This document shows positions 1 through 64,000 of a stretch of 64,000 nucleotides of DNA, one piece after another. The notes beneath the pieces were generated by a model that was given only the letters and a program-made list of their open reading frames with translations, was not told where the DNA came from and did not search any database. The stretch covers positions 32,001 to 96,000 of the forward strand of contig CAXXDQ010000006.1 in the NCBI GenBank assembly GCA_963664325.2, read 5' to 3'. The position numbers and the translations under genes were made by a program. Source of the DNA: Desulfomonilia bacterium. GTDB lineage: Bacteria > Desulfobacterota > Desulfomonilia > UBA1062. Positions within the stretch are counted from its first letter, which is position 1. Every line of letters starts with the position of its first letter.

Positions 1-2
1 GT

Positions 3-626
3 GTTACCGGCGATGAAAACGTCATCCTGGCCCTCAATGATGATCTGGTCAACAATGCTGCTTTTGTTGCCATCCAGGCAGGTCTTGTCAAGGATATAGA
101 CATCTCAGACCAGTTCAAAACAGAGCTTGGCAAACTCGCCAACTATAAGATGAAGGCCATTGCTAATCTTACCACTCCGCCCATTTGCGATTTTTCCGCC
201 AGTTCTCAGGGCGGGTCTTCAGATACGCTTGATGCCGGGAGGATAATTGTAAAAGATCTCAGAATAGACCTTTACAATGCATCCCTCATTCCTCCTTATC
301 CGCATGCAGCCCGTTGCAGTGTTGATGCGGATATAGCCCTGAAACTGAATATCAGTGATGATGGAAAACATATTCAAGCTTCAATTGATACCGAAAAAAG
401 TGTCATCAGCTCCATGACCCTCTATTCAAACCTGACCAGTGCCGCACTCCTGCCGAATATTGGCGGGAAAATCGCCAATGATGTCCTGAATAAACTCATA
501 GGAAAGATGATTAGCATCCAGATCAATTCCCTGGATCTTTTTGGCTCACAGATCGGCATATCGATTGAGGGTGGAGGGCTTCAGAACAACTGTTTAATAG
601 CAAAGATCCGCATTGAAAACATGTAA
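3..626 (+). CDS. 5'-truncated hypothetical protein, BPI/LBP (TULIP)-like C-terminal region; paralog of 8262..10844
   Basis: Frame of ORF 150..626 is open back to the window edge (VTGDENVILALNDDLVNNAAF...). Motif order matches the 866-aa lipoprotein. Confidence 0.7.
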   Translation, partial: VTGDENVILALNDDLVNNAAFVAIQAGLVKDIDISDQFKTELGKLANYKMKAIANLTTPPICDFSASSQGGSSDTLDAGRIIVKDLRIDLYNASLIPPYPHAARCSVDADIALKLNISDDGKHIQASIDTEKSVISSMTLYSNLTSAALLPNIGGKIANDVLNKLIGKMISIQINSLDLFGSQIGISIEGGGLQNNCLIAKIRIENM

Positions 627-633
627 AGTGTTA

Positions 634-660
634 TACCGGGGGACATGATGTCCCCCGGTA
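634..660. terminator. Perfect inverted repeat, probable (bidirectional) terminator
   Basis: TACCGGGGGACAT-G-ATGTCCCCCGGTA between convergent genes, 7 nt after the stop at 626. Confidence 0.65.
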
Positions 661-793
661 AGTTTCAATAAACATTTTACAAAGGCGCCAAATGGGCCAA
701 ATTCCTGACGTTCTTCTTCGAAAGTTTAAGGGTGCGTATGAACTACCCCTGATTCCTCATTTCAACATATATATTTAACGTTCTAAGCTTGTA

Positions 794-1504
794 TTATTTT
801 CTGTCCTTATCCTTGTCTTTACTCTTGTCCGTGCCTTTTCCTTTGCCCTGATTCTTTTCCTCTTTCCATTCCTTATTTTTGTTTTTGTTATATTTTTCCT
901 TCTGGTATTTCTCCTGCCTGATATCATAATCAATTGCCGCATAATCTTTGCCTGCTGATCTGTAGCGCATTATCTGTTCAGGTGCATAACCATGATGTTC
1001 CGAGATAAATCTCAGGTTTACCTGGTTTATGATATCGGCGTCACTGAGGCGGATTTTATACCAATCTTTGTGCGGATACTTTTTATAATAACCGTAAGCA
1101 TGTCCATATGGCGGCCCATAATGCTTTACCTTTACCGGTACATAATATATCTCCGGACTCAAGCCGTAGTGCAGAGTGATATCCATCCAGCTCATATTTC
1201 TCATTCGCAACGATACAATTACTTCAGGTTTGACATGGGCCCTTTGCGCCAGGAAAAATACCACAGGCATTTCATCCTCGGGTATGCCGCGCTTGTGAAT
1301 TACAACAACTTCATCATTCGGTACTTTGTAATATTCACCGATTGAGATATTGAAGCTTTCTATGCCCTGTTTCCCGCCAGATATGCCCACATTCCACTGT
1401 GTTTGAGCCAAAGACATCAGAGGGCAGGCCAGGATTGATAAAAGCACCAACAAAAAGATGATAAGAGTCTGCCGGTTGTGTAGTTGTTTCTTTGAATAAA
1501 GCAT
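794..1504 (-). CDS. Exported hypothetical protein with Lys-rich C-terminal tail
   Basis: 236-aa ORF; hydrophobic signal peptide ending SLA-Q; GGAGG RBS upstream; GPPYGHAYGYYKK motif. Confidence 0.8.
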   Translation of the reverse strand: MLYSKKQLHNRQTLIIFLLVLLSILACPLMSLAQTQWNVGISGGKQGIESFNISIGEYYKVPNDEVVVIHKRGIPEDEMPVVFFLAQRAHVKPEVIVSLRMRNMSWMDITLHYGLSPEIYYVPVKVKHYGPPYGHAYGYYKKYPHKDWYKIRLSDADIINQVNLRFISEHHGYAPEQIMRYRSAGKDYAAIDYDIRQEKYQKEKYNKNKNKEWKEEKNQGKGKGTDKSKDKDKDRK

Positions 1505-1705
1505 GATGAATCCTCCCGGGAGTAATTGTTATGGTAATTTTGAATATGCCACTATTTGATTTTGTTCACCATAAATATTTATCTTGTAAGCCAAAAAAAA
1601 TGAAATGTCTGGTCTCTCTACATTGACAGGATGGTATGAGTCTTAAAAGAATTGAGCTATACCAGCCTGACAAATATAAGGCTGAATTTTACAATGCCTG
1701 TGAAT

Positions 1706-1727
1706 GAAAATGATAATTATCGTTTTC
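1706..1727. promoter_or_regulatory. Fur/PerR-like palindromic operator upstream of hslO
   Basis: GAAAATGATAATTATCGTTTTC is a near-perfect palindrome; 14/19 match to the Fur box GATAATGATAATCATTATC. Confidence 0.4.
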
Positions 1728-1776
1728 CTTCAACATGGGATTGACATTGCCGGATATGAAACGGCATACCCATGTC

Positions 1777-2652
1777 ATGAAAGACTATCTGGTTCGCTCA
1801 ATATCAGAAGAATACAATGTCAGGGCAATCGCCTGCATTACAACCGGGGTTGTTTCAAAGGCGTGCGTCAGGCATGGAACATATCCGACTGCGTCGGCAG
1901 CGCTTGGGAGGGCACTGACAGGGGGACTGATTCTAGGAGCTTTGCTGGACTCCGGCCAGAGGGTGGCTCTGGCCTTTGACGGCAACGGGCCTCTTGGAAA
2001 GGTCATGGTCGAGGCAACAAGTTCAGGAGCAGTAAAAGGCTATGTGAAAAATCCACATATTGAGCTTGATTCAAAAAACGGAAAACTTGATGTGGCCGGA
2101 GCGGTCGGGACCGATGGCTTTCTTACCGTCACCAAGGACCTCGGGCTGAAGGAGACTTACAGGGGAATTGTCAGGCTTCTTTCCGGCGAAATTGCAACTG
2201 ATATTGCATATTATCTCACCGAAAGCGAACAGATACCCTCGGCAGTCGGGCTCGGGGTGTTTGTGGATAAAGACGATTCTATCACAGCTGCAGGAGGATT
2301 TCTGCTGCAGACCCTGCCTCCTTCGGATGATACTGTCATTGATGAGCTTATACACAGGATGCAGTCGATGCCTTCTGTAACCGAACAGCTCAGAAATGGT
2401 ATTTTGCCGGAGGGCATACTTGAAGCCATATTCGGTTCAATTACATTCAAGGTGCTGGAGAGGAAGTCTCTTTTCTACAGGTGCTCATGCAGCAGGGAAA
2501 GAATTGAGCAGGCGTTGATAACTCTGGGCAGTAAGGGTCTGGAATCTGTCCTTCATGACAACGAGGATATAGATATAAAATGCGAGTTTTGCCGCAGGAT
2601 ATATATTTTCAAGAAGGAAGAAATTATAAGGCTCCTTGATGAGATGCATTAG
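1777..2652 (+). CDS. hslO: Hsp33 redox-regulated chaperone
   Basis: PTASAALGRALT, SEQIPSAVGLGV, AAGGFLLQ and C-terminal CxCS...CEFC Zn motif. Start chosen at MKDYLVRS. Confidence 0.93.
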   Translation: MKDYLVRSISEEYNVRAIACITTGVVSKACVRHGTYPTASAALGRALTGGLILGALLDSGQRVALAFDGNGPLGKVMVEATSSGAVKGYVKNPHIELDSKNGKLDVAGAVGTDGFLTVTKDLGLKETYRGIVRLLSGEIATDIAYYLTESEQIPSAVGLGVFVDKDDSITAAGGFLLQTLPPSDDTVIDELIHRMQSMPSVTEQLRNGILPEGILEAIFGSITFKVLERKSLFYRCSCSRERIEQALITLGSKGLESVLHDNEDIDIKCEFCRRIYIFKKEEIIRLLDEMH

Positions 2653-2705
2653 CGGCATTGCATATATTTAATCTATAATTATTATCCATGAATAAGGGGA
2701 CGATT

Positions 2706-3269
2706 ATGAAACTGACTGATAGCGAAAAGGCCTTTCTTTTAAAACTTGCGCGCGAGACCATAAAAGCCCTGCTTCAGGGAAGGGGCATTGGGGATGTGAG
2801 CGTAGACAAAGCATCCATCACCAAAACATTGAAAGAAGAGCGTGGCGTGTTTGTCACACTCCATAAAGCTCATCATGAACTGAGGGGATGCATCGGCTAC
2901 ATACTGCCTATGCTTCCACTGTGGCAGGCCGTCATGGAAAACGCAAGAAATGCCGCTTTCAGAGATCCCAGGTTCTCGCCGCTCAAGAGGATGGAACTTG
3001 ACAGTATTGAGATTGAAATATCGGCACTGACCGTTCCAGCGGAAATCAAGGATATATCCGAATTCAGGATCGGCATTGACGGCATAATACTTAAAAAAGG
3101 CTTCCATCAGGCTGTATTCCTGCCGCAGGTTGCTCCTGAACAGGGATGGGATGCCGAGACCACACTCAATTACCTGAGCATGAAGGCGGGTCTATCTCCT
3201 GATGCATGGCGTGAAGGTGCAAGCTTCGAGACATTTCAGGCAGAGGTGTTCAGCGAAAGCAATGATTGA
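2706..3269 (+). CDS. amrA: AmmeMemoRadiSam system protein A (AMMECR1 domain)
   Basis: GVFVTL..LRGCIG, AAFRDPRF, FLPQVAPEQGWD, KAGL motifs. Confidence 0.9.
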   Translation: MKLTDSEKAFLLKLARETIKALLQGRGIGDVSVDKASITKTLKEERGVFVTLHKAHHELRGCIGYILPMLPLWQAVMENARNAAFRDPRFSPLKRMELDSIEIEISALTVPAEIKDISEFRIGIDGIILKKGFHQAVFLPQVAPEQGWDAETTLNYLSMKAGLSPDAWREGASFETFQAEVFSESND

Positions 3270-3290
3270 TAGGCAGTTCTTGAAGGAACG

Positions 3291-4286
3291 ATGAGATATA
3301 TCCCCATAAGCGAGTATAAAACAGGACCTGAATCATGCTTTGACCCAGTGACCTGGGAGGACGAGAAGAAACGCATCAAAAAAATTCTACCCCGGCTCTG
3401 GGGAAAAGTTCCACTAAGGCCTGAATCTTTCAGTGCCGAGCTTGTATCAGTTGAGAAAAAATCCTCATATGTGATTGAAAAGGTAAAGATTGCTGTAGAA
3501 AATTCAGGCCGTCTCGCACATGACCTCATGCCTTTGTATATCCTTTTACCGAATAAGCCTAAGGTTAAACCCTGCCCGGTGGTGATCGTGCATCATCAGC
3601 ATGCGGGGGCATTTAATTTGGGTGGGGCCGAACCCGCAGGGATAATGGGCAGCCCTGACCAGGCAATAGGAATGGAGCTTGCCGAAAGGGGATACATAGC
3701 TGTCTGTCCTGACGCTCTTTGTTTCGGTGAAAGGCAGGAGTCCTCTGAAATGTTTACCGCCATGTATCTTTTAATGACCGGCAGAACTCTTAATTTTAAA
3801 TATATCCTGGATACAAGCAGGCTTATTGATTACCTGGAAACAAGGAATGAGATCGATAGCAGCCGGATTGCAATTGCCGGACATTCCATGGGGGGGCAGA
3901 TGGCGGTATGGTGTGCCTCATATGAACCAAGAATAAAGGTGGTACTGTCTAACTGCGGACTGGCCAAGATTTCCGGCAACGATTCTGTGGTCTCGGATGG
4001 CATCATACATAATTTTGCATTTTACCTCCCAGGTATTATCAGCAAAAATATTGAAACAAAGGATATTGCAGGGTTTCTTTTTCCCAGGCCGGTATTTATT
4101 TCGGCGGGCATACAGGATGCGAAATTTCCTATTAATGGAGTTGCGGAAATACATACTTGGCTTGAGCAGCAGTATTCTCATTATGCCTTGCAGGAAAAAA
4201 TAATTACATTAAGACATGCTGGAGGCCATATGATGCCATATGAAACAAGGGTCAGTATGTATGATTTCCTTGATGCAAACCTTTGA
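3291..4286 (+). CDS. Alpha/beta hydrolase (dienelactone hydrolase / acetyl xylan esterase-like)
   Basis: GHSMGG nucleophile elbow, DALCFGER, C-terminal GGH His motif. Confidence 0.85.
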   Translation: MRYIPISEYKTGPESCFDPVTWEDEKKRIKKILPRLWGKVPLRPESFSAELVSVEKKSSYVIEKVKIAVENSGRLAHDLMPLYILLPNKPKVKPCPVVIVHHQHAGAFNLGGAEPAGIMGSPDQAIGMELAERGYIAVCPDALCFGERQESSEMFTAMYLLMTGRTLNFKYILDTSRLIDYLETRNEIDSSRIAIAGHSMGGQMAVWCASYEPRIKVVLSNCGLAKISGNDSVVSDGIIHNFAFYLPGIISKNIETKDIAGFLFPRPVFISAGIQDAKFPINGVAEIHTWLEQQYSHYALQEKIITLRHAGGHMMPYETRVSMYDFLDANL

Positions 4287-4398
4287 GGTCCTGTCACAAA
4301 GAATGCATTCAAATTTGTGTTAATATAATGACTTGTGTTGAGCGTCATTGACTGGGTGGTTTTCTTGGTTTAAATTGCCTGACTTGAAGGAGAAATAA

Positions 4399-5229
4399 TT
4401 GGAAGCAGATAAAAAACAGGAAGAAAACAATTTTTTTGAAAAGGTTAAAAATTTCCTGGCAAGAGACAGAAGAAAGAATGCCAGGAACGAACTCCATGAA
4501 ATTATTGATGAGGTGGAGGAAATAGGAATTATCAATGAAAGCCAGGGGGAGATGATTGAAAACATCATAGTTCTGAAGGATACCTTGGTAAGGGAGATTA
4601 TGGTTCCCAAAATGGATATGGTTTCAGTGGAGTCCTCCAGTCCGGTAACAGATGTGGTAAATGCGATCGCAAAAAGCGGCTATTCAACGATACCTGTTTA
4701 TGAAGGGTCTTCGGGAAACATAGTCGGGATAGTCCATGCCAAGGATATTCTTATTAAAATGGATCAGTGCCTGGATAAATCCTCTGTAACTGGCATTATG
4801 AGGCAGCCGTATTTTGTCCCGGAAAGTAAAAAACTTATTGATCTTATAAAGGAATTCAGGGAGCGCAGGTGTAAAATTGCCATTGTTATTGACGAATACG
4901 GGAATGTGGACGGACTGGCCACGCTTGAAGACATATTAAATGAAATTGTTGAAACCCAGAGTTCTGAAAACGAAATACAAGATACTGGTGACGGGTCTTA
5001 TATTGTTGATCCCAGGATGTCGATTGAAGAATTTATTGATGAATTTTCTTTAGACATGCCCAGAGGGGAATACGATACTGTTGGGGGATTCATAACCTCC
5101 ACACTCGAAAGAATACCTGAGCAGGGAGAAATATTCGAGTTCAACAACCTTGAGTTTGAGATAGCGGAAGCTGACAAAAAACGCATATCAAAGCTTATAT
5201 TAAAAAAACACCGGGAGATTAAAACTTGA
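4399..5229 (+). CDS. corC: CorC/HlyC CBS-domain Mg/Co efflux family protein
   Basis: VREIMVP, tandem CBS domains, IDEYG..GLATLEDI, YDTVGG CorC_HlyC domain; adjacent to lnt. Confidence 0.88.
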   Translation: MEADKKQEENNFFEKVKNFLARDRRKNARNELHEIIDEVEEIGIINESQGEMIENIIVLKDTLVREIMVPKMDMVSVESSSPVTDVVNAIAKSGYSTIPVYEGSSGNIVGIVHAKDILIKMDQCLDKSSVTGIMRQPYFVPESKKLIDLIKEFRERRCKIAIVIDEYGNVDGLATLEDILNEIVETQSSENEIQDTGDGSYIVDPRMSIEEFIDEFSLDMPRGEYDTVGGFITSTLERIPEQGEIFEFNNLEFEIAEADKKRISKLILKKHREIKT

Positions 5230-6698
5230 AGCGAATCATATTGGCCTGTTTATCAGGCCTGTTCTATTCACTGTCTTTCCCTTCATTCAACCTTTGGCCA
5301 TTTATATTTGTTTTTGCAGTGCCATTATTACTTGCTGCAGAGAATTCAAATGTTAAAGAATGTTTGGGGTTTGGCTTTTTGGCAGGACTTGTTGCCTGGG
5401 CCGGGAATCTTTACTGGGTGGCCTACATAATGGATATTTACGGCTTTATACCTTTGCCCCTGTGCGCCCTTATATTTTTACTGCTTATTTCTTACCTGGC
5501 CATTTATTTCGGTCTTTTTCTCATCTCGTGCAAATTTTTAATAAAATCCCCATTTTCAATAATAACCATTCCCGGGGTGTGGATTTTTCTGGAAATAATA
5601 AAATCATATGCATTTACAGGGTTCCCATGGTCTCTTGCCGGCTATGCTCTGGTTCCGTTCAACGCGATTGTACAGAATGCGGAATGGGGCGGTATATATG
5701 CACTTAGCGGACTTGCACTGACAGGCAATGTGGCTTTGTATAAGGCATTCAGGAGAGATTATATTCCGGCGATTTCTGGAATAGCAGTTATCGTCTGTTG
5801 TGTTGTTTGGGGGGGATGGCGCATGGACAGCCTGAAACTTGATGGCACAAACCTGAAAGTCGGAATCTGCCAGGCAAATATACCTCAGGTCCAGAAGTGG
5901 AGAAGGGATATGGTCAGTCCTACCATCGATATTTATAGAAGACTAAGCAGGGAGGCTGTATCTCAGGGTGCAGAAATTATAGTCTGGCCTGAAACGGCAT
6001 GTAATTTTTATCTGTTTCAGGAGTGGTCACCTACTGAGAGAATCATCGATATTTCAAAGGATACAGGTATACCTATGCTTGTCGGCAGCCCTGCCCTTGA
6101 AAACGATATGGTCTTTAACAGGGTATGGATGCTTGATAAAGGGCTGATCAGGGGATACTATGACAAGACACATCTAGTGCCTTTTGGAGAATACCTTCCG
6201 TTGCCTTGGCTTCTCGGTTTTCTTGGGAAACTTACGCAGGAAGTAAGCGATTTCTCCAATGCTGAAAAACTCGAACCTGTTGAAGATATTGGGACACTGG
6301 TTTGTTTTGAGAATGTGTTTCCGGAACTGGCTAGACGGCTTACCGCAAAAGGGGCTACCTGGCTCTTGACAGTATCAAATGATGCTTGGTTCCTTGACTG
6401 GTCAACATCGGAACAGCATTTGAAAACAGCAGTGATCAGGGCAATTGAAAACAGGCGCTACCTCATTATGCCGGTAAATCACGGGATATCTGCCGCTATA
6501 GATCCTTTTGGTAGAGTTATAAGCAGCCTGGGCCTCATGAAAGAGGGCTCTTTTACTGTAGAAATCAAAAAGCTCACATATAGAACTGTTTTCAGTAAAA
6601 TCGGGTTGCTGATAGGATGGATTTGGAGTTTTGCCGGTATAATAGCACTTGTCTGGGAGTTTTATAAAAAATACGACAGCCAAGTGTTTAAGGTTTGA
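5226..6698 (+). CDS. lnt: Apolipoprotein N-acyltransferase
   Basis: TM helices, TGFPW, QANI, WPETA, YDKTHLVPFGEY, VCFE, SNDAWF, RAIENRR. Confidence 0.95.
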   Translation: MKRIILACLSGLFYSLSFPSFNLWPFIFVFAVPLLLAAENSNVKECLGFGFLAGLVAWAGNLYWVAYIMDIYGFIPLPLCALIFLLLISYLAIYFGLFLISCKFLIKSPFSIITIPGVWIFLEIIKSYAFTGFPWSLAGYALVPFNAIVQNAEWGGIYALSGLALTGNVALYKAFRRDYIPAISGIAVIVCCVVWGGWRMDSLKLDGTNLKVGICQANIPQVQKWRRDMVSPTIDIYRRLSREAVSQGAEIIVWPETACNFYLFQEWSPTERIIDISKDTGIPMLVGSPALENDMVFNRVWMLDKGLIRGYYDKTHLVPFGEYLPLPWLLGFLGKLTQEVSDFSNAEKLEPVEDIGTLVCFENVFPELARRLTAKGATWLLTVSNDAWFLDWSTSEQHLKTAVIRAIENRRYLIMPVNHGISAAIDPFGRVISSLGLMKEGSFTVEIKKLTYRTVFSKIGLLIGWIWSFAGIIALVWEFYKKYDSQVFKV

Positions 6699-6790
6699 AG
6701 ACGGACGGAAAAATATCTGTTGAATTTTGATATTCCCTTTTGTATAAAACTCTTTCGCTTTTACTTCTTAAAGGGTAAGGGAGCATCATC

Positions 6791-8086
6791 ATGCCTAAGA
6801 TTAAGGCATTTAAAGGTATCAGGTACAATACCGGGACTGTAGAAATTACTTCAGCCATATGTCCCCCTTATGATGTGATTGCAGCATCACAGGTTGATGC
6901 CTATTATAATAAATCCCCTTACAATTCTATCAGACTGGTTCTCGGACAGCAGTTTCCAAAGGATACAAAGACAGATAATCGCTACACCAGGGCCAAGGAT
7001 TTTTATCTCGGATGGAAAAATAAAGGTGTTCTGATAAAGGATGAAAAACCTTCGGTATATTACCATGAGCAGACTTATACCATAGGAGACAAAACCTGCA
7101 CCAGAAAAGGGATTATTGCCGCAGTAAAAATGGATGAGAACGACAATTATGAAATTATGCCTCACGAATATACTCATAAAGGCCCCAAGATAGACCGCCT
7201 CAGGCTGATGATGGAAGTCAAGGCAAATCTGAGCTGTGTTTTCGGGATTTATACAGATAAAAACAAGCTTGTTGATACTGAAATAAAACCGTTGTTGAAA
7301 GAGATGCTCTGGGATTTTACTACAAACGAAGGTACACAGAAATTCTGGAAGATAGATTCACCGCAACAGATAAAGAAAATTGCGGGCATCCTTTCGGATA
7401 AGAAGATTCTTATTGCTGACGGTCACCACAGATATGACACGGCAAAGACATACAGGGACAGGATGAGGGCCACAACAGGTAAATCGGATGGCAACCAGCC
7501 ATTTGATTATGCATTATTCTATCTGAGCAATTCTGAAGACGGAGTATCTATCCTTCCTACACATAGGGTTATTGTTGACAGTATGGGAGTCGGCCTTGTT
7601 GATATAGAACACAGGGTTAAAGAACTTTTTAGGATTCTGCCTTTTGACAACAGGAAAGCATTTCTTGATTCACTAAAGAAAAATGGCAAGGGATATATGG
7701 GGCTAAGGGTGAAAGGTATTCCGAGATACTACATGCTTGAGCTCTCGGAAATGGAAGCGCTCGACAGGTTGATGCCTGACGACAGCCATCCCCTGCTCAA
7801 AACACTTGATGTCAACATCCTTCATACATGTATCATCGAGCCGATTGTAGGAATTGATTATTCGATGACTGCCAAAAGGATGGAATTTATAAGCAATGCA
7901 TCTGAGGCGCTTGAAATGGTCGAAAAAGAAAAGGCGGACATAGTATTTCTGCTTAACCCAAGTACGATTCAGGAAATTATGGCTATTGCTGAAGCAGGTT
8001 TGAGAATGCCGCAAAAATCGACATTCTTTTATCCTAAAATTCCTACAGGTCTTGTTTTTTATCCACTTGATGCGGGGACCAAGTAG
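6791..8086 (+). CDS. DUF1015 family protein
   Basis: PPYDVI, PHEYT, IADGHHRY, PTHR, MPQKSTFFYPK motifs. Confidence 0.9.
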   Translation: MPKIKAFKGIRYNTGTVEITSAICPPYDVIAASQVDAYYNKSPYNSIRLVLGQQFPKDTKTDNRYTRAKDFYLGWKNKGVLIKDEKPSVYYHEQTYTIGDKTCTRKGIIAAVKMDENDNYEIMPHEYTHKGPKIDRLRLMMEVKANLSCVFGIYTDKNKLVDTEIKPLLKEMLWDFTTNEGTQKFWKIDSPQQIKKIAGILSDKKILIADGHHRYDTAKTYRDRMRATTGKSDGNQPFDYALFYLSNSEDGVSILPTHRVIVDSMGVGLVDIEHRVKELFRILPFDNRKAFLDSLKKNGKGYMGLRVKGIPRYYMLELSEMEALDRLMPDDSHPLLKTLDVNILHTCIIEPIVGIDYSMTAKRMEFISNASEALEMVEKEKADIVFLLNPSTIQEIMAIAEAGLRMPQKSTFFYPKIPTGLVFYPLDAGTK

Positions 8087-8261
8087 AAGAAAAGATGTCA
8101 ATTATTAGGGAAAATAATTTCCTTTTGAAATGATAAAAAAAGGTTTATTATTTAATGAATCCATTAAATTCAATGCATTATAACATGGGGGGGTTGGTAT
8201 CTATATTGCTTAAACACTATTAAGTGTTAAGTATTTGTAAGTCGTGTCGAAGAGAAAATGT

Positions 8262-10844
8262 ATGACTAAGTGTTTAAAATTAACGACTTTTATAGTCTGG
8301 GTTACTTTTTTAATTACTATAACTGCATGCTCAGGTGGAGGAGGTAATGAGCCATATTCCATCAATGTGGAGACACAAGCCAAAAATATTACATCTCTTG
8401 GAGAATTTCCTGTCGGTATAAGAGACTATACACCTCCTGTAATAGAATTTACATCACCAGTATCCCAGAATCCTGTGACGACTGTAACAGATGATAAAAA
8501 CGGTTATCTTAAAGAGATTGTTAAAGGTGAAAAATGGGCACTTGATATTAAAGGTGAAGTAATGCCCTCGACCTTTGGGCCTGAGAAAAGGTCGCTTGAA
8601 TTCAAAGGCGTTTATGTTAACTGGCAACTCGTAGATTCAAGTAATGGAGACGATATTAAATGGGTGGACGGAAAGTTCGCCTTCACAAAAACTGTTTTTA
8701 TAACAAAAGAAGAACTGGCAAATACGTTCTATCCCATTACCATAGCAGCGGTTGATGAAAAGGGCTACGTGGCAGGTACTAAATCTGTGATTATCCTGCA
8801 GGACAAGGCTGCTAACACCATCGGTAGCGATCACCCTCTGACTAATTCCCTGCATTTATCTGGTAACAGTGAATTTGTTTCGAATGCTTTGTCCATGCTT
8901 GTATCACAGATTGAAGGCCTTAACTTTGCGCCTAATATGGGTGCAGTAACACTTTTGGATAATGATATAATCATCCCACGGACAGTGATGCTCCAGGGTA
9001 TTGAGATCAGTAATTATTCTATCAGCTCTAATAGTGCAAACTTCTGCTCTGTGAACCTCGATCTTAGAGTTTCCAATCTTGTGGTTGAATATACAAATAA
9101 TTTGTCCGTATTTAACAAAGGACAGAATATAATAAATATAAACATGAAAAATGTTGAGATTAACGGCCTGATTGTAGAACTGAGAATTGATGAAAACAAT
9201 GAAATCAGCGCCTACCTTAATGCAGGAGATATTGCTTTAGCAAAGGGTTCGGGTTTCGAGTATAATCTCGATACACCCTTTACCGAGATTTTCAACTTTC
9301 TGTCTGATAACGTGTTCAGTTTCCTTATTCAAGATGTTTTCAACCAATTAAAACAAAAACCCATACAGCTTAAAATAGGCTATAATGCCCTAAGGCTGCT
9401 TATTAAACAGTTAACCGGGAATAATGAGAAACTGACAACATTGACTGGATTGAAGTACTGCTCAACAGAAAACGGCGGCATTAAACTTGGCATGGATATG
9501 CATTTCCCTGAAGTTAAAAACCAGGGGATTAAAGGCAACCGTAACCTGATAAGCACATATGCTTCTTCCCAGGCAAAAAGCGATAAAATTAATCTGGCTT
9601 TAAATTACGGGAATTCTTCAATAGCTTTTAGTGACGATTACTTAAACCAGCTTCTGGCAGTGGACTTTATCTCTGATCCCGACAATCCCCAGGAGATTAC
9701 CAGTCTTGATCTGAATGAACTCATTGATCAGATGAATATCAACCTTGGGAATTACAAGCTCTGGCCTTGGTTGAGGGATGGAAATGACAGACTCCCCAAA
9801 ATAAAAATCAAGTACCTAATGCTTACACCACCCATTCTGAAAATTCATGGGGATGGCAATTATATTGGCAGTCTGTATGTGAAAAATATTCTGGTGGAAG
9901 TCCATGAGCTGGATAATCAAGGAAATGAGAGCTGTCTTCTCGCTAGGCTCTCGATTGATCTTGACATTGCCATGAAGTGGGAGAATGGGAATTTCGTGCT
10001 TGAATGCGGCAAAGAAAATGCAAGTTACACTCTGCTTTTCAACAAGCTTTATCCGTTATTCCTGCCGCCGCAAATGAAGGAAATCCATACCTATATCGCA
10101 AACAGCCTTAACCAGTTATTGAGTAAAATTGCACTTATCGGGTATCCTGTTACAAATGTAGCCGCTATGAATGATGCTTATCTGGTCTTCAGTGGCAACC
10201 TGATAAATAAGGATAATATAGAATCCACCGACCCGGATATAATTTATGATGGAGCCGATTGGCAGTATCGATACTTCTCAACCAAGCCCAATGCCGATAC
10301 GGTTGATAAGTTAAGATTTTTTGGAAGCAATGACGGTTCAATATCATTTAATACGCTAGATAGTAGTAATTATGATCAGGATAAAAATAAATACAAGGGA
10401 ATCAAGGATCTTGACTGGAATGATTCCTGTGGTTTTTTCTATGATTTCGGTGAAGATTCATACAAGCTTATAACAGGGGTTTCCTTTACCAGGAATATTG
10501 TATTTGACTGGATTACCGGTAACACTGTAGAGTTTTATGAAGAGTTTGCAGTAATGTGTATTGCCTATGGCAATGCGGTCATATCTACAGATTATGAATA
10601 CGTACCCAGCGAAACCTGTTTAATTCCTTATGAGCTGACTATTGAGGATAAGCCTGAACTGGTGCTGCCTGATTCTCAGACATTTAGTATTCCGCTCAGC
10701 AGTAACGTGGGTATTGGAATCAGGTTTAAAAAAGATCCCTCAATTCCATTAAAACTCAATCCGATCGAATTGAAGACAGCCATTGCTTCGAACATTGTTA
10801 TAAAATATATCGATCTGAGTCTTAACACGGGCCTGAATTTTTAA
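8262..10844 (+). CDS. Large lipoprotein with BPI/TULIP-like central region
   Basis: Long AT-rich ORF; lipobox ITA-C followed by SGGGG; shares motifs with the ORF at 3..626. Confidence 0.75.
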   Translation: MTKCLKLTTFIVWVTFLITITACSGGGGNEPYSINVETQAKNITSLGEFPVGIRDYTPPVIEFTSPVSQNPVTTVTDDKNGYLKEIVKGEKWALDIKGEVMPSTFGPEKRSLEFKGVYVNWQLVDSSNGDDIKWVDGKFAFTKTVFITKEELANTFYPITIAAVDEKGYVAGTKSVIILQDKAANTIGSDHPLTNSLHLSGNSEFVSNALSMLVSQIEGLNFAPNMGAVTLLDNDIIIPRTVMLQGIEISNYSISSNSANFCSVNLDLRVSNLVVEYTNNLSVFNKGQNIININMKNVEINGLIVELRIDENNEISAYLNAGDIALAKGSGFEYNLDTPFTEIFNFLSDNVFSFLIQDVFNQLKQKPIQLKIGYNALRLLIKQLTGNNEKLTTLTGLKYCSTENGGIKLGMDMHFPEVKNQGIKGNRNLISTYASSQAKSDKINLALNYGNSSIAFSDDYLNQLLAVDFISDPDNPQEITSLDLNELIDQMNINLGNYKLWPWLRDGNDRLPKIKIKYLMLTPPILKIHGDGNYIGSLYVKNILVEVHELDNQGNESCLLARLSIDLDIAMKWENGNFVLECGKENASYTLLFNKLYPLFLPPQMKEIHTYIANSLNQLLSKIALIGYPVTNVAAMNDAYLVFSGNLINKDNIESTDPDIIYDGADWQYRYFSTKPNADTVDKLRFFGSNDGSISFNTLDSSNYDQDKNKYKGIKDLDWNDSCGFFYDFGEDSYKLITGVSFTRNIVFDWITGNTVEFYEEFAVMCIAYGNAVISTDYEYVPSETCLIPYELTIEDKPELVLPDSQTFSIPLSSNVGIGIRFKKDPSIPLKLNPIELKTAIASNIVIKYIDLSLNTGLNF

Positions 10845-10956
10845 TAAGCTGGCTTGAATTCGCAAAGGACTCTATCAGGAAAAGTCCCGACCAATAAACC
10901 CGGGATGAAAATGATATTTCGTTATTTGTCGATATGTATTTTTATGATAAGCATGT

Positions 10957-11175
10957 TTGAATATGAAATGCAGATTCGGCGATGAAGACATGTATGAATT
11001 CCATGAAGGAGATGCAAAAGAGAAGTGTTTTCTGTGCAGGAAGTCATGTAAAAAAACATTTAGTGTAAGAGAAATCAAGTCACAGAAAATGGTTCATCTC
11101 TGCGGCGGTTGCATGGTCAGTAACATCTCTGAATATATGCTTGACAATACAAGGCCCTGGGTTGAACCGGATTAA
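10957..11175 (+). CDS. Small putative Zn-ribbon protein
   Basis: 72 aa; CFLC...HLCGGC (CxxC + CxxC). Confidence 0.6.
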   Translation: MNMKCRFGDEDMYEFHEGDAKEKCFLCRKSCKKTFSVREIKSQKMVHLCGGCMVSNISEYMLDNTRPWVEPD

Positions 11176-11417
11176 AGGTTATACTGGGAATTAATCCGGA
11201 AAGTAGTACCGGCCACCACATATTAAGATACCTCAAGTCCGCCGTTACGGAAAAAAATATTTTTACAGAAAGTTAACTTCCCTTAAACTCCTTCTTTATT
11301 CTCTGTTGCTCTTGCTGCTTCGAATCCCTGTCCTGTAAGCTCCTGCCTTAACTGTTAACGAATGGATTAAATGTTATCTGTAATCAGGATCAATGCAGTC
11401 TTTTCATTCAACGACAC
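11176..11417 (-). pseudogene. Decayed receiver-domain (response regulator) gene
   Basis: Minus-strand translation LILITDNI*SIR*QLRQELTGQGFEAARATENKEGV*...GGLEV...IPSIT follows REC beta1-alpha1-beta2 pattern with several stops. Confidence 0.55.
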
Positions 11418-11422
11418 GTGTT

Positions 11423-11815
11423 TTATAAACCGATAAGGTTTTTAACGTATGTAATCAAATCGTTGGCCTTAATGGGTTTGGTGAGTACCAAATCGACTTT
11501 TGCAGCATCACCAGACGGTTCGGCTGCTTCAGAGTAAGGGCCCTGAATATCTACCGCGCTGAGTAATACAAGCTTGATCTTTTTTGTAGAGTCGGTAGCC
11601 CTGAGTTTAGATACCACATTGAATCCTTCACTCCATGTCTCCATCATCATGTCAACTATTGCAAGATCAGGCTTAATTTTTGAAGCAGCCTCAACCCCTG
11701 ATTTTCCATCCTCAGCCAAAAAAACTTCGAAGCCACCGTTTTCAAGAATAAGTTTTGTTGCAGCGCAGAAGTCATTATCATCATCGATAATCAGGATTTT
11801 TTTCTTTGTGCTCAT
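11423..11815 (-). CDS. Single-domain response regulator (CheY-like)
   Basis: ILIIDDD, DLAIVDMMM (phospho-Asp), LSA, KP motifs; GGAGGT RBS. Confidence 0.92.
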   Translation of the reverse strand: MSTKKKILIIDDDNDFCAATKLILENGGFEVFLAEDGKSGVEAASKIKPDLAIVDMMMETWSEGFNVVSKLRATDSTKKIKLVLLSAVDIQGPYSEAAEPSGDAAKVDLVLTKPIKANDLITYVKNLIGL

Positions 11816-12617
11816 TCTTTACCTCCATCTGTATATTGGGATTTGTCAGCAATATTGATACCAATATGTATCATAGAAATGTTATTGAAACAAATAAAGT
11901 CAAAAAAACCATAATATGTGTCATGGGGCATATTTCCCCATATCTGATACGCTTTTCCCCATGCCTGTCAGTCTTTAGGTTGTATCACGTAATTTCTGAC
12001 CTTGAGTCTGTTTTTTCCAGTACATGCCCGGGAAAACAATTATTGGAATATGATATGCAAAATTATCAATGGTCTTTTCAATATTGATTTTCTTGATTTC
12101 AGCAAGAATAATACTTTTTGAGTCCGGATTGGATTAAGGGGTTTTGTATTTTGTCATACAGCATTCAAAATCTTTTCTTTATGTTCATATTCCCAATTAC
12201 ATTTCCTGACCGGGAATGGGATTTTATCGATATCTTTCCTTTTCTTTAAGAAGATTTGTTTTTGTCGCAGTGCCTTTTCAAAAACGACTATAATAGTTTT
12301 CATAGACCGGTATGGTTTGTACTCCCTGAAAGGTTTATAAAATAAACATTCATCCAATAGTATTGATAGCATTCTAGACTCTGGAATTTATATATGAAGC
12401 TCCAATAGTTCAACACGCCTTTGGAAAGTTCATCCCTCCTTATGTTAAAAGTTTGAACTCATGAGTAGTAGATGCATCGGATTTCATTTCAATTATCTCG
12501 ATCTAGCTGCTTCAAATCCAGAGGCGCTGTTTTACGAATGGTACAAAATGCCCCGTTTATAATGATTCACTGAACTGCCGCTGAAGCCAACTAGATAAAA
12601 ATAAAAGAGAAATTTTG

Positions 12618-12633
12618 TGGCTCCATAATTGCT
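12618..12633 (+). promoter_or_regulatory. Sigma54 (-24/-12) promoter of hydrogenase operon
   Basis: TGGCTC-CATAA-TTGCT matches TGGCAC-N5-TTGCW with exact GG-N10-GC spacing, ~66 nt upstream of the ATG at 12700. Confidence 0.65.
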
Positions 12634-12699
12634 AAATTAAAATGAACGATTAAGGTCTGACCAGATGCATACATTTTAAAATAAAGCGGAGGTGTAAAT

Positions 12700-14499
12700 A
12701 TGTGGACAAGCAGTAGTAAGGGAGGGAGCTGTGTTGAGCCGGCGGTAAAACAGTTTCTGCCTCCATGTCAGATGCAGTGTCCTATCAACGAAGACATTCA
12801 GCGGACAAATGTTCTGATATCTCTTCTTCCTTCTGATCCGGCAAAGGCAAAAGAGGGGATCCAGCAGATAGGAGACTATTTGTTTGACAGGAATCCATTC
12901 TTTCCTGTTTGCGGCTACATCTGCGGCATCTGTGAGCTCGGGTGCAATTACAAGGTGAAGGGCGGATCAATCCGCAGAAGGCTTTTAAAACGTTTCCTGT
13001 CTGAACAGTTCCTGGAGGATCTTGATAAGAAAGAAGAATTTGATACTGTGAAGAACAAGGAGAATGTGGCTGTCATAGGCGGTGGTCCGGGCGGCTTGAT
13101 GTGTGCATTCAACCTGAGCCGCAAAGGCTACAGGGTAACGATATTCGAGGCATCCAACAGGCTCGGCGGAACGCTCTGGCTGATACCCCACTACAGGCTT
13201 CCGAAGGATGTCCTGGTGCGAGTCATGCAGAACATGGTCAGGCTTGCAGGTATCGAGGTCAAGTATAATGCAAAGATAGGCGATTCCAAACTTTCAATTG
13301 ACAAGCTCCGGAAAGAAGGATTCAAGGCCGTCTTCATTGCAAAGGGGACTCCTTCCCCGCGTATTCTAACCTATAATGGTGAGGTGGTTGCAAACCAGGA
13401 TTTGGCTGGAGTTATGTACGGCCAGACATTCCTGTATGAGGTAAGCCGGGGAATCCTTGAAAAAGACTATTTTGATGGAAAGAAAATCATAGTAATCGGT
13501 GGAGGAAACGTCTCGTTCGATGTTGCACGCTCGGCAAGACGGCTTGGAGGACAGGTTACCGTAGTTGCACTTGAGTGTGAGGATAAAAAATCGAAAGACG
13601 GCATACCTGCTGACCATGATGAAATACGAGGAGCATGGGAGGAAGGTGTCGATGTCGTATACTCCCGCGGCGTAAAAAAAATCATCGGCAGAAGCGGCAA
13701 ATTCACGGGCATAGAATCACCGAAATGTACAAGCGTTTTTGATAAGAGCGGAAGGTTCAATCCGCAAATGGATGAGAATGATATAATAACTATCAACGGC
13801 GATATACTTGTACTTTCAGTGGGCCAGGGTCCTGAAAGGATATTTTTTGAAAGGGAGGGACTGCTTGACGAAAAAGGAAGGCTTGATGTCGACCCGGTGA
13901 CTCTGCAGAGCAGAAAGAAAGACTATGTGTTTATAGGCGGCGACGTGAGGAAAGTCGGATTCATGGTAGATGCAATGCATGAAGGAATTGAAGCCGCCGA
14001 GACAATAGAAAGGTATTTCAAAGGCATTGACCTGTATGCAGGGAGAAAACGGGACTTTGAAGCGCTCACCATACCGGTTCTTAACAATGAGGATTATCGC
14101 CCTGAACCGGAAGTGGTATGGATACCGCCTGAAAAACGCCTGCACTTCAAAATGTTCGAAAGGGGATTCTCTCTGGGTGAGGCGATAGAGGAAGCCAAGC
14201 GCTGCCTTTATTGCGGTCCTTGCGTGTCGTGCAAGGCATGCGTTTCTATTGGAATCAATGAAGAACTGCCTGTTATCCAGATAAACGAGTCAATCTGCAG
14301 CGGCTGTGGGATCTGTCTGACGGCATGCCATTACAATTCTGCGCATCTTGTTAATATGAACGGTGTGCTTGTTTCAAAGACGGATATGTTCAGGTGCAAG
14401 GCCTGCGGTCTTTGCGTTTCTGCATGCCCGACTGGAGCGCGTTCAATCATCGGGACCGATATTGAAGAGAGGCTGAGGGACGCCCATGCTTCCCTGTAG
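12700..14499 (+). CDS. FAD/NAD(P)-dependent Fe-S oxidoreductase, GltD/NfnB/DsrL-like with C-terminal 2x[4Fe-4S] ferredoxin domain
   Basis: PCQMQCP..CGYICGICELGC; GGGPGG (FAD); GGGNVSFDVAR (NAD(P)); EAKRCLYCGPCVSCKAC; CSGCGICLTAC; CKACGLCVSACP. Confidence 0.88.
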   Translation: MWTSSSKGGSCVEPAVKQFLPPCQMQCPINEDIQRTNVLISLLPSDPAKAKEGIQQIGDYLFDRNPFFPVCGYICGICELGCNYKVKGGSIRRRLLKRFLSEQFLEDLDKKEEFDTVKNKENVAVIGGGPGGLMCAFNLSRKGYRVTIFEASNRLGGTLWLIPHYRLPKDVLVRVMQNMVRLAGIEVKYNAKIGDSKLSIDKLRKEGFKAVFIAKGTPSPRILTYNGEVVANQDLAGVMYGQTFLYEVSRGILEKDYFDGKKIIVIGGGNVSFDVARSARRLGGQVTVVALECEDKKSKDGIPADHDEIRGAWEEGVDVVYSRGVKKIIGRSGKFTGIESPKCTSVFDKSGRFNPQMDENDIITINGDILVLSVGQGPERIFFEREGLLDEKGRLDVDPVTLQSRKKDYVFIGGDVRKVGFMVDAMHEGIEAAETIERYFKGIDLYAGRKRDFEALTIPVLNNEDYRPEPEVVWIPPEKRLHFKMFERGFSLGEAIEEAKRCLYCGPCVSCKACVSIGINEELPVIQINESICSGCGICLTACHYNSAHLVNMNGVLVSKTDMFRCKACGLCVSACPTGARSIIGTDIEERLRDAHASL

Positions 14500-14523
14500 C
14501 CGTATTTGAAGGAGATACTAAAA

Positions 14524-14943
14524 ATGGGTGCATATAATCCTAAAATAATATGTTTCGCATGCAAGTTCGGCTGGGGCTACCTTGAAGGCGAATCCGTCAA
14601 GAAGATGAAAGGTGTTGTCCCGATTTTGTGCAGCGGCAAGATAGATATAACTCATATAGTCAACGCCTATGCAAAGGGAGCTGACGGTGTACTGATACTG
14701 GCTTGCAACGAAGGCGACTGCCATTTCCACATCGGCAACTTCCAGGCGAGGAAAAGGGTTCTGATCCTGAAAAAGACACTCAAGGCGTTCGGGATCGAGC
14801 CTGAAAGACTTCAGATAAGGCTTGATCATGACCCTTCGGGAAATTCAATTCCCAACCTGATGATGCAAATGGCCGAAAAGATAAAGGACCTGGGAAAGCT
14901 CTCGGCCGGGAAAGAACCTGCCCCGGCATTAAACCATCTTTAA
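14524..14943 (+). CDS. mvhD: Hydrogenase Fe-S delta subunit (MvhD/FlpD family), divergent
   Basis: CSGKID, GADGVLILAC.EGDCHF.GN, GIEPERL; AAGGAG RBS before ATG 14524. Confidence 0.85.
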   Translation: MGAYNPKIICFACKFGWGYLEGESVKKMKGVVPILCSGKIDITHIVNAYAKGADGVLILACNEGDCHFHIGNFQARKRVLILKKTLKAFGIEPERLQIRLDHDPSGNSIPNLMMQMAEKIKDLGKLSAGKEPAPALNHL

Positions 14944-14961
14944 TAATAAGGGAGAATAGAA

Positions 14962-15924
14962 ATGCAATCTAAACCGAAAGTTGCCATATACTGGCTTTCA
15001 GGCTGCGGCGGATGCGATGAAGCAATAGTCGATCTGAACGAAGCCATTCTGAAAGTGGCCGATGCAATAGAGATCGTTCTCTGGCCTGTGGCCATGGACT
15101 TCAAGTATGACAGCATCAGGGCGTTGGATGACGGAGAGATTACACTTAGCATAATCAACGGCTCGGTGCGTAACTCGGACCATCTTGAAATGGCTCATCT
15201 GCTCAGAAAGAAATCACAGCTTGTCCTTGCGTTCGGCGCTTGTGCATGCTTTGGAGGAACCTGCGGCCTGGCAAATTTCCGCTCGAAAAAGGATATTTTT
15301 GACTGGGTATATGAGAATGCCCCGACAGTCGTTAACCCTAAACACAATGTCCCGCTTACCGAAAGTGTAGACAACGGCCACAAGCTAACGTTGCCGGAAA
15401 TTTGGGAGAAGGTGTATCCGCTCAATGAGATAATTGACATAGACTATTATCTGCCCGGATGTCCACCGCCTCCAAACCTGATCGCTCAGGCGGTTTTTGC
15501 AGTTGTTGAAGGCAAGCTTCCGCCCAAGGGAACGGTTCTTTCGCCGGGCAACGCCCTTTGCGACTCCTGTCCGAGGAACGCGACCAAGCCACTTAAGCTC
15601 GAGATAAAAGAGATTACAAGGATTCATGAAGTAGAAGCTGACCCCTCGAGGTGCTTCCTTGCTCAGGGTATAATATGCCTTGGTCCTGCAATCCGTTCAG
15701 GATGCGGGGAAACCTGTATCAATACAAATGTTCCATGCCGCGGATGTTTCGGCCCGGTTGATGGTGTCGATGATGCCGGTTCCAAGTTTCTCTCGAGTCT
15801 GGCAATACTTCTCGCCGCCGAGACCGAAGACGCAGCCGGTGCAATTGTCGAAAAACTTGTTGATCCAGCAGGGTACTGCTACAGGTTCAGCCTGCCTTCA
15901 GCCCAGCTGTCACCTAAAAGATAA
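14962..15924 (+). CDS. mvhG: Group 3c [NiFe]-hydrogenase small subunit
   Basis: SGCGGC, FGACACFGG, PGCPP, CDSCPR, CFLAQGIICLGP, CRGCFGP. Confidence 0.92.
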   Translation: MQSKPKVAIYWLSGCGGCDEAIVDLNEAILKVADAIEIVLWPVAMDFKYDSIRALDDGEITLSIINGSVRNSDHLEMAHLLRKKSQLVLAFGACACFGGTCGLANFRSKKDIFDWVYENAPTVVNPKHNVPLTESVDNGHKLTLPEIWEKVYPLNEIIDIDYYLPGCPPPPNLIAQAVFAVVEGKLPPKGTVLSPGNALCDSCPRNATKPLKLEIKEITRIHEVEADPSRCFLAQGIICLGPAIRSGCGETCINTNVPCRGCFGPVDGVDDAGSKFLSSLAILLAAETEDAAGAIVEKLVDPAGYCYRFSLPSAQLSPKR

Positions 15925-15943
15925 TGAATAAAGGAGTGATATC

Positions 15944-17407
15944 ATGTCACGCAAGATAACAATTGATCCGATCACCAGGCTGGAAGGTCACGGCAAGATA
16001 GAGATCTTCCTTGATAATAAGGGAAATGTACAGGATGCTTACTGGCAGGTTGTTGAACTTCGGGGATTTGAAAGATTCTGTATAGGCAGACCTGCCGAGG
16101 AGATGACAAGGATTGTTCCTAACATATGCGGAGTATGTCCGTCGGCTCACCATATGTCAGGCACAAAAGCCCTTGATGCCCTTTTCGGGGTTGAGCCTAC
16201 GCCTGCTGCAAAACTTATCAGGGAACTGGAATTCAATGCATTTTATGTAGAAGACCATTACATCCACTTCTTTTTCCTGGCCGCGCCTGACTTTATTATG
16301 GGTCCGGATGCAGACCCTAAAGACAGGAACATCCTGGGCGTTATCGGCAAGGTCGGAAAAGAGATAGGCGGCAAGGTCATTGAAATCAGGAAACGCAACC
16401 GCGACATAATCCGCCATATCTTCAGCAAAGCCCCGCACCCGGAAGGCGGACTTCCTGGAGGCGTACCGAGGGGATTCACGGAAGCGGATCGTGCATGGAT
16501 AAAGGAAACGGCCCGCGATTCTCTTGATTTTGCACTGTATGCAATCAAGCTTTTCAAAGACCTGGTGCTTGGAAACAAGTCGAGCCTTGATCTGATTCTG
16601 AACGACGCTTATAAACTCAAGACCCATTATATGTCTGTAGTCGATGATAACAACAAGGTCGATTTCTATGACGGCAAAGTCAGAGTTGTGGACTGGAACG
16701 GAAAGGAAGTCTACAAATTCAATGGCGCCGACTATGAAAAGTATATTGGCGAATGGGTTGAACCTTGGACATATATCAGGCTTACGCATCTTAAACCCCT
16801 GGGTTGGAAAGGCCTTGTTGAAGGCGAGGGCACATCGCTTTACAGAGTTGCCCCGCTTGCAAGACTGAACGCCTCCGATGGCATGAAGACGCCTCTGGCG
16901 GACAAGGAGGCAAAGGCCATGTTTGAGACTCTGGGCGGCAAACCGGCTCATCATACACTGGCAATGCACTGGGCCAGACTCATATGTGCTCTACAGGCGG
17001 CAGAGCATAATGTAATGATTGCCGATGACCCTCTGCTTACCAGCAAGGATATCCGCAACATGAACTTCAAGCTTCAGAAAAAAGGAGTCGGTGTGGTGGA
17101 AGCCCCGAGAGGAACGCTTTATCATCATTACGAGACAGATGACAACGGCATAATCACAAAAGCCAACCTGATTGTCGCGACACAGAATAACGCAGCCCCG
17201 ATATGCCTGTCGGTCAAGAAGGCTGCACAGGAGTTCATAAAAGGACCGGATGTTAAGGAAGGATTCCTAAACAGGGTGGAAATGGCATTCAGGGCGTATG
17301 ACCCGTGCCTTTCCTGTGCAACACATTCCCTGCCCGGAACGATGTCGATGAGTGTAAACATCAGGGACGCGCAAGGCAATGTCATTAGAGAAATCAACAG
17401 GCATTAA
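15944..17407 (+). CDS. mvhA: Group 3c [NiFe]-hydrogenase large subunit
   Basis: IDPITRLEGHG, RGFE, L1 ICGVC, EAPRGTL, L2 RAYDPCLSCATH plus cleavable C-terminal extension. Confidence 0.95.
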   Translation: MSRKITIDPITRLEGHGKIEIFLDNKGNVQDAYWQVVELRGFERFCIGRPAEEMTRIVPNICGVCPSAHHMSGTKALDALFGVEPTPAAKLIRELEFNAFYVEDHYIHFFFLAAPDFIMGPDADPKDRNILGVIGKVGKEIGGKVIEIRKRNRDIIRHIFSKAPHPEGGLPGGVPRGFTEADRAWIKETARDSLDFALYAIKLFKDLVLGNKSSLDLILNDAYKLKTHYMSVVDDNNKVDFYDGKVRVVDWNGKEVYKFNGADYEKYIGEWVEPWTYIRLTHLKPLGWKGLVEGEGTSLYRVAPLARLNASDGMKTPLADKEAKAMFETLGGKPAHHTLAMHWARLICALQAAEHNVMIADDPLLTSKDIRNMNFKLQKKGVGVVEAPRGTLYHHYETDDNGIITKANLIVATQNNAAPICLSVKKAAQEFIKGPDVKEGFLNRVEMAFRAYDPCLSCATHSLPGTMSMSVNIRDAQGNVIREINRH

Positions 17408-17864
17408 TAAAAAACCCAGAACTCTCATATTAGGCATGGGCAACCCTATCCTGTCCGATGACGGGGTAGGGCTTGTTCTTGCGGAAAAGCTCAGGGGAAG
17501 GATCGAAGGCGTGGATGTGGCATCGAATCCGATGATCGATCTGAGCCTGCTCGATGATATCATCGGCTATGATGTTGTTTACATGATAGATGCAATGACG
17601 ACTCGCGGGGGAAAACCCGGTGAATTGAAAAGGATTCATGAAGAGGATTCAATCGGTACACTGCACTTGTTCTCATCACACGGTATGAATTTTTTTGAAC
17701 TTATGAAGCTGGGCAGGTCAATAGGTTATAAGATGCCGGAAATTGGCGGCATATACGGTGTCGAGATTGGCGATAAGGTTGAATTCAATGAATCGCTGTC
17801 TCCGGCTGTTGAAAATAAATTGCTTGAGATTGTCGAAACCATCTGCAGAGATATAACCGGATGA
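17379..17864 (+). CDS. Hydrogenase maturation protease
   Basis: LGMGNPILSDDGVG, IDA, SSH motifs; last gene of the hydrogenase operon. Confidence 0.92.
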   Translation: MSLEKSTGINKKPRTLILGMGNPILSDDGVGLVLAEKLRGRIEGVDVASNPMIDLSLLDDIIGYDVVYMIDAMTTRGGKPGELKRIHEEDSIGTLHLFSSHGMNFFELMKLGRSIGYKMPEIGGIYGVEIGDKVEFNESLSPAVENKLLEIVETICRDITG

Positions 17865-17940
17865 TATCTATATCCATCGGAGACCAAGATTGTATTTGAA
17901 AAAGTTATGAATGTTTATGTAATGTAATCTTAAAGGAAAA

Positions 17941-18735
17941 TTGGATATGGATATACTGCAGAGCGTTGTCTATGGCCTTGTTCAGGGTTTGGGCGAATTC
18001 CTGCCGATATCAAGTTCGGCGCATCTTGTGCTCGTCCCCTGGCTTTTCAAATGGGATGATCCCGGTTTGACCTTTGACATAGCACTTCATCTGGGAACCC
18101 TCATATCCGTAATCGTTTATTTCTGGAAAGACTGGCTTAACCTTATAACAAAAGGGTTCAGCGATTATAAAAGCAGGGAGGGCAGACTGTTCTGGTATCT
18201 GGCGGCAGCGAGCATCCCGGGTTCAATCGGTGGTTTTCTGCTTGAAAATAAAGCCGAGACCGTATTCAGGGCACCTTTGCTGATCGCCATCATGCTGATT
18301 GTCATGGGGGCTATCCTGTTTTTGGCGGATCGCATGAGTTCAAAAAAAACCGGACTGGAAAATATCACTTTCAAAACCAGTCTTATGATTGGCATATCTC
18401 AGATTCTTGCGATCATCCCGGGTGTTTCGCGCTCGGGGATTACCATGACTTCAGGCCTGCTGCTGGGAATGACCAGGGATGGTGCCGCCAGGTTTTCCTT
18501 TCTGCTGTCAACGCCGATTATTTTCGGAGCGGCACTGGTTAAAGTTCCTGCAGTTGTAAAAAATCCTTCGATGATTGATACAGGCTTTTTAACCGGTATG
18601 CTGGTCTCCTGCATTGTCGGCTTTGCAAGCATCAGCATCCTTCTCCGTTATATTCAGACAAGGGATTTCATGCCATTTGTCTGGTACCGTTTCATCCTGG
18701 GAGCCATTGTAATTGGAGTTGTTGTATTGCGCTGA
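17941..18735 (+). CDS. uppP: Undecaprenyl-diphosphate phosphatase BacA
   Basis: QGLGEFLPISSSAH, PGVSRSG, ARFSFLLS. Confidence 0.95.
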   Translation: MDMDILQSVVYGLVQGLGEFLPISSSAHLVLVPWLFKWDDPGLTFDIALHLGTLISVIVYFWKDWLNLITKGFSDYKSREGRLFWYLAAASIPGSIGGFLLENKAETVFRAPLLIAIMLIVMGAILFLADRMSSKKTGLENITFKTSLMIGISQILAIIPGVSRSGITMTSGLLLGMTRDGAARFSFLLSTPIIFGAALVKVPAVVKNPSMIDTGFLTGMLVSCIVGFASISILLRYIQTRDFMPFVWYRFILGAIVIGVVVLR

Positions 18736-18739
18736 TGTT

Positions 18740-19339
18740 TTATTTCCTAACCGGGAAATAACTCTCCACAACCTGTTCAACCCGTTCAAGCCAATTTTGG
18801 CGCTCTTCAGGTGTACTTGTAACTATTACCCTGAAAATCTCCCGGTGGAATACGGGCACACCGCACAAGTCGAATATGCAGTTTTCCCATATCAGCCCGA
18901 GAGGGTCACCGAATACTGTACGTTCTCTTTTGGCCGGGGTGTTGGCGGTGTTGAAAACAACTGCCGCCTTCGCTTTCAGGAGTCCGACCGGGATTCCTTC
19001 TCCGTCATCACCTTCGAGGAACCTGTAGGCGACTCCGGCTCTTAACACACGGTCAATCCATCCCTTTAGTATTGCAGGCGGCTGTCCCCACCAGTTAGGG
19101 TGTACTATGATGATACCGTCGGCATTTGCAATTTCAAGGCAATGCTGCTTGATTTCAAAAGGGATGTCGGCATTATACGGTATTTCACAGGCAGTTATGA
19201 CCGGATTGAAGTTCTGCTTATAAAGGTCGTGGTACATTACGCAATGTCCGTTTGCTTTTATTTTCTCTGCTGCGGTCCGGGCGATTGCATGGTTAAAGCT
19301 TCCCTCATCCGGATGTGCAAGGATGATGCTGATATTCAT
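18740..19339 (-). CDS. Flavodoxin-like NAD(P)H dehydrogenase (quinone), Flavodoxin_2 family
   Basis: AHP..SFNHAI, PNWWGQPPAILKGWIDRV. Confidence 0.9.
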   Translation of the reverse strand: MNISIILAHPDEGSFNHAIARTAAEKIKANGHCVMYHDLYKQNFNPVITACEIPYNADIPFEIKQHCLEIANADGIIIVHPNWWGQPPAILKGWIDRVLRAGVAYRFLEGDDGEGIPVGLLKAKAAVVFNTANTPAKRERTVFGDPLGLIWENCIFDLCGVPVFHREIFRVIVTSTPEERQNWLERVEQVVESYFPVRK

Positions 19340-19410
19340 GTACGATATCCTCCGTGTTATTCATATAATAATCATTCACAGTATTATCAGGTTACTGAAG
19401 GGGGAGCGCA

Positions 19411-19832
19411 ATGAAAAAATCCGAGGAACATGAAGGGTTGACCATACGTGATTTTTTAACCCGTGCAGGCATTGCCTGGGCAGGTCTGCTGCTTATGCCG
19501 AACATGGGCAAAGCAATATTGGGAAACGGTAACTTGATGGCGTACAGCGGACGCATCCTCCTTAAAAACGGCCTCATACAGGTTGTCGTCCAGGGTGTTC
19601 AGTACTTGGAGGCATTCGGAAACAACCCTCTCATACTCCAGATGGCCCGTGACAAAAAGCTTGCCAGTCTTGAAGAAATCGTCTGCAAGATGACAGGCGC
19701 TGTTGCAGAACGTTATCATGTCAAGGACAGGGTATTGATCAAACAGACATTGACTCGGTATTCATAAATGGAGTGCAGGTGGTCTCAAAAGGAAAAGCTG
19801 ACTGCAGTCTTAATGCAGGTGTTGTTGTATAA
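19411..19832 (+). pseudogene. Internally deleted D-aminoacylase/amidohydrolase gene relic
   Basis: Degenerate Tat leader (LTIRDFL) + ILLKNGLI joined to LASLEEIVCKMTGAVAERYHVKDR, then shifted frame DIDSVFINGVQVV...AGVVV*. These match the N- and C-termini of the family without the core. Confidence 0.7.
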
Positions 19833-19917
19833 TGAAATCATCGTTTGCTGCTTATTTTTCTGATTGAAGGTGCAAGAGATTTTTTAAAAGAATTTGATAT
19901 AAGAATTAAAGGCCGCC

Positions 19918-19945
19918 CTGTACCCTGATTTCTATCAGGGTACAG
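19918..19945 (-). terminator. Hairpin terminator downstream of porin gene
   Basis: CTGTACCCTGAT-TTCT-ATCAGGGTACAG, 12-bp perfect stem. Confidence 0.65.
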
Positions 19946-19967
19946 AGAGGTCATGGGTTTTATCTCA

Positions 19968-21200
19968 TCAGAACGCCAGGATCATAGTAACGCCGCCCAT
20001 TGCCTCATAGCCGAGTTTGTTGTAGCCAGTGCCCAGGAAGTTCTTGTCTGCGTCTCTGCCGTTGTACATATAAAGAAATTCGGGGCATACCGTCAGGTAG
20101 TCCTTTATTTTGATGTCGCAGTTGGCGAAAGCGCTCCATGTGTAGATGTGCCTCTCGTAACCTTCAGCAACTATACCCGTTGATGACCTCTGGTAACCGC
20201 CTCCGATCCTCGGGGTGAAATTCTTGATGGGCGCCTCGATCTGCAGCCATCCTCCGTATGTGATGACGTCCTTTAGTTTGTTGCCGTCCCATTGAGGTGT
20301 CCCCATGAGCGTCAGATACTGGTTGTCATCGTATTCAGCTATATATATCGGATCAAAGAAAGACGGCCTTGCGTCAATCCCTTCCAATACGGAGAGGTTC
20401 TGGCCATACCATCCTTCCGCCTGGATATTTACCGGTTTGAGATTCGCTTCGATCCCCAGGGAAAGCGCATATGTAAGGATGTCCGTGTTGTTTAAATCCG
20501 CTATGCCCTTCGGCTTGAGCTGGTACTGCTGAATGTATCCGCTCGGATTGATTGTAAGAAGATCCAATGGCTTCCATGTCAGGTTCAAGGCCAGCGCCGG
20601 CAAATAGTTTTGAACCTGAAAGGATTCTCCATTGTCAAGTTCGTTGTTTTCCACATAGCTGTCCTCGATACTGGAATCGGTCTTGACTTCCTCCAGCGCG
20701 ATGTCAAAGCCCAGGTTTTCGCTTTTATGGCTGAAGCGTACCTGTAAAGACCTTTTCCATGGATCAAGTCCGCCGTAACCGTCCAGGCAGTTGGCGTTAT
20801 AGAGGTTCTGCTTCGGGGCCATCACCGAGAAGACTATAGGTGCCTTGCCAAACAGTATCTGATTCTCGTCAGAGAAGTTGTAGGCCCCGTAGATTGCATA
20901 CAGCTCTATCTTATAGTCAGCACTGTTGTGGTACCTGATTTCAGTGTAGGCGTTCAGATTTTTATACTCCACTTTCATGTTGATGTTGCTGGGATCGTCA
21001 ATGGCTATATACTGCTGGGTCTCCTTGTCGCTGGTGTAATCGGTCGGCACATCTCCGTGGAACTGATAATCCCATCCCGCTTCGACCCACACGCTTGCCC
21101 CCAGCGTCGCCTTCGCACCGGCAACATTAAAGTCCACCCCTGCATATACGGGCCCTGCCAAAAGCAAAACAGCTGCTAAAATTATTAACCCCTTTTTCAT
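19968..21200 (-). CDS. Outer-membrane beta-barrel (porin-like) protein
   Basis: AGGAGGAG RBS, signal peptide MKKGLIILAAVLLLAGPVYA, aromatic amphipathic strands, C-terminal Phe. Confidence 0.75.
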   Translation of the reverse strand: MKKGLIILAAVLLLAGPVYAGVDFNVAGAKATLGASVWVEAGWDYQFHGDVPTDYTSDKETQQYIAIDDPSNINMKVEYKNLNAYTEIRYHNSADYKIELYAIYGAYNFSDENQILFGKAPIVFSVMAPKQNLYNANCLDGYGGLDPWKRSLQVRFSHKSENLGFDIALEEVKTDSSIEDSYVENNELDNGESFQVQNYLPALALNLTWKPLDLLTINPSGYIQQYQLKPKGIADLNNTDILTYALSLGIEANLKPVNIQAEGWYGQNLSVLEGIDARPSFFDPIYIAEYDDNQYLTLMGTPQWDGNKLKDVITYGGWLQIEAPIKNFTPRIGGGYQRSSTGIVAEGYERHIYTWSAFANCDIKIKDYLTVCPEFLYMYNGRDADKNFLGTGYNKLGYEAMGGVTMILAF

Positions 21201-21355
21201 GACACTCCTCCTTGGTATTGTTGTTTGATTAAGAATATCGGCTGTTTGATATTTCAAACTTGAATAAAATTGATACAAAAGTGATTTGGACTTATTTATT
21301 TTCTAATGATCATCTTAACGGATACTGTTTTGCAGGAGTGTATACTTCTGTCCGG

Positions 21356-22897
21356 TTATCGGGCCGGGAATATGGCTTTGTTTGAAAGATGAGCTTTGGG
21401 CAGGTATTTGACCTGTTGGGCCCGGGAGCCTTTTAGTTCGGCGGGGGTAATGTGATGCTTCAGCTTTTCGATACGGCTGTTTGTCGTTATGCAATCCTTA
21501 AATTGGGGCAGCCATCTTTTCTGATAATGCAGCATGTTCAGCATCATGTCCCTGATGGCGTCATCGTTTTCAATGAAAGCGCATACCGGATCATTTATAA
21601 AGGCATCCAGAAGCTTGCCTGGGTCGCCTGATAAGGCTGCATCAACAACCCTTTGCTGGTTTTCAGCGAAAGGTCTTACAAGGTTAAGGATATTTTCAGG
21701 AAGCCGAACGTCATGGCGGGTTTTTAATTTTCCGTTTTCAAAAAAACCGGAGGTCTCAACAGCACAGTTTTCAGGGAGGTTCGGGATGATGCGTCTGCCA
21801 GTATTTGTAACATTGACGGGATGGAAGTTATGCAGACTCTTGTCGTTTGAACCGTTTTGTGAATGGAGCCTGTCTTCTATCATCTCGATTACACGTTCGC
21901 CTTCAAGGGTCGGTGCCGGGGGAGGCAGTATCCCACGGGCAACAGCTTTAAATCCCAGTATGGCAAGCTTTCTCTGCTTCTCGAGCAGTTTTACCTCTCT
22001 CAGTTTCGGGATTCCTTCATACTGTATCAAGGAAGGAATATTTCTTATAAGAGGTCTGTTGTATGTCCGCCACACCGCTTCGGCATTAAAGTAGTTAAAA
22101 TATTCAGGCATGAACTCAAGCACATGACGCGACCCCGGATATGGGAAACAACCGAATTCTTTAAGAAGGATGAAGCTTGCAGGACGCCTTGAGGTTTTGA
22201 TTCCAAGTTCCGCATGCTGCCTTATGATGGGGTAAAGGTCTTCACCGTCATGTTTGATTGAAAGGAGCCACGCGAAATGGTTTATTCCGCCATACTCTAT
22301 ATCAAGGCTTTCCCATCGGTGGATATCCCTGATTCCAAGGGTTTTCAAAAAGCTGAAAATTATAGGCATCCCGCTCAGAAGTTCATGGCAGATGCCCGTA
22401 GTTATGGCATTCGGGCATGCCTGGTTGGCTGCGAGCGTGATGAATGACATGGGGTTCGTGTAGTTGAGAACCATTGCATCCGGGCAGAGCTTCTCGATGT
22501 CTTTTACAATGGCAACGGTCTCGGGTATGGTACGCATTGCGCGCATTATGCCGCCGGGACCGCATGTGTCACCCGTGTTATGCGGGATTCCGAACTTGTT
22601 GGGTATATGAATGTCAAACCATTCGCCGGCCTGCTGGCCAACAGAAATGGATATGATTACGGTATCAGCGCCGGCCAGTGCCTTACGCCTGTCGACTGAA
22701 GAGTGAATAACAAGATTGCTGCCGATATCAGCCTTGCGTGCAATTTTGAGAAGCATCAGTGTAACGGTTTCAAGAAGCTGGGCGTCAATGTCCACAAGCC
22801 AGAGTTCAAAAGGAATTATACGGGCCATTGCAGCAAAATTCCTCAGCAGGTCATAGGTGAACCTGAAGGAACCCGCACCGATGAACACTATTTTCAT
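21356..22897 (-). CDS. Family 4 glycoside hydrolase (NAD+/Mn-dependent, alpha-galactosidase/MelA-like)
   Basis: IGAGS, GDTCGPGG, NYTNP, GICH, GINHFAW, NLPENCAVE. Confidence 0.88.
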   Translation of the reverse strand: MKIVFIGAGSFRFTYDLLRNFAAMARIIPFELWLVDIDAQLLETVTLMLLKIARKADIGSNLVIHSSVDRRKALAGADTVIISISVGQQAGEWFDIHIPNKFGIPHNTGDTCGPGGIMRAMRTIPETVAIVKDIEKLCPDAMVLNYTNPMSFITLAANQACPNAITTGICHELLSGMPIIFSFLKTLGIRDIHRWESLDIEYGGINHFAWLLSIKHDGEDLYPIIRQHAELGIKTSRRPASFILLKEFGCFPYPGSRHVLEFMPEYFNYFNAEAVWRTYNRPLIRNIPSLIQYEGIPKLREVKLLEKQRKLAILGFKAVARGILPPPAPTLEGERVIEMIEDRLHSQNGSNDKSLHNFHPVNVTNTGRRIIPNLPENCAVETSGFFENGKLKTRHDVRLPENILNLVRPFAENQQRVVDAALSGDPGKLLDAFINDPVCAFIENDDAIRDMMLNMLHYQKRWLPQFKDCITTNSRIEKLKHHITPAELKGSRAQQVKYLPKAHLSNKAIFPAR

Positions 22898-22923
22898 CAG
22901 AAGGTTAGAATCTGATGATTATT

Positions 22924-23727
22924 TCAGGCCGACGGAAGTGTCGTGAACACCCCTCTCGGATCGACTTCCGTCCTTAAAATATGCAGCACTTCAGGTGTTA
23001 TCATGTCAGTCAGGGGGATCTCACCCTCGGGTTTGAGAAGTTCGAACCCTGTTGTCTGCTGGGCGATATCAAATGGAATTCCGGGGTGAAGCGATTTCAC
23101 GCGCATGCGTTTTGATTCGGGTTCAAAGTCGTAAACGCCCCACTGGGTAACGACTGCAATCGGGCCGTTGCCGTAAAGACCGGCTTCCTTCCTTGAATTG
23201 CCGCCTGTAAGATGGCCTACCGATGTTATGAAATCGACCCTCTCGGGGAACTTTTCAGGCGTCTGAAGGCCTACGACAACCATGTTTTCCGCGAGTGATG
23301 CCAGGTCGTTGTTGCCGCCGGAACCGGTCATTCTGACAACAGGGTGAAGGAAGTCCTTGCCGATCATGTGAGTGTTCAGATTCCCGTACATATCGACCTG
23401 TGCGAATCCGAGGAACGCGATATCGATATAACCGTTTGCGCATTGGGCGAATGAATAGCTCATCTCCATCAGTGTCGGTGATTTTCTCCATGTAAACGGG
23501 CAGCCGACAGACCACGGAAGGTCTCCCATTCTCGGGTCCTGGCCGCCTGACTCATACACCATGGTGATATTCGGTGCATGCGTCTTCTTTGCAAGTATTC
23601 CGGCCACCATCGGCAATCCTGTTCCGACGTAAACCACCTTGTGGTCATGAATCTGTTTTGTAAGGATATAGGCCAGCATTTCCAGAGGGTTTGCAGGTGC
23701 ATTAAGGTCTCTCATTGCTTCCTCCAT
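22924..23727 (-). CDS. CoA-transferase subunit B (glutaconate CoA-transferase GctB-like)
   Basis: VGTGLP, YESG (catalytic Glu), QVDMYGNLN, GSGGNND, VDFITS. Confidence 0.88.
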   Translation of the reverse strand: MEEAMRDLNAPANPLEMLAYILTKQIHDHKVVYVGTGLPMVAGILAKKTHAPNITMVYESGGQDPRMGDLPWSVGCPFTWRKSPTLMEMSYSFAQCANGYIDIAFLGFAQVDMYGNLNTHMIGKDFLHPVVRMTGSGGNNDLASLAENMVVVGLQTPEKFPERVDFITSVGHLTGGNSRKEAGLYGNGPIAVVTQWGVYDFEPESKRMRVKSLHPGIPFDIAQQTTGFELLKPEGEIPLTDMITPEVLHILRTEVDPRGVFTTLPSA

Positions 23728-23730
23728 TTC

Positions 23731-24822
23731 CTAATAATAAAGCCCGGTGTCATTTCCGGGTGTAAATTCGGTATATGAAAAATCGATGTCTTCGTTGTCT
23801 CCTTCGGCTGCCTTTGTCTGTTTGCGTGCCTCGGCAATCCATTTTGCCCCGCCGAGCTTGTTCACGAAGTCGAACTGATCGGAATTGCTGAAGACCCATT
23901 CATCAAGGAACACCTTGAGGTTGTCGTCGTTGACGCAGGCGAATCTCAGGAATTTCTCCCACCACTGCCTTGACCAGTAGTAATATCCGGGCATATTGCC
24001 GGGGACTGCTCCGAAAGGAAGCTCGACAACAGCGTCGACATAGAAAAACGGGATAACTGAGCCCTGTCTGTTGTATCTTATTTCAGATTCGGGGACTATT
24101 TCTTCGGCGGTTATTATCAGTTTGCGGGTTGCTGCCGCTATCGCCAGGTCATTGACCTGAGGGCCGTATATGTATGCATTGCCGTATTTGTCCGCCACAT
24201 GACAATGGATGATTGAAACATCAGGGAAAAGTGCGGGAATGAATACGGCAGGGTCGTGGTCATTCCGCATGGGGTTCTGCATCACCTGCAGATATGGATT
24301 ATACTTCAATATGTCGGATGCGAGCATCTGCTTGCTGAGCACGCCGGGCACTCCGAGCTGAGCAGCCTTGAACCCGAGTGCCACGCCGCCATGGCTCCAC
24401 TCGGATAGTATCTTTACCTTTCCTTCTTTGAGTCTCCTGTCATAATTCTTATCAATGCCCCTCATTTCGGCACCGAGATATGAGTTGTGCGAATAATCAA
24501 CGTTGCCGGTGAAAATCATATAGCTCTGGTTTGTATTCGGCGCGCCTATCATCTGGATGTTTTTTTTGCCCTGCCGCATTATCTCGAAGTATGCCTGATG
24601 GGCTGTTCTGACATAGGCAAATCCGCAGTCGGTCAGGATGTCGCCGTCACTCACATATTGTGCGACTGCATCCCTGAGGCTCATGCGCTTGTCCGTCTTG
24701 TCCCGCTTTTTTGCAAGATGCGCAACACGAGCCGATTCATAATCCACAAGCCTGTCCAGAATATCTGTACCGCCGATTTTCAGGTTTGCCAGGGCTTCCT
24801 GGTTATACTGATATTTTGCCAT
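23731..24822 (-). CDS. CoA-transferase subunit A (GctA-like)
   Basis: MSLRDAV..VSDGD, PALFPDVSIIH..ADKYGN, AEEIV, VDAVVELPFGA; GGAGG RBS. Confidence 0.88.
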   Translation of the reverse strand: MAKYQYNQEALANLKIGGTDILDRLVDYESARVAHLAKKRDKTDKRMSLRDAVAQYVSDGDILTDCGFAYVRTAHQAYFEIMRQGKKNIQMIGAPNTNQSYMIFTGNVDYSHNSYLGAEMRGIDKNYDRRLKEGKVKILSEWSHGGVALGFKAAQLGVPGVLSKQMLASDILKYNPYLQVMQNPMRNDHDPAVFIPALFPDVSIIHCHVADKYGNAYIYGPQVNDLAIAAATRKLIITAEEIVPESEIRYNRQGSVIPFFYVDAVVELPFGAVPGNMPGYYYWSRQWWEKFLRFACVNDDNLKVFLDEWVFSNSDQFDFVNKLGGAKWIAEARKQTKAAEGDNEDIDFSYTEFTPGNDTGLYY

Positions 24823-25216
24823 AAGAAGATCCTCCGTGAATAAATATCTGCTAGATGATTGTAATAATCGAGCCAAAAGTTAAAATACTTTAAATAATCC
24901 CGCCGGTCAATAAAAACAATAATAAAAATAAATAGTTGTATGCTTGTAAGATGGTATTATCATATTAGTTTTAAAAGCGGGCTTTAAACCCGACCGAAAT
25001 GGATGCTGGCTGCAGAAACTAATTTGGTATTATAATAATAAAAGAATAGAAAGCATCTGATGCAGATCGGTCGATCGACTGAAACCAACGCATTCAATGA
25101 TTCAGCTGATGAATGATTGCTTAAATCATCTGGGAATTAACAGAGGTTCTCTGTGAGAATATCTGAATTTTGCACTTTCTGTACCGGGATATAAGATTCT
25201 TTCAGGGGGTGGATGT

Positions 25217-26854
25217 ATGCATGAAAAACCGATAACCAGACGCAGTTTTTTGAAACTGGGCAGCACTGCGGCCATTGGTATTGCAGGTGCAGGCGTTTTG
25301 GGTTGCAGCAGGAAGCAGGATTATGCGCTCGATATCGATCCTGCCGTTTATGATACGCCTGAAAAAGCGGGAATACCCATCGAGAACCTGATAAAAAAAG
25401 CCGGCTCCCTTGGGGGCAAGCGGCCTAATATAATTATCATCCTGTGCGACGACCTCGGCTATGGAGACCTCGGCTGCTACGGCAGCATCGCCATCAAGAC
25501 GCCGAATCTTGACAGGATGGCTGGCGAAGGCATGAGATTCACAGATTTCTATGCCTGCAACGCCTTATGTTCTCCGTCCCGGGCGGGATTGCTGACCGGC
25601 AGGTATCCGCACAGGACAGGTGTCACGTTCCCGGTGGACCTGCATGAACCTTTCCTGAAGAGGCTGGGCATGGCCGCCGGACGCCTGTTCTTCTTCGACC
25701 TCTTCGTGCATCTCGGCGCCATCGACGGTGTCGGCGCAAAGAGCATAGTGCAGGGACTGCCCCTGTCTGAGCTCACCATTGCGTCTGCTCTGAAAGTCGC
25801 CGGGTACAGAACCGCGGCGCTCGGCAAGTGGCATCTGGGCGATTTCACAAAGCTGCCGCAGCACCATCCTTACAGGCATGGGTTCGACTACTTTGCGGGA
25901 TTCGCAGGTGTCAATGACGATCCTCCCCAATATCCGTTCTGGCGGGGCGAGAAGGAGATCGTGCACAACATCGGGCTGGCCCAGGAGCCTTATACCGGGA
26001 TACTGACGCAGGAGGCGGTGAATTTCATCGAGCAGTCGAAGCACGAACCCTTCTTCCTCTATTTCGCCCACAAGGACCCGCACCAGCCCAACATACCATC
26101 TAATCGCTTCAAGAATTCATCCGAGGGCGGGCGGTACGGGGACACAGTGCAGGAGGTCGACTGGAGCGTGGGCGAGGTTCTCAAATGCCTTGAGAGGAAC
26201 AACCTGACGCAGGACACGATCATACTTTTCACCAGCGACAACGGCGCCTTCTTCAACGGGAGCAACGGCATCCTGCGGGGAGGGAAGGGCCAGAGCTACG
26301 AGGGCGGGTTCCGCGTGCCCATGCTTGCATGGTGGCCCGGGCGCATCCCGGCCGGCAGTGTATGCAGCGAGCCCTTAATGAACATTGACTTCTTCCCCAC
26401 CTGCCTGTCGCTGGCCGGGCTTGCTCCGCCTCCTGACAGGATAATCGACGGCAGGGACATCACGGGACTGCTTGAAGGAACTGTCAAGAAATCCCCGCAT
26501 GACGCCCTGTTCTTCTTCCATCACAACGAGATCGAGGGTGTCAGGGAAGGCGACTGGAAATACTTCCGCCGCATCAATCATGCCGTCTATCCGGTCTATG
26601 CCGACAAGGACAATACCGTGCTTGGGACGCTGGTCAGCAAATTCTTCAACTATACGGACAAGGACTCCGAGGGCAGGACACAGACAGTACCGTTTTTGGG
26701 CAGACTTCCGCTCCTCTACAACATGAGGACTGACCCGGGCGAAAGGTACAATGAGATCGACAAATACCCTGAGGTCGGGCGCAGGATGCTCGGCCTGATG
26801 AGCCAGTGGGAGCAGGCATTCGCCAAAAATCCGAGGGGATGGATCACGAAATGA
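25217..26854 (+). CDS. Arylsulfatase, Cys-type, Tat-exported lipoprotein
   Basis: ITRRSFLK Tat motif, VLG-C lipobox, RPNII..DDLGYGD, CSPSR FGly signature, GKWHLG, SDNG. Confidence 0.93.
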   Translation: MHEKPITRRSFLKLGSTAAIGIAGAGVLGCSRKQDYALDIDPAVYDTPEKAGIPIENLIKKAGSLGGKRPNIIIILCDDLGYGDLGCYGSIAIKTPNLDRMAGEGMRFTDFYACNALCSPSRAGLLTGRYPHRTGVTFPVDLHEPFLKRLGMAAGRLFFFDLFVHLGAIDGVGAKSIVQGLPLSELTIASALKVAGYRTAALGKWHLGDFTKLPQHHPYRHGFDYFAGFAGVNDDPPQYPFWRGEKEIVHNIGLAQEPYTGILTQEAVNFIEQSKHEPFFLYFAHKDPHQPNIPSNRFKNSSEGGRYGDTVQEVDWSVGEVLKCLERNNLTQDTIILFTSDNGAFFNGSNGILRGGKGQSYEGGFRVPMLAWWPGRIPAGSVCSEPLMNIDFFPTCLSLAGLAPPPDRIIDGRDITGLLEGTVKKSPHDALFFFHHNEIEGVREGDWKYFRRINHAVYPVYADKDNTVLGTLVSKFFNYTDKDSEGRTQTVPFLGRLPLLYNMRTDPGERYNEIDKYPEVGRRMLGLMSQWEQAFAKNPRGWITK

Positions 26855-27048
26855 AAAAAAGAACCTTTGAAGATAACATTATAGCGGACGATGAAGAGAT
26901 TGTGTGAGGAGAGAAATTAAAGACTGAAGGATGATAAAGGTAATGATCAGATTCTGTAATCCCGGTCATAGGCTGCCTCACACAGTGAAGGAAATCAACC
27001 CCATAATACACTTGCACGCTGGCTTTACAAAAGGCTAATATCTGTATC

Positions 27049-27826
27049 ATGAAATTTCTTCTTACGAACGATGACGGAAATATATGCCCAGGGGCTTGCC
27101 GCAATCAAGCTGGAGCTTGAGAGGATAGGCGAGGTCACGGTGATCGCCCCTGTTACAGAGCAGTCCGCCGTCGGGCATGCGATAACTATTTCGGATCCAC
27201 TCAAGGTAATACCTATTTACCGTTCAGGCGGATTTTACGGCTGGGGCATTACCGGTTCGCCTGCGGATTGTGTCAAGCTAGGTATTTCCTGCATAATGAA
27301 GAACCCGCCCGACGTTGTTGTTTCGGGCATAAACCGCGGTGAGAATGTAGGTATAAACGTGCTTTACTCTGGCACGGTGTCGGCAGCCACAGAGGCCCTC
27401 ATTCTCGGTTTCAAGGGTATGGCGGTTTCCGTCGACAATTATTTTAACCCTGAATACTCGGCTGCCAGCATATTCGGGGCCAGACTTGCAAGAAGGCTGG
27501 CTGCAATAAGCGGACCCATGCCATACGCATTGAACGTAAACTGTCCTTCCGCATCTCTTGCGGATATCACAGGGGTAAAGATTACAAGACAGGGAAACTC
27601 AAGGATTGTAGATAATTTTGTCGAGCGTACAGACCCGCGCGGAACCAAGTATTACTGGCAGGCAGGCATGACAAAGTTCATGGATGAGACGCAGGATACA
27701 GATGCGGCCTGTCTCAAAAACAGGATGATATCGGTGACCCCCATACATTTCAGGCTCGGATACGCTGACAATATAAATCTGGAAGACAAAGACCTTGAAG
27801 GAATACTTAATGAGCCGGGAATTTGA
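27049..27826 (+). CDS. surE: 5'/3'-nucleotidase SurE (apparent +1 frameshift near 27078)
   Basis: MKFLLTNDDG in one frame; IYAQGL..GSPADCV, SGINRGEN, YSGTVSAA in the next. Confidence 0.9.
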
Positions 27827-28529
27827 ATCTAGACTCGGCTATGTTTTCAGGAACAAGTCCCTTCTTAATGAGGCTCTTACTCATTCAACCTATGCGAACG
27901 AGCATAAATCCATGGATATTTGCGACAACCAGCGGCTCGAGTTCCTGGGGGACACGGTCGTAAACGCCACGATTGCAAAAAAGGTTTACCTTGCATTCCC
28001 TGACGCAACCGAAGGAAGGCTGACGAAATTAAGGGCCGAGCTTGTAAACGAGGCATCCCTCGTAAAAGTTGCTCAGCTCATAAGACTCGGGGCGGAACTG
28101 TATCTGGGGAAAGGGGAAGAGAGTGACGGGGGAAGCAGCAAACCGTCTATCCTTGCCGATGCATATGAAGCTGTTATCGGTGCGATATTCCTCGATGGCT
28201 CCTTCGATGAGGCAAGCTCGGTTGTTGAGGCGCATTTCGGACAGACATTCGGAAACGTTGAGGATATATCGATAACCGACTTCAAGAGCGCCCTGATAGA
28301 ATACTGCCAGTCAGAAATGAGGATGCTCCCTGAAATGTTTGTTGAGGATGAGTCAGGACCTGAACATGACAAGGTATTTACGTTGAGCGTAAGGCTTGAA
28401 GGTGAGATAATCGGGCGGGGTTCCGGCAAGACAAAAAAGCAGGCGTCGCAGGAGGCCTGCAGGGAGGCCTTGAAATCTCTGAAAAATCCGGATGTTCCAA
28501 GGGATCGGATACCGGCATCCAGAAAGTAA
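27810..28529 (+). CDS. rnc: Ribonuclease III
   Basis: NQRLEFLGD, ADAYEAVIGAIFLD, dsRBD with GPEH. Confidence 0.95.
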   Translation: MSREFESRLGYVFRNKSLLNEALTHSTYANEHKSMDICDNQRLEFLGDTVVNATIAKKVYLAFPDATEGRLTKLRAELVNEASLVKVAQLIRLGAELYLGKGEESDGGSSKPSILADAYEAVIGAIFLDGSFDEASSVVEAHFGQTFGNVEDISITDFKSALIEYCQSEMRMLPEMFVEDESGPEHDKVFTLSVRLEGEIIGRGSGKTKKQASQEACREALKSLKNPDVPRDRIPASRK

Positions 28530-28535
28530 CCTGAC

Positions 28536-29597
28536 ATGTCACAAGATTACAGCCTGCTGCCGATAGTTATTCCTGTTTATGTTTCAAACCTCGGATGTCC
28601 CCACAGGTGTGTGTTTTGCGACCAGACCCAATATTCAAAGCCTATACCGCCTGAAAACGTAAGGGAGTATGCGCTCGGATTCATAAGCAATTGCAGGATG
28701 CATAAGGAAAGGAAGCGCATACTGGCTTTTTACGGGGGTTCGTTCACCGGCATCGAAGAGGGGCTTTTCAATTCTTATCTTGATGAAGGAAAGAGGATGA
28801 TTAAAGAGGGTCTGATCCACGGCCTCAAGGCATCGACCAGGCCTGACATGATTAATGTGGAAACTCTTTCAAAGCTCAGACAGGCCGGATTTATCGAGCT
28901 TGAGATAGGGGCGCAGTCAATGGATGATGCTGTGCTTTCCGCCTCGATGAGGGGTCATACGGAAGACGCCACCCGGAAAGCGGCAAACTTTATCAGGGCA
29001 TCCGGACTCAAACTCGGAATACAGATAATGCCCGGGCTGCCTGGTGAGGACAAAGAGAGCTTTATCAGGACAGTAAATGCGGTCTGCGAATTGAAACCCG
29101 ATACGGCGAGAATATATCCCACGGTAGTCGTGAAGGGGACAAAACTTGAAACCATGTACAATGATAAGATGTTCCAACCCTTATCCCTTGATGCTGCTGT
29201 CAGGATGGCCCTTTATGCATATATCAGATTCAAAATTGCAGGGATCGAGGTACTCCGCATGGGAGTTCCGGTTGAAGGTCTTGATGTGGTTGCAGGCCCC
29301 GTCCATCCATCGTTCGGTTTTCTGGTAAAATCGCATGCCTACAAACTTATGGTTCAAATGGCGTTGGACAGTTTCAATATTACTGGTTTACCCGATTCGG
29401 GGATGAGCCGCGATGTGGTAGTCAATGTCAATCCTCATGATCTGCAGGAACTGATAGGATACAAACGCGAAAACATATCAGGGCTTTGCTTTCGATATGT
29501 TTCCGACGGCTCGCTTCCAAGGATGCAAATTATTATACGTTTTGGTAAAGAAAGTGCTTGTTTCAATTTCGAGGATATACTAAATCATATCATATGA
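28536..29597 (+). CDS. Radical SAM protein (Elp3/HemN-like, commonly rnc-adjacent)
   Basis: CPHRCVFC, FYGGSFT, STRPD, RIYPT, AGPVHP. Confidence 0.88.
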   Translation: MSQDYSLLPIVIPVYVSNLGCPHRCVFCDQTQYSKPIPPENVREYALGFISNCRMHKERKRILAFYGGSFTGIEEGLFNSYLDEGKRMIKEGLIHGLKASTRPDMINVETLSKLRQAGFIELEIGAQSMDDAVLSASMRGHTEDATRKAANFIRASGLKLGIQIMPGLPGEDKESFIRTVNAVCELKPDTARIYPTVVVKGTKLETMYNDKMFQPLSLDAAVRMALYAYIRFKIAGIEVLRMGVPVEGLDVVAGPVHPSFGFLVKSHAYKLMVQMALDSFNITGLPDSGMSRDVVVNVNPHDLQELIGYKRENISGLCFRYVSDGSLPRMQIIIRFGKESACFNFEDILNHII

Positions 29598-32021
29598 TTG
29601 CAGATGCATTTGATACCCGATCTCTCCCGGTGCTTCCCGAGCTTGCGGATCATGTTTTGAGGATGGCGCTGGAAGACGATGTATCTGTCGCAAAGCTCTC
29701 GGCAATAATTGAAAAAGACCAGTCGCTCACCGCCCGTATACTCTCAATGGCAAATTCAAGCCATTATAAGCGTTCACGGACAATCTACACGGTAAGGGAT
29801 GCCATAGTCATAATGGGCCTCGATCAGGTAAAGACAGTGGCGCTGGGAATGTGCGTGCTCGAGATGTTTCCGTCTGTTCCAGGCTCGGTTCTCGATTATA
29901 AGGAGTTCTGGAGGCACTGCCTTTCCTGCGGGCTTTTTGCCAGGGCCATCATGGAGGCTTCGGATTCAAGGCTTGCGACTAAGGCGTTTTACGCGGGTCT
30001 TCTGCATGATATAGGCAAGATGATTCTGGACCAGACAGACCATAAACGCTATGCAACAGTGCTGGAACAGGCCGCCGAAGGCATATATTCCCTGATCGAG
30101 CTCGAGAGGGAGATGCTGGGTACGACACACTGTGATGTCGGAAGAAAGGCGCTTGAAAGCTGGAAACTGCCTTCATTATACGTTGAAAGCATATGGTGCC
30201 ACCATGCGCCGGTAATGGTTATTGACGACGACCAGTACAGGCTCTCAGGCGTTGTCCATGTGGCAAACATCCTTTCGCACCAGAATTATATCGGCGCATC
30301 CGGGAACAATTTCCCGTCAAGGATTACGAACCCTCTTCTGAAAAGGTTTCAGCTTAATGCGGATGTGCTCGACGATATCATGCTTACCGTACCTTCCGAG
30401 GTCGAAACGATCTGTAACGAGCTCGGTCTGGGTAAGCCGAGGGAGGGACTTTTCAGGCTGATAAACAAAGCCAGCATGAGGCTTTCGGATGTTTCGCTTT
30501 CTCTTCAGCAAAGGACTGTTAAGGCTGAAAAGGCGCTGAAGCGTTCAGATATACTCATAAACCTCATAGCAGGCCTCAACCGTTCCGTTAAGATATCCGA
30601 GGCGCTGGAAATAACGGCCGAGGTGCTGAGCGGTTCTGGGTTCATAAAGGGTTTTCTGGGCGGGATCAGGGCCTCGGCGATGAACCTTGTATTTGAAATG
30701 AAACCCGGTGAAGAGCCAAAGTTTATACGCATAGGTGATGAGGAACTAAAGGGCATTGTCATTTCAGCCGACTACCCGATTGGCATGAGCCTCGCATCCG
30801 GTGTGTTCATGTATGTGAACCCCGTTGACGAGGAAACAGGCGACGACAACAGCCTTATAACTACGGTTGTCGAGGCCATGTCAGCGGCTCTCAAACGAAT
30901 AATGACTGAAAATGTACGCACTGAGCAGGCCGAGCATTTAAGGAATGCACTGTCAAGCGTATCGATCGAGAAACAGAAGGTGCTTGATATGCACGGGCTG
31001 AACATGGAGCTTCTCGATTCATCCCCGTTCGGGCTGTGCCTGCTCGATGATGCTGGTGCCGTTAGTGCCGAAAACCAGATATCGGCTGAGATAAGAAAAA
31101 CACTGGGTATCAGCGGGCCTTCCGTCCTTGATATGCTGGATAAGGAAGCCACAAAGGAAATTCGCGACGCATTGATATCAAGACATGAAACAGACAGCGT
31201 TATCCGTTCGGGAAACAAGTCAATAAGGATAATCACACGTCCGCTCAGTGTAAACTCGCTTTCCCTTCTTCTCATGTGGGATATAACAAAAGAACTTGAG
31301 CAGCAGAGAAGGCTTTCGGCATATGCAAAGATGAGCACGATAGGTAATCTCGCGGCGTCGATGGCCCATAATATGAAAAGTCCGCTGGGCGCAATACAGG
31401 GTTTTGCCAGCATAATCAAGGAAGACGTCAAGTCCGGAGGGGTTAAAATACTGCGTGAAGGCAAGAACGACCAGGATTTCATAACCATTATCGAGAGCAT
31501 AATCGCTGCCACGGAAAGTGTTCTCAAGATCATAAACCAGCTTCTGGGTCCTTACAAGAAAATGGGAAGGGTCTACCCAGAAAGCCGATATGAAGGCATT
31601 TGTGGGTGAAACCCTGGATATGGTCAAATCGCTTGCCGATGCATCCAAGGTGAAGCTCAGTACGGAGGTCGGTCCCAAGCATGCTTCAATCAGGACCAAT
31701 GCAGTCCAGCAGGTGGTTGCAAACAGCCTCATAAATGCCATTACCGCTTCATCCCCGGGTCAGGAGGTTGTTCTGGGGGTATCAAAGGATGCGGGCAGAA
31801 TTCTATTCAAGATAACCGACAAGGGCATAGGCATAGACGAAGAGCAGATATCAAAGATATTCGAACCTCTCTATTCCGCATGGCCAAGCAGGACCGGCAT
31901 GGGTCTGGGGCTGTCACTGGCAAGGGATATTGTGGAGACGATGGGCGGGGAAATTTCAGTCAAGTCATCGCCTGGTGCAGGCTCGACCTTTATCATAAGT
32001 ATTCCTGAAGAAGTCGCGTAA
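29594..32021 (+). CDS. HDOD-domain sensor histidine kinase (apparent frameshift near 31548)
   Basis: N-terminal HDOD (LP.LP, ANS, FWRH, GLLHDIGK), H-box AHNMKSPL; HATPase (DKGIG, GMGLGL) in the adjacent frame 31590..32021. Confidence 0.85.
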
Positions 32022-32027
32022 ATCACC

Positions 32028-34723
32028 ATGTCAAGAAAAGTCCTTATCGTGGAAGACGATCCTGTTTTCAGGAATTATCTTTTTATGGTGCTGAAGAGTG
32101 AGTACGATGTTGCAATTGCGGCAAATCCAATTCAGGCTCTTGATTTCCTGTCCCATGAAATATTCGACCTCATTATAACCGACCTCAGAATGCCCGAGAT
32201 GGACGGGCGCGAGTTTGTGGAAAAGGTACATTCCGAGATATTCCCGGGACTGCCCGTGATCGTGGTCACCGCATACGAGGATGACTGGCCCGAAGAGGAA
32301 GGCATATCAAGCCGAACATTCACATTCCTGCGAAAGGGGGGGTTCCTCCCGAGCGAGTTGAAGTCTCTTGTAGAAACTGCCATCGGCAAGCCTTTGACCA
32401 CAGAAGCCGTACCGACGGGTCTGCATGAGATACAGTTCAGGGACATTCTGGACAACCTCTCAGATGCCGTTATCGTTACCGACAGGTATCTCAAGCCGTT
32501 TTATGTGAACAGGCGTTTCGGGACGCTGACCGGCATTGTAATAAAGGACATGTCGGGTTCACTCCTTAATATCCTCAGCAGTGAAACGAGGGAAAAGCTC
32601 AGCGAAGTTGCAGGAAGGATCGAGGAAAACTGGCAGTCAGATCTGAGCCTGGAGATTAAATGTATTGACAGCAGCTTTATGAGTTTTGACTTTGCGCTGA
32701 GGTATATGAAAACCCAGGATGCAGAACTGCTGGTCTTTACCGGAAATCCGGCCGCGGAGATCCTGAATACAGGGGCCGGTGATGCCCATGAAAGGCTGCA
32801 AAGTATTATTAATGAACTTGAAGAGGCCAGGGCTGAATGCAAAGCTGTCGAGGCCGATTTTAACAGAATCGAATTCGACTCAAGGGGAGTAGTACTGTGG
32901 CTTGACGGTACTTTCGGCTGTATTTACGCCAATCCTGATGTTGAACGTATCCTGGGGTACAAACCGGACGAACTCAAGGGCGCCGGGATACCCTGGGACA
33001 AGATCCTCCATCCTGATGATCTGCACATTATTGCCGACCTTCTAACTGCTGCTGGACAGGGGATAGAAAAATTAAGGGGCGAGGCCAGGGCATACAGCAG
33101 GACGGGTCTCCTCGTATACCTGTCCTGGAATGCCGTTCTCAGTTATAAGCCTGATGGGGCGCTGGCCGGAGTTGATATAATCGCCGAAGATATAACCCAG
33201 AGGATCATTGCAAATAATGAATTGATCAAGGCCGGTAAAAGGCTCGAAGAAGTCCGCGAGTCCATGCAGAGCACACCTGATGAGAGGTGCAGGCTCATTG
33301 TGGAGGATTCAAGGAATGTGATCTTCACCCTGGATGAAGGATCAAGGATACTTTATATAAACAGGAAAGGCCTGACTGAACTTGCAGCTGTTGAGGATGA
33401 TATAATATCGAGGCCGTTTCAGGAATTCATATCCGATCAGATATCGTTAACACGTTTTGAAGCAGCCCTTCTCAAACTGAATGAAGGCCATGATCCCGGA
33501 GATGTGCATATCTCTGTGGACACTGCCCGCGGACGCAGCGTCTGGGGAATAACCATGTGGGTGATGGGGTCATCCCATTCGAGGATTGAATATGCAGGGG
33601 TTGCCAGGGACATGACGGCCGAGGTATCAAATTTCAAAAAGCTCAGCCTGCTTGCAAATATTGAACAGTACAGTGCAGATGCAATTATCGGTTATGACCT
33701 TGAAAGGCGGATCATATCCTGGAACCGGGGCGCGTCCATGATGTTCGGATGGTCCGAAGAAGAAATCCTGGGCAACTATTCATTCACGACAATAGTCCCC
33801 GAGGAAAGGAAGAAGGAATCCGACGAGGTTCTGAAAGAGGTCCTTGAAAAAGGCTATGTTCGCGACCTTGAAACGATACGCAAGACCAAATACGGTGAAA
33901 TGCTTAACGTAAACCTTACAATGACTGTATTGAGGGATGATGTCGGCAAACCGTTCGGGTTTTCTATTATCATCAAGGATATCACCAGGCAGAAGAAGAT
34001 GGAATCGGCTTTGCTCCAGTCTGAAAGGCTTGCCGCAATGGGTAAGCTTTCAGCCAGCATTGCGCATGAAATCAACAATCCTCTTTACGGCATAAAGAGC
34101 TGTCTGAAACATGTTCTTAATACAGAGGAAACAAAGCAGATAGATTCACAGTTTGTCAAGCTGGCAATCAAGGAAACAGACAGGATTGCAGAACTCATCA
34201 GGAATATGAAGACTTTCTACCAGCCCAGCGAGGAGAGGTTTTTACAACTGATCTTAACGAGATAATAAAGGAAATCCTGACCTTCAACAGAAAATACCTT
34301 GAAGAGAACAAGGTGAAGCTTGAACTTGACCTTGCCGAATGCCCCTATGTTCTTGTAGTGCCTGAACAGATCAAACAGGTTTTTCTTAACCTCATGACCA
34401 ATGCAGCCGAGGCCATGCCCGGTGGAGGAACGCTTAGGGTGTCTACCATGCCGGGAATTGACGGCAAGTCGGTAAGCATAACATTCACGGATACGGGAGT
34501 GGGCATCGTAAAGGAAGATATCCCCAGGCTGTTCGACATGTTCTATTCGAAAAAGCCTCATGTAAAGGGAGTCGGGCTCGGTTTGTCGGTAAGCTACGGT
34601 ATTATCAAAAGACACGGGGGGTCAATCGAGGTTGAAAGTGATCCCTCAGTGGGTTCCTGCTTTAAGATTGTCCTGCCGGTTAAACCCCTATGGGAAAGGC
34701 AGCTGAAGCTTGATCTCAAATAG
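32028..34723 (+). CDS. Hybrid REC-PAS histidine kinase (apparent frameshift near 34240)
   Basis: REC (VEDD, DLRMPEMDG), several PAS domains, AHEINNPL; DLNEII..QIKQVFLNL..DTGVG..GVGLGL continues in another frame. Confidence 0.85.
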
Positions 34724-35607
34724 CGGGGGCAGGGTGTTCAAGTCGGGTTTTGTCGCCATTATCGGCAGACCCAATGTCGGGAAGTCTTCTTTCCTGAATA
34801 GAATTATCGAAGAAAAAATATCCATCATAACACCTAAACCGCAGACTACGCGCGACAGAGTACTGGGAATATTCACAAGAGATGACTGCCAGATGATATT
34901 CCTGGATACTCCGGGCATTCATGTCTCGGACAAAGAGCTTAACAGATGTATGGTCGACAAGGCCCTTTCCGCACTTTTCGATTCGGATCTGGCGCTTGTC
35001 ATGGCAGAGCCTGCCGACACGGCTGAGTCTCTCTCTACTGTTTTTGAGCATATAAAGGACTTCCGCAAGAAAGCCGTTTTCGTACTTAACAAGTCCGATC
35101 TGCTGCCTGTGGAAACGTCAATAAAAAAAATTGACGAGCCTCAGCTCAAATTTCGACTTTATCTGCAGGCTGGCGATATCATGCAAAACCGGAGCCGGGA
35201 TAGACGTTCTGATGAATGAGATATATGGAGCCCTTCCCGAGGGGCCGCCGTTTTTTCCCGATGACATGATAACGGATGCCTCAGAGAGGTTTTTATGTGC
35301 AGAACTGATAAGGGAAAAGGTTTTTCTGCTGACCCAGAAGGAGATACCTTATTCTGCCGCGGTCGAAATAGAACAGTTCAAGGAAGGTGAAACAGCCAGG
35401 ATATCGGCTGTTATCCATATAGAACGTTCTTCCCAGAAAGCCATAGTGATAGGCAAGGGCGGTTCAATGCTCAAAAAGATTGGAACCCAGGCGAGAATGG
35501 ACATGGAACGCCTGCTGGGTCAGAAGGTATTTCTTGAGCTGTTTGTCCGGATTACCGAAAACTGGACTAAAAATCCGCGTGAACTTAAGAGGCTCGGGTA
35601 TAAATAA
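34710..35607 (+). CDS. era: GTPase Era (apparent frameshift near 35130)
   Basis: KSGFVAIIGRPNVGKS, PQTTR, DTPG, NKSD; KH domain VIGKGG in the second frame. Confidence 0.93.
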
Positions 35608-36923
35608 TGCTGATAGCGATTGTGGGAAGGCCGAATGTCGGTAAAGTCGACGCTTTTCAACCAGCTTCTGCGCGATAACCGCGCCATTGTTGGTCCCGAG
35701 CGCGGGATTACCACGCGACCGTATTTACGGCAGATGGCATATAGACGAGGATCATACCGTTGATGTCGTCGATACCGGCGGATACGATTCGATTACAGAA
35801 GGTCCGATCGGTACATCCATGCGCGAACAGACCCTTGCCGCCATCAGGGAGGCCGACCTGATCCTGTGCCTTCTCGATGCCCGGGAGGGGGCAACTAGGG
35901 ATGATTACGAGCTTATCGAGATACTGAGAAACTCCGGGTGCGATATAATCTATGCGGGCGAACAAAGTGGATGACCCCAATTCCGATACAGGCATGGCTC
36001 AGCTTTACGAGCTCGGGCTAGAAGGCTTCATCGGCATATCGGCAAAGAACAGGAGGCTGGGCGGACTCCTTGATGAAATAAAGGTCCGGATTGACAGGAC
36101 AGATGAGTTGCTGCCTGACGAAAGGGATTATATCCGGGTGAGCATCCTCGGAAGACCCAATGTCGGCAAGTCGGCGCTGCTCAACCGGATTATCGGCAGG
36201 GAGCGGTCCATCGTTTCACCTATAGCGGGCACGACAAGGGATTATGTTGATACCTCATATGAGCATGGCGGCAGAAAATACCTTTTTATAGACACGGCCG
36301 GGATAAGACGCAATTCCCGCATCGACACCAAGCTTGAAAAGGTTAGCGTAATGCGTTCCATCCACAATGTCGGGCGCTCGCATGTCTGTTTGTGCCTGAT
36401 GGATGCGACAGAGCCGGTGACGGATCAGGACCGGCATCTGATGGGTATTATCCAGGAACATGCGAAAGCCTGCGCGATTGTCATAAACAAGACCGACCTG
36501 ACCGATGAGGCGGGAAGAAATACCGTCAGGGACAGGATTGACCTCTTCATGCGATTTGCAGCTGATACGCCGGTAATCCTGGTTTCAGCCTTGACCGGCA
36601 AGAATGTGCCCAGGCTTTTCCCGCTGATAAACGGGCTTTTTGACAAGACATCAAAAGAGGTTCCGACTCCTGTGTTGAACAGACACCTGGCGCACATTGT
36701 TGAAAAGCACCAGCCGCCCGTATCCAAAAACCGCAGGATCAAATTCTATTATATTACGCAGACAGGAACCGTCCCTCCAAGATTCAGGATTGTTACTAAC
36801 CGCCCGGAGGATATTCCAGAATCGTATTCCCGTTACCTGATCAAGGCCTTGAAGACGGAATGCGGCCTTGAAGGCATTCCCGTAAAGATCAAATTCGCCT
36901 CGCGAAGGAAAGATGATGAGTAG
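35607..36923 (+). CDS. der: Ribosome biogenesis GTPase Der/EngA (three apparent +1 frameshifts)
   Basis: MLIAIVGRPNVGK from ATG 35607, G.TRD, DTGG, NKVD; second G domain GRPNVGKS, GTTRD, DTAG; KH-like tail. Confidence 0.92.
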
Positions 36924-37210
36924 AATACAACCACAGTCGGCAGCATATGGCTCTGATAAAAATAAACATAATCATTCCTTTAGATGATCAGGAAATAACG
37001 GCATAAATACAAAATACAGAGACCAGGCTCCTTTGGTGCTTACTCCCGGTGGCCGGAAAATCCGTGAGCGTGGAAGATATCATAATATATGCATCTGCAT
37101 GCAAGTTTGACCTCTTCTTTTTTATGCCCTTGCAGCTTACGGTTCCAGGCTTAATATTATAAAAATCCATTGTTGGATAATCATGAAATGAGAACTGAAG
37201 GGAGGATGTT

Positions 37211-39040
37211 ATGGATTTGTACAGAGAATCATCAATACCGGCTATATTTTTAAACAGGGTGGAGAGGTATGGGGACAGGGTTTGTGTTACGTATAAAAAC
37301 AGGTCTGGCATCTATGAGGACATATCATGGAAAAAGATGAAGGAGCTTGTCCTTGATATCGGCTGTTACCTTCTCTCAAAGGGCATCAGGCATGGCGACA
37401 AGGTGGCACTGTTCTCAAACAACAGGTATGAATGGTGGGTTGCTGACCTTGCGATATTATCCTGCGGTGCGGTCAATGTCCCGATATATCCCTCTAACTC
37501 GGCAGAAGAAGCCCGATATATAATCGACAATTCGGATGCAAGGATCTGTTTTGCCGGATCAACTGAACACCTTCTCAAGGTTCTCTCGATAAGAGAGAAA
37601 CTTCCGGACCTGGCTGGTGTTGTTGTTCTGGAAGAACCGGAAGAAGCAATGCCAGGAGTGATATCATTCAGCCGGGCATTGAATGAAGGCGCAGCTTTCA
37701 ACGGAAGGGACCTGCTCGATGCGCGTATACAGTCTATTAATATGGGTGATATTGCGAGCATCATTTATACCTCGGGGACAACAGGCAATCCAAAGGGCGT
37801 CATGCTTGCCCACAATAGTTTCGTCACTAACATCAAACAATGCTATGCAGTTGCCCCTGACCTTTTCGAACAGGACCACACCATGCTTTCATTCCTGCCG
37901 CTTTCCCACTGCTATGAGAGGACGGCCGGGTATTACATGCCATTGTACACAGGGAAGAAAGTAGTATTTGCCGAGGATTTCTCAAGGATTCTGCAGAACT
38001 TCCAGGAGGTGAGGCCTTCGCTAATAGTATGTGTGCCGAGGCTGTTTGAAAAAATTCACACCGGGATAATGTCAAAAGCGGTGGCAGCAACTCCTGCAAA
38101 AAAGAAACTGTTTAACTGGGCTTTGAGCGTGGCTCGGCGCAACCTGGACTATATATGCAATAACAGAACGAGAAAGGGTGTTTTCGCAATCGAGTATTCC
38201 CTTGCCGAGAAGATTGTGTTCTCGAAGATAAAGGCCGCTCTGGGAATGGACAGGCTGGAAATCGGGCTATCCGGAGGAGGGCCTCTTTCGAAAACCGATG
38301 CCGAGTTTTTCCTCGGTATGGGAATCAAGATACTCGAAGGCTACGGCCTTACCGAAACAGGGCCTGTAACAAATGTCAACAGACCGGAAAAAATCAAACC
38401 CGGAACTGTCGGGCCGCCGCTTGTAGATACCGAGATCAGGATTTCGGACGAAGGAGAGGTCCTTATAAGGGGGCCGCAGCTCATGGCCGGGTATTATAAA
38501 AATGAAGCGGCGACGCGAGAAGTATTCACTGAAGACGGATTTTTCAGGTCCGGCGACATAGGAGAAGTGGATGCTGACGGTTTTTTGAAAATTACCGGCA
38601 GGATAAAAGATCTTATCATAACGTCAGGCGGAAAGAACATTTCTCCCCAGAATATTGAAAACACCATAAAGGGTTCACGTTACGTCGAGCAGGTTGCAGT
38701 AATCGGCGACAACAGGAAATACCTGACGGCGCTTGTTGTACCTGCATTTGCTGAGCTTGAGCAATGGGCGGCAGGACAGGGCATAGCGTTTTCATCCAAG
38801 GACGGGCTGATCAATAATGATGCTGTCAGGCAGCTTATATCTGATGAAATCAACCTGTTCACCAGAGACCTGGCACGCGTCGAACAGATAAAGAAATTCA
38901 CACTGCTTGCCGATGAGTGGTCACAGGAGACTGATGAACTTACGCCCACACTTAAACTTAAACGCAGGGTTTTAAACATGAAGTATGCTTCCGAAATAAA
39001 CCAGATGTATCCGGAGGAAGGGTTGGAGTCTCTAGTCTGA
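37211..39040 (+). CDS. Long-chain fatty acid-CoA ligase (FadD15/AMP-binding)
   Basis: IYTSGTTGNPKG, SFLPLSH, EGYGLTE, SGDIG, ELTPTLKLKR. Confidence 0.92.
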   Translation: MDLYRESSIPAIFLNRVERYGDRVCVTYKNRSGIYEDISWKKMKELVLDIGCYLLSKGIRHGDKVALFSNNRYEWWVADLAILSCGAVNVPIYPSNSAEEARYIIDNSDARICFAGSTEHLLKVLSIREKLPDLAGVVVLEEPEEAMPGVISFSRALNEGAAFNGRDLLDARIQSINMGDIASIIYTSGTTGNPKGVMLAHNSFVTNIKQCYAVAPDLFEQDHTMLSFLPLSHCYERTAGYYMPLYTGKKVVFAEDFSRILQNFQEVRPSLIVCVPRLFEKIHTGIMSKAVAATPAKKKLFNWALSVARRNLDYICNNRTRKGVFAIEYSLAEKIVFSKIKAALGMDRLEIGLSGGGPLSKTDAEFFLGMGIKILEGYGLTETGPVTNVNRPEKIKPGTVGPPLVDTEIRISDEGEVLIRGPQLMAGYYKNEAATREVFTEDGFFRSGDIGEVDADGFLKITGRIKDLIITSGGKNISPQNIENTIKGSRYVEQVAVIGDNRKYLTALVVPAFAELEQWAAGQGIAFSSKDGLINNDAVRQLISDEINLFTRDLARVEQIKKFTLLADEWSQETDELTPTLKLKRRVLNMKYASEINQMYPEEGLESLV

Positions 39041-39062
39041 TCTATTCAAGGTAGGGGGAAAA

Positions 39063-40985
39063 ATGACAAGACTGCTTTATATCGGAAGGGTATTGCTGAG
39101 TTCGCTGGTACTTGTCTTTTCTTTTCAGATTTTCAGGGTATTTATGTTGACGGTTATCTGGAACCTCAGTCACTATCTGTCAGGGCCGTATTCCCTTGCT
39201 TTGTTTGCCCTGGCGGTCTTTGCATCTGTCCTCCTGCTGCCGGTGGTGAACAGAATAACCGGCAGCAGGGTCGTCATTGCCGTCTCGGGGGCCGGCATCG
39301 TCCTTATGCGGCTGGCCGTGCAGCTTGTTGCAGAACCGGCATACCTGATCATTCTTTCCACAGCCGGGGTTATAATGTTCCTGTTTTTTTTCACGGCCTG
39401 GATAAGTTCCCGGTTTAATTATGGCGGCGAATATCCTCCTGTAATGGCGGCGGGTTTTCCTTTGGCCATACTGATCGATGTCTGCAGCCGCTCACTGCTT
39501 TTCTCATATGACCTTATCTGGAGAAAGAACACCTGGGCTTTACTCGCCATTGCCGGAACCTCCCTTGTGATGCTGATCCTGCTCTGGGTGACGGTAGTTC
39601 ATGGCAAAAAGAACGACGAGGAAGGGGAACCCGGCTTCCTGCGATCGCTGCTGATAGCCGGCATCGGCCCATGGCTTTATCTGGGGATGGCTCTTTATCA
39701 GAATCCTTCGGCAGCGGCCGGGATTACGGGAATGACCGACATGCAGGTGCACATAATGATCTGTATAACAACTGCTGCAGGCGCATTCGCGGGGATGTTC
39801 ATTGCGCTCAGGCCGAAGAGTTTCAGGTTTGCCGTTGCATTGGCATTATCACTTGTCGTCATCGTTTCAACCTGGGGGATAATTGAGGCAAGAGGGTTTC
39901 AGATTTACCTGCTTTGTGCTGGGGCGGTGGCTATGTGGATGCTCCCGGGATTTGTCTTTGCCGGCTCGCCGGGGAAAAAGCAAGGCATGTTCGGGACCTC
40001 ATTCGGCGTGTTCCTGGGTTTTGTCCTTTTGCTTGTCCTTATTTTCCTTAATGCAAATTTCAATATATCAGGCGTGGGCATTGCCGCGTCCGTGATTGTC
40101 TCAATCGTTGCCGTATCGGTATCACTGACGCATATTGAATCGGTAAACTGGAAAAATGCCAAGGCCTGTCTGTCGCTGGTAGGCATCTTCTGCATAATTG
40201 CCGTGGGAGCCATTGACATGATGGCTCTTAAATACAAGCTTCCTTCAACTTACTGGCTTTTTCCGGGCAATAATATGAGGATATTGACCTATAATATCCA
40301 TCAGGGGCTGGATGCCGATTACAGGATGAACCTGGAAGGCATAATAAACGAGATCAAGAAGCTCAATCCGGATGTTGTCTGCCTGCAGGAAGTAAACCGG
40401 GCCCAGGTCTCAAACGGGCTTGTGGACTGCCTTATGCCGATAAGCCAAGCGCTCGGCATGTCCTATGCTTTCGGTGCAAACCATGACGACGGCCAATACG
40501 GTAATGCCGTTCTGACAAGGTACCCGATAAAGGACTGGGACAATCTCAAGTTTTTTAATAACTCGACAGAAACAAGGGGTACTCTGCATGCTGTTGTCAA
40601 GACAAAACAGACTGATGATGCAAAGAGTGATCTGAATATTTTTGTCACCCATCTTGACCATATTGCCGGTCCGAAAAATGTGCGGGAAAAACAGGTTCGT
40701 GAGGTGCTTGAGTTCTGGGCCAAAAAGCCAAGGGCGGTAATCGCGGGCGATCTCAATGCTGAACCGGACACGGCCGAGATGAAGCCATTTTATGCATCCG
40801 GGCTCAAGGATGCCCTGGAGCCTTCGGGAAAGAAATATGTGAAAACGTTCTGGGAGGGCTATGGCGAGCAGGCAATGAAACTTGACTATATATTTGTCTC
40901 AGGTGATCTCAATATCGCAGGTGTAATCATTGACAACTCCAGGGCCTCGGACCATAAACCGGTGGCAGTCGATATCGGAAGGTAA
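39063..40985 (+). CDS. Polytopic membrane protein fused to EEP (endonuclease/exonuclease/phosphatase) domain, PGAP2IP/CWH43-like architecture
   Basis: ~390 aa of hydrophobic helices then TYNIHQG, LQEV, GNAVL, THL, GDLN, DYIF, SDH. Confidence 0.85.
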   Translation: MTRLLYIGRVLLSSLVLVFSFQIFRVFMLTVIWNLSHYLSGPYSLALFALAVFASVLLLPVVNRITGSRVVIAVSGAGIVLMRLAVQLVAEPAYLIILSTAGVIMFLFFFTAWISSRFNYGGEYPPVMAAGFPLAILIDVCSRSLLFSYDLIWRKNTWALLAIAGTSLVMLILLWVTVVHGKKNDEEGEPGFLRSLLIAGIGPWLYLGMALYQNPSAAAGITGMTDMQVHIMICITTAAGAFAGMFIALRPKSFRFAVALALSLVVIVSTWGIIEARGFQIYLLCAGAVAMWMLPGFVFAGSPGKKQGMFGTSFGVFLGFVLLLVLIFLNANFNISGVGIAASVIVSIVAVSVSLTHIESVNWKNAKACLSLVGIFCIIAVGAIDMMALKYKLPSTYWLFPGNNMRILTYNIHQGLDADYRMNLEGIINEIKKLNPDVVCLQEVNRAQVSNGLVDCLMPISQALGMSYAFGANHDDGQYGNAVLTRYPIKDWDNLKFFNNSTETRGTLHAVVKTKQTDDAKSDLNIFVTHLDHIAGPKNVREKQVREVLEFWAKKPRAVIAGDLNAEPDTAEMKPFYASGLKDALEPSGKKYVKTFWEGYGEQAMKLDYIFVSGDLNIAGVIIDNSRASDHKPVAVDIGR

Positions 40986-40991
40986 GAGGCC

Positions 40992-41675
40992 ATGTCCGGG
41001 AGAAAAGCTGCCTTCTTCGATTTTGACAAAACCCTTTTGGACTGCGAGTCATCAAAGCTGCTGATAACTTATATGAGAAGGAATAGGGGCTATTTCTTTT
41101 CGGAAAAAGGAATATCTCCCGGCTATATTATCAAACTTCTTGTCTTAAACGAATTCTACAAGAGGCATATTTATTCCGACCAGAAGATGGCCCTCCTGCT
41201 GATCAGCTTTTTCAAAGGCAGAAGGCTCTCAACTTTCGAGGATATCGCCCCTGAGCTTTACCGGGATCATATCAGGCAGCACCTCTCTCCGGTCCTGATG
41301 GACCGTGTTGAGGGACACAGGAAAGAGGGCGACCTTCTGGTGCTTATTTCAGCCGGGCTCAGGTATATCCTGAACGTGGTAAAAACGGAGCTCGGATTTG
41401 ACCATCTTTTATGCACCGACCTTGAAACGGGCACCGGCGGTCTCCTGACGGGAAAGGTTTCAGGGGCAGTATGCATCGGTGCCAACAAGAAGCTTATGTG
41501 CGAAATACTGGCCAGGAAGGAGGGTATCGATCTCGAATCGTCAAGCGCTTACGGCAACCACCAGTCGGATATCCCGATGCTTAGCGCGGTCGGTCATGCC
41601 TTTGTGGTGGAACCCACCGGGCCTCTGCTCAGAGTCGCCCTTAAGAAGGACTGGCCGGTGTTGAGATTCAGATAA
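40992..41675 (+). CDS. HAD-superfamily IB hydrolase (SerB1/lipid phosphatase-like)
   Basis: FFDFDKTL, ISA, K, AYGN..SD.PML. Confidence 0.88.
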   Translation: MSGRKAAFFDFDKTLLDCESSKLLITYMRRNRGYFFSEKGISPGYIIKLLVLNEFYKRHIYSDQKMALLLISFFKGRRLSTFEDIAPELYRDHIRQHLSPVLMDRVEGHRKEGDLLVLISAGLRYILNVVKTELGFDHLLCTDLETGTGGLLTGKVSGAVCIGANKKLMCEILARKEGIDLESSSAYGNHQSDIPMLSAVGHAFVVEPTGPLLRVALKKDWPVLRFR

Positions 41676-41837
41676 GGTAAGCCGTTTTTTGTCGGCCTAA
41701 TCTGCACACGTCGTATAATTAATAAACTTAACAACTAATAACACTTAACGCCATTACACTTTTTTATACTTAACCCTTGAATGCAGGGTTAATAGTGACT
41801 ATCAGTATACAGTAAACAAATAAACCGGAGGTAACTC

Positions 41838-41945
41838 ATGAAGAAGCTTTGCAAAACAACGGTAATACTGGGCATTCTGGCTGGCATCGGGTATCTTGTC
41901 TGTACAAAGATGTGTAAAAAAGAAGATTGCGGCTGCAAGAAGTAG
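41838..41945 (+). CDS. 35-aa Cys-rich single-TM peptide (absent from ORF track)
   Basis: GGAGGT RBS; MKKLCKTTVILGILAGIGYLVCTKMCKKEDCGCKK*; own terminator. Confidence 0.75.
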   Translation: MKKLCKTTVILGILAGIGYLVCTKMCKKEDCGCKK

Positions 41946-41958
41946 GTTAAAAGAGTAT

Positions 41959-41985
41959 GGGGCAGATCCTGCCCCGTCTTTTTTT
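41959..41985 (+). terminator. Rho-independent terminator
   Basis: GGGGCAG-ATC-CTGCCCC followed by GTCTTTTTTT. Confidence 0.8.
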
Positions 41986-42022
41986 AAGAAATGATCTTTG
42001 CCAGATGTATATATCCGCCAGA

Positions 42023-42691
42023 TTATCGCTTTACCCAGCGACCGGCTATAAAAGCGCCTGTATCAAGTCCGGCAGAAGCCCCTTTTTTTTCGATTTCCAT
42101 GGCCTGACGGGGGTCTGAATCATCGGGAAAATATATTGCCGTTTTGGTTATGCACTTGGAACCAATAAGATTTGCCAGTTCATCGGGTGAGCGGAATACG
42201 GCATGCGCGAATATGCCTCCTTCTTTATCTGCGTTTTTTCTTCTTTTCCCGGCCCAGGGGCTCAGGCTGTTGAGCGTTGCAGCGACTATGGTACCGCCAG
42301 GTTTTGTCACCCTTTCAAGTTCGCTTAAGGCCCGGGAGGCGTCTTTGATGAATTCGATTGCAGTAATCGTTACCGTCTTGTCGAAGGCGCAGTCTATAAA
42401 AGGGAGCCTCAGCATATCCGCGCAGACGCAGGTGAATCCGTTTCCGGTTTTACGTAAGGCCTTCTTCAGCATCGGCTTCGATATGTCGACTCCTGTAACT
42501 GAGGCCCCTTTACTGATAATGTCCGATGTGAATATTCCTGTCCCGCAGCCTGCATCGAGAATATGATCTCCTGCTTGAGGCTTGAGCATCGTAAGGATAA
42601 GGTCTAATTCGAATTCTTTGATCAGCTTTCCCAGAGGGGTCGAAAACCATTTTTCATAATCATCCGGCCAGTTGTCGAACAGTTCGGGCAT
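42023..42691 (-). CDS. Class I SAM-dependent methyltransferase
   Basis: ILDAGCGTG, GVDIS, LPF...FD, RVTKPGG. Confidence 0.9.
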   Translation of the reverse strand: MPELFDNWPDDYEKWFSTPLGKLIKEFELDLILTMLKPQAGDHILDAGCGTGIFTSDIISKGASVTGVDISKPMLKKALRKTGNGFTCVCADMLRLPFIDCAFDKTVTITAIEFIKDASRALSELERVTKPGGTIVAATLNSLSPWAGKRRKNADKEGGIFAHAVFRSPDELANLIGSKCITKTAIYFPDDSDPRQAMEIEKKGASAGLDTGAFIAGRWVKR

Positions 42692-42706
42692 ATCCGTATT
42701 GCCGGG

Positions 42707-44335
42707 CTACATCATGGTCACGCGCCACAAAAGGCCCATGGCTGGGATGATGAACCAGAGCGATTTGACATAGACCAGGTAAAGCCTGCTGTCGAAGATG
42801 ATGTGATCGTTGTAGATGTCAATTCCTTTTGCCAGGAAGAACAGCGATGGCAGCAGACCATAGGCAAGTGCGGGTGTGAGCTTGAGCGGAAATCCCAGGA
42901 ACAGGATCAGGGCCAGACCCATGATCGTATATTCCATGACCATTATGCCGCGGGTTTCGCTGATATACCTGGCCAGACTGAGGCGCCCCATGATGGCGTC
43001 CCGCTCCATATTCTTGAGTCCAACAAGAATGTCGGAACCCAGATACTGAACGCATGAAAATATGGCCAGGAGAAGAATGCCGGGTTTTGCCGGCGCCGCC
43101 ATCATGCTTAACGGGACGATTATGGAAACCAGAAGAAAGAGCACCATGCAGTAGATGCTCCTCATGTAATCCTTTATCCTTATCGTGCTCAGGATGGGCC
43201 TTAAGAGAGAAACACCCGCGGCAAGAATTCCTGCGGCAAGACCGGAGCCTATAATGGCTACCGAAATGGCCAGACCGGTGCAGATGCTCCACCTTATGAA
43301 CATGTTGAAATCCCATTTAAAGTCAAGAGTGGCGAAAGCCAGGAAGAATACGGCCACGAAAACGTCCCATTTGTAAGTAAGATCACAGAATACCAGGGCG
43401 GCCATTGCTACGCCCACCGCTCCCATCGCTGTAGCAAAAGGTGTTTTGGCGATCAGGTTAAGCGCCCTGTTTTTTATGCCCGATGACTTGTCGATGGTCC
43501 TGAGGTTTTCAATGCATTCCTCTATCACCCACTGGGGAGTTGAAGCGCCTGCAATGATCGCCACATTGAGCATGTCCGTCGTGTCGAGGTTTTTGAGCTG
43601 GCCGGCATTCTCCACTCTTATCACATGCCGGTTCTGCTTCTGGGCTAGTTCTGCAAGCCTTTTCGTGTTTGCAGAGTTTCTGCCGCCTATGACGATAAAC
43701 GTATCATGGTCTTTTGAAAGGTCTTCGACCTCCTTCTGTCTGTCAACTGTTGAACGGCAGATGGTGTCGTTTATGTCCAGCACCTCGACCCTCTCCTTCA
43801 GGACTTTCAGTATATCTTTGTAAAGAGCGACATCGAATGTGGTCTGCGCAACGACCGCCAGGCGTTTGACCGCAGGGACTGCCTTTGCGTCCTCTATGCT
43901 CTGTACGGGTATGCCTTTCCCGCCGGCAACTCCCAGATGCGCCTCCATCTCGGGATGATCCCTGTCGCCTACTATCGCTATGGCATCCGCATTTTTTGCA
44001 GCCTTCTTGATGATTGCGTGGACTTTGAGCACCATGGGACAGGTGGCGTCTATTACCCGCACCCCGCGTTCTTTCAGAACCCCTTTTTTCTCAGGAGAGA
44101 TGCCGTGCGCCCGGATAATGGCTATGTCACCGGATTTGAGCTTTGGATCGAGTATGTCGTTGACGATGCCGATGCCCCTTCTGGAGATGGCATCTATGAC
44201 CTGAGGGTTATGAATTATCGGGCCAACCGTAAATATTCTTGCACCCGGGTTTTTCTGCCTGATCTTGAAGGTTACATCAATAGCCCTTCTGACACCGAAG
44301 CAGAACCCGGCATGCCTGGCAATTGTAATTTTCAT
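42707..44335 (-). CDS. ispH: HMBPP reductase IspH fused to UbiA-like membrane domain
   Basis: GFCFGV, IIHN, AHG, DATCP, HPE, QTT, TIC..T..RQ, SANT, AGASTP; then ~250 aa hydrophobic C-terminal region. Confidence 0.92.
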   Translation of the reverse strand: MKITIARHAGFCFGVRRAIDVTFKIRQKNPGARIFTVGPIIHNPQVIDAISRRGIGIVNDILDPKLKSGDIAIIRAHGISPEKKGVLKERGVRVIDATCPMVLKVHAIIKKAAKNADAIAIVGDRDHPEMEAHLGVAGGKGIPVQSIEDAKAVPAVKRLAVVAQTTFDVALYKDILKVLKERVEVLDINDTICRSTVDRQKEVEDLSKDHDTFIVIGGRNSANTKRLAELAQKQNRHVIRVENAGQLKNLDTTDMLNVAIIAGASTPQWVIEECIENLRTIDKSSGIKNRALNLIAKTPFATAMGAVGVAMAALVFCDLTYKWDVFVAVFFLAFATLDFKWDFNMFIRWSICTGLAISVAIIGSGLAAGILAAGVSLLRPILSTIRIKDYMRSIYCMVLFLLVSIIVPLSMMAAPAKPGILLLAIFSCVQYLGSDILVGLKNMERDAIMGRLSLARYISETRGIMVMEYTIMGLALILFLGFPLKLTPALAYGLLPSLFFLAKGIDIYNDHIIFDSRLYLVYVKSLWFIIPAMGLLWRVTMM

Positions 44336-44338
44336 CCA

Positions 44339-45067
44339 TCATTTCCCAAAAGCACAGTAAATTAGATACTCCTGGTTGCCCTTTGCCCCTTTGACGGGGG
44401 AAGGGATATTACCAAGAGGTATAAGTCCTATTGAATAAAGAAATTCTTTTATATTTTCAACAACAGATATTGCCGTGTCCTCATCTTTTATTATACCTTT
44501 TTTGGTCATGCCCTTTCCCGCCTCGAATTGCGGTTTAACAAGTGCCACAATCTCCGAGGGCTTTTTGAGGATATTAAGAACGGGCGGGATCACCAGTCTG
44601 AGCGAAATAAATGATACGTCAAAGACGGCAATATCGCATGGTTCTGGAATCAGGGACCTCTCGATGGTTCTTGCGTTCACCTTTTCCAGGCAGACAACAC
44701 GAGGGTCATTTCTGAGTCGGTAGTGAAGTTGCGAATGGCCGACATCCACTGCATAAACCCTGGAAGCACCCCTCTGCAGCAACAGATCGGTAAACCCGCC
44801 TGTCGAGGCGCCCACATCAACGGCCACCTTGTCCTTGATCTCGATTTTGAATGCATCCACAGCGGCCTCGAGTTTGTACCCGGCCCTGCTTACATAAGGA
44901 CATCTTTTTTTTACAGCGATTATTGCATCGGTGTTTACGGGTGTGCCGGCTTTTGAGATTACCCGGCCGTCTACAGTAACCTGGCCTGCCATGACAAGCG
45001 AAAGGGCTCTGGCCCTCGATTCAGCAAGGCCGCGTTCCGTCAGGATTTTATCAAGCCTTTCCTTCAT
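44339..45067 (-). CDS. tlyA: TlyA family rRNA 2'-O-methyltransferase
   Basis: S4 domain ERLD, YVSRAG.KL, DVGASTGGFTD, DVSFISL, KPQFE, GNQEYL. Confidence 0.93.
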   Translation of the reverse strand: MKERLDKILTERGLAESRARALSLVMAGQVTVDGRVISKAGTPVNTDAIIAVKKRCPYVSRAGYKLEAAVDAFKIEIKDKVAVDVGASTGGFTDLLLQRGASRVYAVDVGHSQLHYRLRNDPRVVCLEKVNARTIERSLIPEPCDIAVFDVSFISLRLVIPPVLNILKKPSEIVALVKPQFEAGKGMTKKGIIKDEDTAISVVENIKEFLYSIGLIPLGNIPSPVKGAKGNQEYLIYCAFGK

Positions 45068-46916
45068 CCGACATTACTTGACTGATTGCCGACCTGATAC
45101 CGTCAGCATCCATACCCAGCCGGACCCTGAGTTCAGGGATTTTACCGTGTTCGACAAATCTGTCAGGTATTCCCACAAGCCTGTATGTTATGGGCAGGTT
45201 GATCCCTGAAAGGCCTTCCAGGACTGCAGACCCTGCACCGCCTGTTATTGTTCCGTCTTCTATGACTATGAATTTCCCGCCGCATTTTTTAACACTTTCC
45301 CTCACCAGGTCTTCGTCCAGTGGTTTGATGCTCCTCAAGTCTACAATCAAGGCGTCTGTTGACTCCGCCGCCTTGAGCGCCTCATAGATGAGCGGCCCTG
45401 TGCAGAATATTGCCACTTCCTTTCCATCTTTTATGACCTCGGCTTTTCCCGGGACAAAGCCTTTGAAGTCAAGCGGGTCTGTTATTGACGTGTCCCTGGG
45501 GTAGCGTATCGCAACCGGTTCGTTCATGAGAAGGGCGTATTTGAGCATTTCTTTCAACATGACCTGGTCTCTCGGCGCCAGGAGAATGATGTTTGGGATA
45601 TCCCTCATAAAGGCTATATCGAAAGCGCCATTGTGTGTCGGTCCGTCCTGGCCGACAATACCGGCCCTGTCAATGGCGAATATGACGGGAAGTTTCTGAA
45701 GGGCCACGTCATGTATTATTTCATCATATGCCCTCTGAAAGAATGTCGAGTATATGGCCACGACCGGCCTGAGTCCGTACATTGCCATCCCCGCTGCCAT
45801 TGTCACCGCATGGCCTTCCGCAATGCCCACATCAAAGAACCTGTCTGGGAATTCCGAGGCAAAGGCATCAAGGCCGGTCCCTTTCTTCATTGCGGCAGTT
45901 ATTGCTACAATTCTTTCATCCTCTTTTGCAAGTTCGACAAGGGCTTCCCCGAAAACATCCGAATATAAGGGAAGCCGCGCCTTTGTTTTTGACTCGCCGT
46001 TGAGCTTGTGGAAAGTTCCTATACCATGGAAGTTTTCCGGATTGAGATAAGCCGGACCATAGCCATAACCTTTTTTAGTTATTACATGCATGAAAATCGG
46101 GCCGTCAATCTTTGATATATTGTCGAAAGCCTCCACCAGATGCGCCATATTATGCCCGTCAATCGGGCCGATGTACCTGAAGCCGATCTGTTCGAAAAGG
46201 GTCCCGCCGGATGAGACGACGCCCTTGAGGTTGCCCTCTATATGCTTGCCTATTTTATACAGTCTGTTCCCGACAATGGGCAGGCCGAAAATCGTCGCTT
46301 TAAGCCTCTCCTTTACACTCCTGATCTTCCTGGATGTCATGAGCCTGCTCAGGTAATCGGCCAGGGCGCCCACCCTGGTTGATATGAACATCTCGTTGTC
46401 ATTGAGGATCACGAGCAGGTTCATCTGCTGCATGCCCACGAAGTTGAGTCCCTCAAAAGTAAGCCCGTTGGAAAGGGATCCGTCACCGATAACTGCTATC
46501 ACGCGGTCTTTGATCCCCTGTTTCCTGAATGCCTCGCTGATTCCGCTTGCGGCGGAAATGGCGTTTCCCGCATGTCCTGAGATGAATGAGTCATAGCTGC
46601 TCTCTTCCGGGTTTATAAAAGGGCTCAGCCCGCCCGCCTGTCTCAATTCGGAGAATTTATCTTTTCTGCCGGTTATGATCTTGTGAGAATAGCTCTGGTG
46701 GCCCACATCCCAGACAACCCTGTCCTTAGGAGTATTGAATACGTAATGAAGAGCCAGCGTGAGATCAACGGCACCAAGGCTCGATGCAAGGTGCCCGCCC
46801 GTTTCACTTACATTATGGATTATGAATTCCCGTATTTCCTTGGCCAGCAGTTCAAGCTGGGCTGTCGTGAGGCTTTTCAGATCATCAGGGTTCGTAATCT
46901 TATCAAGCAGGCCCAT
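45051..46916 (-). CDS. dxs: 1-deoxy-D-xylulose-5-phosphate synthase
   Basis: GGHLASSLG, WDVGHQ, GDGS, DVGIAEGHAV, YSTF, DRAGIVGQDGPTH. Confidence 0.96.
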   Translation of the reverse strand: MGLLDKITNPDDLKSLTTAQLELLAKEIREFIIHNVSETGGHLASSLGAVDLTLALHYVFNTPKDRVVWDVGHQSYSHKIITGRKDKFSELRQAGGLSPFINPEESSYDSFISGHAGNAISAASGISEAFRKQGIKDRVIAVIGDGSLSNGLTFEGLNFVGMQQMNLLVILNDNEMFISTRVGALADYLSRLMTSRKIRSVKERLKATIFGLPIVGNRLYKIGKHIEGNLKGVVSSGGTLFEQIGFRYIGPIDGHNMAHLVEAFDNISKIDGPIFMHVITKKGYGYGPAYLNPENFHGIGTFHKLNGESKTKARLPLYSDVFGEALVELAKEDERIVAITAAMKKGTGLDAFASEFPDRFFDVGIAEGHAVTMAAGMAMYGLRPVVAIYSTFFQRAYDEIIHDVALQKLPVIFAIDRAGIVGQDGPTHNGAFDIAFMRDIPNIILLAPRDQVMLKEMLKYALLMNEPVAIRYPRDTSITDPLDFKGFVPGKAEVIKDGKEVAIFCTGPLIYEALKAAESTDALIVDLRSIKPLDEDLVRESVKKCGGKFIVIEDGTITGGAGSAVLEGLSGINLPITYRLVGIPDRFVEHGKIPELRVRLGMDADGIRSAISQVMSDEGKA

Positions 46917-46919
46917 TTT

Positions 46920-47789
46920 CTAGTTCACCCTTTTAAGCATATCGTGCGCAATGTTTTCGAGATGAGGGACGTTCAGTCCCTTGAGAGCGGCGAGTGCAAG
47001 GTCGGTCTGTTCCTGCGCCCATTTTAGTGTCTCCTGGACGCCCAGCACCCTGACTATGGTGGCCTTTTCCTGGAGTATATCCTTGCCGGCGGTCTTGCCG
47101 AGGTTGCCTGAATCTGAAGTGACGTCAAGGATATCGTCTATGGCCTGGAATGCAAGACCAAGATGCCTGCCGTATACCTTCATCGCTTTCAGCATATCCG
47201 TTGGAGCGCAGGCTATCCTGGCACCCGTGTAAGTGGAGAGTTCAAACAGCCTGGAGGTTTTTCTCAGGTATATATCGGTAATTCCTTTGAGGTTTATTGC
47301 CTTTTTTTCCGCCATGATGTCATCATATTCACCTTTAATAAGGCCGTCCAACCCGCATGAATTTGCAATTGCGCAGGTTATATCGGATATGGCGTCAGCC
47401 GGAAGGCCTGACCCGGCAACAATGGAAAAAGCCTCAAATATCAGGGCATCGCCTGCGAGGATGGCAGTTGCTTCACCGAATGTTTTATGGCAGGTGGGCT
47501 TTCCCCTTCTGAGATCGTCGTTGTCAATTGCCGGCAGGTCGTCATGTATCAGGCTGAAGGTATGTATCATTTCTATGGCAAGTCCCGCCGGCAGTGTAAG
47601 GGCAGGATTTCCGCCGCATGCATCGGCTGCCAGCATGACGATTACAGGCCTGAGCCTTTTCCCTCCTGCAGACAGGCTGTATGTGCATGCAATGTTAAGG
47701 CCGCCCGAGTTCTCAAATCTGTTTATATAGGAATTGAGGTAATCCTCAAATATGGCTTTATATGAACTGATCTTGCCTGCTGTATCCAA
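46920..47789 (-). CDS. ispA: Farnesyl/geranylgeranyl diphosphate synthase
   Basis: GGKRLRP, SLIHDDLP..DNDDLRRG, KT, FQ..DDILD; TTG start with GGAGG RBS. Confidence 0.92.
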   Translation of the reverse strand: MDTAGKISSYKAIFEDYLNSYINRFENSGGLNIACTYSLSAGGKRLRPVIVMLAADACGGNPALTLPAGLAIEMIHTFSLIHDDLPAIDNDDLRRGKPTCHKTFGEATAILAGDALIFEAFSIVAGSGLPADAISDITCAIANSCGLDGLIKGEYDDIMAEKKAINLKGITDIYLRKTSRLFELSTYTGARIACAPTDMLKAMKVYGRHLGLAFQAIDDILDVTSDSGNLGKTAGKDILQEKATIVRVLGVQETLKWAQEQTDLALAALKGLNVPHLENIAHDMLKRVN

Positions 47790-47846
47790 AAGCTACCTCC
47801 AAGGAAATTGCCATATCATGCTAAAAGGCTTTCTTCAAGTTTCGCC

Positions 47847-48821
47847 TTACTGCACAGGAGTTTCCTGAGCGCCATCAGTCTCACTCTCCGGCAGGGGAAG
47901 GGACAGTTCGGTAAATATGCCCATAACCGACTTAACATAATAACTGTTATGATTGTAGTTCCAGATTGCCTGTTTGCGGCTGGTTTCATCCTCTTTCCAG
48001 CCGCCTCTGTTAAGATAGTTGGCAATGCTTGCAATGGCATCTTCCATTGAAAAAGGGTCCCTGATGCCGTCTGAATTGCCGTCTTTAAAATAATTCACCA
48101 CGCTTGACGGGATGAACTGCGCAGGTCCTATCGCACCCGCATATGAGCCCTTGAATTCAAGAGGGTCCATATCAAGCTCATCGGAAAGCCTGATGATATC
48201 TTTTATTTCCCTTAACGCCCACTCCCCTTTTACAATAGCAGTCATCCTTGTCGATTCAGTGTCAATTCCAGTGTAGCGATCCCTGTTTCTCTGGATGAAG
48301 CCTTCAAGAAAGTCGGGATTAATACATGCCGCAAGGTTCAGATAGGCATTAAAGACATGATACCTCTCATAATCCCTGCCCAGTTTGGATTCTATAATAA
48401 GTATCGCTGTTATAGCTTCTGCCGGGACATGGTATTCCGATTCGATAAACACGAAAGTATCATGCCGGTCTTTGATAAACTGCCTTCCCAGGTCAATATA
48501 TTTCTGATCAACATAGCGGGGCGGTTTTTTTATTGTTTCAGGCTGTACTGCAGGCTGGGGGGCCTGATTTGCATCGGTGTTAATAACGGGCTTGGCCTGC
48601 GGTTTCGGCTGATAAAGATTCTGGATAAGTACGGAATTATTGTAGACCGTTCTTGGGTCTTCAAGAATCTGGTCGGACATTGACGGCTCGAAACCCTTAT
48701 CGAGCAGGAGCATCCTCAAGAAATTCCTGTCCAGGTAGTCTCCGGTGTATGCCGGAGTCGAGGATAATAAAATCATCACCGCTGAAATTATACTCCAAAG
48801 GTAATTTATCCTGTACTCCAT
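47847..48821 (-). CDS. Lytic murein transglycosylase (MltB/SLT_2 family)
   Basis: AIL.IES, GSYAGAIGPAQFIPSS, DGNSDG..D, SIANYL, YNH. Confidence 0.88.
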   Translation of the reverse strand: MEYRINYLWSIISAVMILLSSTPAYTGDYLDRNFLRMLLLDKGFEPSMSDQILEDPRTVYNNSVLIQNLYQPKPQAKPVINTDANQAPQPAVQPETIKKPPRYVDQKYIDLGRQFIKDRHDTFVFIESEYHVPAEAITAILIIESKLGRDYERYHVFNAYLNLAACINPDFLEGFIQRNRDRYTGIDTESTRMTAIVKGEWALREIKDIIRLSDELDMDPLEFKGSYAGAIGPAQFIPSSVVNYFKDGNSDGIRDPFSMEDAIASIANYLNRGGWKEDETSRKQAIWNYNHNSYYVKSVMGIFTELSLPLPESETDGAQETPVQ

Positions 48822-48919
48822 AGGATTACAATATACCGTGTTTCAGGATTCCACAAGCTCTGTCAAGCTGGCTCTATTGTCTTGACTTGTGACTTGAGGC
48901 AGGAATAAAGAGGACTTTT

Positions 48920-50251
48920 ATGAAACGTATTATGATAGCAAACAGGGGAGAAGTCGCCCTGAGGATAATCAGAACGGCCCGGGAACTAGGGCTTGAGACC
49001 ATTGCAATATTTTCCGAAGCGGACAGAAACATGGACTATCTGAACCTGGCGGATGAGCGGGTTCAGATTGGTCCTGCCCATCCGGCAAAAAGTTATCTGA
49101 ACATGGATGCCATAATGGCTGCCGCCATAACCTGGAAGGCGAATGCAATTCATCCGGGTTACGGGTTTTTATCCGAGAATCCTATTTTTGCCGCAAAATG
49201 CGAGGAAAACGGAATAGTCTTTATTGGTCCGTCAAGCACTGTTTTAAGGACAATCGGGAATAAGTCCAGGACAAAGGAAGTTGCTTTTTCACTTGGTATC
49301 CCGACTATCCCGGGCTCGGGCGGGTTTGCCACAACTGTCGAACAGGCCGTATTCATGGCGAAGGATACCGGGTATCCTGTAATTTTAAAATCCCTGTACG
49401 GCGGCGGCGGCAGGGGTATGAAGGTTGCGAACGACGAGGACCAGCTCAAACAGCATTTTGATAATGTCAGCAGCGAGGCCAATGCCGCCTTTGGAAGAAG
49501 CGAAATCTATATTGAACGGTACATTGACTGTCCGAGACACCTGGAGGTCCAGGTTGCATCAGATTCTCACGGGCATATCCGCATTCTCGGAGACAGGGAA
49601 TGCTCGATACAAAGAAGGCATCAGAAAATTATCGAGGAAGGGCCTATCCCGTTTATTGAAGAGAGCACAAGAAAAGACCTGTGGTGCTGGTCAAAAAAAA
49701 TAATGGCAGCGCTTGAATTCGAGGGGCTCGGGACAGTAGAGTTTCTGATGGACAAGGATGGCAATTCATATTTCCTGGAAATAAACGGCAGGCTTCAGGT
49801 GGAGCATCCGGTGACGGAAATGCTTACCGGACTGGATATTGTGAGGGAGCAGATACTTATATCCGTAGGATCAATGATTTCTGAAGACCCTCCGGTCCAG
49901 ACAGGCCATGCAATAGAATGCAGGCTGAATTCGGAAAATCCGGCTTTGAATTTTATTCCGACAACAGGCACGATAAACAGGATGAGGCTTCCCGGCGGAC
50001 CGGGTGCAAGGGTGGATACGCATATCTACAGGGGCTGTGAGATAAGCCAGTTCTATGATTCCCTGCTGGCAAAGATTATTGCCCATAACTCGAACAGAAA
50101 GGGCGCCCTTGCGAAAATGATGAGGATGCTGGAGGAGACATACATTGAAGGCATAAAAACCAATAAGGATCTCCTGTTGAAACTTGTTACGAACGTAAAA
50201 TTCCAGGAAGGAGGAGGCGATACTTCATTAGTCAAGGAAGTATTGTCCTGA
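48920..50251 (+). CDS. accC: Biotin carboxylase
   Basis: ANRGEVA, HPGYGFLSEN, GGGGRGM, RECSIQRRHQK, RLQVEHPVTE, YDSLLAK. Confidence 0.9.
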   Translation: MKRIMIANRGEVALRIIRTARELGLETIAIFSEADRNMDYLNLADERVQIGPAHPAKSYLNMDAIMAAAITWKANAIHPGYGFLSENPIFAAKCEENGIVFIGPSSTVLRTIGNKSRTKEVAFSLGIPTIPGSGGFATTVEQAVFMAKDTGYPVILKSLYGGGGRGMKVANDEDQLKQHFDNVSSEANAAFGRSEIYIERYIDCPRHLEVQVASDSHGHIRILGDRECSIQRRHQKIIEEGPIPFIEESTRKDLWCWSKKIMAALEFEGLGTVEFLMDKDGNSYFLEINGRLQVEHPVTEMLTGLDIVREQILISVGSMISEDPPVQTGHAIECRLNSENPALNFIPTTGTINRMRLPGGPGARVDTHIYRGCEISQFYDSLLAKIIAHNSNRKGALAKMMRMLEETYIEGIKTNKDLLLKLVTNVKFQEGGGDTSLVKEVLS

Positions 50252-50266
50252 TAAAAAGATTGTTTT

Positions 50267-51430
50267 ATGCATCCTGAAAGAGTCCTTACTACTGTCTGCT
50301 GCATCACTTTTGTAGTCATGCTCGGTATCGGGATTGTCATACCTCTGCTGCCTTCATATGCCCAGAACATGGGCGCAACCGCAACTGAAATAGGCCTGAT
50401 ATTTTCAAGCTTCGCACTTGCCAGGGCCGTATCGACCCCCTTTGCAGGGGCGATTGCCGACAGGATGAATATGAAACCCATGATGCTTTTAGGTCTTATC
50501 ACCTATACGATGCTTTCATTCACATATGTCATTGCGACCAGGCCTTATCATCTTGTAGCTATAAGGGCGCTGCACGGCATGGCTTCGGCGTTTGTCATAC
50601 CCCTGGCGCTCACATATGCGGCCAACATTTCCCGTGAAGGGGAAGAAGGCCTTTTTATGGGCTCAATCAATATGGCGCTGTTCTTCGGCATGGGAGCCGG
50701 CCCTCTCATAGGAGGGTTCATCACTGACAGGCTGGGATTGAATGCGGCTTTTTATTGCCTTTCGGGACTGTCAGGCCTGGCAATGATTACCGCCGTATTT
50801 TTTCTCCCTTCAATGCGCAAATTTTACTCAAAGGAAAAACCGGCCGTGTTTTCCGGGATATTGAAAAACCCGGTCATGCTGGGCCTGCTTCTATTCAGGA
50901 TAATCAACGCGCTTGGTAGCGGCAGCCTGATGGTTTTTGTTCCTTTGCTTGCCCGAGGTTACGGATTGACATCCACCATGATCGGGATGCTGATTTCTGC
51001 GAACATTTTCCTCACCGGAATTCTTCAGAGGCCTATAGGCAGGGTATCAAAAAAAGAAAACAGTCTTTTCATGATCATCTCCGGATCGGTCATAAGCGCG
51101 GTGACCCTGGCGTGTCTGCCGTTCGGGAAAGGGATTGTAGTCTACTTCATTCTAAGCTGTGTAATGGGATTCGGGAGCGCCGTTTCCATGCCGGCGGCGT
51201 CCATTCTTATGATTGAGCACGGGAAACAGGCCGGCATGTCAACGACTATGGGGATATTCGATACTGCAATGAGCGTGGGGATGATAGCAGGGCCTCTTTT
51301 TTCAGGTGTAGTCATGGATTATATGGGAATCGCCTGGGTGTTTTATGCGGGCGGCATAATCTGTCTGGCCGGTACGGCTGTTTTCTGGCTTCTTGCTAGG
51401 ACAGGTAACGCGCAAGCTCATCCCTGCTGA
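50267..51430 (+). CDS. MFS transporter (DHA1/TetA-like)
   Basis: About 12 hydrophobic segments, GAIADRM motif A, GPLIGG. Confidence 0.88.
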   Translation: MHPERVLTTVCCITFVVMLGIGIVIPLLPSYAQNMGATATEIGLIFSSFALARAVSTPFAGAIADRMNMKPMMLLGLITYTMLSFTYVIATRPYHLVAIRALHGMASAFVIPLALTYAANISREGEEGLFMGSINMALFFGMGAGPLIGGFITDRLGLNAAFYCLSGLSGLAMITAVFFLPSMRKFYSKEKPAVFSGILKNPVMLGLLLFRIINALGSGSLMVFVPLLARGYGLTSTMIGMLISANIFLTGILQRPIGRVSKKENSLFMIISGSVISAVTLACLPFGKGIVVYFILSCVMGFGSAVSMPAASILMIEHGKQAGMSTTMGIFDTAMSVGMIAGPLFSGVVMDYMGIAWVFYAGGIICLAGTAVFWLLARTGNAQAHPC

Positions 51431-52403
51431 ACTCGGGCAGGGGTTCTCTTTTCCCGTTTCTGATGAGGACAAGTCCCGATTCAGTTACATGTCCGATAAT
51501 GGTACCTTTTATCCCTTCGGCCTGCCATGCCTCGATTATACTTTTCGCATTTTCATCGGGACAGCATGCCAGGAGAGAGCCTGATGCTATTGCCCCCAAA
51601 GGATCTATGCCGAGTCTTTCGAGCATATCCCTGGCAAGGCCGAGGACCGGGATACTGTCCATGTCGGCTTCAACACCGCAGCGGGAGGCCTTGGCAAGCT
51701 CCATCAGGCCTGTTGCCAGTCCGCCTTCGGTTGGATCATGCAGGGCGGTGGCTCCCAGTCCTGCTGCGATAACGGCTTCCTTCATAATGCTTATGCCTGG
51801 ATCATGAATCAGGTTTCTTGCCGTGTTCAGCGTTTCTTCATCAAGGCCAAGCTTTTCAGGCATCTGCCGGGCGATTATCGATACCGCTTCAATCGGGATT
51901 GACTTTGATAAGAGGATTGCATCGCCATTTTTTGCATTTGATGCCCCCAGAGGTTCTCTTTCGAGCGTTCCGATCATGAATCCGGCTGCAATCGGCCTGT
52001 TAAGGCCGTGGGTTATTTCGGTATGGCCGCCGAGCAGTATGATGTTCATGGATTTGCAGACGTTTATCAGTTCTTCAAACAGGCTTTCAACATCGGCTGT
52101 CATTATACCTTCCGGAAGCAGGATTGTCACAAGAAGGTATCTGGGTGTTCCTCCCATGCAGGCTATATCGTTTGAATTTACGGTGATCAGATACCGGAAA
52201 ATATCCTCGCTCAGGAAGGTGATGGGATCGGTTTTGAAGACCAGTCTGTGGCCGCCGAAATCAACAACCGCAGCATCCTCACCAATGCCGGAACCTGCAA
52301 TTATGTCAGGACCGTATGCCGGAATGGATTTTAAAAGCCTTTCAAGAAGTGGTGCGGGCAGTTTTCCGAGCGGAAGTCCGTGTTCCCGGTCCTTCATACC
52401 CAT
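51396..52403 (-). CDS. AIR synthase-related (PurM/HypE/ThiL superfamily) protein
   Basis: GKLP, GIGEDAAV, TDPI, NDIA, GGHTE, HDPTEGG. Confidence 0.85.
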   Translation of the reverse strand: MGMKDREHGLPLGKLPAPLLERLLKSIPAYGPDIIAGSGIGEDAAVVDFGGHRLVFKTDPITFLSEDIFRYLITVNSNDIACMGGTPRYLLVTILLPEGIMTADVESLFEELINVCKSMNIILLGGHTEITHGLNRPIAAGFMIGTLEREPLGASNAKNGDAILLSKSIPIEAVSIIARQMPEKLGLDEETLNTARNLIHDPGISIMKEAVIAAGLGATALHDPTEGGLATGLMELAKASRCGVEADMDSIPVLGLARDMLERLGIDPLGAIASGSLLACCPDENAKSIIEAWQAEGIKGTIIGHVTESGLVLIRNGKREPLPEFSRDELARYLS

Positions 52404-53164
52404 CAGCCCTCGATATAGGCATAGGCATTGTGGTTGTGGATGCTTTCCATGTTCTCGGCCTCGACTGAAAACCAGTCAAACTCAGGTCTCTTTGACAGCT
52501 CAGCGGCCGCCTGCCTGACGACATCCTCAACAAACATGGGGTTTTCGTAGGCATATTCGGTAAGATATTTTTCATCGGGCCTTTTTAAAACGGAATAGAC
52601 AGGGCTCGATCCGCATTTTTCAATGAGTTCGATCAGGTCTTCCATCCAGAAAAACCTGTTGTATCTGACAACTGCACGGATAATTCCGCGCTGGGAATGA
52701 GCGCTGTTTACGCTGATCTCTTTTGAACAGGGGCAAAGAGTCTGAACCGGCACCTTGACTCCAACACGGAAATCCCTGGTTTCACCCACTGACCCGATGA
52801 GGGAACATTGATATCCCATGAGACCCTGGACTTTGCTGATCGGGGCCTCTTTCTCGATGAAATAGGGAAACTCGATTTCCATGTGCGCGCTCTTGGCTTC
52901 AAGTGCGGACCTTATCTCGAGGAGTATATGCTCAAACCTGTTGATGTGTATCTCTTCGTGATATTCGTTCAGCACTTCGATAAACCTGCTCATATGGGTA
53001 CCCTTAAATTCTACGGGCAGGTCCACATAAAGGTTTATCGAGGCGACAGTATGCTGGGTGCCCCGTTTCCTGTCTTTGACAACAATCGGATAACTGATGT
53101 CTTTAACGCCGACTTTATGGATGTAAAGCGGGTTTTCAGGCTTCTGCTTCTGGATGTCTTTCAT
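52403..53164 (-). CDS. folE2: GTP cyclohydrolase I type 2
   Basis: KGTHMSRF, CPCSKEIS, AHSQR, KRPDEK, NPMFVED, ESIHNHNAYA. Confidence 0.95.
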   Translation of the reverse strand: MKDIQKQKPENPLYIHKVGVKDISYPIVVKDRKRGTQHTVASINLYVDLPVEFKGTHMSRFIEVLNEYHEEIHINRFEHILLEIRSALEAKSAHMEIEFPYFIEKEAPISKVQGLMGYQCSLIGSVGETRDFRVGVKVPVQTLCPCSKEISVNSAHSQRGIIRAVVRYNRFFWMEDLIELIEKCGSSPVYSVLKRPDEKYLTEYAYENPMFVEDVVRQAAAELSKRPEFDWFSVEAENMESIHNHNAYAYIEG

Positions 53165-53166
53165 GG

Positions 53167-53535
53167 TTAGCCTTCGCTGAACACTGCCGAGCAGCTCTCA
53201 TTTTCCCAGACCTCGACTTCCAGGAGTCTTGCCGGTTCTTTTATCCTGGATTTCAGCTTCAAAAATATATGTTTTGCGATGTTTTCTGCAGATGGATTAT
53301 CTGATGTGAATTCCTGCAAATCATTCAAGAGTCTGTGATCCAGAGGATTGAGGCAATCTTTCAGGGCCTGCTTTACGTCCCTGAAATCGGCAAGTATCCC
53401 GATTTCATTCAGATCGTCTGAACAGATGGCGACCTCAATTTTGTAATTATGACCGTGAAGCCTTTCGCAGTCCCCATGATAACCCCTGAGCATATGCGCT
53501 GAACTGAAACTGTCTCTGATTCGTATTTTGAACAT
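53167..53535 (-). CDS. queD: 6-carboxytetrahydropterin synthase
   Basis: FSSAH.L..Y.G.CERLHGHNY, DH..LND, PSAENIA, VWE. Confidence 0.92.
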   Translation of the reverse strand: MFKIRIRDSFSSAHMLRGYHGDCERLHGHNYKIEVAICSDDLNEIGILADFRDVKQALKDCLNPLDHRLLNDLQEFTSDNPSAENIAKHIFLKLKSRIKEPARLLEVEVWENESCSAVFSEG

Positions 53536-53706
53536 GGTTTTCTCATAATATAAGCATTTTGTTTGTGCAATCCCAATAAAATGCAAGAGGTGAGCTGTGA
53601 GTGGTGAGTGATCAGAAAACATAACGGGAATCAACAATCTTGTATGCCGGATGTTTTTGGTATATCGCGATATTATAATCCATTTTAAAGGGGCGTTGAA
53701 AGGCTC

Positions 53707-54651
53707 ATGCCGTCACTTGATTTTCCGGATACGCATTTATTGAGACAGCTCGCCGGGGACAGTTGCAGTCACCTGAAGATTATCGAAGACAACACCGGTG
53801 CAAGGTGTTCGCTGAAGGGTACGACAATAGAGCTTTCGGGTGAAAAGCATGAAGTTGAGCTTGCCAGGCATGTACTTAATGACCTTTACAAAATCCTGCA
53901 GGAAGGATTGCCACTTTATCCGTCGGACATTTTTTATGCGGTGAGGATGCTGTCAAAAAACAGGAATCTGGACCTCAAGGATGTTTTCCTGGATTCTATT
54001 TATATCTCGTCGTCCAAAAAAGTTATAATACCAAAAAGTCTGCAGCAGAAGCTTTATATAGATTCCATCAGGGAAAACGACATCGTGTTCGGAATAGGCC
54101 CTGCAGGAACCGGCAAGACATACCTGGCCATGGCCATGGCCATTACTTTTCTGCTTAAGAAAAAAGTAGAACGGATTGTTCTAACAAGGCCTGCAGTGGA
54201 AGCCGGGGAAAGGCTGGGATTTCTGCCCGGCGATCTTGAACAGAAGGTGAATCCCTACCTGAGGCCTCTATATGACGCCCTTTACGACATGCTTGATCAT
54301 GATTATGTATTAAAGCTGCTCTCCCGTGACTCTATTGAAGTCGCCCCTCTTGCATTCATGCGGGGACGTACGCTCAATGATGCATTTATAATACTTGACG
54401 AGGCACAGAACACTACATCGGAACAGATGAAGATGTTTCTGACGCGGCTGGGGTTTAATTCAAAAGCTGTAATTACAGGAGACATCACCCAGACCGACCT
54501 GCCTTCGACAACGAGGTCAGGGTTGATTGAGGCGTCCGGCATATTGAAAAACATAAAGGATATAAGTTTTATCTATTTCAGTGAAGACGACGTGGTAAGG
54601 CACAAGCTGGTTTCAAAGATTATCAGGGCATATGAGAGGGCGAACGCATGA
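53707..54651 (+). CDS. phoH: PhoH-like ATPase
   Basis: GPAGTGKTYLA, RPAVEAGE.LGFLPG, RGRTL, DEAQN, VVRH. Confidence 0.95.
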   Translation: MPSLDFPDTHLLRQLAGDSCSHLKIIEDNTGARCSLKGTTIELSGEKHEVELARHVLNDLYKILQEGLPLYPSDIFYAVRMLSKNRNLDLKDVFLDSIYISSSKKVIIPKSLQQKLYIDSIRENDIVFGIGPAGTGKTYLAMAMAITFLLKKKVERIVLTRPAVEAGERLGFLPGDLEQKVNPYLRPLYDALYDMLDHDYVLKLLSRDSIEVAPLAFMRGRTLNDAFIILDEAQNTTSEQMKMFLTRLGFNSKAVITGDITQTDLPSTTRSGLIEASGILKNIKDISFIYFSEDDVVRHKLVSKIIRAYERANA

Positions 54652-55094
54652 ATATAATCGATGTGCAGAATATACAGGAGAATCTGGCAATCGATACGGA
54701 TATCGTAAAAAAGAACACCAACAGGGTGTTGAAGATTCTGGGCAGGAAAGATTGCGAGCTGTCCCTTCTTTTATGTGATGACCGGTATATAAAAAGGCTG
54801 AACAAGCAATATCTTGGAAAAGACAGGCCTACCAATGTGATATCCTTTCCCCAGCAGGAAGGGGAGGGCATCAGCGGTTACCACCTGGGAGACATAGTAA
54901 TTTCTGCACAGAGAGCCTCTGCCGAGGCTGAGAATTCAGGCATTTCGTTTGAGGAGAGACTGCTTCAGCTTCTTGTCCACGGCATATGCCATCTGGTTGG
55001 GTATAATCATGAAAATGTAGATGCCGAGATGGCTTGTCGGATGGAAAAAAAAGAACGGGAATTGCTTGAAAAGCTTGGAGAAAAGCCGGTTTAG
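54648..55094 (+). CDS. ybeY: rRNA maturation endoribonuclease YbeY
   Basis: PTNVISF, LGDIVIS, HGICHLVGYNH. Confidence 0.95.
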   Translation: MNIIDVQNIQENLAIDTDIVKKNTNRVLKILGRKDCELSLLLCDDRYIKRLNKQYLGKDRPTNVISFPQQEGEGISGYHLGDIVISAQRASAEAENSGISFEERLLQLLVHGICHLVGYNHENVDAEMACRMEKKERELLEKLGEKPV

Positions 55095-55160
55095 AAGGTT
55101 GCAAACATATTGGAAAAAACGCTTGCCATGCCTACCTCGCTTTGCTATAGGGCAGATTCA

Positions 55161-55238
<78 letters not shown>

Positions 55239-55249
55239 GAGTTGGATTT

Positions 55250-55323
<74 letters not shown>

Positions 55324-55347
55324 TTAAACAGCGAATATACGGATTAC

Positions 55348-55424
55348 GGTGAGTGTAGCTCAGTTGGTAGAGCACAGGATTGTGGCTCCTGTGGCCGTGG
55401 GTTCGAGCCCCATCACTCACCCCA
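55348..55424 (+). tRNA. tRNA-His(GUG)
   Basis: G-1 plus GTGAGTG/CACTCAC acceptor, CAGGA-TT-GTG-GC-TCCTG, ends CCCA. Confidence 0.95.
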
Positions 55425-55438
55425 GAGTGAATAAGTGG

Positions 55439-55515
55439 GCGCCCGTAGCTCAGTTGGATAGAGCGTCGGACTTCGAATCCGCAGGTCGGGCGTTCGAGTC
55501 GCCCCGGGCGTACCA
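55439..55515 (+). tRNA. tRNA-Arg(UCG)
   Basis: GCGCCCG/CGGGCGT-ACCA acceptor, CGGA-CT-TCG-AA-TCCG anticodon arm. Confidence 0.92.
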
Positions 55516-55530
55516 GGCAGTAAAGGTTTC

Positions 55531-55605
55531 GGGTCATTAGCTCAATGGTAGAGCAGCGGACTCTTAATCCGGAGGTTGAAGGTTCGAGTCCTTCATGACC
55601 CACCA
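55531..55605 (+). tRNA. tRNA-Lys(CUU)
   Basis: GGGTCAT/ATGACCC-ACCA acceptor, CGGA-CT-CTT-AA-TCCG. Confidence 0.93.
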
Positions 55606-55613
55606 ATTTTATC

Positions 55614-55648
55614 AAAGGGTTGCAGTTGTTGAAGCTGCAGCCCTTTTT
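55614..55648 (+). terminator. Rho-independent terminator of tRNA cluster
   Basis: AAAGGGTTGCAG...CTGCAGCCCTTTTT. Confidence 0.8.
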
Positions 55649-56039
55649 CTTTAGTTTCCTGCCTGTTCTATTCCAACTTTTTTAAAGAGGCGTCTTAGGA
55701 GCGGATCGATCAGATAAGGTGCTCTATGTTCGGAAAAGAATATAGATGGTATTAATCTCATGCTTTGATCATCTCCAGTAAGAAAATGTTTTTCGTACTC
55801 CCAGGGTCTTTTCTTATTTCGGGCCGTAAGGTTTGGATTTGGCGTTTTCCCTGATTGCACTTGTTTAAAGCATGGCTCGCTTTTAAGGGAGAAGTCATAA
55901 AAGGCGCGACAATGAAATGAATATCCCGGTAATTTTATTTAAAAAAGTTATTGGTAGTTTTATATGTGCAATTGTATAATCGATTAAATCAGGATTAATA
56001 ATGTGGATATCGATCCAAAGTCAAGAAAGGAGATTCTGA

Positions 56040-57005
56040 ATGGGCAAGTGGAAAATACCCCCTGATGGCGGTCATATGGATCTGGCAACAGGCATATATT
56101 TCCAGAATATGACCGGCAGGGAAATCGAACAGAGGCTGAAGACAAACGATCTAATAATCATTCCAGTGGGCAGCACTGAAAATCACGGTCCTCATGCCTG
56201 CGCGGGCGAGGACACGTTCCTGCTTACAAGGATTGCCGAGCAGGTGGCCCTTGCAACAGGCTGTACCGTTGCCCAGCCCGTATGGTACGGGTCGCACCCT
56301 TTCAACCATCTGGGCATGCCCGGCACCATCGTGGTCCCCGAAGAGGATCTGGCGGCATATCTTCGAGCGATGATTGCAGGTTTCTGGAACGCGGGCTTCA
56401 GGAAGCAGATATTCATCAACGGCCATGCGCAGGACTATGTCATACCCATGGCGATTCATCAGTTCGGCAAGAAATACCAGGTGCCTGCAGTGATCGCCTA
56501 TCTTAACTGGTGGTTCTCGATCAGGCCGCACATAAGAGACAAGGCGCACGGCGGACCTTTCGAGACGCCATTCGTGCACGCCGACGAATGCGAGACATCA
56601 TTCTCGCTGGCGCTCTTCCCTGAGATGATAAAGATGAAGGACGCGGTCGATACCAAGGGCGAGATGTACATAAAAGACGGTATCGTCGACAAGTCCGGGC
56701 TTGCCTATGGTTATCCTATGAGATTTTATGATCATATGGGACTGACGGGAATGGAATTGTTATGCACTCCTGAAGGCGTTGTAGGGAAAAGCACGCTCGC
56801 ATCCGCCGAAAAGGCAAAGCCGGGCGTGGAAGCTGCAATGGATTATCTGGAAGACCTGGTCAATGAGATCATGACAAAATTCCCGGTGGGAAAACTTCCT
56901 CCGATCGAAAAGATGACGCAGAGGCCGAAAGAGCAAATCGAATCAGTCATAAAAGGGCCCAGGAAAGGCGGCGCTCATATATACACAATAAGCTACCCGA
57001 CATGA
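56040..57005 (+). CDS. iolN: 3-dehydro-scyllo-inosose hydrolase-like (creatininase family)
   Basis: GSTENHG, GEDT, NGH, HADE.ETS creatininase motifs; N-terminal KWKIPP.GGH...GIYFQNM recalls Thermotoga IolN. Confidence 0.8.
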   Translation: MGKWKIPPDGGHMDLATGIYFQNMTGREIEQRLKTNDLIIIPVGSTENHGPHACAGEDTFLLTRIAEQVALATGCTVAQPVWYGSHPFNHLGMPGTIVVPEEDLAAYLRAMIAGFWNAGFRKQIFINGHAQDYVIPMAIHQFGKKYQVPAVIAYLNWWFSIRPHIRDKAHGGPFETPFVHADECETSFSLALFPEMIKMKDAVDTKGEMYIKDGIVDKSGLAYGYPMRFYDHMGLTGMELLCTPEGVVGKSTLASAEKAKPGVEAAMDYLEDLVNEIMTKFPVGKLPPIEKMTQRPKEQIESVIKGPRKGGAHIYTISYPT

Positions 57006-57195
57006 TTATTCCGCATTGCATTCAAGCGGCCCCATTGTCGGCTTCGTCGGGATGCTCCTCGACAATGGGATCACGAGCTTCCTGTTTGGCTCCTCAAGCC
57101 GAGCGTAGCGTGGGCGAAGAGACATACGTTAACAGTATGCCTGCGTCGCTCCCTCCTAGCCTCCTCGGTGTCATCTTGAATGCAAAGCGAAATTA
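57006..57195. repeat. ERIC/MITE-like palindromic repeat, copy 1, with 60-bp internal insertion
   Basis: Terminal inverted repeats TTCCGCATTGCATTCAAG / CTTGAATGCAAAGCGAAA; homologous to the reverse complement of 61444..61573. Confidence 0.8.
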
Positions 57196-57207
57196 GGAGA
57201 GTAAATT

Positions 57208-58410
57208 ATGGAAATTTTTAAAAAGGGAGAAAAAGATTACGTTGAAGGCAAAACAATTAAAGCTGCTGTCATGGTCGAACCCGGCAGGATGGAGGTTCAG
57301 CAGCTTCCCTGGCCGAAGCTTGAAAGGGGTGCGCTTATTCTTAAGATGCGCATGTCAGGCATATGCGGGACGGACAAGCATGCCTACAGGGGCGGAGAGG
57401 AAAGAATCCTTTACGGCGGCACCGAAGCCGAGCAGGAAATGGCGTATCCGGCGGTTCACGGACATGAAAACGTGGGCGAGATAGTGGAGATGCATCCCGA
57501 AGACAAGAACCTGATAGAATATCACGGCGGAGAGCTCAAGATCGGGGACAGGGTCACGATGTGCCCGAACGTGGTGTGCAGAAACTGCTGGTACTGCAGG
57601 CATATATTCGCATATCCGTTCTGCGCGAAAAACACGACTATCGGTCTTTCTTATCCGAGCAACGTACATCCGTATGTGGCAGGCGGATGGGCCGAGTACA
57701 TGTATGTTCCGAAAGGGGCCTGGGTCTACAAAGTGCCCGAAGGCATGCCTGATGAATTCGGGGCCATGGCCGAGATATTCGTGGTGACCTCGACGCTGGA
57801 CAGGGCCAAGGAGTTCTCAAGAATCGAATCAAGAGGTTTCGGATTTGCCGATACCGTCGTAATCCAGGGCGGCGGCGCCATGGGCCTCATGCACATAGCC
57901 AAGGCGAAGATGCTGGGCGCCGGCAAAATTATACTGGTAGACCCCTCCAAGAAAAAGCTCGAAATAGCAAAGGAGTTCGGCGCTGATTATGGAATCGACA
58001 TAAGCTCCACTACAAAGGAAGAGCGGGTAAAGATTATCAAGGACCTCACGGATGGAAGAGGTGCGGATGTAGTCGTGGAAGTGGTCGGAACGGCGGAATG
58101 CGTGAAGGAAGGCCTCGAGATGACCAGGAGGGGCGGCACCTATATAGAAACGGGAAATTTCGTCGACTGCGGCGAGGTAGCGATCAACATACACAGGGAC
58201 ATTGCGGCGAAGAACGTTCTTCTGATCGGCAACACCAATCATCCCCATACCGGCTATTATCAGCACATGAACATGATGCAGAAATATTCAAAAGAGTATC
58301 CTTTTGAAAAGCTCATAACACACAGGTTCAGGCTGGACGACGCTCAGAAGGCGGTTGAGACCTCTCTTGAAACCGACCCGTTGAAGGTTGTTTTCGACAT
58401 GAGAATGTGA
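57208..58410 (+). CDS. Zn-dependent alcohol/polyol dehydrogenase (MDR; IolM-like position)
   Basis: GICGTD, GHE, CRNCWYC..C structural Zn, GGGAMG. Confidence 0.88.
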   Translation: MEIFKKGEKDYVEGKTIKAAVMVEPGRMEVQQLPWPKLERGALILKMRMSGICGTDKHAYRGGEERILYGGTEAEQEMAYPAVHGHENVGEIVEMHPEDKNLIEYHGGELKIGDRVTMCPNVVCRNCWYCRHIFAYPFCAKNTTIGLSYPSNVHPYVAGGWAEYMYVPKGAWVYKVPEGMPDEFGAMAEIFVVTSTLDRAKEFSRIESRGFGFADTVVIQGGGAMGLMHIAKAKMLGAGKIILVDPSKKKLEIAKEFGADYGIDISSTTKEERVKIIKDLTDGRGADVVVEVVGTAECVKEGLEMTRRGGTYIETGNFVDCGEVAINIHRDIAAKNVLLIGNTNHPHTGYYQHMNMMQKYSKEYPFEKLITHRFRLDDAQKAVETSLETDPLKVVFDMRM

Positions 58411-58427
58411 CGGACTGAGCAAAACTT

Positions 58428-59255
58428 ATGTTTGATTTCAGCCTGAGCCTTTCGCCTGTCAAGTCGCCGTTCAGCCCCATGCTGTTTTCCGGCGACCTGG
58501 AGGAAGGCTTCAGAAACGCCGCCGGGCTGGGCTACAGCGGCGTGGACTTGAGCCTGCTCGATTCCGGGGCGCTGGATCAGAATTGGATCATCGACAGAAT
58601 TAAAGGCTTTAATCTTAAGGTTTACACCATCGCCACGGGCCAGACATTTTACAACGAAGGGTATTCTCTCTACAGCGCCGAAAACGACAAAAGAGAAATG
58701 GCCGTCGCCAGGATCAGGTCTCATATCGATTTTGCATCAAGGCTAGGCGCCATGGTCATAATCGGAGGCGTGCGGGGGAAGATAACGGCAAGCGACGTAC
58801 GCGAAAGGCTCAGGCAGGAACAGAGCGGCAGGCAGGCCATATGCCAATGCCTGAAACACGCTGAAGATAAAGGGGTGACTCTTCTGCTCGAGCCTATAAA
58901 CAGATACGAGACCAACGTGATCAACACGCTTCAGGAAGGGATGAGCTTTATCGAGGAACTGGGGAGCGGGAATCTGAAGCTCCTTCCCGACGTCTTCCAT
59001 ATGAATATCGAGGAGAGGTCGATTGAGAAAAGCTTCATCGAGTTCAAATCCCACATAGGATTCGTTCATTTTGCGGACAGCAACAGGCAGGCCCCGGGAT
59101 TCGGTCATATCGATTTCGGGAAGATACTATCCGCCCTTGGAGAAATAAACTACGAGAACGCCATCGGGCTGGAAATTCTTCCCAAACCCGATGATTTCAG
59201 TGCCTCAAAACAAGCCATATCCCATCTGAAAAGAATCGAAGAATATTCCGTTTGA
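58428..59255 (+). CDS. iolO: 5-keto-L-gluconate epimerase-like sugar epimerase (AP endonuclease 2 TIM barrel)
   Basis: TGQ, VIIG.VRG, EPINRYET, D.FHMNIEE, H.ADSNR.APG.GH.DF, E.LP.P as in Thermotoga IolO. Confidence 0.78.
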   Translation: MFDFSLSLSPVKSPFSPMLFSGDLEEGFRNAAGLGYSGVDLSLLDSGALDQNWIIDRIKGFNLKVYTIATGQTFYNEGYSLYSAENDKREMAVARIRSHIDFASRLGAMVIIGGVRGKITASDVRERLRQEQSGRQAICQCLKHAEDKGVTLLLEPINRYETNVINTLQEGMSFIEELGSGNLKLLPDVFHMNIEERSIEKSFIEFKSHIGFVHFADSNRQAPGFGHIDFGKILSALGEINYENAIGLEILPKPDDFSASKQAISHLKRIEEYSV

Positions 59256-59336
59256 TACCCCGAAATCGGGGGAATTTGTTGTTGTTAGATAAGCAATGTT
59301 GATGTATAATTTGCAAAATAAATCATAGGAGGGTTT

Positions 59337-60176
59337 ATGAGATTAGGCTTTTGTACGATGGGATATCTTGACTACACGACCGTGGATGAAGCCGTAAGAA
59401 GAATCGGCAGGATGGGATACAAAGTCGTCGACTTCTGGGCATACAGTCCTCATCTCGGCCCTGATCTTTATGATAAAAAGGCCCGCAAACAGCTGATGAA
59501 CATAGTGAAGGATTCGGGACTCAAAGCCGTTGCGCTTTCGGTCAACGGCGGCGGCCTTGCGCTTCATATAAGCTTTTCCCATTCGATAGAGGCGATCAGA
59601 AAGAAGTCGGTGGAATATTATATCGACTGTGTCGATATGGCCTCCGAAATGGGAATCCCCATAGTCAACATGATTTCCGGCCACATGATACATGGAACCA
59701 CGCGTGAACAGGCGTGGAAATGGAACCGTGAATGCATGCAGCAAGTGGTCAAACATGCCGAAGAAAAGGGCGTAATGATGGCGCTCCATACGCTCACATG
59801 GTGCGAATCGCGGGTTGTGGTGACACTCGACGACGCGCTTCAGATGATGAGGGAGATCAATTCGCCCAACTGCAAGGTCATGATCGACACGGCCGATCAG
59901 AACATCACCGATCCGAACCTGTCGGATGCCGTCAGAAAGGCAGGAAAGGACCTCGTATATGTTCACTGCAACGACAACAACGGCGTAGGGCAGGGCGACG
60001 TCCACCTTCCCCCGGGACACGGTACGGTCAACTGGAAGGTCTTCCTGTCCGCCCTTAAGGAGATCGGGTATAAGGGCGATCTGACGGTGCAGGTGCATAC
60101 GGGGCATCCGGTCGACATCGACGCCTGGGCCATCGAATCAAAAGAATATCTGGAAAACGTGTTGAAGCAGATATAG
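59337..60176 (+). CDS. Sugar phosphate isomerase/epimerase (IolE/IolI/XylA-like TIM barrel)
   Basis: VH.NDN...D.HLPPG.G..W...L..L..IGY.G motif; GGAGG RBS. Confidence 0.85.
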   Translation: MRLGFCTMGYLDYTTVDEAVRRIGRMGYKVVDFWAYSPHLGPDLYDKKARKQLMNIVKDSGLKAVALSVNGGGLALHISFSHSIEAIRKKSVEYYIDCVDMASEMGIPIVNMISGHMIHGTTREQAWKWNRECMQQVVKHAEEKGVMMALHTLTWCESRVVVTLDDALQMMREINSPNCKVMIDTADQNITDPNLSDAVRKAGKDLVYVHCNDNNGVGQGDVHLPPGHGTVNWKVFLSALKEIGYKGDLTVQVHTGHPVDIDAWAIESKEYLENVLKQI

Positions 60177-60190
60177 CAGTCAGACCTGTT

Positions 60191-61375
60191 ATGGAACAAA
60201 GCCATAAAACCAGGATAGGTCTTATCGGTGCTGGAAACATCTGCCGGGTGGGCCATGGTCCGGCCGTCAAGGCTGACGGGAGGGCGTATATTGCAGCTAT
60301 CAGCGATCCCGACCCGCACAACAGGGAGTTTTTTGCAAAAAAATATAATGTGAGCGGCGTCTACGAAGATCACCGCGTCATGCTCGAACGCGAAAAGCTG
60401 GATGCCGTCGTCATATCCTCGCCACCTTGGCTTCACGCGCGCCACGTTCAGGACTGCGCGGAAAAAGGCATTCCCATCCTGTGCGAAAAGCCGATGGCCA
60501 CGACCCTTGAAGACTGCCGGGCAATAATCGAGGCAGGCAGGAAAAACAATGTCTATATCCTCATGGGCCACTGCAAGCGTTTCGAGCCGGGACACCAGAA
60601 AATCAGGGAACTGCTGATGAAGAACGCCCTGGGAAGGATATTCCAGGTCAGCATCTTCTGGTATTTTTTCATTCCCGACTTTACAAGCGGCTGGCTGGGA
60701 GCTCTTGTCAGGAAACTGAAGAAATTCGGATTTGATATCGAACGTGATTTCGGTTTCTGGAGGTATAGAGACATCAAGGCGGGCGGGGGCGACTTCTTCG
60801 ACCATGCGCCGCACTATATCGACATCATCCGTTTCTACGGGATGGAAATAGAACAGGTCTCGTGCGAAACCAAAAGGTGCTACCCGGATACGCGCCCTTT
60901 TGAGGACCTTGCCGTGGCCGCCTTCAAACTTTCAAACGGCGCGGTCTTTCTCTATGACAAGAACGTCATCCGCACAGGAAGCCCCTATGGTTTCGAGCGC
61001 GGATACATATACGGAGAAAAGGGGAAGATAGCCTTCAGGGCCGCCCATGCCTACCAGAAGCGCCGTGTAAAAGTGGGCATCTACCGTTTTTTCAATATAC
61101 TCTGCAATCGCTATTTCCCGGCTATGCTCCCTTACGGCAGGGAAAACACAATGTTCTACAGGCAAATGAAATTCTTTATAGATAAAGTTCGGGGTGAAAA
61201 TACGCTGAAGAACGGCATCACAGGAGAGTGGGGCGCTACTCCGGAAGACTCTTACCTGACGATCGCCTGGACCCTTGCATCGTACAAATCGGCCAGGGAC
61301 GGGATAAAGATCACGCGCGAGAACCTGTTCAGAGAGATAGAGAATTTCGAAACCGGCCAGCCACATGACTGGTAG
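60191..61375 (+). CDS. Gfo/Idh/MocA oxidoreductase (inositol dehydrogenase-like)
   Basis: IGAGNI, CEKPMA, RF.P, GGG...DHAPHYID. Confidence 0.88.
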   Translation: MEQSHKTRIGLIGAGNICRVGHGPAVKADGRAYIAAISDPDPHNREFFAKKYNVSGVYEDHRVMLEREKLDAVVISSPPWLHARHVQDCAEKGIPILCEKPMATTLEDCRAIIEAGRKNNVYILMGHCKRFEPGHQKIRELLMKNALGRIFQVSIFWYFFIPDFTSGWLGALVRKLKKFGFDIERDFGFWRYRDIKAGGGDFFDHAPHYIDIIRFYGMEIEQVSCETKRCYPDTRPFEDLAVAAFKLSNGAVFLYDKNVIRTGSPYGFERGYIYGEKGKIAFRAAHAYQKRRVKVGIYRFFNILCNRYFPAMLPYGRENTMFYRQMKFFIDKVRGENTLKNGITGEWGATPEDSYLTIAWTLASYKSARDGIKITRENLFREIENFETGQPHDW

Positions 61376-61443
61376 CATGAGCTTTCAGTCATGGCCTGTC
61401 GGGGCAATAGTAATTTTGATTATTCGATCCTTATAATAAATAC

Positions 61444-61573
61444 TAATTCCGCTTTGTATTCAAGATGTCGCCGAGGAGTCAAAGAGGAAGCGACGCTGAC
61501 ATACTTTTAGCGTATGTTGAGGAGCATTCCGATGCATACGACAAGGGCGCCGCTTGAATGCGAAGTGGAATAT
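61444..61573. repeat. ERIC/MITE-like palindromic repeat, copy 2 (130 bp, inverted relative to copy 1)
   Basis: TAATTCCGCTTTGTATTCAAG...CTTGAATGCGAAGTGGAATAT ends; central ACATAC/GTATGT hairpin. Confidence 0.8.
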
Positions 61574-61587
61574 CAGGGGGGTATTTG

Positions 61588-62979
61588 ATGGAAGGTAAAA
61601 AACTGTCTGTCGGCGTAAAGCTTGGATACGGCGTCTGCGATTTCGGAGGCAACCTTTTTTTCACCGCGACCGCATTCGTCCTGATGATCTATTTGACCGA
61701 CACCATGGGCCTCAAAGCGGGCCTCGCCGGAACGGCGCTTTTCATAGGAAGGATATGGGACGCCTTTTACGACACCATTATTGGCTATATATCCGACAGG
61801 ACATCCACAAAACTCGGCAGGCGCAGGCCTTTCATGCTGGCCGGCGCCATACCGCTTTTCATAGCCATGGTGCTCATGTTCACAAACCCCGCTCTATTCA
61901 AAGAAAATTTCAGCCAGACCGGCCTGTTCATATTCACCGTATTCGTCTACATATTGCTCAGTACGGCATATTCGACGGTCAACATCCCCTACTGCTCCAT
62001 GACCCCGGAACTCACCGACGACTATCATGAAAGGACGTCGCTCTCGGGATACCGCTTCGGATTCGCCGCAATCGGTACGCTCACCGGCGCAGGCGCGGCC
62101 TGGCCGATAGTAGGCCTCGTGAAGGACAAGAACATGGGTTTTATCCTCCTCGGGATCATCTTCGGCGGGATAATGATGGTAACCGCCCTCGTTACGGTGT
62201 TCACAACGAAAGAGCCGGCGGAATTGAAACCGGCAAGATCCTTGGGGTTTGTTAAGACATATCTTGATGTCTTCAAGAACGGACCCTATCTCCTGATACT
62301 CTCCACCTACATTCTGCACATCATCGCGCTTACGATCGTAAGCCAGGTGGCGGCCTATTACTTCGACTATGTCCTGGCCGCGCGAAACGTGATGAACGCG
62401 AAAGACGAATTAACGAAGGCGATGCTGATATTGATCGGGACCGCCTTACTGTTCATCCCGGTAAGCGTTTTCTTCAGCAAGAAATTCGGCAAGAAATTCG
62501 TCTATGGGGCGGGTTTCGCCATCTTCTCGGCCGGACTGATCGTGCTCTTCATGTTCGGCGACAAGAGGCCTGTCAGCTTCACGATGATCATGATGCTTAT
62601 AATGGGCGTAGGGCTGGGTTTTCTATATGTACCGCCGTTCACGATTGTCGCCGACGCGATCGAATACGGCTATCTCCAGACAGGCGAACGCAGGGAAGGC
62701 TCGTTTTTCGGCATCTGGACATGGGGATTCAAGCTCGGCCAGGCGCTGGCTGCGCTTTCGATGGGCTGGATCCTTCAGCTCATGGGCTATGTCAAGGGCG
62801 TCCTGCCTCAGACCCCCAGCGCGGAACTCGGCATCAGGCTGCTGCTGGGCCCGATCTCGGCTGCCATATTCGTACTGGCGATAGTGGTGCTTTATTTTTA
62901 TCCGATAACGGAAAAGCGCTATTCCGAGATGCAACAGCAGATAAAGGAGATGGAGGGGGCAAAGGCGAAATCCGCATGA
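61588..62979 (+). CDS. GPH family MFS sugar/glycoside:cation symporter
   Basis: KLGYG, WDA..D..IG..SDRT..K.GRRRPF, NIPY..M.PELT.DY.ER, D.IEY...TG.RREG. Confidence 0.92.
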   Translation: MEGKKLSVGVKLGYGVCDFGGNLFFTATAFVLMIYLTDTMGLKAGLAGTALFIGRIWDAFYDTIIGYISDRTSTKLGRRRPFMLAGAIPLFIAMVLMFTNPALFKENFSQTGLFIFTVFVYILLSTAYSTVNIPYCSMTPELTDDYHERTSLSGYRFGFAAIGTLTGAGAAWPIVGLVKDKNMGFILLGIIFGGIMMVTALVTVFTTKEPAELKPARSLGFVKTYLDVFKNGPYLLILSTYILHIIALTIVSQVAAYYFDYVLAARNVMNAKDELTKAMLILIGTALLFIPVSVFFSKKFGKKFVYGAGFAIFSAGLIVLFMFGDKRPVSFTMIMMLIMGVGLGFLYVPPFTIVADAIEYGYLQTGERREGSFFGIWTWGFKLGQALAALSMGWILQLMGYVKGVLPQTPSAELGIRLLLGPISAAIFVLAIVVLYFYPITEKRYSEMQQQIKEMEGAKAKSA

Positions 62980-63016
62980 CGCCGCAATAACGCTTCCCGC
63001 CAGGAGACCGCTTCAT

Positions 63017-63045
63017 GGGAATAGGGGGACATCCTGTTGATTCCA
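63017..63045. repeat. Direct repeat copy A flanking FkbM gene
   Basis: GGGAATAGGGGGACATCCTGTTGATTCCA. Confidence 0.75.
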
Positions 63046-63079
63046 AACGACAAAAATGTCAAGCTTAAAGTCCTGAAAC

Positions 63080-63892
63080 CTATGACTGCTTGGCATAAAG
63101 CATGAACACATTGCTTCCGGGCGCCAGGAATTCTTTTCCCAGATTGACGGAGAAACCCTGTGACTCCAGAAGGCGGGTGAATTTCTGAACCAGATCGTCT
63201 CCTCCTGAAATATGCTGATGGACTTCCATTGCAACCTGCTTTATCAAAGGCCAGTGCTCATCTGCGATTCCTGCTATGACATGGTCTTCATAGTTTTCCG
63301 CATCCAGCTTCATAAAATCAATTTTTGAAATGTTTGATTCTGAAATGATGTCAGATAACGGCCTGAGATGACATTTCGTCGGAACCGGTTTGTACAAATA
63401 TTTCAGTATGGCTGTTACGGCATGCCTGCGGAGTCTCTGCGGGACCATCCCGGCAATTTTATTACCCTGTGTGAATGCTTCCCAGTTTTCAGCATAATAT
63501 GCGACCTTATCGTCCCGGACAAATGGGACAATTGATGAATCGGCGCTGAGGCGCGGGAAATAATCTATTGTCATTTCACCGGGTTTTTCAGCCAGGCCGA
63601 TGTTGTAAGAATGAATCCGGTCCGGATACTCCTTTAGATTGGCTGAATAAACTTCAAAAATCTGTGGAACGGGTTCAAAAGCATATACATGGGCTGAAGG
63701 ATGGTGTTCCACGACATATCGTGAAAAATTACCGATATTAGCCCCGATATCAAAAACAATTGCATCATCAGGAATCTTCAGGCCGAATTGAAAATATTCC
63801 TGTTCCTCGTAAACTTCATTATAGCTTTCCAGGGCTGTTAATTTGTCCAGATAGCAGCAAGATTTCCCGTTTGGCAGTGTAAGTTGCTTCAT
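63080..63892 (-). CDS. FkbM family methyltransferase (Methyltransf_21)
   Basis: VFDIGANIG, AFEP.P, IDFMKLDAE..E, MEVH. Confidence 0.88.
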   Translation of the reverse strand: MKQLTLPNGKSCCYLDKLTALESYNEVYEEQEYFQFGLKIPDDAIVFDIGANIGNFSRYVVEHHPSAHVYAFEPVPQIFEVYSANLKEYPDRIHSYNIGLAEKPGEMTIDYFPRLSADSSIVPFVRDDKVAYYAENWEAFTQGNKIAGMVPQRLRRHAVTAILKYLYKPVPTKCHLRPLSDIISESNISKIDFMKLDAENYEDHVIAGIADEHWPLIKQVAMEVHQHISGGDDLVQKFTRLLESQGFSVNLGKEFLAPGSNVFMLYAKQS

Positions 63893-63961
63893 AAAGAAAT
63901 ATATACTTGAAACAGTCGTATCGATTCAACTTCTAAAAAAACAGCTTGATATCTGATTCAG

Positions 63962-63989
63962 GGGAATAGGGAGCATCCTGTTGATTCCA
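63962..63989. repeat. Direct repeat copy B flanking FkbM gene
   Basis: GGGAATAGGGAGCATCCTGTTGATTCCA. Confidence 0.75.
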
Positions 63990-64000
63990 GCCAATAGAAA

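Follow-up and report, generated by a model that had tools for sequence, protein, structure and literature searches.

An operon that joins an Mvh-type [NiFe]-hydrogenase to a GltD-like flavoprotein without hdrABC: a probable linear link between H2 and NAD(H)

The window analysed here, a DNA stretch of 64,000 nt, contains between positions 12700 and 17864 the five open reading frames given in a preliminary description of this sequence, all on the + strand and encoding, in this order, a 599-aa flavoprotein, MvhD, MvhG, MvhA and a maturation protease (Table 1). Pfam and NCBIfam profile matches agree with the names of all five genes. The successive intergenic gaps are of 24, 18 and 19 nt, and mvhA and the protease gene overlap by 29 nt, which bears out the tight operon claimed earlier. 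The mvhD frame is open from a TTG at 14506, but the ATG at 14524 is the likelier start, since it is preceded by GGAG and relatives begin there. The sigma54-type promoter element that had been proposed does lie upstream of the first gene, and transcription of the operon probably starts there. It is the only match to TGGC-N7-TTGCW in the window, for 1.6 expected, so that the count as such is not above chance; a match is also found in two orthologous operons, 63 nt (L015) and 99 nt (L026) before the ATG. The genome encodes rpoN and gives 16 strong matches to enhancer-binding proteins, none of them on the operon contig.

Table 1. Features of the operon, with positions in the 64,000-nt window
Feature	Position	Strand	Description
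Sigma54-type -24/-12 element	12618..12633	+	TGGCTCCATAATTGCT; TGGC-N7-TTGCW, 67 nt upstream of the flavoprotein ATG
Flavoprotein	12700..14499	+	599-aa Fe-S flavoprotein: permuted GltD/NfnB-like FAD and NAD(H) module, C-terminal 2x[4Fe-4S] ferredoxin domain, terminal helix
mvhD	14524..14943	+	[2Fe-2S] adaptor subunit, FlpD family, 139 aa from ATG 14524
mvhG	14962..15924	+	[NiFe]-hydrogenase small subunit; VhuG 202.6 bits, Oxidored_q6 81.6 bits
mvhA	15944..17407	+	[NiFe]-hydrogenase large subunit; C-terminal extension for processing
Hydrogenase maturation endopeptidase	17379..17864	+	TIGR00072 89.3 bits, cutoff 47.45

The hydrogenase genes resemble those of group 3c. In translation, MvhA displays the motifs ICGVCPSAH (L1) and AYDPCLSCATH (L2), to be compared with ICGxCxxxH and AYDPCxxCATH as defined for the large subunits of this group (PMC6085437), and it is encoded beside MvhG (VhuG) and MvhD (FlpD), as is characteristic of the group. 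Among NCBIfam models it matches VhuA best, with 370 bits, under the 800-bit equivalog cutoff; the nearest solved chains are 7t2r_D (370 bits) and 5odc_F (350 bits), and the large subunit 5xf9_D scores 314 bits. MvhG starts without a visible twin-arginine signal. MvhD matches the FlpD profile with 94.4 bits, and its cysteines 13, 36, 61 and 66 are invariant in nine sequences.

The flavoprotein matches Pyr_redox_2 in Pfam (92 bits), has a 4Fe-4S dicluster at residues 527-580 and reaches 24.4 bits with Fer4_20, slightly below the cutoff of 25.8. The motifs named in the preliminary description (a Cys-rich motif, a terminal 2x[4Fe-4S] domain and a strand ending VVALE) are all present: EEAKRCLYCGPCVSCKAC occupies residues 497-514, and CxxCxxCxxxC occurs twice, at 533-543 and 566-576. 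Twelve cysteines are invariant outside the ferredoxin domain (23, 27, 71, 75, 78, 82, 343, 502, 505, 508, 511 and 514). The AF2 model (pLDDT 88.2) and sequence searches give NfnA (9n5u_A), StnC (8oh5_C) and NfnI-L (5jca_L) as the best solved relatives, with StnC/NfnA on top both in sequence (186 bits) and in fold (TMq 0.71-0.73). NfnB/NfnL proteins come lower in sequence (5jca_L, 158 bits; 4ylf_B, 152 bits) and in the Foldseek comparison (TMq 0.61, TMt 0.76-0.77), and the GltD fold known from them, which holds FAD and two [4Fe-4S] clusters besides a dinucleotide site, is recognizable in the flavoprotein. An N-terminal Fe-S domain of the GltD/NfnB/DsrL type had been reported; it exists but is incomplete by itself, because the 'RCLxC' segment with which NfnB begins sits at residues 475-511, which align to the NfnB N-terminus and to NfnA 552-598. 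This permuted order, with 'RCLxC' after the core, is common to the flavoprotein, NfnA, StnC and HdrL.

The possibility that the protein is a fragment of an HdrL could be discarded. It is full length, it belongs in a tree of 149 tips to a tight clade that is separate from HdrL (support 0.99-1.0), and it is only 33% identical to the HdrL of the same genome (HdrL residues 158-644). The parts that align with this HdrL are the GltD-like region (17-519) and the C-terminal ferredoxin domain (528-597) only; HdrA models match residues 515-587 only, and neither comparison reveals the thioredoxin-reductase-like FAD domain of HdrA.

What the protein does share with HdrA is the tail by which it is predicted to dock MvhD. 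Its C-terminal 2x[4Fe-4S] domain matches HdrA 5odc_A at 569-631 (E 4e-10) and also 9sfi_A, and a single HdrA2 model covers both partners, its positions 572-623 matching the flavoprotein and 640-773 matching MvhD. Modelling of the flavoprotein with MvhD gave a median ipSAE of 0.68 (runs 0.74, 0.57 and 0.68) against 0.00 for the best control, a mark that 58 of 80 solved complexes attained, as did 2 of 110 mismatched pairs, although these calibration counts hold only roughly because the model was fed our own alignments. At least 87% of the contacts were common to the runs, and partner pLDDT was at least 82. In the predicted interface, the second cluster motif (567-574) and the last helix (583-599) of the flavoprotein face the MvhD residues around Cys13, Cys36, Cys61 and Cys66. 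What the score reflects may be a resemblance to HdrA-MvhD complexes of known structure, and not that these two particular proteins bind each other. Natural fusions point the same way: in 4 of 301 genomes of the same phylum an in-frame flavoprotein-MvhD fusion, ∼54% identical, is followed by mvhG and mvhA (in the L030 fusion Pfam places the dicluster at 527-583 and FlpD at 621-720), 3 of the 8 distant flavoprotein representatives scanned are fused to FlpD, and 23 of the 149 tips of the tree carry MvhD. The idea of an HdrA-type tail placed ahead of MvhD is supported by the ferredoxin matches, the docking model and the fusions.

The cassette is not peculiar to this genome. The order flavoprotein-mvhD-mvhG-mvhA is kept in all seven loci found among the genome contigs searched, which come from Dehalococcoidia and Bipolaricaulota as well as from Syntrophales and other Desulfobacterota. 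The same holds for all five close orthologs (62-71% identity) from the 301-genome phylum sample, as judged within flanks of 1.5 kb only. Literature searches found no biochemical study of the cassette; similar Syntrophobacter clusters occur in the literature found, listed in proteome papers only.

Comparison with known systems shows familiar parts in a different combination. The hydrogenase resembles those of the group 3c complexes MvhADG-HdrABC and VhuADG-HdrABC from hydrogenotrophic methanogens (5odc, 9sw2, 9sfi) in the L1 and L2 motifs of MvhA, in MvhG, MvhD and the protease, and, as in the methanogen enzymes, a domain like the HdrA C-terminus adjoins MvhD. However, the operon is devoid of the flavin domain of HdrA and of HdrB and HdrC, the partner being an NAD-type GltD-like flavoprotein, and since the heterodisulfide site is absent, bifurcation of the methanogen type is not expected. 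StnC (StnABC, 8oh5) and NfnA (NfnABC, 9n5u, 9bov) likewise have 'RCLxCG' after the flavin core and a Lys at the K170 position, but in both the module is part of a fusion with NuoG/formate-dehydrogenase-like domains, supplies a HydBC-type bifurcating core and works with NADPH, with YRR present, whereas the flavoprotein described here stands alone, ends at residue 599 after its ferredoxin domain, lacks YRR and would feed or drain a [NiFe]-hydrogenase. HdrL and 'type III' HdrA (those with a GltD/NfnB insert), found in sulfate reducers, Moorella, ANME-1 and Bathyarchaeota, share the permuted module, the C-terminal ferredoxin domain and an mvhD that follows; they retain HdrA flavin domains, one or two in number, and in most cases HdrBC, while our protein has no such domain. 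For Bathyarchaeota, a type III hdrA beside mvhADG has been put forward as a hypothetical link between NADH and H2 (PMC12054007). By domain description, DsrL also appears similar, its FAD and NAD(P) Rossmann folds being preceded by an Fe-S domain at the N-terminus and followed by a linker of ∼100 aa and a C-terminal 2x[4Fe-4S] domain that serves partner docking (PMC7596348), but this NAD(P)H:acceptor oxidoreductase works with DsrAB, not with MvhD and a hydrogenase, and the gene studied here lies outside a dsr cluster. Finally, the NAD(P)-linked [NiFe]-hydrogenases of group 3d (Hox/SH, 5xf9) and group 3b (sulfhydrogenase, 9nez) are soluble and cytoplasmic and carry out the H2/NAD(P)+ reaction proposed here, with unrelated diaphorases, HoxFU (NuoF-like, FMN) or sulfhydrogenase beta/gamma, in place of GltD-like FAD and MvhD.

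An Mvh-type hydrogenase joined to an NAD-type flavoprotein most likely just interconverts H2 and NADH, and we consider it probable that the complex is a linear, non-bifurcating H2:NAD(H) oxidoreductase. The nature of the substrate, which we infer from motifs, is the point on which two other readings differ. The second Rossmann strand ends VVALE (288-292), and L291-E292-C-E-D-K-K stands where solved NADPH enzymes carry Y-RR; alignment to these enzymes shows no YRR motif in the flavoprotein, the motif that holds the 2′-phosphate of NADPH (PMC7596348). No exception to L291 or E292 occurs among 26 family members, and in a set of 51 sequences reaching down to 30% identity both are conserved to at least 90%; such an invariant Leu-Glu in place of YRR points to NADH, in keeping with the preference suggested in the preliminary description. 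A complex of the same build linked to NADP(H), i.e. an H2:NADP+ oxidoreductase, appears very unlikely. It would account for Lys296 and Lys297, basic residues after the acidic stretch that align with the RR of the TmNfnB motif and make NADP(H) use possible, and the GxGxxA/S fingerprint (GGGNVS/A) is common to the flavoprotein and NADPH-using relatives. But the Tyr is replaced by Leu, the invariant Glu292 and an acidic insert precede the lysines, and Lys297 varies across the family. Moreover, kinetic measurements on DsrL enzymes indicate that those with YRR use NADP(H) and those without it NAD(H) (PMC7596348). The HdrL of the same genome has a YRR-type motif. That the flavoprotein acts not on a pyridine nucleotide but on a sulfur compound, as annotations of the SudA type ('sulfide dehydrogenase') would have it, or on some other protein partner, is hardly credible: GltD-family members do serve many acceptors, and in NCBIfam no model fits better than a generic 'NAD(P)-binding protein' (310 bits, below the cutoff of 516), but both Rossmann folds and their dinucleotide fingerprints are intact and conserved, and the same site binds NAD(P)H in every close relative of solved structure.

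The two remaining readings concern the path of the electrons. The same four subunits might bifurcate or confurcate, an NfnB-like FAD coupling NADH and reduced ferredoxin to H2 or the reverse. The GltD/NfnB fold would allow it, as NfnB/NfnL members bifurcate at this FAD, the invariant cysteines exceed the eight ligands needed outside the ferredoxin domain, so that the protein may have an additional cluster or a branch point, and the nearest solved large subunit, 7t2r_D, belongs to an entry named 'NiFe hydrogenase large subunit', which we take to be the bifurcating NiFe-HydABCSL enzyme. The invariant Arg166 (StnC R239, NfnB R201) could be counted on the same side, but it does not discriminate, since StnC keeps it too. 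We nevertheless regard this reading as quite unlikely. The Glu ligand of the FAD-proximal [4Fe-4S] cluster, a trait of bifurcating NfnB/NfnL, is replaced by Lys97 ('LKRF' against 'LERF' in NfnI-L and TmNfnB), which is at least 90% conserved in the family, two members having Glu, and which, counted along the printed alignment, corresponds to K170 of StnC, whose FAD was shown to be non-bifurcating and where NfnB has Glu (PMC10482914). Neither the operon nor its neighbouring genes include an NfnA/NfnS-like partner ([2Fe-2S] and FAD) or a HydBC-like (Bfu) one; an NfnA-like gene of 279 aa lies within the distant HdrL cluster. As NAD+ takes a hydride, a second acceptor would be unneeded. The Lys and the lack of such partner genes in the operon also speak against the ferredoxin-confurcating option raised earlier. 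Another possibility, also unlikely, is that Hdr-type proteins from other loci are the working partners of the Mvh module, either with the flavoprotein or without it, the acceptor being a disulfide such as DsrC. The claim that the flavoprotein occurs 'instead of HdrABC' holds for the operon and its contig, on which there is no hdrABC and no match to HdrA domains or to CCG/HdrB (23 matches genome-wide), but not for the genome: on contig 8, MvhD, an Fe-S protein and HdrC-like and HdrB-like proteins are encoded after an HdrL of 1481 aa, and contig 4 has a second HdrA-like locus, an HdrA-like/CCG cluster. HdrA-domain genes are present in 4 of 5 other cassette-bearing genomes as well, so that cross-talk or a larger assembly is possible, and the organism has dsrA. 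Against this, HdrL has a separate MvhD and the cassette a distinct one of its own, whose match to the FlpD profile starts only at position 28-29, in the window as well as in each of 5 further genomes searched; gene order and fusions tie this MvhD to the flavoprotein; and in one Bipolaricaulota MAG (1.3 Mb, incomplete) the cassette occurs with only one MvhD and without any match to HdrA.

In the H2:NAD(H) oxidoreductase that we favour, flavoprotein, MvhD, MvhG and MvhA would make up a four-subunit [NiFe]-hydrogenase, soluble and located in the cytoplasm, with the co-encoded protease as its maturation enzyme. A single linear wire would connect H2 with NAD+/NADH in a reversible manner. Electrons would pass from the [NiFe] site of MvhA over three [4Fe-4S] clusters in MvhG to the [2Fe-2S] cluster of MvhD, and from there over the two clusters of the ferredoxin domain and two GltD-type [4Fe-4S] clusters to FAD and NAD(H), cofactors that we infer, like the absence of a bifurcating flavin and the direction of the reaction. 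The role of the FAD would be the ordinary one of converting between two-electron and one-electron transfer, as in StnC, NfnA(Bfu), GltD and DsrL. Since the organism has dsrA, both uptake and evolution of H2 are possible. Judging from gene order, the association of this flavoprotein with Mvh is widespread in anaerobes.

Five ORFs on one strand, encoding a 599-aa flavoprotein, MvhD, MvhG, MvhA and a maturation protease, form a real and conserved operon; it is that of a group 3c-type hydrogenase in which a GltD-type NAD(H) module replaces Hdr, and its mechanism is inferred. The preliminary description had claimed a tight operon devoid of hdrA, hdrB and hdrC, and this is borne out both by the layout of the ORFs and by a genome-wide domain search, in which none of the 23 CCG-domain matches and none of the HdrA-domain matches of the genome fell on the contig of the window. 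The motifs of MvhA fit the L1 and L2 motifs as given in the passages of PMC6085437 that deal with them. The genes flanking the cassette are unrelated to the operon, the downstream one encoding undecaprenyl-diphosphatase (BacA). Two ORFs farther away lack a Pfam match: an 866-aa ORF (8244-10844, + strand; E <= 1e-4), followed by an AT-rich, gene-poor spacer of about 1.8 kb whose sole gene encodes the 130-aa receiver-domain protein, and a 436-aa ORF (19968-21278, - strand), which adjoins a family-4 glycoside hydrolase gene and two CoA-transferase genes.

Features of the cassette, its surroundings and the HdrL cluster of the same genome (window positions unless stated otherwise)
Feature	Position	Strand	Remarks
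Cassette operon	12700-17864	+	five ORFs, one strand; intergenic distances 24, 18 and 19 nt, then a 29-nt overlap
MvhD	likeliest start ATG 14524	+	FlpD 94 bits; preceded by GGAG; relatives begin there too
MvhG	within cassette	+	VhuG 203 bits
MvhA	within cassette	+	VhuA 370 bits; ICGVCPSAH and AYDPCLSCATH
Maturation protease	within cassette	+	TIGR00072 89 bits
Lone receiver-domain gene, 130 aa	11423-11815	-	upstream of cassette, opposite strand
Putative sigma54-type -24/-12 element, TGGCTCCATAATTGCT	12618-12633	+	sole TGGC-N7-TTGCW match in window
HdrL cluster	locus L011 (G000 contig C8, 306000-325999), locus positions 5596-14815	-	full cluster

The flavoprotein matches Pyr_redox_2 over residues 122-427 (92 bits), 4Fe-4S dicluster models over residues 527-580 and, weakly, Fer4_20 over residues 21-106 (24.4 bits versus a cutoff of 25.8) in Pfam. 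In NCBIfam the top hit is PRK12771, a generic ‘NAD(P)-binding protein’ model, at 310 bits for a cutoff of 516, and the HdrA models are confined to residues 515-587. Among solved structures, the flavoprotein comes closest to the GltD-like modules of NfnA (9n5u_A, 186 bits) and StnC (8oh5_C), followed by NfnI-L (5jca_L) and Thermotoga maritima NfnB (4ylf_B). The AF2 model (pLDDT 88.2, pTM 0.85) ranks them in the same order by fold, with a TMq of 0.73 for NfnA and StnC (about 615-640 columns) and of 0.61 for NfnL/NfnB. While the ‘EAxRCLxC’ segment opens NfnB, the aligned segment of the flavoprotein lies at residues 475-511, a permuted order that is common to NfnA, StnC and HdrL. The C-terminal ferredoxin domain of HdrA matches residues 519-582 (5odc_A 569-631, E 4e-10; also 9sfi_A). 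In the HdrL of the same genome (1481 aa), residues 158-644 align with residues 17-519 of the flavoprotein at 33% identity and residues 1409-1476 with residues 528-597, whereas the HdrA flavin domains show no alignment except over short dinucleotide-fold stretches. In outline, the flavoprotein amounts to HdrL minus its HdrA parts.

The possibility, raised in the preliminary description, that we are dealing with an ordinary HdrL or HdrA fragment was checked, and the flavoprotein proved to belong to a family of its own. A word-index protein search scored 7998 candidates, 4706 of which had E <= 0.001; the best 120 of these are 559-613 aa long, with 62-91% identity and 93-100% query coverage, and their sources include Syntrophales, Syntrophobacteraceae, Dehalococcoidia, Deferrisomatales and one ‘Methanolliviera’ MAG. 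In a library clustered at 50% identity, scores drop from 656 to about 315 bits, at which point HdrL-like proteins of 1400-1500 aa start. In a FastTree phylogeny built on the core region, with 149 tips and the GltD/NfnB-like paralog of the same genome as root, the family clade has a support of 0.99 and its successive sisters are the library relatives P0126, with a fused receiver domain (0.98), P0130 (0.949) and P0129, with a fused MvhD (1.0); deeper nodes are poorly supported (0.26 and 0.11), and the genome's own HdrL is placed elsewhere. P0126 (724 aa, 52% identity) has a response-regulator receiver domain at its C-terminus (Pfam, 111 bits, residues 609-719), a hint that some organisms control such redox modules by phosphorylation. 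Two further permuted GltD-like paralogs are encoded on contig C3 of the window's genome (G000), at 812314-813801 and 1009000-1010409, with 31-32% identity over residues 9-508. In the archaeal MAG titled Candidatus Methanolliviera sp. (locus L018), a 22-kb contig bears the bacterial-type cassette (64% identity), which could be due to horizontal transfer or to a binning artefact.

The linkage of the flavoprotein to the hydrogenase was examined through a synteny survey, a check that the preliminary description had called for: the order flavoprotein-mvhD-mvhG-mvhA is kept in all seven loci recovered from genome contigs, the protease gene being located after the cassette in five, before it in one and unseen in one. 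Among 301 genomes evenly drawn from the window's phylum, 16 had a match to the flavoprotein at E <= 1e-100. In six of them, including the genome under study, identity is 62-100% and mvh genes follow downstream to the limit of the flanks. In four others (about 54% identity), the flavoprotein and MvhD share one frame of about 727-739 aa, followed by mvhG and mvhA. Pfam confirmed the fusion in locus L030 (dicluster at 527-583, then FlpD at 621-720), and an FlpD fusion was also found in three of eight distant representatives scanned. The remaining six, at 35-38% identity, were dropped from the cassette count because no mvh genes lie within 1.5 kb; the genes flanking one of them gave no Pfam match. 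A tandem pair of a distant subfamily (31-37% identity) occupies positions 57-3234 of locus L035 (G149:C70), with a flank free of mvh genes. Within the window's own family, the flavoprotein gene is missing from all three further genomes, so that its distribution is patchy.

A complex model of the flavoprotein with MvhD gave a median ipSAE of 0.68 (runs at 0.74, 0.57 and 0.68), while the best of three controls reached 0.00; at least 87% of contacts agree between runs and partner pLDDT is at least 82. Of 80 solved complexes, 58 attained this ipSAE mark, as did 2 of 110 mismatched pairs, a calibration that is only rough, as our own alignments were used. The docking on MvhD anticipated in the preliminary description is thus also predicted by the model: on the flavoprotein side the interface would comprise residues 567-574 (second cluster motif), 583-599 (last helix), 500-504, 514-524 and 38-44, and on the MvhD side the surroundings of the invariant Cys13, Cys36, Cys61 and Cys66. 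The pass may in part reflect the likeness to HdrA-MvhD, because complexes of these two are already solved.

The genome contains exactly two FlpD genes, one in the cassette and the other after HdrL, in a cluster that reads HdrL, MvhD, a 337-aa Fe-S protein, HdrC-like, HdrB-like, Fer4_22 and NfnA/PyrK-like; this HdrL holds a YRR-type GltD insert. A second HdrA-like gene lies on contig 4, beside CCG proteins. A co-occurrence check of whether the cassette is independent of Hdr turned up HdrA-like genes in four of the five other cassette genomes, the fifth being an incomplete 1.3-Mb MAG. The organism's further hydrogenases comprise one FeFe enzyme and two NiFe matches, namely a large subunit at 699 bits and a second match located on contig 3. 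A dsrA gene scores above cutoff (567 bits), and the organism probably lives by reducing sulfite or sulfate, or else is a related syntroph.

The putative sigma54 promoter carries weight only because its position recurs in orthologs: one TGGC-N7-TTGCW match in the window is not above the 1.6 expected by chance. In locus L015, TGGCACTACTATTGCT is found 63 nt before the ATG within an otherwise diverged spacer, and in locus L026 a match stands 99 nt before the ATG; the remaining loci with upstream sequence have no TGGC-N7-TTGCW match. Strong matches to enhancer-binding proteins number 16 in the genome, with none on the window's contig. In rpoN (contig C4, about 720077-720554), the sequence for the DNA-binding domain switches frame at an A-run, the frame with the RpoN box (ARRTVAKYR) being shifted, which is either a homopolymer assembly error or a genuine frameshift; if the latter, sigma54 promoters would be silent in this organism. 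A consensus scan of 11800-18800 found promoter-like sites (11) and terminator-like sites (6) in numbers no different from those of shuffles, so that it does not set the ends of the operon. A search for sequencing runs that might hold RNA gave four, all belonging to a single study and none registered as RNA.

What, then, does the module do? In the alignment with solved relatives, the NADPH users have VY-RR(T/S) where the flavoprotein has V-A-L-E-C-E-D-K-K; L291 and E292 are invariant over 26 family members and at least 90% conserved over 51 sequences down to 30% identity. An acidic residue that ends the second Rossmann strand favours NAD, an established rule that we apply to the flavoprotein by inference. 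In NfnB, YRR is tied to the NADPH phosphate, and DsrL kinetics show NADP(H) use when YRR is present and NAD(H) use when it is absent, according to the passages of PMC7596348 on these enzymes. From the part of PMC10482914 devoted to it, the FAD of StnC is non-bifurcating, and at the proximal cluster of StnC stands Lys170, in place of the Glu of NfnB; counted along the alignment, this position is Lys97 in the flavoprotein (‘LLKRF’), while NfnI-L and T. maritima NfnB have ‘LERF’. The operon contains no second acceptor module. The replaced YRR, a lysine as in StnC and the lack of such a module therefore speak for a linear wire between H2 and NAD(H) made of flavoprotein and Mvh hydrogenase, a reading we hold with moderate confidence. 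Against it speak the twelve invariant cysteines outside the ferredoxin domain, for eight expected ligands, and the lysines that follow the acidic insert. The surplus cysteines could, together with an NfnB-like FAD, serve for confurcation, the Mvh hydrogenase receiving electrons from both NADH and reduced ferredoxin. We regard this as improbable; if true, this widespread cassette would join the HydABC/Bfu-type and Mvh-Hdr enzymes as a third kind of electron-bifurcating hydrogenase, of independent evolutionary origin.

No biochemical or structural study of the cassette was found in the literature. ‘Frh (Sfum_2221-24)’ and ‘Mvh1 (Sfum_3535-37)’ of Syntrophobacter fumaroxidans, listed in sections of PMC5947623 and PMC8691401, are possible equivalents. 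HdrA proteins with GltD/NfnB inserts are described in parts of PMC12054007 and PMC9012536, and in Bathyarchaeota, according to the former, such an HdrA adjoins mvhADG. With its four structural genes, the cassette seems small enough to be apt for expression and assay. It illustrates how, in nature, redox modules are joined by reuse of the HdrA docking tail and MvhD as plug and socket. If the linear H2:NAD(H) reading is true, NAD-linked [NiFe]-hydrogenases would have a third type of diaphorase, distinct in structure, in the compact GltD-type module acting via MvhD. Group 3c [NiFe]-hydrogenases in genomes and metagenomes are routinely annotated as ‘heterodisulfide-reductase-linked, bifurcating’; were the cassette a plain H2:NAD(H) enzyme, such annotations would mislead models of energy metabolism for many uncultured Desulfobacterota, Dehalococcoidia, Bipolaricaulota and others.
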